Program-made: the position numbers and the translations under genes | Notes under the pieces: model-generated | Seen by the model: the letters and a program-made list of their open reading frames with translations, nothing else | The model's database searches: none | What the model was told of the DNA's origin: nothing | Source: Opitutales bacterium | Lineage (GTDB): Bacteria > Verrucomicrobiota > Verrucomicrobiia > Opitutales > JABSRG01 | Direction: 5' to 3' | Length of the DNA: 45,114 nt | NCBI GenBank assembly: GCA_049599475.1 | Contig: JBMYOQ010000032.1 | Span: 1-45,114 of the forward strand | Shown: piece after piece, positions 1-45,114 of the stretch | How positions within the stretch are numbered: the stretch's first letter is position 1 | How the letters are laid out: the number at the start of each line of letters is the position of its first letter

Positions 1-54
1 TCGCTTCAATTATTGTCTGGATGCGGGGGTAATTTGAAGACAGCCCCTAGTATT

Positions 55-3000
55 TTAATCTCTCCAATAATTATCTCTGTCAGGTCGAGATCCACCTAAA
101 GTTCTATTATAATAATCAAGACGATCTGAGGCTGACATATCTGGAGCTATACCGATTGAGTCAATGTGATTCACATGATCAAGATACCAATTAGTAATCG
201 CATCTCCTGCAAGGTCCATAGCGTCTAAGCCAAGTTGTATGTCACCGACAATCGGGAGAATACCTATTTTGTCGACAGAGTCTCCCTGAGCGGCATTTGC
301 ACCGCCGAGGATTGTAGCCCCGGCTACCGCATACCTTAGGAACGGTATCCTTTTTCCAGTATTTGAGATCCAGCTTTTCCCCGTTTTCTGAACTTTTTGA
401 AAACTAGCTTTACCCTTCGACTGATACCATTGTTCTACAGCGCCTGGCCCTCCTCCAACAGCATTGTTGAATCCCTTTATAAACTCATTGTCGGTGCCAG
501 TTTCTAGATGATCGACAAAAGCTTCTGCTAACTTCTTCTGTTGTTTGGAGCTCATATCTCCAACCTCAGAAGTCTTGAGCTTGTTGTCCTTAACATATCC
601 TTCTTTGAATTTCTCAAACTCTGCATCAACTTGAGCAGTGTAGCCAGTTAACCTGCCGTGCCTCTTGTAGTTGTGATCTTTCGCATCAATATTCGCTTTA
701 TCAAATACCTCCTGGGCCTCTTTGCCGAAACCTTGTTTGTCCCATAATTCCACCGGGTTCAGATGGTGGCCTTTCCCTTTTACCGTGTGATCAGCACCTG
801 TAACTCTCCTCAGCCCTTTCGGATCGAACATGGTCCACGGGTTTTGGACTACGTAAGTGTAAACATTCGGGCCGTCTACAAAGCCTAGGGGATCTCGGGT
901 GATGAAGACTCCGGCTTCTAGGTCGCGGTAGCGGAAGCCTTCATTGAGGAGACCGGTGGGGTCTTCGTCTTTGGTGTTGGCGCGTTGGCGGTCATCGTTG
1001 GTGCCGACTTCGGCAGTGCGTTTGCCGAAGGCTTCGTATTGGGCCTGCCATCCGATATCACCGAGTGGGTCGGTTTTTGCGACGACGTCTCCCCGACTGT
1101 TGTAGTGGTTGAAGGCTGGTGTGTCGGACCGGAGCGTGTAGAGGATACCTCCAATTCCGCCGCCGTAGTCGCTGCCTCGGATATACTCGACTTCTGGCGA
1201 TGATGATACGGTTGTTGTATGCTCCTGGACGGAGGTGCCGCCCGAGAATGAGAGGATCGTTAAGTCGCGGCCGGGGATTGCGCTTTCGTCGCGGACTACG
1301 CGTCTGAGACGTTGGTCATAGGCATAAGTGTAGTTTCCAGCGTCGGCTGTTCCGGTCTGGTAATCTAGAGCGACCAGGCGATTGTCATAGTCGTAGGTGT
1401 AAGTGTCGGTGTGGGTGCCGTCGCTCCGGGAGCTGCGGTTACCATTGGCATCGTAGGTGTAGCTTATATTTTGAGTGCCGTCCGATAGCGAGACGAGCTG
1501 GTTGCTGTTTGCTGTGCTAACGCTGCTGCCGTCTCCGAAGGTATAGGTCGTAGTAGAGTCGAGAACGGTGTCGATGTAAGTCCGTTTGGCAGTCCTATTG
1601 TGAGCGTTGTCGTAATCGTATTCAGTGCGGTTTGTGGCACCTCCTGAGATTGCGATTTCTTCAGCGTCGAGGCGATAGGTATCATCATAGGTGTTTGTGA
1701 TGACACGGTCGGTCAAATTCCCTAGAGGATAGAATTCTTCAATCTGCCGAACGTTCGACATTTTGTCATAAGCGTAGTGATATTCGGCGAAGGCTTGGAG
1801 TGCTGCTGGAGCGGTGTTGGTCGAAATCTCCTTGCGGCCGAGTATATCGAATTCGCATTTGATGAGGACGCCATTGGGGAGCGTCTTCTCTACGATATCG
1901 CCAGCGGGGTTGTAGCGGTACTGAGTAAGGCGTGTGCCATCGGTTAGGGTTTCGAGACGGTTGAGTACATCATATGTAGAAGCGATTACTCGTGACGTTT
2001 CCCCATAGGTGGTGTCGCGACGATTTCCAGCTTTGTCGTAGGTATATGTGTGCGTGACGCCGGCAGAAGTTTCTGTTTCGAGGCGATTCAGCGCATCGTA
2101 GGTAGAGCCCACTGCGCGCAAGGAGTCTATCTCGTTGGGGTACGTTACCGAGAGGATATTTCCATTGGCATCGTACGCGTAATCGCGGTTGTCGATATCG
2201 CGCCCGGTGAATAGGACGTGCTGGAGCCTGTTTAGCTCGTCATATTGATAGGTGGTATACTGGCCTATTTCATCGGTACGGCCATACATGAGGAGCGCAT
2301 TGTAATGAGATACGTGAGTGCGCTGGAGATCGGTTCCGATGTCCCAAATGGTGTGCGTCTTTCGTGAAAGGCCATCATAGCGAAAGGCTGTTTGCGCGCC
2401 TGCGCCATCGGTGACATGTGTTTGGTTGCCGATATCGTCATACTCGTATGCTACGAGAATGTCATCCGTATTGGGACTCCCTTCAATGGTCGATGGCTGA
2501 CCTGTAACCGGATTTGTCGCTGTGGTCGTAAGTCGATTTAGGGCATCGTAGAAATTTACGGTCAGGTTTTGCTCTGAGTCTGTGACTGATGTGATATTCG
2601 AATTTTTATCGTAGGTCGTCGTGGTGACTAAGGCTTGAGCACTCGCCTCTCCGAAGACGGGAACAGGGGCGGTCGTCGTGCTTCTTGGTCTATTTGCATT
2701 ATCAAACTCGATAACGGTCGTGAGGCCTCGAGTATCGGTGGTACCGATAACATTCCCTACCCCATCATAGTCTGTGAGCGTGGTTGGTCGGACGAGAGGT
2801 TGTGCGGGATCTGAGTAGTCGACAACGGCTGGGGCTTCTTCTTTTGTTTGGCGGTTTCGAGCATCGTAGGTGTAATCCCAACGATGACCGCGCGGATTGA
2901 TGGTCGCAGAGACATTGGAGGCCGCATCGTAGATCGTTTCGGTGAGTGGAGAACCTACCGATGTATCGTCTACCGGCTGCCGGTTGATGAGACCTGTATC

Positions 3001-6000
3001 AGGATCGGCCTGCCACACTTTAACTGGCCGCCCAGCCGAATCGTACTCCGTTTCGGTATGGTTGCCACGTGGATCGATTGCCAAATACGCGAGCCCGGTA
3101 CTCGAGTAGCGTGTGCTGGAGATAGTCTCTAGGGGAGTTTCGAATGCATCGCGAATTTCAATGACTCGACCCAGGCCGTCACGGGTCGTCTGTGTCTTCT
3201 TACCTAATGGGTCGAAGCTTTTAGAAGTGAGTGATTCCTTATCATTTACGATCGCGCCATAAGAAGTAGAAGAAAAGGCTGCCAAACCCGGCGCGTATTC
3301 AACTGTTGTATTCTTCTCTCGGTAGACCTTGTCATACACTATCGTGGTGGTGAATGTTTCAGTGCCTAGATTGGTGTGAAAAGCATCGTGCTGTATAATT
3401 TGAGTCGGTTTAAAACCTTCGCTTGCGAAGGCGCTAGCGCCCGGGTTTCGAAAATCTTCGTAAGAGTATTCCGTGTGGGTTCTCTCTGTAGATCCAGATA
3501 TCGCAGAGTTTCCGACTATCTCGTCTCCATTTCCGTCGATTGCAGTATCTTCGTAATTTGTATAGGTGTGCGTAAGCCGTTGTAGCTCGTCATAGAAATT
3601 CTGTGTGACGATTCCGCGAGGATCGGTGACGGATGTCAGCGAATTTGCTCTATTGTAGGTATAAGATGTTACAATATCTGCGGCGGTGATCTCACCTCGA
3701 TTATCATCTGCCAGGATCTGCGGCTCAAAATCGAAGGGAATGGAGGGCAAGCCCTCACCATCCATGTCTACAATCGTTCGGATTTTTCGGCCGAGATCAT
3801 CATAGTGATGCATGGTATGCCGGCCCTCTTCATCGATTTCGAGAGCTAGGTTTCCACTGTAATCGTAGATGTATCTCACGAAGGCTACGCGCTCCATCGT
3901 ATATGTCCCCGCGAGAGGATAAGTGACTTTTACCAGTCGATTTAACTTATCGTAAGTAAAGGTCGTGGTATGCCCTCTGGGATCGGTAACAGAGGTGCGA
4001 TTACCATTCGCATCATATTCATACGCTGTGGTCAGCGCGAGGCCATCTGGATCGACAATTTCCTGTTCAACGCGGCCAAGAGTGTCGGGAACGTATTGCG
4101 TAATTAAATCTACCTCCCAAGGTTGGCCGCTGATATTCTGATAGGCCTCGACTATCTTTCGGGTCATGAACTTTGGAAAAGTACCACTTCCGAAAATATA
4201 GTCTTCATCACTCAAGGTAACTCCTAATATGTCTTCAACCGTCTTGTCCGTCCGCCTTCCTAGGCTATCGACCTGAAATCTGGTCTCCGTGCCAAATTCA
4301 TCGACAATCTTAGACATGACTCGATAGTTTTCCGAGTAGTCGTAAGTAGTGACGCGTCCAAGAGCATCGGTCATACTGGTCGGGTCCGACCATTTGCTCA
4401 TCATGTCCGGGTAGGTGGCAGTCGATATACGTGACCCTGCACCAGTGCCACGGCCATCGTCAAACGCCCATTCTGTGGGATTGCCAGAGAAATCATTGAT
4501 GCTCTTAAGGCTCAGTCCCGAATTAGGATCGAAGGTAAATGTCTCGGTACCAATAGGCGTCTCCCCTTCATAGATACTACCATAGTAGTCTACGACCATT
4601 GTCTCGTAATAGAGGAGCCATTCACTTGAGCTGCCCGTTGAGCTATCTCCATAGGTGATATTTTTGTCTATAATCTCTCCGCCTACATCTTCAAATGAGT
4701 AGACTGTATAATTCCCCTCGGCATCCCTAATAATTGTCTCAACATTCGAAGCAGTGAACTTAGGACCGAACTCAAGAGACGTGTTTCCCTTAGAGAAAAA
4801 ACTCTCCTGCCCATGTGGAAGCGTTACCGCCTTGACCAATCTGGGTAGTCCATAGGTCTTATTGTAGTCAGACTGACTGCTAGAACCATCGTCTCCGTTG
4901 ATTTCCTGCAGCCTTTCATCAATTTCGTTCTGAACGTTCGCAGGTAGATGATTTATCGACACAGGAACATACACGGGACCACCTCCGCTTGCCGAGTAAC
5001 TGCTAACCGTTTGGTTTAGCTCATACTGAAATACATAGGAGTTTCCACGCTTATCTGTAATCTCTCTGATATTACCATGGAAGTAACTCGTTGGTGAGTC
5101 TGGATTCACCTCATCCGACTCCTCAGCGAAGCTGTAATCGTACTGCTTAGAGGTGCCGTCCGGATAATCGACCGATACGAGTTTCGTCACGTCATATCCA
5201 GCAAACCCTGTTTCGGTCACAGCAAATTCTGCTTCGGTCACATAATTAAACTCGATGGTGTTACCGCGCGGGTCAGTAATAGAATCAATCCTTCTGCAAT
5301 CGTCACTTCGCGAAATAGTGATGCTTTGACCTGGATAGTCATCAGAGCTAATTAAGGTTGGTATTAGTGAAACGGATGAGCCGCCATAGTCATATTTAAG
5401 AACGTTGCCAAACCGGTCTTGTACTCGAACCAAGCGCCAATAGGTATGCTTTTTTGTACTATCGCCGCCGTCCAGACGGTTAGAAGAATAATGGAACCAA
5501 GCATCCGTCGATTCATATGTAAGCGTGTTTCCATATTTCTTATGAAGTACGAGGTTGCTCCCCACTCGTTCTAAACGGTTTTCAAATGTCTTAGCATCCA
5601 CTAATGATGAAGGCCAAGGGAAGAATTTGCCATCGGCATCAATCCCGAATCGCTGAGAATGGCCATTTTCATCGACAACGTTGACGCTCAAAGGAGCTGT
5701 CATAATCCCGGACCCTAAGGTTTCTACTTTCTCGATATAAGAGCATATATTAGAACTCCACCCCGCGCCGAAGGGAAGCGTCAGGCGCTCATGAGGCCTC
5801 AGGCCTGAACGATCTGTCCAACTCAATTCACTTGCAGAGGCAGTCACGCTAAGCGCCAGCTCACTTGAGGCAAGGGGAACATAGACGTATGAAGTATCAT
5901 GCCGAAGGCTGAGATCGAATGCATCGATATACGTCTCTTCGCTCTCTAAGTCCTTTTCATCTTCTTCCTGCGGTTTCTCATCAGAAATAGGACGACCATT

Positions 6001-8310
6001 TAGAGCAATTTTGCGATAGCGCGGACCTACTGAATCTCTGCCAGAATAGCTTTCCGACCAACTTGTACTGGCGATAGGGATCAGGTAAGCTGTCTTGCCT
6101 GAGAAGGTATCAATTTGATCATCTGGAGCAGTTACATTAACGACTCCTAAAAGCCCTTCCGGGTCAATTTCTAAAAATCCAGAGGAATTGACAGTCGCGG
6201 TATAGTCATAATCAAGCTCCTTGTCCGCGGCCGTTGCGACGTGTTCGAGAGAAATCTCGTAAATCTGACCACCATTTAAGTTAACAGAGAAAGGCTCAGC
6301 GCCTCCAAAAGATTGAGAAATCACCCCTAGGTTCCCAATGTTTAATCTCCATCTCTCGGACTCGGATTCAGAATGATCACCAATCAATCCACTTACGGTA
6401 TACCCTCCACCGTACGAATAACATAGACCAACTGCACCATCATCATCACAAGCAAGCTCCCCAATATCACCGCAAGCAAGCTCTTCAATATCCGGACCGT
6501 TAAATTCCTCTGCGACAAAAGGAATACTCTCAGGGTCGGTGGGATCACTTCCATTTGCTATTTCGAAACCATCGGGATAGCCATCATGATCAGTATCCAA
6601 CTTATCAACATCTGAACCGTAAATGAATTCTGTGATAGTATCCGCTCCATCAAGATCCGGATCGATGACGAGGTCATCCGGAACCAATGGATTCAGATTT
6701 TCTTTACCGTATTCGTCAATATCAGCGATTAGATCACCATCGGTATCCCAGTATTGTGGATCCGTACCGGCTTGAAACTCCTGTAGATTGGTGAGCCCAT
6801 CCTCATCTAGATCCAATCCTGCATCGGAGGCATCAAAAGGGTCGAGTCCCGCATTCAATTCCCAAACGCCATTCATCCCATCCTGGTCTCCGTTTAACAC
6901 GTCCCATTCGATGATGAAGCGCTGAGAGCCATCGGTGACAAATTCAACGTAATGCCTCGTGTTACCTTGGTTTAAGACTTTGTCTAACTCAGTGGCTTCA
7001 TCTGATTCGTATATTGGTATACCATTCTGGGTTATTCTCTTAAGATATAGGCCAATTCCTGAGTCTTCAGTATATTCAACAATTCGCGCTGTTGACCATG
7101 AAAACTCCTGTCCTCGTGAAAACCAATTATCACCGATCCAACTCGCATTCACCGTGAGCTTCAGACGCCCTTGAAAGTACAACGAATCGACAATAACCCG
7201 AACTCTATCTAACTCCAATGCGTCTGTGCCGCGAAAGAATTCGGTAAAGTTGTCAAAGCCATCGGAGTCTTCGTCTGATTTCCCATCGAATACTAAATCG
7301 GCGAACAAATCTCGTTCCCAGTCGTCCGGTAGAAAATCGAAATCGGTATCAAGCCATGGAGTCATAAACACACTGAGAGCGCTTTTAACATCTTCCTCTT
7401 CCGTCTCTTCTGAGTAGGCTCGAATGAATGTAGGTGCAGCAAAGGAGCGCTTGGCCGGCTCACTTGTAGCGATGGCACCATCTGGATTAAAAATCCTAAA
7501 GCTTGTATTGCTGTGCTGGGATTGAAGATGAGTGATCAGTGTATCAGGATTTACGACAAATCCATCTTCCTTCTCGAAAATCGTAACGACCATATAGTCA
7601 CCTGGACCTGGCAATTCGAATTCGTAAAGAAACTTGTAGCGGTAGAGGGGACAAATTACATTCGGCGGTGAAATTCGCTCCGAGACGTAGGGCTCCACAC
7701 TCCCAATATCTAACTCAATAGCGTGATCGACAAACCCGCCGAAAGTATCAGATGTGTCCAAGGTAGACATATCCACCACATATATTTGAGGAATAGGAAA
7801 ATCTTCCTCATTAAAGAACTCAGCGATCCCATCGGGGTATCCGCTTCCCTCACGATAGTCTGTGGGTATTTGGATAACCCCGGAACCAAATAGAATCTCT
7901 AGATCAAGCTCGACCGTGTTGGATGCGATCGAATAACCCATTTTATCGACAAATTCAACGGCACCAGGGACAGTTATTGTAGATTCCACAAAGCGCCCAT
8001 CCCATGAAACTAAGTCAACGATAGTCTCCTCGTCCTCATCTCCGTCGCCTGGGATAAGAGTCGGTCCATCAGGACCTATCTCAAATTCAACAACAGTTCC
8101 GTCGCAAAGCGTAAACGTTGAAATGCCTGGACCGTCATGGAAGCTGTCGAGATTTGTATAACGATCTCCGGCACATTCTCCTTGTAGAACATATAGAGTC
8201 TGCACACCATCGCCCACAACCAGGTTAAAATCGCGAAAACTGAATGATTCAGTGTCTGCAAAGACAACGCTTGTCCAAAACAGGAGAGATATAAAAGACC
8301 GTCTCAACAT
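55..8310 (-). CDS. Signal-peptide-bearing Rhs/YD-repeat polymorphic toxin with N-terminal DxDxDG (TSP3-like) repeats and a putative HNH-superfamily (GHH/AHH-like) nuclease tip
   Basis: 2751-aa ORF. Begins MLRRSFISLLFWTSVVFA (signal-like). DxDxDG repeats at about 7210-7350 and 6530-6895. DUF6531-like PFGAGWS at 5755-5775. Many YD repeats (YDANGNRTSVTDPRG, YDKLNRL). Canonical core end RDPLGFVDGPNVYTYVVQNPWTMFDPKGL, with DPKGL at 811-825. The 251-aa tip contains GHHLNP and H-x4-H-x5-Y. Confidence 0.93.
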   Translation of the reverse strand: MLRRSFISLLFWTSVVFADTESFSFRDFNLVVGDGVQTLYVLQGECAGDRYTNLDSFHDGPGISTFTLCDGTVVEFEIGPDGPTLIPGDGDEDEETIVDLVSWDGRFVESTITVPGAVEFVDKMGYSIASNTVELDLEILFGSGVIQIPTDYREGSGYPDGIAEFFNEEDFPIPQIYVVDMSTLDTSDTFGGFVDHAIELDIGSVEPYVSERISPPNVICPLYRYKFLYEFELPGPGDYMVVTIFEKEDGFVVNPDTLITHLQSQHSNTSFRIFNPDGAIATSEPAKRSFAAPTFIRAYSEETEEEDVKSALSVFMTPWLDTDFDFLPDDWERDLFADLVFDGKSDEDSDGFDNFTEFFRGTDALELDRVRVIVDSLYFQGRLKLTVNASWIGDNWFSRGQEFSWSTARIVEYTEDSGIGLYLKRITQNGIPIYESDEATELDKVLNQGNTRHYVEFVTDGSQRFIIEWDVLNGDQDGMNGVWELNAGLDPFDASDAGLDLDEDGLTNLQEFQAGTDPQYWDTDGDLIADIDEYGKENLNPLVPDDLVIDPDLDGADTITEFIYGSDVDKLDTDHDGYPDGFEIANGSDPTDPESIPFVAEEFNGPDIEELACGDIGELACDDDGAVGLCYSYGGGYTVSGLIGDHSESESERWRLNIGNLGVISQSFGGAEPFSVNLNGGQIYEISLEHVATAADKELDYDYTATVNSSGFLEIDPEGLLGVVNVTAPDDQIDTFSGKTAYLIPIASTSWSESYSGRDSVGPRYRKIALNGRPISDEKPQEEDEKDLESEETYIDAFDLSLRHDTSYVYVPLASSELALSVTASASELSWTDRSGLRPHERLTLPFGAGWSSNICSYIEKVETLGSGIMTAPLSVNVVDENGHSQRFGIDADGKFFPWPSSLVDAKTFENRLERVGSNLVLHKKYGNTLTYESTDAWFHYSSNRLDGGDSTKKHTYWRLVRVQDRFGNVLKYDYGGSSVSLIPTLISSDDYPGQSITISRSDDCRRIDSITDPRGNTIEFNYVTEAEFAVTETGFAGYDVTKLVSVDYPDGTSKQYDYSFAEESDEVNPDSPTSYFHGNIREITDKRGNSYVFQYELNQTVSSYSASGGGPVYVPVSINHLPANVQNEIDERLQEINGDDGSSSQSDYNKTYGLPRLVKAVTLPHGQESFFSKGNTSLEFGPKFTASNVETIIRDAEGNYTVYSFEDVGGEIIDKNITYGDSSTGSSSEWLLYYETMVVDYYGSIYEGETPIGTETFTFDPNSGLSLKSINDFSGNPTEWAFDDGRGTGAGSRISTATYPDMMSKWSDPTSMTDALGRVTTYDYSENYRVMSKIVDEFGTETRFQVDSLGRRTDKTVEDILGVTLSDEDYIFGSGTFPKFMTRKIVEAYQNISGQPWEVDLITQYVPDTLGRVEQEIVDPDGLALTTAYEYDANGNRTSVTDPRGHTTTFTYDKLNRLVKVTYPLAGTYTMERVAFVRYIYDYSGNLALEIDEEGRHTMHHYDDLGRKIRTIVDMDGEGLPSIPFDFEPQILADDNRGEITAADIVTSYTYNRANSLTSVTDPRGIVTQNFYDELQRLTHTYTNYEDTAIDGNGDEIVGNSAISGSTERTHTEYSYEDFRNPGASAFASEGFKPTQIIQHDAFHTNLGTETFTTTIVYDKVYREKNTTVEYAPGLAAFSSTSYGAIVNDKESLTSKSFDPLGKKTQTTRDGLGRVIEIRDAFETPLETISSTRYSSTGLAYLAIDPRGNHTETEYDSAGRPVKVWQADPDTGLINRQPVDDTSVGSPLTETIYDAASNVSATINPRGHRWDYTYDARNRQTKEEAPAVVDYSDPAQPLVRPTTLTDYDGVGNVIGTTDTRGLTTVIEFDNANRPRSTTTAPVPVFGEASAQALVTTTTYDKNSNITSVTDSEQNLTVNFYDALNRLTTTATNPVTGQPSTIEGSPNTDDILVAYEYDDIGNQTHVTDGAGAQTAFRYDGLSRKTHTIWDIGTDLQRTHVSHYNALLMYGRTDEIGQYTTYQYDELNRLQHVLFTGRDIDNRDYAYDANGNILSVTYPNEIDSLRAVGSTYDALNRLETETSAGVTHTYTYDKAGNRRDTTYGETSRVIASTYDVLNRLETLTDGTRLTQYRYNPAGDIVEKTLPNGVLIKCEFDILGRKEISTNTAPAALQAFAEYHYAYDKMSNVRQIEEFYPLGNLTDRVITNTYDDTYRLDAEEIAISGGATNRTEYDYDNAHNRTAKRTYIDTVLDSTTTYTFGDGSSVSTANSNQLVSLSDGTQNISYTYDANGNRSSRSDGTHTDTYTYDYDNRLVALDYQTGTADAGNYTYAYDQRLRRVVRDESAIPGRDLTILSFSGGTSVQEHTTTVSSSPEVEYIRGSDYGGGIGGILYTLRSDTPAFNHYNSRGDVVAKTDPLGDIGWQAQYEAFGKRTAEVGTNDDRQRANTKDEDPTGLLNEGFRYRDLEAGVFITRDPLGFVDGPNVYTYVVQNPWTMFDPKGLRRVTGADHTVKGKGHHLNPVELWDKQGFGKEAQEVFDKANIDAKDHNYKRHGRLTGYTAQVDAEFEKFKEGYVKDNKLKTSEVGDMSSKQQKKLAEAFVDHLETGTDNEFIKGFNNAVGGGPGAVEQWYQSKGKASFQKVQKTGKSWISNTGKRIPFLRYAVAGATILGGANAAQGDSVDKIGILPIVGDIQLGLDAMDLAGDAITNWYLDHVNHIDSIGIAPDMSASDRLDYYNRTLGGSRPDRDNYWRD

Positions 8311-8315
8311 AGCGA

Positions 8316-8567
8316 CTACTTCTTAACAGGTGTCCAATCATACCAAATGTCGCGCGACTGTGAATGAAAGCCGTCTAACTCTTCAGTGATATCACGACCG
8401 TCAATTTTCACACCTTTGATCGACTTAGGCCTCTCCTTAGTCAAAGGAGGATTTGAACCTACTTTAAAGGGAGTGAACACCTGGGCATTCAGGCTTAAAA
8501 ACAGAAGGAGGAATGCAATAATGGCTGCACCCGTAAGTACAAAAGAATTTTTACTTAATGTTCTCAT
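8316..8567 (-). CDS. Small putative secreted or membrane-anchored hypothetical protein (83 aa)
   Basis: ATG start, basic N-terminus, hydrophobic stretch and LNA|Q-type cleavage site. Lies 1 nt after the upstream stop and 5 nt before the Rhs ATG. Confidence 0.65.
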   Translation of the reverse strand: MRTLSKNSFVLTGAAIIAFLLLFLSLNAQVFTPFKVGSNPPLTKERPKSIKGVKIDGRDITEELDGFHSQSRDIWYDWTPVKK

Positions 8568-8568
8568 G

Positions 8569-9504
8569 TTAATTATTGATCAACTTTTTCGCCCAATAAC
8601 GAAGGTTCGCGTGTGTTGTCGTGCTCAAAAAGCTCTGTAAGCCAGCGTTTACATCCGCATGCCATGTAGTATTCATCTTCAAGGCACCAAGGACCGCTAA
8701 CTGAATACCAACCGAAGGTTTCGGCTCTTCACTAAGAATAGCCACGGCTATGCGCGTGCTATCTAGGTCGCCAATTTCTCCCAGGACTTGTATCGCGCTG
8801 ATTCTGGATGCTTCGGAGTAAGTAACATCCTGTGCGATGATTGTGGCGACATTTTTGACAACCGAAAGCTCAAAATCTGGGCTCGTTGTGTAGAGGTAAA
8901 CTAGGTTGATAAATGAAGTCCCGCATAATGCGTGCTTTTCAAAAAGGCAATTTGCGAGGACCGACTGAAAAGCATCTCTGAGTTCCGGCAAATAATCTGG
9001 GCTCGCGCCCACCCAAGTCCGTTGATAAAAGTCTACGAAGTATTGCAAAACATATTCTCGCCAAATCAAGGATTGCGTGGTGTCCAACACAACATAGAGC
9101 ATCAACTCGCCAACCAAGAGTGGGTCCTCATCGCTATCTATGTATTTTACTAGTAAATCATTTTTGAGCGAGTAGCTTGATAATTCTCCGAAGGAGCTCG
9201 ATTGTATTGGTATATTATTTGAGAGAAAAAAGATGATGGCGGAGTGGTCTGCAGGACTCAATTCCTCGAATTCGATCTCACTCGCGATCTTGGCCCGAGT
9301 TATATAATCTGTAGAATTTTTGAGTAGCAATCGAATGTCTTCCGAAACGGTAATCGGATCAATAGACGGCACCTCAAAGGTATTCACAAAGCTCACACTT
9401 GGTGGTGGGTCCCCGGCTAATCGAGCTGTTACAGTTTCTCTGAAAACAGATCCATTGAGCAGGGATGCGCTCAGAAAGAATAAATATGCATATATAGTTT
9501 TCAT
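8569..9504 (-). CDS. Putative secreted all-helical protein with a C-terminal HEAT-like repeat region
   Basis: 311-aa ORF with signal-like MKTIYAYLFFLSASLLNG. HEAT-like motifs SRISAIQVLGEIGD and IQLAVLGALK. AGGAG upstream of the ATG; 5-nt gap to the previous gene. Confidence 0.75.
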   Translation of the reverse strand: MKTIYAYLFFLSASLLNGSVFRETVTARLAGDPPPSVSFVNTFEVPSIDPITVSEDIRLLLKNSTDYITRAKIASEIEFEELSPADHSAIIFFLSNNIPIQSSSFGELSSYSLKNDLLVKYIDSDEDPLLVGELMLYVVLDTTQSLIWREYVLQYFVDFYQRTWVGASPDYLPELRDAFQSVLANCLFEKHALCGTSFINLVYLYTTSPDFELSVVKNVATIIAQDVTYSEASRISAIQVLGEIGDLDSTRIAVAILSEEPKPSVGIQLAVLGALKMNTTWHADVNAGLQSFLSTTTHANLRYWAKKLINN

Positions 9505-9509
9505 AGCAG

Positions 9510-12500
9510 TTATCTCCTACCTATTTTTCCGACCAGCACTCCATCCTGGTAAACGTATGTACGGTGACATGCTGATCCTCGGACACTGTCCGGTTTTATG
9601 AGGACAAAATCGTATGTGCCTTCGTCAGAAAAATCAGACAATGCAATCTCTCGAACCCGCGTTCCATCGGCAAAAGTAACTCCCGCTTTGAAGATATCAA
9701 CCCTGACCACTGCATCTGCCGGGAAATCGGGAGAAATATAAAGAGTACTGGTAACCGAATGGGTCCCATCACCTAAATCATATTGGTTTAAATAACCTTC
9801 AACCGCTTCGACCACCCACAGTGAATTCATATCCACTGATGCAATAGGCGAACCATCGGGGAGTCGCGCTGTCAATGTATTGCCAGGAAACTCATTACTC
9901 GCACCAATTTCAAAACTCATATAATTCTCTCCACTAGAAGTAACCTCGGCAAGCGCTTGGCCTGCACTGACAGATATGGGGCTAGATATATTTTCCCACG
10001 ACCAATTCCTTTGCTGCTCAAGCCAAACATTGGGCGTCCGACTGACATCGGGAATATCCACTACATCTACTGAAATTAGCCGTGAATCCGTTTCACCTCC
10101 AGAATACGTAATATCCGCCGTGAGACTAAATCTGCCAGCTTCGGAGAATGTGTGAATTATCTCATCGCTTTCAGACAGCCCACTGTAAACCGAAGTATCT
10201 ATGGTTACTTGTCCGCTAGATCCTAAAAGGTCTGAGACCCTAAATTTGAGCTGTGACCCCACAGTGAGTGTCATTTCCTCCGGTCCATCGTCGGCAAACA
10301 GAACAATAGGTTCCCACGACACATCGATATTCTGCGCCAGGCCGCCATTTTGGTAATTTAGAGCAAAAGTCGTATTTGGTTCTGATAGCGCCACGCGAGC
10401 ATACCACTGGCTCTCCTCACTCCTCTTCAAGGTAGCGCCATTTGAGATGGTCATCATGCCTGGAAAGCGTGAGTAGCCTTCGAGCGAAACATGGGAAACA
10501 TGAGTAACAATATTATGCTCAAATGCACCTTCCTGAGCGTTCAAAACCGCGAGTTCCCAATCATCACGAAGGGCCGAACTTGCAAAATCTGGAGATTCTA
10601 CCCTTACATAATCAACCAGGATCGATCTCCCTCTGAATACATTATCCCATCGTAGATTGATAGTATGATTTCCCTCATTCAGGTATGGTGTCAGAAGCAC
10701 CTGATCCTGTGAGAATTCACCCTCCGCGATTTGCACATTATCAAGGTAATGTCCGTCGATCTTCGCCACAAAGAAAACTGGCATCCCAAGAGTCAACGAA
10801 GTCTCCAACCTTCGTCCGACCTTGTAGTGAATTTCATAAATACCCGGAACCGATACATTGAAATCAAAGGCCAATTCTCCATTGAGCGATGAGGAGTAGA
10901 TAGAATCACCACTAGTAACCCAGTCGCCCGCAACTGGAGTGGCTTCTCGACCGTTTATAGCAAGAATAGTCGACGTTGAAGTATACTCAGACACCAGCGG
11001 ATCCGACCCACGCACAAGAATTTCCTCTCCGTCGCTAACACCATCTCCATCCGTGTCTGCAAGGAGAGGGTTTGTAAGGTAAATCGTTGATTCATCCGTA
11101 TCGGAAAGACCGTCGAAATCAGTGTCTTGGAAATAATCTAAAAGTTGGACATCTGCCGAGACATAAATTTTGTCACCATCGGCAGAACTGAGATAAAAAC
11201 CAGCCACTGTATCAAACGCAAACTGGGTTGCCGATTCAGCAATAACGCTCCAAAGAATCCCGTCATCGGAGGTTTCAACTACAGTGAATACTTCTCCGCG
11301 AGATATTCTCAAATAAAGTCCCGGCAGGTAGTCTCCATAGTGCGTCGGTCCATTCTTAGAAAGATTCGCGCCCCCACTTGTTCGATCTGCTTGATAAAAT
11401 TTTTCTTTAACCCTGTAATAGCCAGCGAGCATTTTTGAGTTAGCGCCCACGTCATCACGTACCATTAGCCCAAGTTGCACATTATCTTTTTCAGTATCTA
11501 GGTCGGTTACGAGGAAAGTCATTGAATAACCACCAGAGAGCTCACGGTAAAAGAAGCTACTATCCTCGACTCCATCCCCTGCAGAAGTCAGCCGCCAAGA
11601 GTCTCCAAAAACGAATCCAAACCCTGGGTCGACACTTCGATAATCTGCGATGAGCCACGGACTCGGAAGATATCCATCTGGCGCCTCATCAGTATCCAAA
11701 GGATTCGTCTTAGCTCTAAATTCCTCAAGGTCACTAAAGCCGTCAGAGTCTGAATCGGCCAAGAGTGGATCTGTGCCAGTTTCGAACTCATCGAAATTAA
11801 GCAATCCATCCCCGTCGGCATCTAAAGCCCCATCATCTACCAACAAATCCAATCCATTTGAAAACTCCCATAAATCGTTCATTCCGTCGCTATCGGAGTC
11901 ATCATTATAAATATCACTACCGACCAGGCGTTCCTGTTCATTCAATAGACCATCGCCATCAAAATCCATGTTAGCCGGCTCTGCCGTAGAAACGGTCAAG
12001 TTATCGAAGGTCGCGGAGCTCGAGGATCCTACTTCTTGAAGAATCTCTAGGTGAGAAAAATGGACTAAATCTAGATTTATAAATGGAAGCTCCTGAGCAA
12101 TCAAAACACCGTTAACAAAGGCAGAAGCAGTCTTCTCTAAGTAATCCAGATAGAAGGCATATGTATTCACACCAGCGGCCAAACTATCCGGAGAAAAATC
12201 CAGCCATTGGTCGGTCGCTGAATCCCAGATCGAAACGCTCGATTCCTGTTTCTTTCCGATAGCGAATGCGTGGTTTGTAGAGACTGCAGCGGGCAATTCG
12301 CCTTCTATTAGGTCAGCATCAAACGATATCCATATGCGACGCATGTCCCCCACCCCAAACAAGCGTTTCGCTTCACTCGTGATTGGTCCGACATCGTCAA
12401 CACCTAAAGTCTCATCGTTTTGAATTTCGACAACACCAGCGGAAGTCCATCCGAGTTGACCATTTAATGGACCTTCCACATAGCCCTCGGCCAATGAGAA

Positions 12501-14159
12501 TTCCGTGCTCCAAGAATAAACACCTTCACCCTCCGGAGCCAATTGCACAGCGGACACATCGGCATTCAACGGATCTAATCCCCACTGGACTTCCGTGAAA
12601 TCTCCAATGCCATCGTTATCTGTATCGAAAATTAAAGGATTTGTGCCAAGGGGTGACTCTTCTTCATTAGTTAGCCCATCGCGATCATCATCCAACCCGA
12701 ATGGCTGCGTGCTCGATACCGACAAATCATCCAAATCGGTTTCTCCATAGATTTCCATTTGTGTTAGAAACGGCTTGGTCTGGATGAATGGGATCTCGGA
12801 AAAAACACGGGCTCCATTCACATAAAAATCTGTCCATTGATTCGCGTAATCGCTCTTCAAGGTAATCCGCATCCACCCACTTGCCGCGAGCGTATCAGCC
12901 GTCTGCCAGCGGAGCCCTTCGGGTTGAGAAGGATCATACACCCTCAGCCGCCCAAGCTCATCAAAGGCATATGCAGCACTCACATCCGCATCGATAACCG
13001 CATCCACAGTCGCCGGCGACGGGATCAACCAATGATCCAACCAAATTACAGAATTTCCCGAACCTTTCAAGAAACTAAACACTTCAGACGGACCACCGAC
13101 TGACAAATGATTATCTCCCGCATAAGCACTCCCTATCTCAACCGAGACGGCGTTGCCAACCACGGTCCATGCCCCAGTGGTGGTCACTGATCCGCTTGCC
13201 CATGACTCGAACCCTTCGAACAAAGGTAATTCGTTGAAAACAAATGGATCGGCCAGAGTGGGATCTGAGGAAATAGCAATCTCAGCACTGTCGCTGATCC
13301 CATCATCGTCGGTATCGGCATTGGTGCCCAGGGTTGACAATTGATACTCCTCCAAATTTGTCAGACCGTCGAAGTCGTAGTCAAAATTCCGTTGATTAAT
13401 GCTCGTGTCCAGGCCCTGTAGACTCAGCCAGGAATCCGGCAGACCGTCGTTCGCTGTATCAGCAAAAAGAGGATTGCTTTCCCCCGAATAGAAAAAATCG
13501 AGCCCAGTCGGATCATCGGCGTCCGAACCCAATTTGAAATGATTAAAACCATCTACACCTGCATCTAAAAACCCTAAATCGGTCGCGACAAACTCTCCAT
13601 CGACATACAAGTCCCATATTTTCCCGATATAATCCAAACGGTATGTGAGCCTCATCCAAGAATCGGCCACTCGCCCATTCAAACTTATCGAATTGCCCAC
13701 TTGAACCCACTGACCGCTGCCGAGACCATCACCATCAATCACGAAGATCCAGCCTTGTCCGCTTAGGTCAACAAACCCAGTAACACTGGCTTGATACGGG
13801 GCAATTGATTCGGGCAACTCCTCCTCAGCAACAACAACCGGTTTGACGTAAAAATCATACCAGCCCACCAGAGGAGGAACGGCTGACGAAAGCTCCAGGG
13901 TAGCCAAGCCTGAACCGCTCAGGGTGAGAGATTGGGCCCCCGAGGCCGCGTCCCCAGAAACGGCAGTCGATAATGACCCCGAAAACACCCAGTCAGACAA
14001 CTCAGATTGTGATCCAGTAGAAACGCCGTCACTCAGCTCAAAGTCATTCTCGTAAGGCACCTCAACGGACCACGCGATCGTGCAAGTGATCCACAAGAGC
14101 ACGAATGCTGAGCACAGTATTCTGACAGACTTCCGCAGTCTGAGCATAGAAAACATCAT
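9510..14159 (-). CDS. Large secreted acidic multidomain protein: repeated ConA/LamG-like beta-sandwich domains alternating with DxDxDG (TSP3-like) Ca-binding repeats
   Basis: 1549-aa ORF with an N-terminal signal-like segment. Four clusters of DxDxDGLxxxxE..GTxP..xD repeats. Three related domains (WMRLTYRLDY..LYVDG; WMRITLKSDY..FYVNG; YAFYLDY..AFVNG). Fold assignments are inferred by eye. Confidence 0.85.
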   Translation of the reverse strand: MMFSMLRLRKSVRILCSAFVLLWITCTIAWSVEVPYENDFELSDGVSTGSQSELSDWVFSGSLSTAVSGDAASGAQSLTLSGSGLATLELSSAVPPLVGWYDFYVKPVVVAEEELPESIAPYQASVTGFVDLSGQGWIFVIDGDGLGSGQWVQVGNSISLNGRVADSWMRLTYRLDYIGKIWDLYVDGEFVATDLGFLDAGVDGFNHFKLGSDADDPTGLDFFYSGESNPLFADTANDGLPDSWLSLQGLDTSINQRNFDYDFDGLTNLEEYQLSTLGTNADTDDDGISDSAEIAISSDPTLADPFVFNELPLFEGFESWASGSVTTTGAWTVVGNAVSVEIGSAYAGDNHLSVGGPSEVFSFLKGSGNSVIWLDHWLIPSPATVDAVIDADVSAAYAFDELGRLRVYDPSQPEGLRWQTADTLAASGWMRITLKSDYANQWTDFYVNGARVFSEIPFIQTKPFLTQMEIYGETDLDDLSVSSTQPFGLDDDRDGLTNEEESPLGTNPLIFDTDNDGIGDFTEVQWGLDPLNADVSAVQLAPEGEGVYSWSTEFSLAEGYVEGPLNGQLGWTSAGVVEIQNDETLGVDDVGPITSEAKRLFGVGDMRRIWISFDADLIEGELPAAVSTNHAFAIGKKQESSVSIWDSATDQWLDFSPDSLAAGVNTYAFYLDYLEKTASAFVNGVLIAQELPFINLDLVHFSHLEILQEVGSSSSATFDNLTVSTAEPANMDFDGDGLLNEQERLVGSDIYNDDSDSDGMNDLWEFSNGLDLLVDDGALDADGDGLLNFDEFETGTDPLLADSDSDGFSDLEEFRAKTNPLDTDEAPDGYLPSPWLIADYRSVDPGFGFVFGDSWRLTSAGDGVEDSSFFYRELSGGYSMTFLVTDLDTEKDNVQLGLMVRDDVGANSKMLAGYYRVKEKFYQADRTSGGANLSKNGPTHYGDYLPGLYLRISRGEVFTVVETSDDGILWSVIAESATQFAFDTVAGFYLSSADGDKIYVSADVQLLDYFQDTDFDGLSDTDESTIYLTNPLLADTDGDGVSDGEEILVRGSDPLVSEYTSTSTILAINGREATPVAGDWVTSGDSIYSSSLNGELAFDFNVSVPGIYEIHYKVGRRLETSLTLGMPVFFVAKIDGHYLDNVQIAEGEFSQDQVLLTPYLNEGNHTINLRWDNVFRGRSILVDYVRVESPDFASSALRDDWELAVLNAQEGAFEHNIVTHVSHVSLEGYSRFPGMMTISNGATLKRSEESQWYARVALSEPNTTFALNYQNGGLAQNIDVSWEPIVLFADDGPEEMTLTVGSQLKFRVSDLLGSSGQVTIDTSVYSGLSESDEIIHTFSEAGRFSLTADITYSGGETDSRLISVDVVDIPDVSRTPNVWLEQQRNWSWENISSPISVSAGQALAEVTSSGENYMSFEIGASNEFPGNTLTARLPDGSPIASVDMNSLWVVEAVEGYLNQYDLGDGTHSVTSTLYISPDFPADAVVRVDIFKAGVTFADGTRVREIALSDFSDEGTYDFVLIKPDSVRGSACHRTYVYQDGVLVGKIGRR

Positions 14160-14176
14160 GGGAATTATGCCCCGGT

Positions 14177-14374
14177 TTATGAGTTTTCTGTTGCCTTCGG
14201 CTTGTTAGATGTGCCCCGGGTCTTTACACGGGAACACAAAAATACCGACGAAATTATCATCCATAGACTCACCGAGCCGAGCATAATGAGAGTGCCTTTC
14301 GAAGGCTCACTCGCGGAAAGCGGAAGCGAGGACAAGAAGAAAACTAGAGACGAGAGTGAGAGCAGTTTATTCAT
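14177..14374 (-). CDS. 65-aa membrane peptide: signal peptide followed directly by an xEP-TM-basic (PEP-CTERM-like) segment
   Basis: MNKLLSLSSLVFFLSSLPLSA|SEPSKGTLIMLGSVSLWMIISSVFLCSRVKTR. First ORF after the AT-rich intergenic region, 17 nt upstream of the 1549-aa gene. Confidence 0.55.
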   Translation of the reverse strand: MNKLLSLSSLVFFLSSLPLSASEPSKGTLIMLGSVSLWMIISSVFLCSRVKTRGTSNKPKATENS

Positions 14375-14794
14375 GTTACTAACAAATTTATAAAACCTTT
14401 TAACACGAATCGCGCCTGTTTAAAGTTTTGTAAAGAAAAAGTTTAATAACCCATTCTCGAAACTGTTCGAAAATCCCCTAAACGCCTTGTTAATAGAGTA
14501 TTATAAGATTCATATTTTTTCGAACGAAGGGGGTTTTGGGCCGTGTTTTACCGGAATAGATTTAGTCAGCATGTTCAATAATGACCCCGCGCGCTGTCTA
14601 TTTCTCTAATCCTGCTATTTAATGATAATAAAATATCAAATATTTATGATGAAATTCCTAATACAGAAATACATACTGATAAATGCTTATCACTAACAGC
14701 TTATTGAAGCGCCGACGAACAAGACGAAGCACGAATTTAGAATCTGAAAAATTTATGATTGTCCGCCTCAGCTCAAAGCTACAATTTTCAAAGC
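14375..14794. promoter_or_regulatory. AT-rich divergent promoter region with two TGATA-N6-TATCA palindromes
   Basis: Non-coding, visibly AT-rich gap between divergent genes. tgata-ataaaa-tatca at 14623-14638 and tgata-aatgct-tatca at 14677-14692. Confidence 0.5.
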
Positions 14795-15223
14795 ATGAAG
14801 TCTTCTAAACACTTTTATGTTACCCTTCTGGTTTTGGCCCTGGGTGTAAACTCTGCGCTCGCGAGATTAAATGTCTCATTAACCGATGCTAACTGGAAGG
14901 ACGGCAAGGCCTCGCTTTCTCTTGAAGCTTCGAACGCAGGAGATTCGGCAATAACGGGAGCTCGCGTTTGGATCTTCCTTATGAACGATGATGGCAAAGT
15001 TGTCGGCAATCACGCGGAGTGGATCATCGGAGGCAAGCGACCTGAAGATAATCCGAATCCGAGTCTCGACGCAGGGGAAGAATCAACCTACGAGGTATCG
15101 TTCAAAAACGAGAAACCTTTCACCCAAGCACGCGTGACCTTCTCGAAACTTCTGGGAGAAGATAAAAAGCCTCTGAATCCTCGTAAGGCCGCGAGCGTGG
15201 TCGATAAAACGAGTGAAGGATGA
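14795..15223 (+). CDS. Small secreted Ig-like protein (FxLYD-domain-like)
   Basis: ATG at 14795 gives the signal peptide MKSSKHFYVTLLVLALGVNSALA. The pattern N.G...ITGARVWIFLMNDDGKVVG...LDAGEESTYEV resembles FxLYD-family proteins. Confidence 0.7.
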   Translation: MKSSKHFYVTLLVLALGVNSALARLNVSLTDANWKDGKASLSLEASNAGDSAITGARVWIFLMNDDGKVVGNHAEWIIGGKRPEDNPNPSLDAGEESTYEVSFKNEKPFTQARVTFSKLLGEDKKPLNPRKAASVVDKTSEG

Positions 15224-15309
15224 CGTAGCGCGCGAGCGCGGAGATGGCGAAATCGCTAGGTTTTGTCCGAAGGACGCTGATGCGGGTGCCCCCTGGGCAG
15301 CTGAGGCGC

Positions 15310-15392
15310 AAGGATGAAGGATCGTGATTTTCTTTGAATGGGTTTCGCGTCAAGAGATTTAAACTGCAAAAGATAGAATTATTCTCCAGCAT
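15310..15392 (+). repeat. Dispersed intergenic repeat A, copy 1 (copy 2 at about 39262-39343)
   Basis: Both copies have aaggatgaaggat..gattttctttgaa..ggtttcgcgtcaag, a variable spacer, then agaattattctccagcat. Confidence 0.85.
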
Positions 15393-15450
15393 TAAGGTGG
15401 TGTCCCGATTTTCGTGTAAATTCCCAAGAGGCAAGGTGAGCCCCCCCGTA

Positions 15451-15540
15451 CTAAGTCCTTTCTTGGGCCTTCGATCGGCTCACTGGGACGGTTCGCCCTA
15501 TCATTTGTTTGTGAAATTAATTTTGAGAATGGGTCTAATC
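15451..15540 (-). repeat. Dispersed REP-like repeat B, copy 1 (copy 2 at 44976-45063 in the opposite orientation)
   Basis: The reverse complement gattagacccattctcaaaatta..aaacaaatgatagggcgaaccgtcccagtgagccgatcgaaggcccaagaaagg aligns with gaatagatcctttctcaaaatta..aaacaaatggttgggcgaatcttctcggtgagccgatcgaggacccagcaaagg. Confidence 0.85.
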
Positions 15541-15867
15541 GTGAGGCTTGTTGCAGCAGCCCCACTCTGCTGGGGCGCCAGCACTTAAGGAGACTCGAAT
15601 ACGCGGCTGCAGAGTGCCGCCGGCTACAAGCCTTTCGAGCATGCGTTTACGAAGTTACTTTTGAGAAACCTTATACACTACCCAATCTTGGAAAAGTTGA
15701 GCCCCTAAAGATAAAGCGAAGGCCTACAATTAATTGTGCGCATTGAGGGCTGGCGGGACGCCGTCCCCTACCATGAATCTTGGTGTTAATGTGGCATTCA
15801 TTTCCAGAAACGAACGCGTTTATGCGATTCCTCGTGAATCCCTGAAACGTGCGTCTTGCGACGGAAC

Positions 15868-17226
15868 CTAGAATGATCCGCCTGTAGTCTTGTCGGTGAG
15901 TGGGATCATTTCGCCTTTGCGGAAGAGGGTTACTTGACCGGTGCTTCCTGAGACGACTATGGAGATACAATCGCAGGCGAGTGTGATGGCCGCTGCTGCA
16001 GCGTGGCGTGAGCCCAGGCCACTGGGGAGATCGTGTGCATAATCCGGTGCATGGATGAGCGATCCAGCACTTTCGAGCACTCCGTCTCCGCGGACGACGA
16101 AGGCGCCGTCGATGGTGGAGAGCTCTTTGACCGTTTCGTCCATAAAGGGGTTGAGGACATTTCGGTCTTCATCCTTGTATCCAAAAAATGGATTCAACAC
16201 GAGCGGCTTCGTAAATGGAAGGATCGATTGAGTTTCGCCGAGGACGAATAAACATCCCACGGGTCGCCCTTCTCTACCCTCTACAGCGAGCTCTGTAGCG
16301 ATACCGATGATACGCTCGACGGTCTCGGGTCGGACGCTCGATGGTAAGACCTTGGCGTCGATTGAAAGCAGGTTTCTAAACTCGCGCTCTATATCTACGA
16401 CGACGAGCGAGTCAAACTGGTTGCTCTGAGGGAGCCCTCCGACACAGCAGAGTCGCCAGTCGGGCTGAAAAATACCGCGGGTCAGTCCGATTAGCACGGC
16501 ACTGCGCAGCTGGGCCAAGCGACTTGCCGAAAATGATCTCACTTGGAGGACGGCGTCGACATTGGTCTTTTGCACATTGACGCCGGTCCCGCCGCCTTGG
16601 GTGATCAAGACTGTTTTGAACCCGGCGAATTTACGCGAAATTTCAATACCTCCGGCAAAGGTATCGCCAAATACGAGAATGGCTGAGCATTTCGCTCCTT
16701 TCGCGATCATCTCGGCTTCTTTGAGGATCAGGCGATTAAATTTATTATCCCGATGCTCTACCTTGTGTCCCTTGCCTCCGAGCGTTTCGCGCACCGCAGA
16801 GCGGTATGGGCCGATTTCGACGGCCCCATTCAAACGCTCCATCACCTTCGGGTCCTGGAACATACGCGCCAGCGAAGCCAACACGCTCAAGTAGTTGCGC
16901 GCATTAGGATGCGCTAAGAAAAGGAAGAGGTGGCGGATCTCGGAGTATTCGCGCTGACCTCCGTGCTCCAAACCCGCAGGGCATCTTCCGACTGCCAGAA
17001 TGTAGCGTTTCTTAAGAGGCACACGTAAGTGCGGCAGCGCTACGCCTTTACCGAGATAAGTGGTCATCGTAGCCTCGCGCTTGAGTAGACCGTCCAGCAA
17101 CTCTTCTTTGCTTACATCTTCGTCATCCAGTGCAACTGTATCCAGAAGCTCGGCAAGGGCCCCCTCGAGTGTAGTGCTCGAGATATCGACAATCCGTTTC
17201 TGAGAAATATGGGTGTCGAGGCGCAT
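15868..17226 (-). CDS. Diadenylate cyclase (DisA_N/DAC, CdaZ/DacZ-like) with an N-terminal PTS EIIA-like domain
   Basis: N-terminal REATMTTYLGKGVALPHLR (EIIA fru/ntr-type phospho-His motif, His66). C-terminal EGREGRPVG, DGAFVV (16102-16110) and GLGSRHAAA DAC motifs. Confidence 0.9.
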   Translation of the reverse strand: MRLDTHISQKRIVDISSTTLEGALAELLDTVALDDEDVSKEELLDGLLKREATMTTYLGKGVALPHLRVPLKKRYILAVGRCPAGLEHGGQREYSEIRHLFLFLAHPNARNYLSVLASLARMFQDPKVMERLNGAVEIGPYRSAVRETLGGKGHKVEHRDNKFNRLILKEAEMIAKGAKCSAILVFGDTFAGGIEISRKFAGFKTVLITQGGGTGVNVQKTNVDAVLQVRSFSASRLAQLRSAVLIGLTRGIFQPDWRLCCVGGLPQSNQFDSLVVVDIEREFRNLLSIDAKVLPSSVRPETVERIIGIATELAVEGREGRPVGCLFVLGETQSILPFTKPLVLNPFFGYKDEDRNVLNPFMDETVKELSTIDGAFVVRGDGVLESAGSLIHAPDYAHDLPSGLGSRHAAAAAITLACDCISIVVSGSTGQVTLFRKGEMIPLTDKTTGGSF

Positions 17227-17552
17227 TAATTAGAGATCGGCAATAAAGTCAGTGAGGCAGGGATTTAAGATTCGTAAACGTTTCGGGAAAAACGAATAAC
17301 GGACTTTAAAGATATACGGCTGAGGTGCCTAAAAAATCAAGGGATTATCCTTAAGGAATTGTAATGTTTTCCGAACGCGCCCCAAAACGGGCTTGGGGAT
17401 GTCGGTCCAAGGGTGCTTCGTTGCGGTCGTCCGCAACTGATGCTCCTGCAAGAAATAGAGATATCTCGGCATCCCTCCTGAGGCTAAAATGCAGTCTTAG
17501 GGAGGTCGCCCGATGCGGAGTCGATTGCCTTATTCGAAGGAATCCCCCTCTC

Positions 17553-18566
17553 CTACTTCGACTCCCTTAAAATATCCTCTGTGAAATAACTGAAGATCAG
17601 GTCTGCTCCGGCGCGCTTGATGGCTAAGAGTGATTCGTCACGGCATTCCTTGAGATCAAGCCAACCCTTTTCTGCCGCTGCGTGAATCTGGCTAAATTCC
17701 CCGGATACTTGATACGCGGTGACAGGGAGATCTGTGGCGTCGCGCAGTTCGCGAATGATATCCAAGTAAGGCCCGGCTGGTTTCACCATGACCATGTCTG
17801 CACCTTCGTCTTCATCCAATGCGAGCTCGACCTGGGCTTCACGGCGATTCGAGGGATCCATCTGATAGGTCTTCTTGGAAAGTAAGTGAGTGCCAGCAGC
17901 CTGAGCACTGCCCACAGCATCCCGAAAGGGGCCATAATAGGCGGATGCATATTTGGCCGTATAACTCATAATACCGACCGATTTATAACCCGCATCGTCT
18001 AGGCTATCGCGAATTGCGCCCACGCGTCCGTCCATCATATCGGAGGGCGCTACAAAATCGACTCCGGCCTCGGCGTGCAAGATTGCCATTTCGGTAAGGA
18101 TCGAAACGGTTTCATCGTTGGCCACATCATCTTTGGCCTCGTTTAACACTCCGTCGTGGCCGTGGCTCGTATACGGATCCAAGGCGACATCCGTAAAAAT
18201 CTGCAGAGCTGGTGTTGCCGCCTTGATTGCTCGGACTGCGCGTAAGACCAGGGTGTCTTTATTCAGCGCCTCGGTGCCTGTTTCGTTCTTCAGGCTCGCA
18301 TCAATTTTCGGAAAAAGCGCGATGCCCTTCAGACCCAAAGATGCCATTTCTTCACAAAATTTCACCGTTTCATCGATGCTGCGACGATATTGTCCAGGCA
18401 TTGATTCAATAGCCTCAACAGCAGCTTCACCTTCAATCACGAAAAGTGGAAGGATCAAATCATCAGCGGTGACCTGGGTCTCGCGCACCATGGCACGCAC
18501 GGCCGGGTTTTTGCGCAATCTACGAGGACGGCGAGGCAAGTAATATGAGCTATCGGAATCTGCCAT
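17553..18566 (-). CDS. hemB: Porphobilinogen synthase (ALA dehydratase)
   Basis: RRPRRLR, DVALDPYTSHGHDG, APSDMMDGRVGAIR, MVKPAGPYLD and YQVSGEF motifs. Confidence 0.98.
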   Translation of the reverse strand: MADSDSSYYLPRRPRRLRKNPAVRAMVRETQVTADDLILPLFVIEGEAAVEAIESMPGQYRRSIDETVKFCEEMASLGLKGIALFPKIDASLKNETGTEALNKDTLVLRAVRAIKAATPALQIFTDVALDPYTSHGHDGVLNEAKDDVANDETVSILTEMAILHAEAGVDFVAPSDMMDGRVGAIRDSLDDAGYKSVGIMSYTAKYASAYYGPFRDAVGSAQAAGTHLLSKKTYQMDPSNRREAQVELALDEDEGADMVMVKPAGPYLDIIRELRDATDLPVTAYQVSGEFSQIHAAAEKGWLDLKECRDESLLAIKRAGADLIFSYFTEDILRESK

Positions 18567-18604
18567 GCCCGATAGCCAAAGCGAGTGAGCCGCTAACTTA
18601 AAGT

Positions 18605-19543
18605 CTAAAGAGTATCTAGACGCACGCTTCCGCCCAAAGTGTAGGCCCTGACGATCGTATTTCCATCACCGAAGGACCCATTCAGATAGCTCCTCTTTTT
18701 CTCACCGTCGAAAGACCAATGATCGTCGATGCTAACTGATCCCCCCTGAGTTTTGAGCTCTACATGGCCCCCGATAGTATCACTCAGCTCGATCCGTATA
18801 CTTCCGCCCATGGTGCTCAAGTCGAGTCTCTCGAGCTTTGGGTCAGGGCATTCAATGCTGATTGAGCCACCGGTAGTTTCGGCAAAGATTTTACCATTCC
18901 CGCCCTCGATGGAGATGCTTCCTCCTGAGGTGCGCGCATCCACGGTGCCGATCGTCTCCTCGATATCAATCGCTCCTCCCGATGACGCCACGACCACGTT
19001 CCCTTGCACCTCCTCTACATCGATGCGACCTCCTGCCGTCTTTGCATTCACGTCCCCGACGATTTGTTCGAGCTCGATCCGGCCTCCCGACGATTTTAGG
19101 TCTACTACGCCCCGAATGTTCTCAACCGAGATTTGGCCTCCGCTGGTTTTGAGGCTGAGTTCCATTTCAACGGGCACCCGGATCTCCATCTCAATTGCCG
19201 GTTTCTTATCACCCGTGATCCATTTCCAACCACTGCTTTTTTTGTAATCCAAGACCACCTCGCATGTGGAGCCGTCTACAGAGGCACCATATTCGATTTT
19301 ATCGCGCTCTTTGGAAACCGCTTCAATCGAGTCGGTTCGGTAATCAATTTTCCATTCCACCCGAATATCTTTCCGGTCTTCTCCATACACATTAATTTCG
19401 CTCCCGTTCGCCTTTACCTTGAGCGTTTCGACGCCGTCAGCAGGAACAGTTTTCGCGAATGATTCCGTCACTGAATCGTCAGCAAGGAGCGCAGAAGCGC
19501 CCACTGCGATGAGTCCAAAAATCGATACGTATCGTGCAACCAT
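18605..19543 (-). CDS. DUF4097-family beta-strand repeat protein, secreted
   Basis: Signal peptide from ATG 19543 (MVARYVSIFGLIAVGASALLA). Tandem 19-aa repeats of (T/S)SGGxIxV(E). Confidence 0.85.
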   Translation of the reverse strand: MVARYVSIFGLIAVGASALLADDSVTESFAKTVPADGVETLKVKANGSEINVYGEDRKDIRVEWKIDYRTDSIEAVSKERDKIEYGASVDGSTCEVVLDYKKSSGWKWITGDKKPAIEMEIRVPVEMELSLKTSGGQISVENIRGVVDLKSSGGRIELEQIVGDVNAKTAGGRIDVEEVQGNVVVASSGGAIDIEETIGTVDARTSGGSISIEGGNGKIFAETTGGSISIECPDPKLERLDLSTMGGSIRIELSDTIGGHVELKTQGGSVSIDDHWSFDGEKKRSYLNGSFGDGNTIVRAYTLGGSVRLDTL

Positions 19544-19676
19544 AAGCCTTAACAGCGTCACAAAAACGCAGTTTTGTGCAAAGAAGCTTAAAATATCTCG
19601 CAAAAGATAAGAATCCCTCCGCGAACGCTTCAGCCAAGCCCCTCATCGGCGAAGATTTATGTAGGGATTTTTTCTG

Positions 19677-20597
19677 ATGAACACAGTGAATGGTTGGCGA
19701 GTAAAGATTAGGGCCGAAGCGTTGCGATGCGCTTCTAGGCTCCACCTTGCCCTCATATTACTCATCCTTGGTCTGCCCTCCGGTACTCATGCCTTTCGTC
19801 CCATTCTTAAGGAAAACAAGGGAGAACAGATTCTGGAGAAACAACGCAGTCTTCACGGAGTAGACAGTGAGGTATCTGAGCTCCGGCTCGCGTCGATCGA
19901 CTCCAAAGGCAATGTGCTTGCTCGTGAGTTTATCAGCGCATTCGCGAGAGCAGGCTCACAGGTGAACGGCCTCATTATTTTCACAAAACCCGAGACCATC
20001 CGAGGTGCCATTCTCTTAGCTCGCCATGACCCCGCTGAGAATGAGTCTTCAGAGCCAAACGCATGGATGTATCTACCGGCGCTCAATACGATCCGTGAAG
20101 TGGATCAGAACATGCCCGGACAAAAGCAATTCTTTGGCAGTGAGTTCACTTGGGATGACATCATGCTTGAGTCCATGACTCCGCAGCGCTCCAAGTGGAT
20201 CAAATCAACTCACTTTCAAGACGAGCCGGCGGAACTCATAGAACTCACCCCATCTCGAGGTCCCAGCTACCTGAGAGACCGACGCGAACTCTACATCCAT
20301 AGCAAAGAATTCAATACTCTGCGGGTAGATGTATTTTCTCGTTCCTCAGAGCTTACTAAAACCCTCACCGCCTATGACTACGGATCTCCCGATATCGACG
20401 GCTCCTCAAAACGCCCGCATCGCTTGGTCGCGCAAAACATTTCCTCACTCGAAACCAGTGTACTCACACTGATAAAAGCTAGACAGAATATCGAAATGCC
20501 AGCGGACACCTTTGATATTCAGAGCCTCGCAAATTTATCGAAAGTAGAGGATCCTTTTAGATATCTTACCGAAGGTAATAAAGAAGGGGAAAAATGA
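19677..20597 (+). CDS. Outer-membrane lipoprotein-sorting (LolA-like) protein
   Basis: FTKPETIRGAILL, WMYLPAL and FFGSEFTWDD motifs typical of MMPL-associated LolA-like proteins. Signal-like N-terminus; exact start uncertain. Confidence 0.85.
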   Translation: MNTVNGWRVKIRAEALRCASRLHLALILLILGLPSGTHAFRPILKENKGEQILEKQRSLHGVDSEVSELRLASIDSKGNVLAREFISAFARAGSQVNGLIIFTKPETIRGAILLARHDPAENESSEPNAWMYLPALNTIREVDQNMPGQKQFFGSEFTWDDIMLESMTPQRSKWIKSTHFQDEPAELIELTPSRGPSYLRDRRELYIHSKEFNTLRVDVFSRSSELTKTLTAYDYGSPDIDGSSKRPHRLVAQNISSLETSVLTLIKARQNIEMPADTFDIQSLANLSKVEDPFRYLTEGNKEGEK

Positions 20598-23194
20598 GCG
20601 CCCACTCCAGCCCAACGGAGAAATTGAGGCACCTCAAAATATGCGTATTAGGAGCCATCTTACTCTTCGCGCTACCCGGGATATTTTTGCTAAAGTGGGA
20701 TCACGAAGCAGAAGAAAATTCAGGCGCCTACTGGATACTCTATGTCGAATGCCACAGCGATGGCAGGATCACCGAATTCGAATCAGTCGCCCATTTAGAC
20801 TCCTTTCTAAAAAATCTATGCGGCCATCAAAGTGTCCTCTCGCCTCTTAGTATCTCAAGCAAGCCCAGTGAACTCGTCGATCCAGAGACAGGCCGCTTCG
20901 ACCTAAATAAAGCGCAAGCCGATACAGGGAAGCTCTCCAATCTGAATTTAGTAAATCCCGACGCCGCGGCCTTCCGCATCTTCATCAGCCCTGAGGATGA
21001 CTCTATAGCCCGTGAACCATTTCCCGAGGAACTCAGCGAGGCATTCAAAAGCTTGTCTTGGATCGATCGAGCTCCCCCAGAATCGATATGGGTCCCCCGC
21101 GCACAGAGAGAACAACTCATCATCATACCCGCGGTCATCGTGGCCTTCCTCCTTGCCTTACGATTTGCCCTACAATCCTGGCGTGCGGCATTGGGAGCCA
21201 TAACGACCAGCGCATACACAGTAATCATTGTATTCGGAACAATGGGATGGATCGACATCCCTCTCAACCTCCTCATTCTCGCCATACCGGTATCCATCCT
21301 CGCCATCGGCACGAGTGAAGATGTGCACCTCATAAGCTACGCGCAGCGCAAACGCTCACAATCTCGTGCAAACGGCGAATCTGCCCTGCGAACGCACAGA
21401 ATAGCCATATCCTGTACGGCCTTTACGACGGCTATGGGATTCGCGGCTTTACTAGCCGGTGGTCATCAAGAAATACAAAAGTTCGCGATCATCGGCAGTA
21501 TCAGCGTAGCGCTTAGATTCACCTTTCTTAGGTTCCTCTTTCCCTACATTTGCAAAACTCTACCAGAACGCGAACTCGATAATCGCAGGAAATTCGCCCA
21601 ATGGCTTGGCGATACAATTTGGAAACAAAATCTAGTCCTAAGCACTCGCTATCGCTTCCTATTCATTTGCGGAGTCGTGTGCCTGGTTCTCTCGTTGATT
21701 CTAGGGATTCTCATTCAGCCGTCCATCGTCCCCCACCCTCTGCTGCGCCTAAACTCTGTCCATATGAGTACTTTTGCTCAGCACAGAGAAGCCTTTGGTT
21801 CACAATTTATTGCGGAGATCAACATTTCGGGACTCGACTCGACATTACCAACCCAAGACCGGCTAGCATCCATTGAGCTGGTGAGTCGCGAGCTTCAAGA
21901 CAGGATCCCGACGATCAGCATCTTGAGTGAGGTCGATTTCTGGAGAGCGGCCATCCAAGAGCTCGACACCGAAAGTATGAAGCCGTGGACCGAGTATTCG
22001 GACGCCTACTTGGACCAAGTGTCTCTTCTTGTCACGATCCCCCAAATGCTCAATCAGCCAAGCAAGGACAATGCGGCCAAGGTCTATTTAATTGGAGACG
22101 ACTCCCAATTCACATCAGAAAGCATAGGCGTCATTCAAACGATCGCTTTAGAAAACGGAGATCAAAATATTTCCCTAGAAATAAACCCCTCGCTACAAGA
22201 CAAAATAGCTCAGTATTCACAGTTCAAACACACCCTACTGTATTCGACAATCATTACAAGTACCCTCATCTGCCTCTTGATTGGGTTTATCTACTTATCC
22301 TCTGTCGCGGCCATCACCACATTGTTCTGTAATTTACTACCCGCTGCGGGCGTTGGCATTGGAATATGCGCCCTCGGCATACCAATATCACCAGTAACGA
22401 GTCTATTTGTATCGCTGAGTCTTGGAGTCGCAGTCAACGACACGCTCTACCTACTGTCTACATATCACGAATACATCAGATCTATACCAGACCGCAAAGC
22501 CGCAGTACGACAGACTTTACAGGCCGCAGCATACCCGATTTTAATTTCCACAATCACCCTTTCTCTCGCCTTCCTAATGCTATCATTTTCAGAGTTCAGG
22601 GAAATTGCTTCGCTCGGAATTATTATTACATTAGTACTCTTATCGGCGATGTTCTGCGATCTCTGGGTGACTCCAGTGCTATTTCTCAAAGTCAGAATCA
22701 TTCCCATTTGGGAGCAGCTATCCAAGGAATATATGGGGGTTATTCACGGCAAGGCACCACTCTTCAAAAATATGCCAGCCCGGCACATACGAAAATTTAT
22801 CTATTTTGGCCGTATTCAAAAAGCCCCTCCAGAGACTCAAATTTTTACCGAAGACGAAAATGGAAACACGTGCATTCTCATCCTCTCGGGGACCTGCATC
22901 GTCTCTAAAAGAAGCATCGTAGGATCCGTATTTGTTTCTAGATTACGTACGGGTGATATAGCAGGCGAACTCTCTCTCGAGAAAGGTTCGAAACGCAGCG
23001 CGACCATCACCACAGAAGAGACGGTAGACTATATTGAATTCGATTGGGAGCAGCTTGATTCCTTCCGCCACCAGTATCCAAGGGCCGCCTCATACGTCTT
23101 CTTCAACCTGTCCCAAATCATCAGTCGACGACTTCGGGGGACGCTCCACGATCTCGCGGCGTCATCCCACCCCTTCACTGAAAATGCAAAATAA
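20594..23194 (+). CDS. MMPL/RND-family transporter with a C-terminal cyclic-nucleotide-binding domain
   Basis: Two TM bundles with AIGTSEDVH and LGVAVNDTLY. C-terminal GDIAGELSL...RSATI cNMP cassette. ATGA overlap with the upstream gene. Confidence 0.88.
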   Translation: MSAHSSPTEKLRHLKICVLGAILLFALPGIFLLKWDHEAEENSGAYWILYVECHSDGRITEFESVAHLDSFLKNLCGHQSVLSPLSISSKPSELVDPETGRFDLNKAQADTGKLSNLNLVNPDAAAFRIFISPEDDSIAREPFPEELSEAFKSLSWIDRAPPESIWVPRAQREQLIIIPAVIVAFLLALRFALQSWRAALGAITTSAYTVIIVFGTMGWIDIPLNLLILAIPVSILAIGTSEDVHLISYAQRKRSQSRANGESALRTHRIAISCTAFTTAMGFAALLAGGHQEIQKFAIIGSISVALRFTFLRFLFPYICKTLPERELDNRRKFAQWLGDTIWKQNLVLSTRYRFLFICGVVCLVLSLILGILIQPSIVPHPLLRLNSVHMSTFAQHREAFGSQFIAEINISGLDSTLPTQDRLASIELVSRELQDRIPTISILSEVDFWRAAIQELDTESMKPWTEYSDAYLDQVSLLVTIPQMLNQPSKDNAAKVYLIGDDSQFTSESIGVIQTIALENGDQNISLEINPSLQDKIAQYSQFKHTLLYSTIITSTLICLLIGFIYLSSVAAITTLFCNLLPAAGVGIGICALGIPISPVTSLFVSLSLGVAVNDTLYLLSTYHEYIRSIPDRKAAVRQTLQAAAYPILISTITLSLAFLMLSFSEFREIASLGIIITLVLLSAMFCDLWVTPVLFLKVRIIPIWEQLSKEYMGVIHGKAPLFKNMPARHIRKFIYFGRIQKAPPETQIFTEDENGNTCILILSGTCIVSKRSIVGSVFVSRLRTGDIAGELSLEKGSKRSATITTEETVDYIEFDWEQLDSFRHQYPRAASYVFFNLSQIISRRLRGTLHDLAASSHPFTENAK

Positions 23195-23366
23195 TAGAAT
23201 CTCCTTACTTTTTACCTCGTAATCTTAAAAAGACTGGCCAGCTTCGTGCTTGATGTCAGGTGTAGTGCCAAGATCAGAACAGTCTCAAACCACAACAGCT
23301 CTTAACTCATCCAACAGAGCTGGATCCGAAGCGCGCACCTCCATAACAAACACAAAATCTTAAGCT

Positions 23367-23936
23367 ATGGCTCCTAAGAAATCTGCATCTAAAAAGGCGG
23401 CTAAACAAGCTGCTCCAAAAAAGAAGGTAGTCGCGAAGAAGGCTCCCGTTAAAAAAGCACCAGCCAAAAAGGCTGCGGTTAAGAAGGTAGCAGTTAAAAA
23501 AGCTGCTCCGAAAAAAGCGGCACCTAAGAAAGCGGCTGTTAAAAAGGCTCCCGTTAAGAAAGCGGCTCCTAAGAAAGCAGCGGTTAAAAAGGTAGTGGCT
23601 AAAAAGGCTCCGGTTAAGAAGGCAGCTCCAAAGAAGAAGGCTGCTCCTAAAAAGAAGGCAGTCACTTCAAAGTCAAGCCCTAAGCTCACAACAGTCATCG
23701 CACGCGTAGATGTTGGCTTCGGTAATGAGCTCTTCATCCGCGGTGAAGGCGCTGGACTCTCTTGGGATGCAGGTCTTCCAATGACATGCATCAGCAGCGA
23801 GACTTGGAGCTACACAACAGATGCAGCTAAGGCACCTCTCGAATTCAAGGTATTGATCAATGACAGCATCTGGTCCGATGGAGACAACTTCTCTGTAAAG
23901 ACTGGCGAAGCTGCAGAGATCAGCCCATCATTCTAA
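23367..23936 (+). CDS. Histone H1-like Lys/Ala/Pro-repeat protein with a C-terminal globular (CBM20-like) domain
   Basis: About 100 aa of KKAAP/KKAPV/KKAAV pentapeptide repeats, then VDVGFGNELFIRGEG..LSW...LEFKVLINDSIWSDGDN. Confidence 0.85.
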   Translation: MAPKKSASKKAAKQAAPKKKVVAKKAPVKKAPAKKAAVKKVAVKKAAPKKAAPKKAAVKKAPVKKAAPKKAAVKKVVAKKAPVKKAAPKKKAAPKKKAVTSKSSPKLTTVIARVDVGFGNELFIRGEGAGLSWDAGLPMTCISSETWSYTTDAAKAPLEFKVLINDSIWSDGDNFSVKTGEAAEISPSF

Positions 23937-24620
23937 TTCGGGATTATCCTGTCCTAGCCTGAGAAGGCGATTTTCCAAAAGGGTAGCTTGAGCCTCTGTG
24001 CTTGAGTTACCCTTTTTTATATCTTCATAAGAAATACTTTCGGCGAGAAAACGCACCTTGGAAAACGGTCTCGGGATGTAGAATTTGTCCCACGAATTAA
24101 GCTGTCGGCTCTTACTAAAAATACAGCTCATCAGCACCACTCCACCCGCTCGTTTGGCGGGCATAAGCACGCCGGGCTTAAGCTGATACATAGGCCCTTT
24201 TGAACCATCTGGAGTAATTGCAATATCCTTTCCAGATTTGACATGGTTCATCATTTCTCGCAGCGCCTGTGTGCCCCGGAAATTGCGTGATCCGCGCACC
24301 GTGCCTATCCCCATAAGGTGGAAAAAAGCACTTAACCAAGCACCGTCTTTAGACGCACTGACCAAGGCATACACCGGATTCCCTTTTCGATAACGTCGGT
24401 AGATCTCAGCTGCCACAAAGAGGCGATTATGCCATATAAGGAATACCGTGGGGTTTGGAGAATTTTGCATAAGGGCACGATCCTCTTCTTCCGTCTCGAA
24501 GCGCAAGGTCGCACACCAGGCACGCACCAAGATAGCCAATGGTAGCAATACCAACAGGCGCCACTTGTTAATATGATTCACACTACGCGTCATTTTTGAG
24601 CTATCCACAGACTCCACCAT
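23928..24620 (-). CDS. Lysophospholipid acyltransferase-superfamily protein (DUF374)
   Basis: WHNRL, SASKDG, VRGS and ITPDGSKGP motifs. The start could be any of several nearby codons. Confidence 0.88.
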   Translation of the reverse strand: MVESVDSSKMTRSVNHINKWRLLVLLPLAILVRAWCATLRFETEEEDRALMQNSPNPTVFLIWHNRLFVAAEIYRRYRKGNPVYALVSASKDGAWLSAFFHLMGIGTVRGSRNFRGTQALREMMNHVKSGKDIAITPDGSKGPMYQLKPGVLMPAKRAGGVVLMSCIFSKSRQLNSWDKFYIPRPFSKVRFLAESISYEDIKKGNSSTEAQATLLENRLLRLGQDNPELE

Positions 24621-24712
24621 CCCCCTACTCTATAGCGTATAGACCCCTTGCTAAGAAGGATTTTTTGATTGCTAAAAGCAGGAATTCAAAAATGTATAAA
24701 TGCCTCAGGATC

Positions 24713-24788
24713 GCCACTTTAGCTCAGTTGGTAGAGCAACTCATTCGTAATGAGTAGGTCGTCGGTTCGACTCCGACAAGTGGCTCCA
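24713..24788 (+). tRNA. tRNA-Thr (anticodon CGT)
   Basis: 76-nt cloverleaf: acceptor gccactt/aagtggc, anticodon arm actca-ttCGTaa-tgagt, T-loop ttcgact, encoded CCA. Confidence 0.96.
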
Positions 24789-24916
24789 GAATTATCGGAG
24801 ATGGGGCGAATTAGGGTATGGGCTTATCTATATTGGTTGTCCAAGAGGAGTCTCTCCGTCGGTGGTCCGGTTCCTTACGCTTCGCTTCAGGACCGGTCTT
24901 GTCGCTGCGCTCGGAA

Positions 24917-24938
24917 CGACTCCGACAAGTGGCTCCAG
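24917..24938 (+). repeat. Direct repeat of the tRNA-Thr 3' end (att-like)
   Basis: cgactccgacaagtggctccag is identical to 24768-24789 (22 bp). Confidence 0.92.
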
Positions 24939-25093
24939 CTCTTTGAGAAAGGATGAAGGACTAAAAGGCACCTTTCTTAACAGGATTGTTTCGAAGAGAT
25001 CACAGATCCCCGTTGAAATAATTCCTCCCAACCTTTTTACTGAGAAAGGTGCACATAAGAATGCGCCCGACTTCGAATAATTTCCTGAAAATA

Positions 25094-27280
25094 ATGGCAC
25101 CCAACCGCAAGACGCCCGCTAAGATGACCACAACGCGCAGCCGCAAAACAACGACGATTTCCAAAGTTCCCACGATTGCCCCGGTTGTAGAAACACCCGA
25201 TCGCATGCCATTTTTCAATCGTGAGTTGAGCTGGCTGGCATTCAACCGTCGTGTCTTAGAACAAGCCATGAATCCAGCGTATCCCCTGTGTGAGCGTATG
25301 CGCTTTTTGGCTTTCGTGACTTCCAATCTCGATGAGTTTTTCGAGATCCGCGTATCTGGTTTGATGCAACAGGTGGAGAGCGGTGTCAGTGAGAAGGGCC
25401 CAGACAACTTGGGCCCCAAAGAGCAGATACGACGGATTAATACTTTGGTCACCAAACTCGTTCGCGATCAATATGACACGTGGATGAATAAGATCATTCC
25501 GGCTTTCGCTCAGGAGGACGTCCATTTCTTAAATCCTGAAGATCTCAATCGAAAGCAAACCCAGTGGCTCGATACTTATTTCGAGGACGCTATCTACCCC
25601 GTACTTACCCCCCTCGCAATCGATCCTTCACACCCCTTTCCACAGATTGCCAACAAGTCGCTGAATATTCTCGTTGGTCTGAAAGAGCCCAAGCGCAAAC
25701 GAGCTCCAATGCTCATGGCGATTATCCCAGTGCCACGCATTCTCCCAAGAGTAGTCGAAGTGGCTCCCGACCAAGGTGACGGTAAGCATACCTTTGTCTT
25801 CCTGTCCGACATCATACGGACTCATGCCCAGCGCCTATTCCCAGGATATAAAATAGACAATGCCACAGCTTTCCGCGTTACCCGAAATTCGGATCTCTAC
25901 ATCGACGAAGAGGAAGTCGAAAACTTGCTCCTAAAGATTGAGGAAGAGCTCTATAACATACGCAAAGGTGACGCTGTTCGCCTGGAAATTCGCGAAGGCG
26001 CCGATCCCGATTTGTTACGTGAGCTCATGAAGCTTATGAACCTGGGTAGCGAGCACGTATACCACATCGCAGGTAACTTAAACCTTACACGTCTGATGGC
26101 GGTATATGATGAAATAGATCGCCCAGACCTCAAGTTCCCAGCTTTCCACCCACGTATTCCGAAGAAGCTCCAGAATCCTCAGCAGATTTTCAAAAATATC
26201 CGTGGCGGAGATATTTTTCTCCATCACCCCTTTGATAGCTTTTCACCCGTAGTCGACTTCATCGACCAAGCTGCGAAAGATCCAAACGTATTTGCGATCA
26301 AGCAGACTCTGTATCGGACCAGTGGCGACTCCCCCATCGTGAACGCGCTCAAATTGGCATCTCATAATGGTAAACAAGTCACCGCACTGATTGAGCTGAA
26401 AGCCCGTTTTGACGAAGCTAACAATATCGAATGGGCCCGCCAACTCGAAGAAGTCGGCGTGCACGTGGTGTATGGTCTCGTAGGCCTTAAAACGCACTGT
26501 AAAACCTCTCTCGTGGTGCGCCAAGAAAACGGACAAATGGTGCGCTATTGTCACCTGGGCACCGGCAATTATAACCCGAAAACAGCGCGCCTATATACCG
26601 ACTGTTCATTCTTCACTGCAAACGAGGATACCACGAAGGAAGTAGCCGACCTCTTCAACACACTTACAGGCTTCGCCAAGAAACCTCAATTCAACAAACT
26701 GCTCTGTGCGCCTTTCAACCTGCATTCACGCACGCAGGAATTGATTCTCCAAGAAGCCGAAAACGCCAAGAAAGGGAAACCCGCACGCATTTTTGCGAAG
26801 TGCAATAGTCTCATCGATTCCAAGACAATCGAGAACCTCTATATTGCCTCACAAGCTGGAGTGAAGATCGATCTCGTCATTCGCGGCGTCTGTGGCTTGG
26901 TGCCAGGACTTGCCGGCATCAGCGACAACATCCGCGTCCATTCCATACTGGGCCGCTATCTCGAACACTCTCGAATTTTCTATTTTGAAAATGGCGGCAA
27001 TAAGGAAGGTCCGCTCATTTTCATGGGAAGTGCCGATTGGATGCCGCGTAATTTCTTCCGCAGAATCGAGGCGGTCTTCCCGGTAGAGGATAAACGAATC
27101 CGAGACCAGATCGTTGATATTATCGAAATATACTTGAAGGACAATGTTCAGGCAAAATTCCTGAAACCCAACGGGTCCTACGCAAACATTCGCAAGGGAA
27201 GTAATTCTTCAGCGATTTGCGCCCAAGACATTTTCTCTAATACGGACGAAACGCAACCGCCCTTCATTGTGGCCCAATAA
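25094..27280 (+). CDS. ppk1: Polyphosphate kinase 1
   Basis: [49 protein letters not shown] and SADWMPRN. Start placed at ATG 25094 (uncertain). Confidence 0.97.
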
Positions 27281-27297
27281 TTTGCTTTAGCTCTCGA

Positions 27298-28227
27298 ATG
27301 ACTTCTCAGACAGCGATCAATTCCGATCAAGCCATCCAAGTACGCGATTGGCTCCAGAATTTTCAAGATTCCTTATGCTCTCGGATCGAGGCCGTAGACG
27401 GGCCTCAACCCGGTTTTCGCGAGGACAGTTGGGCGCGCCCTGAAGGCGGAGGCGGTCGCAGCCGAATTATCGAAAACGGCGGCGTTATCGAAAAGGGAGG
27501 CCTTAATTTTTCAGACGTTCAGGGCAGCAAACTTCCGCCGTCAGCCTCGGCAAGCCGTCCCCATATTGCAGGAGCTCCTTTCAGAGCAATGGGAGTTTCC
27601 CTAGTCATGCACCCGCGCAACCCATATGTGCCTACATCGCATATGAACGTGCGCTATTTCGAGGCACAGCCAGAAAACGGTCCCGCGGTATGGTGGTTTG
27701 GTGGGGGCTTCGACCTGACCCCTTACTATGGCTTCGAAGAAGATGCTATTCATTGGCACACACAAGCGAAGGCGGCCTGTGCTCCCTTCGGCGATAGCCT
27801 CTACCAAGAGTATAAGGAATGGTGCGATCGCTACTTTCACATCAAGCACCGCAACGAAGCGCGAGGCGTCGGCGGCCTGTTTTTCGATGATTTCACAGGA
27901 GAATCGTTTGAACATGCATTCGGCTTTACCCAAAGCGTAGCCGAGCACTACGCCAAAGCATACCTACCCATCGTAGAGCGCCGTAAAGGCTTACAGTACG
28001 GCGAGCGCGAACGCGATTTTCAGGCCTATCGCCGGGGACGCTACGTGGAGTTCAACCTCGTGTACGATCGTGGCACCATCTTTGGCCTACAGTCTGGAGG
28101 ACGCACTGAATCGATCCTGATGTCTTTGCCCTCCAATGTATCCTGGCGCTACGACTGGCATCCAGAACCCGGCACTGAAGAGGCAAAGCTCTATACGGAT
28201 TTCCTACCGATCCGCGATTGGGTTTAA
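27298..28227 (+). CDS. hemF: Oxygen-dependent coproporphyrinogen III oxidase
   Basis: [34 protein letters not shown] and [10 protein letters not shown]. Confidence 0.98.
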
Positions 28228-28350
28228 ACGCTCCCGCCTCCATGGAATACGGCTTTAGCCTGCGGTTGAAATCATCTCACTCTTCCAGTGAACCTTAAGA
28301 TTTAACTCGATTTTAAGCCAAGAGCACGTTGCGATGTCCGCTTTCCTATC

Positions 28351-29376
28351 GTGAATTCTAGACAACGCTTCCTCAACGCACTTTCTCAGCAACCTTTAGA
28401 CCGTCCGCCGGTCTGGATCATGCGCCAGGCGGGCCGCTACCTGCCCGAGTATCGCAAGCTCAAGGAGCAGTACTCGTTTCTAGAGATGGTGAAATCTCCA
28501 GAGCTCGCAGAGGAGGTCACTTTGCAGCCTCTGCGCCGCTATGCCCTCGACGCAGCGATCATTTTTAGCGACATTTTGGTAATCCCTGAGGCCCTCGGGG
28601 TCCCCTACTCGTTCCGCGACCAAGGAGGCATCCAGATCGACAAACAGATCACCTCCAGGGCAATGATCGATGAGCTCGAGATAGGCGACATCACAGAGAA
28701 GCTGGGATACGTTATGGCAGCTTTAAAACGTGTCCGCGCCTCGATCGGTGAAGAAAAGACACTACTCGGTTTCGGCGGAAGCCCATGGACCCTCGCGGCA
28801 TACATGCTCGAAGGGGGATCCTCACAGAACTGGCACACTGCAAAATCCTTTTTCGTCGAAGAGCGCGCAGCCTATGACGCACTCATGGAAAAAATCGCCG
28901 AGGCGACGATTACCTACTTCAACGCCCAAGCAGACGCTGGCGTGGATGCCATCCAAATTTTCGACTCCTGGGGAGCTGCCTGCCCGGGAACATGGTATCA
29001 AGAGATGTCCCTAAAGTGGATTCAGAAGATCATCAAAGGCCTCAATGGACGCGTCCCGATAATCGTATACGCCAAGGGAATGTCTCACCACGCTATGCGT
29101 ATTGCGGACACCGGAGCCGGCGCGATCTCAGTCGATTGGTCGGTAGATCTTCCCGAACTTAAGTCTCAGCTCGGCAGTCGCTTGGCGGTCCAGGGAAATT
29201 TAGATCCAGCGATCCTCGATACCACTCCGGAGCTTACCCGCATGGCGGCACAGGAGATCTTAGAAAGCATGCGTGGTCATAAAGGTTTCGTATTCAACCT
29301 GGGACACGGTATCCATCCCACCGCCAAGACGGACAACATGGCGGCGCTCATTGAAACAGTCACGCAGTTCTCATGA
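28351..29376 (+). CDS. hemE: Uroporphyrinogen decarboxylase
   Basis: PVWIMRQAGRYLPEY, FSDIL, QGNLDP and FNLGHG. GTG start. Confidence 0.98.
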   Translation: MNSRQRFLNALSQQPLDRPPVWIMRQAGRYLPEYRKLKEQYSFLEMVKSPELAEEVTLQPLRRYALDAAIIFSDILVIPEALGVPYSFRDQGGIQIDKQITSRAMIDELEIGDITEKLGYVMAALKRVRASIGEEKTLLGFGGSPWTLAAYMLEGGSSQNWHTAKSFFVEERAAYDALMEKIAEATITYFNAQADAGVDAIQIFDSWGAACPGTWYQEMSLKWIQKIIKGLNGRVPIIVYAKGMSHHAMRIADTGAGAISVDWSVDLPELKSQLGSRLAVQGNLDPAILDTTPELTRMAAQEILESMRGHKGFVFNLGHGIHPTAKTDNMAALIETVTQFS

Positions 29377-30737
29377 AAATAGCGCGCATAGACCCTGAAC
29401 TCATTCAAAAATATGCGCGCCCCGGACCGCGCTATACCTCCTATCCGACGGCCCTTCAATTCACTGAAGAGTTCAGCCCGTCTGCGCTCACATCAGAGAT
29501 CTCTTCTGAGGCCTCATCGCAGCTGTCACTGTATTTCCACCTCCCTTTCTGCGAGAAGCAGTGCTGGTTCTGCGGCTGTAATACCATCATAAGCCGCAGC
29601 CGCGAAAAGGCAGACCGCTATCTCGACTTCCTCGAGCGCGAACTCGATATCTACCTCCAAGTCGATACACTGAAACGCCCTGTCGCCCAAATGCACTTCG
29701 GCGGCGGCACACCAAATTTCCTGAGCGTCGAACAAATCGAGCGCCTGGGAAGAATCATTCATGCGCGTTTTCAATTTGCCAGCGATGCCGAATGCTCTGT
29801 CGAGCTAGCCCCCGCCCACCTGCACGAAGAGCAGGTAGAAGCCTTTGCAGCGATGGGTCTGAAGCGGGCATCCTTTGGCGTGCAGGATTGTCAGCCAGAC
29901 GTGCAAAAAGCGATCAACCGTATCCAGCCTCATGAGCTGAACCACCAAGCAATGAACTGGCTGCGGGGTAATGGATTCGAGTCGGTGAATATTGACCTCA
30001 TTTACGGCCTACCACTACAGACTCCAGCTTCCTTTTCGGACACCTTGGACCAAGCTCTTGAGCTCAACCCAGACCGACTAGCGATTTTCAACTACGCTCA
30101 CGTGCCATGGTTGAAACCTGCTCAAAAGATGCTCGAGAAGCATCCACGTCCCGACCCTGAGCAGCGCTTGGAAATCCTACAAAACCTGATCGATAAGCTC
30201 GAGAACGCCGGATACGCCTATATTGGCATGGACCATTTCGCACGAAAGTCAGACGAACTTGTGAAAGCTCAAGACGCCGGCACCCTTCAGCGCAATTTCC
30301 AAGGCTACAGCACACGCGCCGGTTGCGACATAGCTGCATTCGGAATTTCATCCATCTCGCAAACAGCGAAGAGTTATCGGCAAAATGTAAAAAGCCTACG
30401 CGAATACGAAGCTGCGATAGAAGCCGGCACTCTACCGATCGAGCGAGGACTCATTTTATCCGAAGACGACGTCCTAAGACGCGAGGTTATCAACAAGATA
30501 ATGTGTCATGGGAAACTTGATTTCTCCCCTATTGAGGCGAAATACAAAATTTCATTCTGCACTTATTTTTCAGACGCCCTCATAAAACTCTCACCCATGA
30601 GCGAAGAAGGCCTCGTTTCCATCTCCGACACATCTCTAGAAGTCACCCCAAAGGGCTGGCAACTCATCAGAAATATCGCGATGCCTTTCGATGCGTATTT
30701 GGAAAGTAAGGAGAAGACGTATTCGAAAACCGTGTAA
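29373..30737 (+). CDS. hemN: Oxygen-independent coproporphyrinogen III oxidase (radical SAM)
   Basis: GPRYTSYPTA, CEKQCWFC, GGGTP, GMDHFA and RNFQGY. ATGA overlap with hemE. Confidence 0.97.
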   Translation: MKIARIDPELIQKYARPGPRYTSYPTALQFTEEFSPSALTSEISSEASSQLSLYFHLPFCEKQCWFCGCNTIISRSREKADRYLDFLERELDIYLQVDTLKRPVAQMHFGGGTPNFLSVEQIERLGRIIHARFQFASDAECSVELAPAHLHEEQVEAFAAMGLKRASFGVQDCQPDVQKAINRIQPHELNHQAMNWLRGNGFESVNIDLIYGLPLQTPASFSDTLDQALELNPDRLAIFNYAHVPWLKPAQKMLEKHPRPDPEQRLEILQNLIDKLENAGYAYIGMDHFARKSDELVKAQDAGTLQRNFQGYSTRAGCDIAAFGISSISQTAKSYRQNVKSLREYEAAIEAGTLPIERGLILSEDDVLRREVINKIMCHGKLDFSPIEAKYKISFCTYFSDALIKLSPMSEEGLVSISDTSLEVTPKGWQLIRNIAMPFDAYLESKEKTYSKTV

Positions 30738-30748
30738 CAGTTGTTTTT

Positions 30749-30864
30749 AAGGATAAAGGATGAGGGATGAAGGATGAAAACTCATGCTCAGTGAAATTTT
30801 ATGAGGGACCGATTGCCGGTTCCGCGATTACGCTTTCATCCCTCATCCTTCATCCCTCATCCTT
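30749..30864. repeat. Inverted heptamer array (RGGATGA)n...(TCATCCY)n between hemN and hemY
   Basis: Left arm aaggataaaggatgagggatgaaggatgaa (30749-30778); right arm ttcatccctcatccttcatccctcatcctt (30835-30864). Confidence 0.9.
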
Positions 30865-30897
30865 TCAAAGCAAATCTTCGAGATCGGGCCTACAAAA

Positions 30898-32265
30898 ATG
30901 ACTCATGAAGCCCCACTACACTCCCTCATCATCGGTGCTGGGATATCTGGCTTGAGTGCTGGGTGGGCTCTTAAGAAGGCGGGTAAGTCCTATAAAATTC
31001 TCGAAAAGTCCGAGCGACCGGGTGGCCCGATACAAACCGTCCGTGAAGGTGGCTTTGTATTCGAAAAAGGTCCCAACACGATTCAAGTCGACGGTACTGA
31101 TCTAGATGCGTTTTTCAGCGAACTAGGCTTGGATGATGAAATTGTTGAGGCAAATCCTGAGGCAAACAAACGCTACATCGTACGCGACAAAACCCCATGT
31201 GCCGTGCCGATGAGCACCAAGGATATTTTTACGACGAAGTTATTTTCGAAAAAGGCCATGTTGAGTGTATTGGTCGAGCCGTTCAAAAAGAAGTATTCAA
31301 GTGAGCATGACGAATCTCTCGCCGACTTCGTTCGACGCCGCTTAAACCAGGAGTTTCTCGACTACGCAATAAATCCCCTCATCGGCGGAATCTATGCCGG
31401 CGATCCAGAGACTCTGTCAGTCCGTTATGGCTTCCCCAAAATCTACAACTTAGAGGATCGCTTCGGTTCTTTAATCAAAGGAAGCATAAGTATTATGAAG
31501 GAGCGCAAGGCCCAAGGCACGCTCTACAAGACCAAGCTCATTTCATTCAAGCGGGGAATGGAGCAGCTCCCTCAAACCCTCGCAGAACAACAAACAGAGA
31601 GCGTCCTTTTCAATAGATCGATCAGCGCGATCTCGCAAGGCGAAGACGGCATTTGGTCAGTGACAGTCAACGATGAAGGCGGGACTTCAACTGAGCTCAA
31701 ATCTACACAGCTCATAATCGCGTGCCCATCAAGCGCCATCCTGCAGCTCCCCTTCGTAGAAAACATTCAAAGGCCTCTACAAAGCATTTCCGAGATCCCC
31801 CACCCACCGGTCACCGCGCTATCCTTAGGGTATCCAAGGAAATCCATTCAGCATGCCTTAGATGGGTTTGGCATGCTTGTGCCGGAAAAGGAAAAGCTCA
31901 GCATTTTGGGCTGTCTCTTCTCATCTACCTTATTCGCTGGGCGGGCCGATAGTGATCATGTCGGGCTCTCGGTGTTTCTAGGAGGCACACGCAACCCAGA
32001 GCTATGCAAATTGAGCGATGCTGACCTTCTCCCAAAAGTAAAAGCCGATCTCAGAGCTCTGATCGGAGCCGAAGGTGATCCAGTCTATATGCGGCGCACC
32101 GATTGGCCGCGAGCAATTCCGCAATACACTATTGGATACAAAAAATATCTAGACCTATTCGATTCAATCGAAAAACAGAACACGGGCCTAAAATTCATCG
32201 GACACCTCGTCGACGGTATCGCTGTCCCAAAATGTATCCGATCTGGACTACACGTTTTAAGCTAG
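30898..32265 (+). CDS. hemY: HemY-type FAD-dependent protoporphyrinogen oxidase
   Basis: IIGAGISGL, FEKGPN, GIYAGDP, GFGMLVP and WPRAIPQY; lies in the hem cluster. Confidence 0.93.
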   Translation: MTHEAPLHSLIIGAGISGLSAGWALKKAGKSYKILEKSERPGGPIQTVREGGFVFEKGPNTIQVDGTDLDAFFSELGLDDEIVEANPEANKRYIVRDKTPCAVPMSTKDIFTTKLFSKKAMLSVLVEPFKKKYSSEHDESLADFVRRRLNQEFLDYAINPLIGGIYAGDPETLSVRYGFPKIYNLEDRFGSLIKGSISIMKERKAQGTLYKTKLISFKRGMEQLPQTLAEQQTESVLFNRSISAISQGEDGIWSVTVNDEGGTSTELKSTQLIIACPSSAILQLPFVENIQRPLQSISEIPHPPVTALSLGYPRKSIQHALDGFGMLVPEKEKLSILGCLFSSTLFAGRADSDHVGLSVFLGGTRNPELCKLSDADLLPKVKADLRALIGAEGDPVYMRRTDWPRAIPQYTIGYKKYLDLFDSIEKQNTGLKFIGHLVDGIAVPKCIRSGLHVLS

Positions 32266-34619
32266 GATTTTTTACCTTCCACAGTCACTTTCAGACGCTT
32301 AATTTGTTCACGGATCTGAAAGGTTTCATCATTCAATTTTCCACCGACTGCTGAAAATTCCTGGGCTGATTGGCGGGATTGCGCGATTGTGCCGTTGAAG
32401 AGTTCCAATTCAGAACATACTCCACGCAAAGTCTTCTCCTGAGATTCAGCGACATCTTGCAACTGGTTGAGTTTTTCGACGGCCTGCCCCACCTTTGTGT
32501 TAAGGTTTGAAAAGTCCGCCGCGAGGCCTTCGATCATTTCGTTCTTCTCGGTGATCGATTGAGCGATCTCACCCAAAATGCGCCCAGTGTCTCCCGAGGC
32601 TTTAGCGGACTTTGAAGACAGTGCCCGCACTTCATCAGCGACCACCGCAAAGCCAGTCCCAGCTTCCCCGGCGCGCGCCGCTTCAACAGCTGCATTTAAT
32701 GCTAAAATATTGGTTTGGAACGCAATTGTATCAATATCCCCAGTAACCTGTAAGGCACTGTCCGAGGACTCCTGAATCGCAGACATCGAGCGGGACAATT
32801 CCTGCATCAGGGCGTTTGCGGAGTCACTCTGGGAACGCGCCTCAGAGATAGTCTGCCCAGCAGCCTGCATGTCCGATTTGAAGTTCAGGATTTCTTGTGA
32901 AACAGCTGCCAGTTGCTCATTAATTTCCTGCGTTTTCGAAGCGTGTGCGCTGGCTTCATTTTCGAGTTTCTGACTGTGCTGCGAAATACCTTCAGAGGCC
33001 GAAACAAAGCTATCAATCGATTCATCCATTGATGAAGTCACATTGGAAGCAGTCCGAACTATCGCGAGTGGCAAAAGTGCGGCCATTAGAAAGGCTACAA
33101 AAACCGCAACGACCGTCGCGAAGACCAAAGTAGAGCGAGAACTATCTGCACGATTGATGCTTTCATTAATCCGCTGATTACTGTCGCTCTTTATCTTAGC
33201 GATCTCAATTTTCCCAGATTCCCGATCGGCATCTACGTATTCTCGGATATGCATGGAGGCCTCTAATGAAGAACCGCTGAGCTTCGTTTGCTGAGCCAGA
33301 GCTTCTGCAATATCGACCCCCATTTTCTGGAGTCCTTGCGCACGCTGGGTGAGTTTCGAAATAGTCTCTCCGACTCCGGTCTCTTGAGAATCTTCGCCTG
33401 CGAAAATAGCATAGTGTTCGCGAGACTTCGAAATTAGCAACGGGATCTGTTTTTGAACTTCAGCAAAACCAGTAATCACTCGCTGCTCGGCACGTTCAAT
33501 CGATTCTGGAGAGCCCCCCATATCACTGACGGCTTCAACATCTCGAAGTATTGCGACCATTTCATTCTTCACCGTATCGATGATTTGCTGATTGTCCGCG
33601 AGTATCATACAACCTTGCTCAATGCTTGCTCTGAGAGCATCTATCTCGTCGAAAGCAGCCTCACTACTTTCCTCAATCTCAAAGACTAAATCATCGAGGA
33701 GCAGAGTGCTCTCAAAAATTTGATCATCGACAAAGGTTGAGAGCCCTGAGCGTAGCTTTCCTAATGAAATATACACGTCATCAAAACATCCCGGTGTGTA
33801 TGAAACAACATCTCCTGCTTTCAACTTCTCTGTAACCAACGCGAGGACCTCATCAATGGTTGCACGAAGATCTGTTGATAAATCCTCCATGAGATCGCTC
33901 TTACTTTTCTCAAGATTATCACGAAGGGTCAGGGCGCGTGAGACCAAGATGTTTACGCGGTCATCATCTTCAGACGCAATAATATCCTTGAGCACCGAGA
34001 CGAGCTCGAGAGATGTACCATTCACAAACAAAAGGCGTGTAGACTTATCATTCGTGTTCGCAAAAAGCTCTGCCATCTTGTCGAGCTGCGCTTTGTTGCT
34101 TGTTCCCAGAGATTTTCGAAGGCGCGCAAACTCAGCAGTCATCGCTTGCGATTGGAAATCGTGCAAGGAGGTCTGGAGTTCTCGCATTAATGTATAAAAT
34201 GCGGTCTCTTCCTCCGCATAGTGCCGGGCGAACGCCTCGACCGAGTCCACCTGTTTCCTCAAGTTAGTGCGCGATACATGAAATAGACGCAACCTCTCTT
34301 GCAGGTCTTCGGAAACGGAGTCGGCCAACTGCTTCATTTCAGTGTCCGCAGCACTCAGCTGATCCTGATCATTTGCGGTGTCGATAGCATCGACGACAGC
34401 CTGGATCTCTCCTGCTTTAGTGAGGAGTTCTGACTCGCGGACGGATGATTTCTCCAAATCCGAAATGGTCGCTTTCAAATCGGTGTTGAGCGCATCTAAA
34501 GCTCGGTATGCGACCACACCCACCACACAGATCACGGCGATAAGCAGACCAAAACCGGCATTCATATGCCGCTTCAGACCTGCATTCTTTATCTTCCTTA
34601 GGAGAGTCCCGCGAGTCAT
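32262..34619 (-). CDS. Methyl-accepting chemotaxis protein with a very large periplasmic domain
   Basis: IAFQTNILALNAAVEAARAGEAGTGFAVVADEVRAL hairpin tip. Two TM segments at about 34510-34563 and 33058-33132. Confidence 0.95.
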   Translation of the reverse strand: MTRGTLLRKIKNAGLKRHMNAGFGLLIAVICVVGVVAYRALDALNTDLKATISDLEKSSVRESELLTKAGEIQAVVDAIDTANDQDQLSAADTEMKQLADSVSEDLQERLRLFHVSRTNLRKQVDSVEAFARHYAEEETAFYTLMRELQTSLHDFQSQAMTAEFARLRKSLGTSNKAQLDKMAELFANTNDKSTRLLFVNGTSLELVSVLKDIIASEDDDRVNILVSRALTLRDNLEKSKSDLMEDLSTDLRATIDEVLALVTEKLKAGDVVSYTPGCFDDVYISLGKLRSGLSTFVDDQIFESTLLLDDLVFEIEESSEAAFDEIDALRASIEQGCMILADNQQIIDTVKNEMVAILRDVEAVSDMGGSPESIERAEQRVITGFAEVQKQIPLLISKSREHYAIFAGEDSQETGVGETISKLTQRAQGLQKMGVDIAEALAQQTKLSGSSLEASMHIREYVDADRESGKIEIAKIKSDSNQRINESINRADSSRSTLVFATVVAVFVAFLMAALLPLAIVRTASNVTSSMDESIDSFVSASEGISQHSQKLENEASAHASKTQEINEQLAAVSQEILNFKSDMQAAGQTISEARSQSDSANALMQELSRSMSAIQESSDSALQVTGDIDTIAFQTNILALNAAVEAARAGEAGTGFAVVADEVRALSSKSAKASGDTGRILGEIAQSITEKNEMIEGLAADFSNLNTKVGQAVEKLNQLQDVAESQEKTLRGVCSELELFNGTIAQSRQSAQEFSAVGGKLNDETFQIREQIKRLKVTVEGKKS

Positions 34620-34631
34620 CTTATTCGGACA

Positions 34632-35774
34632 TTAAAGGTCTATAATTTGAGTATCCTGAAAGGCGGTAAGATAGACAGCGTTCATCCCTTGACTGTCGCC
34701 TTCTCCATATTCGAGAACAGCTCCTCCAAGATCAAACTTGCCGGTGTCAGCGATCGCTTGCATGAGCGCTTCACGCGTCGGAGTGCCTCCCGTTTTTTCC
34801 AGTGCCGATGTAAAGAGCTTAGCCACGGCAAATCCCTCAAGTGAGATCCAATCGGGCTTAGCATCAGGATTTGTCGCTTTGAGGAGCTTTAAATATTCCT
34901 GCACGAGCGCTGACCCGTCATTGCGCGGATCGGGCATCACTTGCGAAATCAGGACATTATCTGCTTGATCTCCCAGCTCTTCGAAAAGCGCATGGGTACC
35001 GACAAATGAAATATTACAAAAAAGCGTGTTATTGATCCGTGCTTTTCGGGCGACTCGAATAAATTCTGCACAAGGCTTGTATGCGCCCACCATGACAATT
35101 GCCTCGGGTTGATTGCGGCGAAATGCCAGAACGCCCTGCTTCACCGCCAGCGTGTTACGCTCATAAGTGGCTTCACCAGCGATGTTCAGTCCGCGTTTTT
35201 CCATGGCTTTCTTCAGACCACTCAGCCCGGCCTGACCATAGCCATCGTTCTGATAGAAAATCCCAATATTCTTGAGACCTTTTTCATCATGCAGGTGGGC
35301 GACAAGCGCTTCCATCTCCTGATCGTAGCTCGCGCGAACATTGACGACCCAATTGTTTGAAGCATCCCGTAAAAATCCAGCGCCTGTGAATGGCCCAATA
35401 AAAGGCACGCCTTGATCTTGGATGTATGGCACCACGGCTTTGGCAGTCGGCGTGCCGACACCTCCGATCAGAGCAAAAACCGAATCAGTCTCCACAAGCT
35501 TCTTAGCATTCTCCAGTGCTTGCCCAGGTTCATACCCATCATCGTAGGTGATTAGCTCGATCTGGCGTCCATTAATGCCTCCCTTTTGATTCACATAATC
35601 AAACCATAAATTCAATCCCTCCTTCATCCCGCTACCCAGCGCTGATGCGGGCCCACCGGTTGCGGCCGTTTGGCCAAGGATGATCTTATTCTCAGAGATT
35701 CCAGGATTCGCAGTGAGCATCCCCACAAATCCGATTCCAGCTAACGCGACTAAAGACAGGTAGTTAAACTTCAT
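34632..35774 (-). CDS. Periplasmic binding protein (branched-chain amino acid / type I PBP family)
   Basis: GGINGRQIELITYDDGYEP, GGVGTPT, RASYDQE and YQNDGYG. Signal peptide from ATG 35774. Confidence 0.92.
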   Translation of the reverse strand: MKFNYLSLVALAGIGFVGMLTANPGISENKIILGQTAATGGPASALGSGMKEGLNLWFDYVNQKGGINGRQIELITYDDGYEPGQALENAKKLVETDSVFALIGGVGTPTAKAVVPYIQDQGVPFIGPFTGAGFLRDASNNWVVNVRASYDQEMEALVAHLHDEKGLKNIGIFYQNDGYGQAGLSGLKKAMEKRGLNIAGEATYERNTLAVKQGVLAFRRNQPEAIVMVGAYKPCAEFIRVARKARINNTLFCNISFVGTHALFEELGDQADNVLISQVMPDPRNDGSALVQEYLKLLKATNPDAKPDWISLEGFAVAKLFTSALEKTGGTPTREALMQAIADTGKFDLGGAVLEYGEGDSQGMNAVYLTAFQDTQIIDL

Positions 35775-35861
35775 ATCTGCCCACAAGTCGTTCGCTCAGA
35801 CCATAAATTCAGCAAAACTTATACACGAATTAGATTTCCTAATCCAACACACTCAATGGAT

Positions 35862-38195
35862 TCACTTACCTAACCCAGCATTCTCATTGCGCTGATCTAG
35901 CTCACACTGTTCAAGGTCACCCTTACAGCCAATTACCACCAGTATGTCTCCTGCGTGAATTAAATCTTCAGGAGATGGCGGAGATGTCCAATTCTCTTCT
36001 CGGAGGACTCCGAGAACACTGATTCTAAAGCGCTTCCGGAGATTCAATGCAGCCAAAGTGGCTCCGTCGAAGAGCCCACCCGCTTCGACAAATATTCTAG
36101 AGATGATTGGCCGTTGTTCATTCCGCGGGCCTTCAGGGCGCTTTCTTGCTAAAAACTGAGTGGCCTGCGCTATCTGGGTTCGACTCCCCGCAATAAATAC
36201 GCGATCGCCCCCAAACAGAGTCGCCTCGGGAGACGGATCGTAAACCCACGTGCTTCCTCTTCCAATTCCGACGACAGATGCACCAGTAATTTTTCGGATA
36301 TCAATTTCGTTAATGCGTGCGCCGTCAGCAATGGACCCCTCAAAGACTTCCGCCTCCCCTAATTCGATCTGCGCGGCACTATGCCGATTCAAATCTTTCA
36401 GAAGGGCATCTTTCTGACGCTTTTCAGCCGTATCATTCGCTTCCTTGAGGCTCTCCAAGAACGTATGTTCTAACCGGCTGTTCACACTTACCATCCGTTG
36501 CCAGAAAACAACTCCAGTAATCAACAACACTCCGCAGAAGGCGAAAAGAGCAGACCCCTTCGGCAGATAGCTCGAAGCTGCAGCAAAGTATAAGGCACCG
36601 AATACGCTGATCACCAGAAACAGTACCAACCCGTTAACTGCATTTCTCAGTTTTCCCTTTAGGAATCTCTCACGGCTCACGGAGGAAAATGCGGTGTCCA
36701 TCAACATCATGACAACGACGTTGATGTTGCGCAAAATCGCTATGATGAAAGGCAAACAGGCAATCCCTGAAAGAATCCAGAGGGCCCAGCTACCCAAAAC
36801 GGGAATATCACCCAATTCTGGTGTGGTATCGATTCGTCCCGCCAATACAAATGTGAGGACTAGGATACCATTAAACATCAGGAAATAGAATCCTATCTGC
36901 AAGAGGGGGCGTTTGATAAGCTTAAGAACCACTCGCTTTTCCATTGAACGGCCAATGGATGTGAGGAAATCATGATAGATGCGCGAGGCCAACTGAACGC
37001 CTGATGGCGTCCGAGCGTTCAGAAAATTAAATACGGGCTCTGCCGAAGAAGCCAGGATCGGCGTCAGCAGTATTGTAATCAACGAGACACCGACGGCGAC
37101 ACTCATCAACTCAGGCCGCACCACCTCCAATGCGATTCCTAAGCTCGCAATAATAAAAGAAAATTCACCAATTTGAGCCTTATAAAGTGCCCCTTTGAAA
37201 GCAGAACTCGAACGTTGACCGGCCAACACCATCCCAAACCAAATCGATAACACTTTCCCCAGGATTACCAATACACTCAATAACAGGGAAACGAGTAGAG
37301 AATCAATCAGCAGGTCCGGCTCAATTCGCATGCCCACCGACACGAAGAAGAGCGCTCCAAATAGAATTCTAAATGGGTCGGTAAGCCGCTCGATGTGTTT
37401 CACCTGAGGCGTGCCCGCCAAGAGTGAACCTGCCAAAAAGGCCCCGAGGGCAAGGGAGAATTGGAAGTGCGCCGCAATCAAGCTCTCGCCTAACATCAGC
37501 CCCACCGCGAAGAGCACCCAGTAATCCGCGCGACCGACGCCATCCAAGGTCTTCAATAGACGCAAGACCAAGAGGCGCCCAAAGAAAAAACTCACGGCGA
37601 CGAATACAGCGACGCCGAATGTGGTAACACCCACTGCACCTATTTCGAACTGACCTTCGATCGCCAGACCGGTCAACAATACGAGTAGGATTATTGCTAG
37701 GATGTCCTCAAAAATAAGGGCCCCGATGGCCAACTGTGCTCGCGGAAATGCCATTTCCTCACGATCGCGAATCGTAGCAATAGCGACCATCGAGGAAGAT
37801 ATGGAAAATACGGCTCCCAGGAATAAACCCTCTGTCGGACTCCAACCCAAAAGAGCGGCAGCTTGAGTACCCAGAAAAACCATCGCTACGGTCTGCAGGG
37901 CTACTCCGCAAAATGCCGGAGCAAAGATTCGCTGTAGCTTGTGGAGATCGAACTCCATCCCGATGAAGAACATCAAAAATACGACTCCAAGCTCCGAAAG
38001 CTCCAGGATCTGCTCGGGATGTGTGAGCAATCCATCTGCCCCTATTTGCATAATCACCGCACCGGCGGTCAGAAATCCTATGATCGCCGGTATACGAATG
38101 AAGTGCGCTAGAATACCAAAGGCGGATGCCACGACAAACACCCACCCCAAATCGGTGACTAGTCCTGCCCCACTTCCCGCTGCTACGATCAACAT
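35862..38195 (-). CDS. CPA2-family cation:proton antiporter with two C-terminal TrkA_C (RCK_C) domains
   Basis: ELGVVFLMFFIGMEF, ISSS, LIFEDI, LGAFLAG, FFVSVG and QIGEFSFII. Two RCK_C-like repeats (TGASVVGIGRG..PSP..GD; ISVLGVLRE..PSP..GD). Start placed at ATG 38195. Confidence 0.93.
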   Translation of the reverse strand: MLIVAAGSGAGLVTDLGWVFVVASAFGILAHFIRIPAIIGFLTAGAVIMQIGADGLLTHPEQILELSELGVVFLMFFIGMEFDLHKLQRIFAPAFCGVALQTVAMVFLGTQAAALLGWSPTEGLFLGAVFSISSSMVAIATIRDREEMAFPRAQLAIGALIFEDILAIILLVLLTGLAIEGQFEIGAVGVTTFGVAVFVAVSFFFGRLLVLRLLKTLDGVGRADYWVLFAVGLMLGESLIAAHFQFSLALGAFLAGSLLAGTPQVKHIERLTDPFRILFGALFFVSVGMRIEPDLLIDSLLVSLLLSVLVILGKVLSIWFGMVLAGQRSSSAFKGALYKAQIGEFSFIIASLGIALEVVRPELMSVAVGVSLITILLTPILASSAEPVFNFLNARTPSGVQLASRIYHDFLTSIGRSMEKRVVLKLIKRPLLQIGFYFLMFNGILVLTFVLAGRIDTTPELGDIPVLGSWALWILSGIACLPFIIAILRNINVVVMMLMDTAFSSVSRERFLKGKLRNAVNGLVLFLVISVFGALYFAAASSYLPKGSALFAFCGVLLITGVVFWQRMVSVNSRLEHTFLESLKEANDTAEKRQKDALLKDLNRHSAAQIELGEAEVFEGSIADGARINEIDIRKITGASVVGIGRGSTWVYDPSPEATLFGGDRVFIAGSRTQIAQATQFLARKRPEGPRNEQRPIISRIFVEAGGLFDGATLAALNLRKRFRISVLGVLREENWTSPPSPEDLIHAGDILVVIGCKGDLEQCELDQRNENAGLGK

Positions 38196-38241
38196 ACTCT
38201 CATCCAAGCTTTCCTCGATATCGACGCAAGCACCCAAAGGT

Positions 38242-38422
38242 TTATTGGTAATTGGTTTTTGGTTATTAGGTGTTGGGTGTTAGTTGTTGGTTTTTAGTTT
38301 TTGGTCGTTGGTTATTGGATCTTAGGTTTTGGGTTTTGGCTAGGATATGCCCCTTTTCGCCAACATCGAACAACCAATAAACAGCATCCAATAACCAATC
38401 CCGTATAACAAATACCAAAAAA
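38242..38422. repeat. Degenerate heptamer array (NNNTTRG x14) followed by an inverted arm of CCAATAA-like units
   Basis: In-register units ttattgg taattgg tttttgg ttattag gtgttgg... at 38242-38339. Complementary-type units ccaacat, ccaataa... at 38360-38422. Confidence 0.85.
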
Positions 38423-38481
38423 TTATCTAAAATCCATTGACAGGTCTTCGATAAACAGACTTCATCCGTCTTTTCGCTGAT

Positions 38482-38557
38482 GCGGGCGTAGCTCAGCTGG
38501 TAGAGCGCAACCTTGCCAAGGTTGAGGTCGCGAGTTCGAACCTCGTCGCCCGCTCCA
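38482..38557 (+). tRNA. tRNA-Gly (anticodon GCC)
   Basis: 76-nt cloverleaf: acceptor gcgggcg/cgcccgc, anticodon arm caacc-ttGCCaa-ggttg, T-loop ttcgaac, encoded CCA. Confidence 0.97.
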
Positions 38558-38561
38558 TTTT

Positions 38562-39227
38562 ATGGAGCACATGTTTTCCGCAGATCAACTCTTCTCACTT
38601 CCTGATTCCCTAAAGCAGTTTAGGGATTTTTTTGTGCCTGCTGAAACGCCATGGAAATGGGTGTCACAAATTAAACATGCCCTAGAGTCCTGTGATGACT
38701 TGGCAGCGATCACGGGGAGAGAAAACACCGCTCTTTCGATTACCGGCAGAGTCTTCATTCACCCCAGTGTGAAACTTCCAAATTTCGGAACGATTGAAGG
38801 GCCATGCTGGATTGGCCCCGGATGCCAACTACGCCCAGGCGTATATATCCGCGGGAATGTGATTGCCGGGGCAAACTGTGTCCTCGGAAACAGCTGTGAG
38901 TTTAAGAATGCCCTGCTAATGGACAATGTGCAGGTCCCCCATTTTAACTACGTCGGGGACTCCGTTATGGGCGATCATAGCCACCTCGGTGCCGGGGCCA
39001 TTCTTTCCAATTTCCGTCTCGACGGTGAAGCGGTTCCAGTAGACCTCGAAGATGGTTCCCGCCTAAGCTCGGAAATGCGCAAACTCGGCGGCATGCTCGG
39101 CGAGAACGCTCAGCTAGGCTGCAACGCCGTAGCACAGCCAGGATCCATCTTAGGCAAAAATGCCATCGTCCTCACGGGTATCGTCCACAAGGGCTATTTA
39201 GCCGCCGACACTTGGAATCGAGGATGA
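38562..39227 (+). CDS. Hexapeptide-repeat (left-handed beta-helix) acyltransferase, similar to the GlmU C-terminal domain
   Basis: IEGPCWIG, YIRGNVIAG, LGNSCEFKN, PHFNYVGDS and HLGAGAILSN. No nucleotidyltransferase domain. Confidence 0.88.
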   Translation: MEHMFSADQLFSLPDSLKQFRDFFVPAETPWKWVSQIKHALESCDDLAAITGRENTALSITGRVFIHPSVKLPNFGTIEGPCWIGPGCQLRPGVYIRGNVIAGANCVLGNSCEFKNALLMDNVQVPHFNYVGDSVMGDHSHLGAGAILSNFRLDGEAVPVDLEDGSRLSSEMRKLGGMLGENAQLGCNAVAQPGSILGKNAIVLTGIVHKGYLAADTWNRG

Positions 39228-39398
39228 AGGATGAAGGATGAAGGATGAAGGATGAAGGATGAAGGATGAAGGATGGCGATTTTCTTTGAAGAGGTTTCGC
39301 GTCAAGGACTCTATCCTCAACCGGCAGAATTATTCTCCAGCATCACACCCGACCTCAACCAGCAGCATTTACGCTTTCATCCCTCATCCTTCATCCTT
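39221..39398. repeat. (AGGATGA)7 tandem array, dispersed repeat A copy 2, and an inverted TCATCCY arm between convergent genes
   Basis: Seven perfect aggatga units at 39221-39269 plus a partial unit; ttcatccctcatccttcatcctt at 39376-39398. Confidence 0.92.
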
Positions 39399-40270
39399 CC
39401 CAAACCAATCCTTTCGGCCAGCACTTGAGCTAATTTTGGGTGTTCTGAGAAAAGGGGCGACATGTAGAGTTTTAAGCCCGGCATACGTTCTTCGACGCCT
39501 TCAATGATTTCTGCAACATCACCGCAGGGTCCGGCATGTCGGCCAGGGAGAAAGAAGAGCATGAGCACTCCAACAGCGCCCCCCTCAAAGCCATAAGCTT
39601 CAGGCGCATTTTCGAGCAACGGATCGCAAAATGCGTAGGCCTCCCCTTCCCGCCGCTCCATACTTGCTGGTTTAACCCTTTCACCCGGATGATTGGCTCG
39701 CCACCGAGTATTAAAATCTTCGGCGATTCGATCACGCACCTCAGCGACCTCCTTGCGTGGGGACCCGTGATCCACCAGCAGCCAATTTTTTATTTCCGGA
39801 TGATCACGTTTCAGCTGATGAGCAAAATCTTCCAAAATATCGAGCAGCCAGTCTGGTGTGTTTTCACCCCTCTGCACCAGGGGCCGGGCAATTTCCACCT
39901 TCAATCCCTCGCGTTTTTTGCTCAGAATACGAATACGCTCTGGCAAATATTCGGTGAGGGCCGCGCTCGGCCCAAAAAACAAAGGTTGGATATTAATATT
40001 TTTCTTTCCCGCCTCATAAGCCGCCTTGACCGAACGTTCAAAGGTCTGCGCGGGCTTTCCATCCAAAAGCTCTGGATCAATCTTACTCGAATGCAGTAAA
40101 CTCACTGGCAACACTTCGCGCCCGAGACGCTGGGATACATCTTTCGACAAAGCTCTCAGCATCAGGGTCGCTTCCGGGCGCAGCGACCCGTTATCGGTCA
40201 ACCAAAACAATTCGGATTCTGACGATTTATGAAACTCCCCTGCGAACGCGCTGTTGTTATCTTGGATCAT
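39377..40270 (-). CDS. CbiX/SirB-like class II chelatase-family protein (two-domain)
   Basis: LTDNGSLRPEA, PLFFGPS, LVDHGSP and FFLPGRHAG motifs. Start placed at ATG 40270 because the longer ORF overlaps pal. Confidence 0.8.
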   Translation of the reverse strand: MIQDNNSAFAGEFHKSSESELFWLTDNGSLRPEATLMLRALSKDVSQRLGREVLPVSLLHSSKIDPELLDGKPAQTFERSVKAAYEAGKKNINIQPLFFGPSAALTEYLPERIRILSKKREGLKVEIARPLVQRGENTPDWLLDILEDFAHQLKRDHPEIKNWLLVDHGSPRKEVAEVRDRIAEDFNTRWRANHPGERVKPASMERREGEAYAFCDPLLENAPEAYGFEGGAVGVLMLFFLPGRHAGPCGDVAEIIEGVEERMPGLKLYMSPLFSEHPKLAQVLAERIGLGRMKDEG

Positions 40271-40331
40271 ATCTTTGCTAAGAGCCTGCTTTGTACTTGC
40301 TCGAAAAATTTTATTACCTTTCTTCTCACTT

Positions 40332-40955
40332 ATGCGTTCTCGCAACTTAATTGCAAATTCTCTTAAACTAGCCCTCGTCGCCGCAAGCTGCTTGCTCTTC
40401 ACAGCTTGCCCGAAAAAAGATCAGCCCAACCCAGCCGGCACACTTCCGGGGGAAAAATCGAACCCCACCCGCCCTGGATATATCAGCGGCAATCCTGATG
40501 GCTATGGCCCCGACGGACAGCTTCTAAGCGGCGGTTTTGGTCCAGACGGTTCAACACCTTCCGACATCGATCCTAGTCTTTCTGGACGTGGAGGCTCATA
40601 CGTCGATCCAGATGGCGGCATTCGCAATCTAGTGCCGTCCGTATTTTTTGACTACGACCAATCTTTCATCCGTGAAGACCAACGCTCTTCACTCACCGAG
40701 ACAATTAGCTACCTCAATAGTAACGTCTCCGCGACAATTCTCGTCGAAGGTCACTGCGATTTCAAAGGCACAACCGAATACAACCTTGCACTCGGTGACC
40801 GCCGCGCAGCGAGCGTGAGAGACTTCCTCGTCGATTCAGGCATTGATTCCAGCCGCGTTTCTGTCGTGTCTAAGGGCGACCTCGAAGCAGTCCAAGACGG
40901 CACCGACGCTCAGCGTGCAGAAGACCGTCGCGCAGACATCATCATTTACGAGTAA
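40332..40955 (+). CDS. pal: Peptidoglycan-associated lipoprotein (OmpA C-terminal domain)
   Basis: Lipobox LFTAC after ATG 40332; VFFDYD, VEGHCDFKGTTEYNLALGDRRA and DRRAD. Confidence 0.9.
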   Translation: MRSRNLIANSLKLALVAASCLLFTACPKKDQPNPAGTLPGEKSNPTRPGYISGNPDGYGPDGQLLSGGFGPDGSTPSDIDPSLSGRGGSYVDPDGGIRNLVPSVFFDYDQSFIREDQRSSLTETISYLNSNVSATILVEGHCDFKGTTEYNLALGDRRAASVRDFLVDSGIDSSRVSVVSKGDLEAVQDGTDAQRAEDRRADIIIYE

Positions 40956-40986
40956 ATCGTAAATTCTGTCCCATATCTTCCATCGG

Positions 40987-41016
40987 ACCCTTGGCCATCA
41001 CGGCCAAGGGTTTTTT
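40987..41016 (+). terminator. Intrinsic terminator downstream of pal
   Basis: acccttggcc-atcac-ggccaagggt stem-loop running into a T tract (41011-41016). Confidence 0.88.
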
Positions 41017-41138
41017 GTCGTCTGTGCAGAGGAAGCAAATCCCAGGCGCATACAAATCCGCAATTTATTGAATTGCCTCTGTAGTTGCAGAGAGGCACAC
41101 CCACTGCTGTCGATCTCTCGTTCTCTCTTTGCACTAAC

Positions 41139-44100
41139 ATGAAAAAAGTTTTTAAGCGCGTCGGTATCGGTATGCCGGCCTCCTTGCCTTGATAATCCTG
41201 CTCACAGGTGCAGCCCTACTGCCTCCCGTGACTACGGTGGTGGTGACCCACTTCGCCAAAGGTCATTTCGACGAGCTGACGATCGGTTCGATCTCTGTCG
41301 GGCTAAATGGCGCAAAAATCGAACGCCTCGACGCAGCGCTTGATGGCACTGAAATTTCGTTCCAAGAGGCAAATATTGACGGCAACGTAATCCTGCTTGG
41401 CCTTTCAAAAGGAGGCATCCCGTTTACACCCAAGACTCATACGATCAACTACCTCGAAGTAAGCGATTTCTCACTACGCTTACCGAAGGGTGAGCCCGCT
41501 GCGACCGCGCCCTCGTCCGAACCCGCGATCGCGTTCCATGGTGTGTTCGAAACAACTCGAGAGCTCTTGGAATCCCTCGATATTGAAGTCAAGCGGCTCA
41601 AGGCAAACGGTAAAATTGCCCTTTCGGAAAATCAAAGCGGAGAATTTTCGATCGAGACCAAATCTCTTCTGAGCCTCGCTGGCACCGGAAACTTGGATTA
41701 CGATATCGGTTTTGAAGACATTGCTGAGAAACTGACAGTCCGCATAACCGGATCGTCGGATTATGATCTCAGAAGTGAAGTGACATCTCAATATGTCACG
41801 CAGGTCAAAATCCCCACATTTACCGATCCTCTCGTCTGGAAATGGGACACTAGCCTAGCTCAAGTCTCGAACACTGAAGTCGCAGAGATCACGATTTACG
41901 ACCCATCTTCAGATGATCAGGACAGCTTGGTGAGCCTGAAGTCGACACTCGATTGGACCAAGATGCTGATCGAAAGCGAAATCGGCTACACACTCTCTGA
42001 CGAAGGACCACTCGCCAAGGTTCTCCCCGTATCACCCGACTTTGATCTTAAGGGAGCTGGCACAATCGAGGTGGATTTAAACAAGCAAAACCTTACACTA
42101 AACCATAAAATCCAAGGGGAGGCTTCAAAGTGGACTCGGATCGACGAGCGCCTAGAGCCTATTTCGGATATCCAAATCGCGCAATCGAGTGCGATCACAT
42201 ACAATTTCGACAAGCGCAAAGGCAAGATTTCCAGTTTCAACTTAGACGTCTCGGATCTGAGTGAAAAGGATCTCATCCTCGGCATCGACCTGGAGAACGA
42301 AACGATCCTTGATTTCGAAACTGCGTTTTCGCCGGAAATCCCACTTTCATTCGAAGGCCTCGCCGCCAAAATAGATATAGCGGGTATCCCCGTAGAATGG
42401 GCTTCTCGTTTTGTTAGCGGACTACTCTATGAAGGGAGCGCCCTGACAGGTAGTTTCCAGATCACTCAAGCAGATTCAGTTCTCAAGCTGAACGTTGATG
42501 AAAACGTATTCATTCAGGACATTCAAATAAGCCAGGGAGACCAGTCTCTCATTGAGGATCTAAACCTCGTCTTCGCTCCCGTGGCCGAGATAGACATCGC
42601 CTCCCTTAAAGGCACTATTTCTCAAGCAGACCTCTCTTTCGACTCAGGTTCAGATGATGTCACAATGGTCGAAATCGTAAGCGCGATTGAATTCGACCTC
42701 TCGCCCGAAACGGACGCACTCATTAGCCTTTCCGGAGGCATCGATATCGATGCTTTAGAAGTGCTCAACCAGCCCATGTTTGACGGTTTCGATCTCAACC
42801 CTCCCGAAGATTTTCAGAAAATCCGCGCGGACCTCACAGGATCTATTGTAGAGGCCAGTGTAGAGAAAACCGAGATAGCCCTCGAGTCCCTGAGTTTGAA
42901 GATCTCTCAAGCGGACCGTCCAAGTGTCATAGATATATCTCTCAATCAACCCACGCAGGTGAAGATTGCGTCTGGAAAACTCGATACAATCGAGCCCAAG
43001 GGCGAAGTCGGGGAAATACGTCTACGCGAACTAGATTATACGTGGACAGATCAGTTTCTTTCCGGAATCGATCTCATGGGGAGTGCCTTGAACGGCTCAT
43101 TTACCCTCTTCAGCGACGGTAAAGGCCTCGACATTTCGAGCAAAGAACCCATCAAAGCGGCAAATTTTGCGTTGATTCAGGACGGGGAAGAAAAAATTCG
43201 ACAACTCGATTTCGGCTTCGAACCCTCGGCATCATTTCAAGGTGACAGCATATTGCTACAACTTGCTAATTTCAATGCGAGTAGCGATGGCCAGGAAATT
43301 ATCAGTGCTCAAGCAGAGCTTTCTAATAAGGTCGCCTCAGAGCAGGAACAAACTTGGATCGACCAGTTATTTTCGAGTTCAGCAAACGCTCAGATGACGC
43401 TTTCGGCGACTGAATTGTTTAAACAACCGGCAGTAGCTGAACTGGCTCAGGTAGGTTCAGGCTCACTTGAATTTCTCGCAGAAAAACGACCTCCGATAGA
43501 CGCTCCCATCTATTCCAATACCCAGATAAAGTCGTTGAGTTTCATACAAAACCCTGAGGAAACGATCAGCGCTGAGCTCGGAATAACTGCCGACCGGCTC
43601 GATTCCCAAACAGTCGGTATCAACAGCGACCTTCTGATCGAGACCGACTCGCATCCCAATACACTCAAAGCCAAAATCAATGGTGAGATATCCGAAAACG
43701 AAGAGGCCTACACCTACACGCTTTCGCTGAATTCGGATGTTTTAGATGTAAATGCCCTACTTGCCGTATCTGATCTCGTAACGCAAAGCGCAAACTGGGA
43801 CCCAGACAGCGAACCGGCCCCAGAAGTCGAGTCCGAGCAAGAGCCTGAGCCCGAACCCGAGCCGGAAAAGAAAAAGGGAATTGGAAATCTGTTTGCAGGA
43901 TTTAATCCAGGGAAACTGGTTTCCGGCCTCACCAAATCAATCAACTCCTCGTCCGAACCCGACGAACCTGCACCAGCAAGCAGAGCCCCTAGAGAACCCT
44001 TGAACCGAGCTCCGGATAAACAAGCGTTCTGGGCAGGAGCCGAGGGCGAAGGAGATGCCTATATTCGTCAAATTTTGCTTCCAATGTCCCTAACGGCCGA

Positions 44101-44929
44101 ATCCTTCCAAGCCAACTTTCGCTCTAGCCCAGAATTCATCTCAATCGACTCTCTCAATTCTAGAATTGAAGGAGCGCCCCTGGATATGAATGCCAATGTG
44201 AACTTCACTGAAGGCCGCTCAAACCCTTACGAATTAGATGCGAGCCTACGGCTGTCGGATTTCGATACTACGAACCTCATATGGCAAGGTGCTCCCTTCT
44301 TCAAAGATACCTTCAAGGGAGTTGTTGAAATGACCGCTACTCTGGAAACCCAAGCGCCGAATCCCGATATTATGGCCCGCCGTCTCCAAGGGACTCTAGA
44401 CATCAATTCGTTCGGGGGTTACTTCAACATCCTGGGTCTGGGAGGCGAAGAAGTCTTAAAGGTTGCAGAAATCGCAGGGACTGCAGGCACCGTAGCGAAA
44501 ATCGGAAAAATGTTTAAGTCCGACATTTTTGGGAGCAAAGACGAAGAAGTCGAAAAAGTGCTCAGAATCATCGACCTACTCCAGGGTTTCCAATACGAAG
44601 AATTTACCCTTCGCGCCAGTCGCGGAAGAGACCTTCGCATACGCATCGAAGAGGCCGTGTTCCGCAGCGAAGGAATTGTCTTCGATGGCCGAGGATTCAT
44701 CACCCTCACCGAGGAAATGCTCTATGCTGATGAGCCCATGGACATTCAGTTCCAACTCTGGCTCGACGGTTATGCCTACGACGCTTTCAACGCCATTGGC
44801 CTGGTAAACAAAGAACGTGAAAATGAGCTGGGCTACCGCCTCGGTCCCATGATTCGTATCCAAGGGACTCCCTCCAATCCCGATTGGAGCGATTTCATAA
44901 GCGTTCTTACACGTTCGCTCGGAATATAG
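41139..44929 (+). CDS. Large AsmA-like (repeating beta-groove) envelope protein with an apparent 1-nt frameshift near the 5' end
   Basis: 1246-codon beta-rich ORF from 41189, with N-terminal hydrophobic anchor and C-terminal LQGTLDI..G / IRIQGTPSNP motifs typical of AsmA-like proteins. The natural start MKKVFKRVGIG at 41139 is out of frame. Confidence 0.72.
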
Positions 44930-44975
44930 AATCCTTTGGCAAAGATACTTTCGATAGCATCTCAATCGAAATAAC

Positions 44976-45114
44976 GAATAGATCCTTTCTCAAAATTATT
45001 TGAGCAAACAAATGGTTGGGCGAATCTTCTCGGTGAGCCGATCGAGGACCCAGCAAAGGCTTATATCGGTTCTCAAAAGTGTTTTCGTTTATTTTGGTAG
45101 AAGCCGACGACCCC
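44976..45114 (+). repeat. REP-like repeat cluster: repeat B copy 2 plus the start of another GTAG-type unit
   Basis: Aligns with the reverse complement of 15451-15540. A second ttctcaaaa motif lies near 45070, and ggtagaagccgacgacccc sits at the window end. Confidence 0.75.

Follow-up and report, generated by a model that had tools for sequence, protein, structure and literature searches.

The window analysed here, a stretch of 45,114 nucleotides from an Opitutales bacterium, is an entire contig. Five of its open reading frames, genes A to E, follow each other on the minus strand with gaps of 17, 5, 1 and 5 nt (Table 1). These sizes and gaps are as given in the original prediction, and the signal-peptide-like starts described there are seen on all five products: on inspection and by hydropathy, each N-terminus opens with a basic n-region that is followed by a hydrophobic stretch and an AxA-like site, C having the weakest of the five. 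The DxDxDG..E repeat shared by the two giant proteins is also present, with ten copies in B and five in E by pattern, and the Pfam family TSP3_bac matches both. TSP3 repeats are common among the secreted proteins of the source genome. As also stated there, the VgrG, PAAR, Hcp, TpsB, T1SS and TcA families are absent, in a Pfam scan of 25 open reading frames of the window. Pfam, NCBIfam and PADLOC provide no name for A, C, D or the C-terminal 490 aa of B, and promoter and terminator patterns, including those in the region upstream of A, occur at chance level.

Table 1. Features of the operon and its flanks (positions in the window).
Feature	Position	Strand	Remarks
Gene A	14177..14374	-	65 aa; signal-like segment, EPxxGTLIxxxS motif, hydrophobic helix, basic tail
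Gene B	9510..14159	-	1549 aa; secreted modular scaffold
Gene C	8569..9504	-	311 aa; secreted HEAT-like protein, unnamed family
Gene D	8316..8567	-	83 aa; small protein, secreted or anchored in the membrane; a single orthologue found
Gene E	55..8310	-	2751 aa; Rhs toxin
B, repeated beta-rich domain	11973..14066	-	residues 32-231, 309-487, 546-729; unnamed; tracks with A
B, CBM6/35/36-type jelly roll (predicted)	10590..10982	-	residues ~1060-1190; 7ay3_A
B, terminal beta-sandwich	9513..9821	-	residues ~1447-1549; DG and GVTFxDG loops conserved, Cys1531; predicted C-binding site
E, autoprotease-type motif	814..894	-	DPxG-x19-DPxG, D2473/D2496; sequence, TIGR03696
E, toxin tip	58..810	-	residues 2501-2751; Tox-AHH motif order
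Insertion-sequence-like element, end portion	1..50		multi-copy, ~875 bp
Upstream region between A and divergent gene	14375..14800		AT-rich, 34% GC

Judging from their substitution patterns, the two smallest open reading frames, A and D, are real genes, because pN is well under pS in both: A is 72% identical to a paralogue (pN 0.21 versus pS 0.74) and D 61% identical to its orthologue (pN 0.22 versus pS 0.82). A is a candidate membrane anchor. Eight copies of A-type sequence occur in its own genome, and elsewhere its tail terminates passenger proteins of 220–250 aa at the same position. With a short motif, membrane helix and basic tail that terminate passenger domains, it resembles the PEP-CTERM/exosortase system, and the source genome has three exosortases. 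It differs in that its profile similarity is not above that of controls, the first Pro is mostly missing and it is often passenger-free. Against 23 PEP-CTERM tails of the same genome A scores −1.3 to 2.4 bits, which is under many of the 67 control tails; the hhalign probability is 2% and there is no NCBIfam match at E 10, and PEP-CTERM membership was ruled out by profile. The gene is patchy, being missing from most B loci searched, and is linked to the repeated N-terminal domain of B. D was found in only one other genome (G637), which carries the whole cassette, probably through transfer, with a different tip and an immunity-like gene. The Rhs body and C of that cassette are 78% and 75% identical to those described here and the tip 28%; the small gene positioned downstream of the tip encodes a protein with no relative in the source genome.

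E consists of a signal-like segment, an N-terminal extension of about 740 aa with TSP3 repeats, a YD shell (residues ∼760–2500) and a variable tip. It matches PF05593, TIGR01643 and TIGR03696 (RHS repeats and the Rhs-associated core), and these YD repeats and core, the DPxG motif and the variable tip assign it by sequence to the Rhs/YD polymorphic toxins. The tip has no Pfam match, with PF14412 giving no hit at E 10, and its first match in the Atlas, an AHH 39% cluster (0.82), serves as a lead only. GHH 2514–2516, N2540, H2546, H2551 and Y2557 fit the Tox-AHH order [AG]HH, N, H, H, Y as defined in PMC3482391, and the tip is likely to be an HNH-fold DNase of the AHH type. The insertion element breaks the contig a few bases past the Rhs stop codon, and because the contig ends in this element the slot for the immunity gene of E is hidden; no continuation could be assigned on the far side.

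B is likely to be a chain of glycan-binding and Ig-like domains according to structure predictions, in agreement with its proposed role as a scaffold or adhesin. Its architecture comprises three copies of an ∼190 aa domain, TSP3 repeats, a DUF1349-like domain, a CBM-like domain, an Ig-like stalk and a terminal domain that is predicted to bind C. The repeated domain is weakly CBM22-like (E = 0.0017 to 4xuo, to be taken as no more than a lead), while the jelly roll matches 7ay3_A with a Z-score of 14.7 and an rmsd of 2.5 over 120 aligned residues. Relatives of B carry CBM-like, PA14 and LamG domains, and on one contig (C90) a B-type domain is fused to Rhs. A VgrG-like spike, TcA and an enzyme were also considered for B; such folds are not among the matches listed, an absence that carries little weight. 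The best fold match of the last 182 aa is an S-layer Ig domain (Z-score of 8.4). A thioester-domain protein is level with it (Z-score of 8.2), but its match is confined to the first 82 residues and does not include the Cys-bearing part; an internal Cys–Gln thioester between C1531 and Q1538 is unlikely, as the two lie seven residues apart on a single predicted strand. Cys1531 is the sole Cys of mature B and the sole invariant column, conserved in 57 of 57 B sequences, and in eight of these it is the only Cys of its region.

The family of C conserves N115, R149, Y151, Q154, G195 and T196. Modelling of the B–C complex resulted in a score of 0.86, compared with 0.00 for the best control, and the mark set for this score is passed by 116 of 157 solved pairs and by 2 of 215 mismatched pairs. 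Contacts agree by at least 86% between runs, the partner pLDDT is at least 86, and on each side the residues of the interface show higher conservation than the others (0.53 versus 0.40 and 0.52 versus 0.40). In this prediction C clamps the tip of B. Cys1531 falls inside the predicted interface, where it may be shielded, or it may pair within B in the Cys-richer relatives. The helical adaptor of the original prediction is retained in this model, in which the partner of C is B; no result points to C chaperoning the Rhs protein. Imm-HEAT proteins are known, Verrucomicrobia included (PMC3482391), and C as a HEAT-repeat immunity protein among otherwise unrelated neighbours would fit this precedent. 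It is nevertheless highly improbable, as C is kept regardless of the tip and sits behind B rather than behind the toxin; its N-terminus is signal-like, its predicted partner is B, and in G637 it is far better preserved than the tip.

Pattern scans based on a single protein gave no match, either for C in genome contigs or, in metagenome contigs, for an orthologue of B, and a profile search is required for both. Among 401 genomes of the phylum, the C-terminal region of B is found in 51, C in 55 and both in 43 (C being missing from eight of the 51), a co-occurrence that is overstated since the surveyed genomes are kin. Of 65 B loci, 43 include C, in every case co-oriented and in 31 cases immediately after B; at 13 loci with enough DNA it is absent. 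Downstream of B, Rhs genes are found at 36 of the 48 loci with at least 2.5 kb and non-Rhs secreted proteins instead at eight. An adjacent secreted effector together with a cognate gene is present at 44 of the 48; among the other four, two have a B without the terminal Cys. The anticipated synteny with variable tips is found in the neighbourhood search; Rhs proteins are not the only cargo, and the five-gene set does not hold as the conserved unit, A being patchy and D near-private. As judged from gene neighbourhoods, that unit is B, C, a signal-peptide effector and a cognate gene, and the operon is one copy of a phylum-wide module with swappable secreted toxins.

Signal peptides were judged by inspection, hydropathy and crude cleavage sites. 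Of 49 first effectors, 38 have a Cys no more than 30 residues from the crude cleavage site, compared with 2 of 37 C proteins and 5 of 36 B proteins, and five of the 49 effectors have no Cys in their first 60 residues. The N-terminus of E is atypical among the effectors, and in it Cys46 may be paired with Cys69. Apart from one pair and the HINT domains that some share, the tips of 24 full-length Rhs proteins are unrelated; the Tae4, Tox-WTIP, CdiA tRNase and JAB families are among them. In all 23 Rhs genes with DNA beyond, the tip is followed by a gene of 60–222 aa; the products are hydrophobic-ended in 15 of the 23 and cytoplasm-like following nuclease or HINT tips. Orphan tip cassettes lie downstream at four loci (L041, L051, L057 and L059). 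The glycan-binding folds, the HExxH motifs in some non-Rhs cargoes (L036 and L060) and the marine source would suit eukaryotic targets such as algae and grazers, or polymer degradation, rather than bacterial killing. This is very unlikely, since the small cognate gene after every tip and tips such as the peptidoglycan amidase Tae4 and the tRNase point to self-protection and hence to bacterial targets.

We favour, with a probability of roughly 0.55, a polymorphic toxin system in which the Rhs protein is likely Sec-exported with a dedicated carrier, B acting as a glycan-binding stalk and C as a tip clamp. Sec would carry all five products to the periplasm, as suggested by their N-termini. B would fold into a string of CBM-like and Ig-like domains with Ca2+-binding TSP3 repeats as spacers, peptide A likely tethering it to the membrane where the repeated N-terminal domain is present, as gene linkage suggests, and C would bind its terminal domain at the invariant Cys as an assembly chaperone or adaptor. 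The effector, Rhs or other, would be loaded on the tip of B, likely via its Cys-bearing N-terminus and possibly through a disulfide. The complex would likely exit via a type II-type secretin and bind surface glycans of a neighbour; as in known Rhs proteins, the shell would self-cleave and free the tip, which in E is likely a DNase of the AHH type. Immunity would come from the gene that follows each effector, and recombination with orphan cassettes would swap tips, for which the variation is observed. The Sec-type, T6SS-independent part of the assembly originally proposed is kept; its Ca2+ dependence is tentative, TSP3 repeats being the sole sign of it and widespread in the secreted proteins of the genome.

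Alternatively, B and C could be an adhesin that puts cells in touch with each other and its own periplasmic folding chaperone, with the Rhs protein, presumably co-transcribed, exported and acting separately and not physically linked to them. B resembles a fibrillar adhesin and the sole modelled contact is that between B and C. Most Rhs proteins of the phylum lack B; Rhs genes occur in 261 of the 401 genomes, so most need neither B nor C. The effector bodies are also highly varied, and the at least five unrelated body types accompanied by B are hard to square with a single binding surface. We still regard this arrangement as rather unlikely, because a terminal-Cys B nearly always lies beside a secreted effector with its cognate gene, the early Cys is common to the effectors, and in L060 the last 78 residues of B are duplicated ahead of another effector, as if the domain were part of the cassette.

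The source genome (96.6% complete) contains no VgrG or Hcp in a search for which the control was positive in E. coli, and it has four secretins. For T9SS there is no sorting-domain match, and the SprA search matched nowhere, controls included. None of the B loci contains an outer-membrane transporter gene. This would agree with B–C being a holder kept in the periplasm or envelope, from which the toxin is freed by lysis or in vesicles, rather than a device for surface delivery, as would the helix and basic tail of A, which suit the inner membrane, and the teneurin-like toxins, which likewise have no obvious delivery machinery. Such retention appears unlikely, however, as the CBM-like, PA14 and LamG domains of B relatives fit an extracellular role better and most B loci searched lack A.

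The carrier reading can be extended, tentatively, to a new Verrucomicrobiota delivery class: a Sec-exported, glycan-homing B stalk with a C clamp, disulfide-loaded effectors with an N-terminal Cys (Rhs cages, peptidases and small Cys-rich toxins), exchangeable lectin modules that choose the target and A as a new membrane-sorting tail. It would be a functional counterpart of VgrG and its adaptors without an injection machine. At stake is the means by which diderm bacteria bring Rhs toxins with signal peptides, and teneurin-like toxins, to their targets without such a machine; for this the locus names two testable partners, together with an interface predicted between them and one invariant residue. 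The module is found in about one eighth of the genomes of a phylum abundant in marine, soil and gut habitats, crosses orders and carries dozens of toxin tips that are as yet unclassified. Through it, two protein families without a name and a new type of motif in membrane tails also gain a context.

In T6SS, Rhs proteins are delivered by a VgrG/PAAR carrier with an EagR chaperone. The Rhs cage and the gene order carrier–adaptor–toxin–putative immunity are similar here, but E has no PAAR domain, no VgrG or Hcp is found in the genome, the parts have signal peptides, and family and fold searches relate B and C to neither VgrG nor EagR. An Rhs cage combined with a separate binding component is also the design of Tc (ABC) toxins, but no TcA-like or SpvB domain is found in B, C or E (Pfam, operon), B is an all-beta modular stalk, and putative cognate immunity genes are present at module loci. 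WapA of Bacillus, a monoderm, is a Sec-exported YD toxin with a variable tip and wall-binding repeats on the same chain. YD repeats, a variable tip and, likely, Sec export are common to E and WapA/WapI; WapA is not known to have B or C, and E has no match to a cell-wall-binding repeat family.

Sec-exported YD toxins, which the original prediction linked essentially to WapA, occur more widely (PMC3482391; 10.1101/2025.11.11.687626). Among the export routes tabulated in PMC3482391 (Table 1), Sec/T2SS is a default one that goes with RHS repeats across all bacteria and is given no signature neighbour genes. Those toxins have in common with the present ones a signal peptide, a variable tip, RHS repeats, orphan cassettes and, putatively, an immunity gene downstream; the difference is that conserved secreted partners, B and C, accompany both the toxin and non-Rhs cargo. 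No characterised system with the same gene set was matched, and no description of the B–C module was found in family libraries or the open literature searched, although the supplements of PMC3482391 and subscription journals, which lie outside this scope, may hold the families as unnamed neighbours. Bacterial teneurin-like proteins are Sec-exported without a known delivery machine (10.1101/2025.11.11.687626) and share with the present system the YD shell, adhesion domains, a polymorphic tip and, putatively, cognate immunity. In a comparison without the N-terminal part of E, their structures 9pt5 and 9ifo match only residues ∼2205–2510, the end of the YD shell, and of the TTR, TIP, FN-plug and NHL domains that precede the shell in teneurin-like proteins, NHL has no Pfam match in E. 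Adhesion and anchoring reside on the toxin chain in the teneurin-like proteins, whereas here they are placed on a separate B with the adaptor C. Sec-exported Rhs proteins are already known, and the B–C pair appears to be the new part.

The five ORFs lie on the minus strand and encode A (65 aa), B (1549 aa), C (311 aa), D (83 aa) and E (2751 aa), with gaps of 17, 5, 1 and 5 nt as originally noted. That each product starts with a signal-like segment was borne out by inspection and hydropathy for all five, and export of these proteins would follow. B and E also share a repeat type, as proposed: the DxDxDG pattern occurs ten times in B and five times in E, in repeats that Pfam classifies as TSP3_bac. 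E carries RHS repeats and an Rhs core, with DPxG-x19-DPxG at D2473/D2496. No family in Pfam, NCBIfam or PADLOC matches A, C, D or the last 490 residues of B. The source genome (4.68 Mb, 96.6% complete) contains the window as the entire contig C32, together with four secretins and three exosortases; VgrG and Hcp were not found in a genome-wide search for which the control search was positive. The names of the organisms from which close homologues come point to Verrucomicrobiota as the phylum. The first bases of the window are the end of an ∼875 bp element whose depth is ∼20 times the local one and whose ends are alike; 11 further contig ends also carry it. Since this element lies a few bases past the stop codon of E, the immunity slot of E is hidden.

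Coordinates of features in the window, on other contigs of the source genome and at locus L060
Location	Positions	Feature
Window	1-50	End of ∼875 bp element
Window	55-14374	Operon A–E, minus strand
Window	14759-15223	Divergent 154 aa secreted protein; weak FxLYD match
Window	15868-17226	PTS EIIA–DacZ_P–diadenylate cyclase fusion, upstream of operon
Window	39536-40099	187 aa ORF adjoining OmpA-domain gene; none above Pfam cut-off
Window	41189-44929	1246 aa ORF adjoining OmpA-domain gene; none above Pfam cut-off
Contig C24	47195-47377	Copy of A, identical to that on C115; contig end
Contig C115	508-1758	Copy of A, divergent from a lone C-family gene; contig end
Contig C112 (L005)	162-9970	267 aa protein with terminal YFWP motif and 1186 aa Ig/NIDO/TSP3 protein, ahead of signal-peptide Rhs
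Contig C63 (L006)	3421-12663	294 aa protein with terminal NFWP motif and 1036 aa Ig/NIDO/TSP3 protein, ahead of signal-peptide Rhs
Locus L060	219-7150	Separate ORF repeating the last 78 residues of B and overlapping the beginning of another effector; the non-Rhs effector/partner pairs here form an array

A profile of the C-terminal region of B matched 56 of 401 genomes of the phylum, spanning 40 of 184 genera, and 51 were kept after removal of five weak partial matches. The gene C profile, built from 128 of 332 relatives (50% cluster representatives), matched 75 of the same genomes; 20 with E > 1e-11, mostly short generic HEAT matches, were removed to leave 55. Both genes are present in 43 genomes. 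The Rhs core occurs in 261 of the 401 genomes and in 47 of the 51 that bear B. The module (B, gene C, a signal-peptide effector and its cognate gene) is clearly missing from most genomes with Rhs, and kinship among the genomes inflates any co-occurrence test.

Gene order was tallied at 65 loci, 60 of them taken from 92 B-profile matches (excluding rows from the source genome, second fragments of a gene already represented, weak partials and some matches at contig ends) and five added. Gene C is co-oriented with B at 43 loci (31 directly after B, four directly before and eight further down) and is absent from 13 loci with enough DNA and from nine short ones. Rhs sequence lies downstream of B at 40 of the 65 loci and at 36 of the 48 where the DNA beyond B extends for 2.5 kb or more, with L017 tallied as an Rhs locus though it holds an orphan core only. 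The original prediction that the accessory genes accompany Rhs genes elsewhere thus stands for B and C. D, together with the N-terminal extension of E, was found outside its own genome in G637 only, a genome from another order. Among the 12 non-Rhs loci of the 48, a signal-peptide protein other than Rhs, next to a partner gene, occurs at eight, a DUF1573–gene C fusion at one and a divergent B at three, at least two of these B proteins being without the terminal Cys.

Several loci show further arrangements. At L067, L071 and L072, divergent B-like proteins of ∼820 aa (at least two without the terminal Cys) are followed by secreted proteins of ∼490 aa with no toxin, an arrangement that we label a sister module. 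An Ig-like DUF1573 domain containing a CGC motif is fused to gene C or follows B at L069, L028 and L075, which hints at thiol chemistry close to the module. Three near-identical copies of B stand on one contig of G229 (L057–L059), each accompanied by gene C, small Cys-rich secreted proteins, an Rhs that differs from copy to copy, and long orphan arrays; this genome has 84 Rhs-core candidates.

Six Rhs cores are present in the source genome. Contig C4 has the same layout (A–B–C–Rhs–small gene); its Rhs is unrelated in the body and has a HINT tip. Contig C12 has A–B at its end. On C59 (L003), A and a B-like N-terminal protein accompany an Rhs, and on C90 (L004) a B-type domain, the one repeated in B, is fused in cis to one; from a motif, we take both Rhs proteins to be SpvB-type. 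Both are giant, at 3239 aa (C59) and >2972 aa (C90), and have LamG/TSP3 N-termini, and a 345 aa tail-fibre-like protein precedes the one on C59. The Rhs genes on C112 and C63 have a different upstream gene pair, a second recurring layout that is possibly another undescribed accessory pair.

Peptide A has eight copies in its own genome and strong matches in six of 400 other genomes of the class. It adjoins proteins with the repeated N-terminal domain of B in six of seven own-genome cases, the seventh beginning at a contig edge. In G147, G072 and G637 it forms the end of passenger proteins encoded just before B. Its layout resembles PEP-CTERM; a match to that profile is absent. A is likely to serve the repeated domain of B as a sorting tail or membrane tether and to lie outside the module core.

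The N-terminal part of B contains three copies of an ∼190 aa domain with weak CBM22 likeness (E = 0.0017), TSP3 spacers and a DUF1349-like domain below the cut-off (E = 0.0016); its relatives exchange PA14, LamG and DUF1349 modules. The conserved C-terminal region is predicted to be all-β (pLDDT 91.5) and to include a CBM6/35/36 fold (Z = 14.7, r.m.s.d. 2.5, 120 aligned residues). A fold search with the model gave no whole-length structural match for the Ig-like domains. Cys1531, in the terminal domain, is the sole invariant column among 57 B sequences; it is the only Cys in mature B here and the only one of the aligned region in eight of the 57.

The product of gene C is HEAT-like, with near-invariant N115, R149, Y151, Q154, G195 and T196. 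The modelled complex of B(1044–1549) with C(20–311) scored 0.86 (best control 0.00); the mark for this score was reached by 116 of 157 solved and two of 215 mismatched pairs and is only roughly applicable to our own alignments. Contacts agree by at least 86% between runs and partner pLDDT is at least 86. In the model, Asp1464–Gly1465, the 1490–1502 loop and residues 1521–1531, including Cys1531, dock into a conserved groove of C, and in both chains conservation is higher in the interface columns than elsewhere. The model supports binding of the gene C product by B. We know of no comparable complex.

A Cys within 30 residues of the cleavage site, as placed by a crude rule, is found in 38 of 49 first effectors, two of 37 C and five of 36 B proteins, after removal of five of 54 rows as divergent or without a signal. 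The tip of B may be linked to the effector via a disulfide or strand exchange, by which the effector would be loaded; the varied effector bodies, the effectors without an early Cys and the atypical N-terminus of E argue against such a link.

Rhs bodies at B loci fall into several groups. The expected variation of the C-terminal toxin tips across conserved synteny was found: 24 full-length tips are unrelated except for one pair and shared HINT domains. A gene for 60–222 aa follows the tip at all 23 loci with DNA beyond it, with a hydrophobic N-terminus in 15, and several loci end in orphan tip cassettes. Among 38 scanned tips, known families include Tae4, Tox-WTIP, CdiA tRNase, DUF4329 and PT-HINT, most tips having none. 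This is a polymorphic toxin system, which would target and kill bacteria. The tip of E has no Pfam match and a weak lead from the Atlas; GHH, N, H, H and Y occur in it in the Tox-AHH order given in the accessible text of PMC3482391, and from this sequence it is likely to be a DNase.

In G637, A carries a passenger, and identities are 64% for B, 75% for C, 61% for D, 78% for the body of E and 28% for its tip; a gene for 142–154 aa and then transposase-like genes lie downstream. HemB and Ppk are 55% and 52% identical between the two genomes, B regions of family-mates are 27–29% identical, and GC3 is 0.42–0.48 in B–E versus 0.54–0.61 in five neighbours. Given these differences, the cassette has probably moved horizontally.

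Our literature search, with supplements and subscription journals outside its scope, yielded no description of the module. In the accessible text of PMC3482391, RHS toxins are exported by Sec/T2SS and have no signature neighbours, and in that of 10.1101/2025.11.11.687626 teneurin-like toxins are exported by Sec with no obvious delivery machinery. The accessible parts of PMC8920140 and PMC12057145 mention Rhs in PVC genomes, and the module is absent from these accounts. Compared with these systems, B–C is a real, undescribed accessory module upon a known toxin class.
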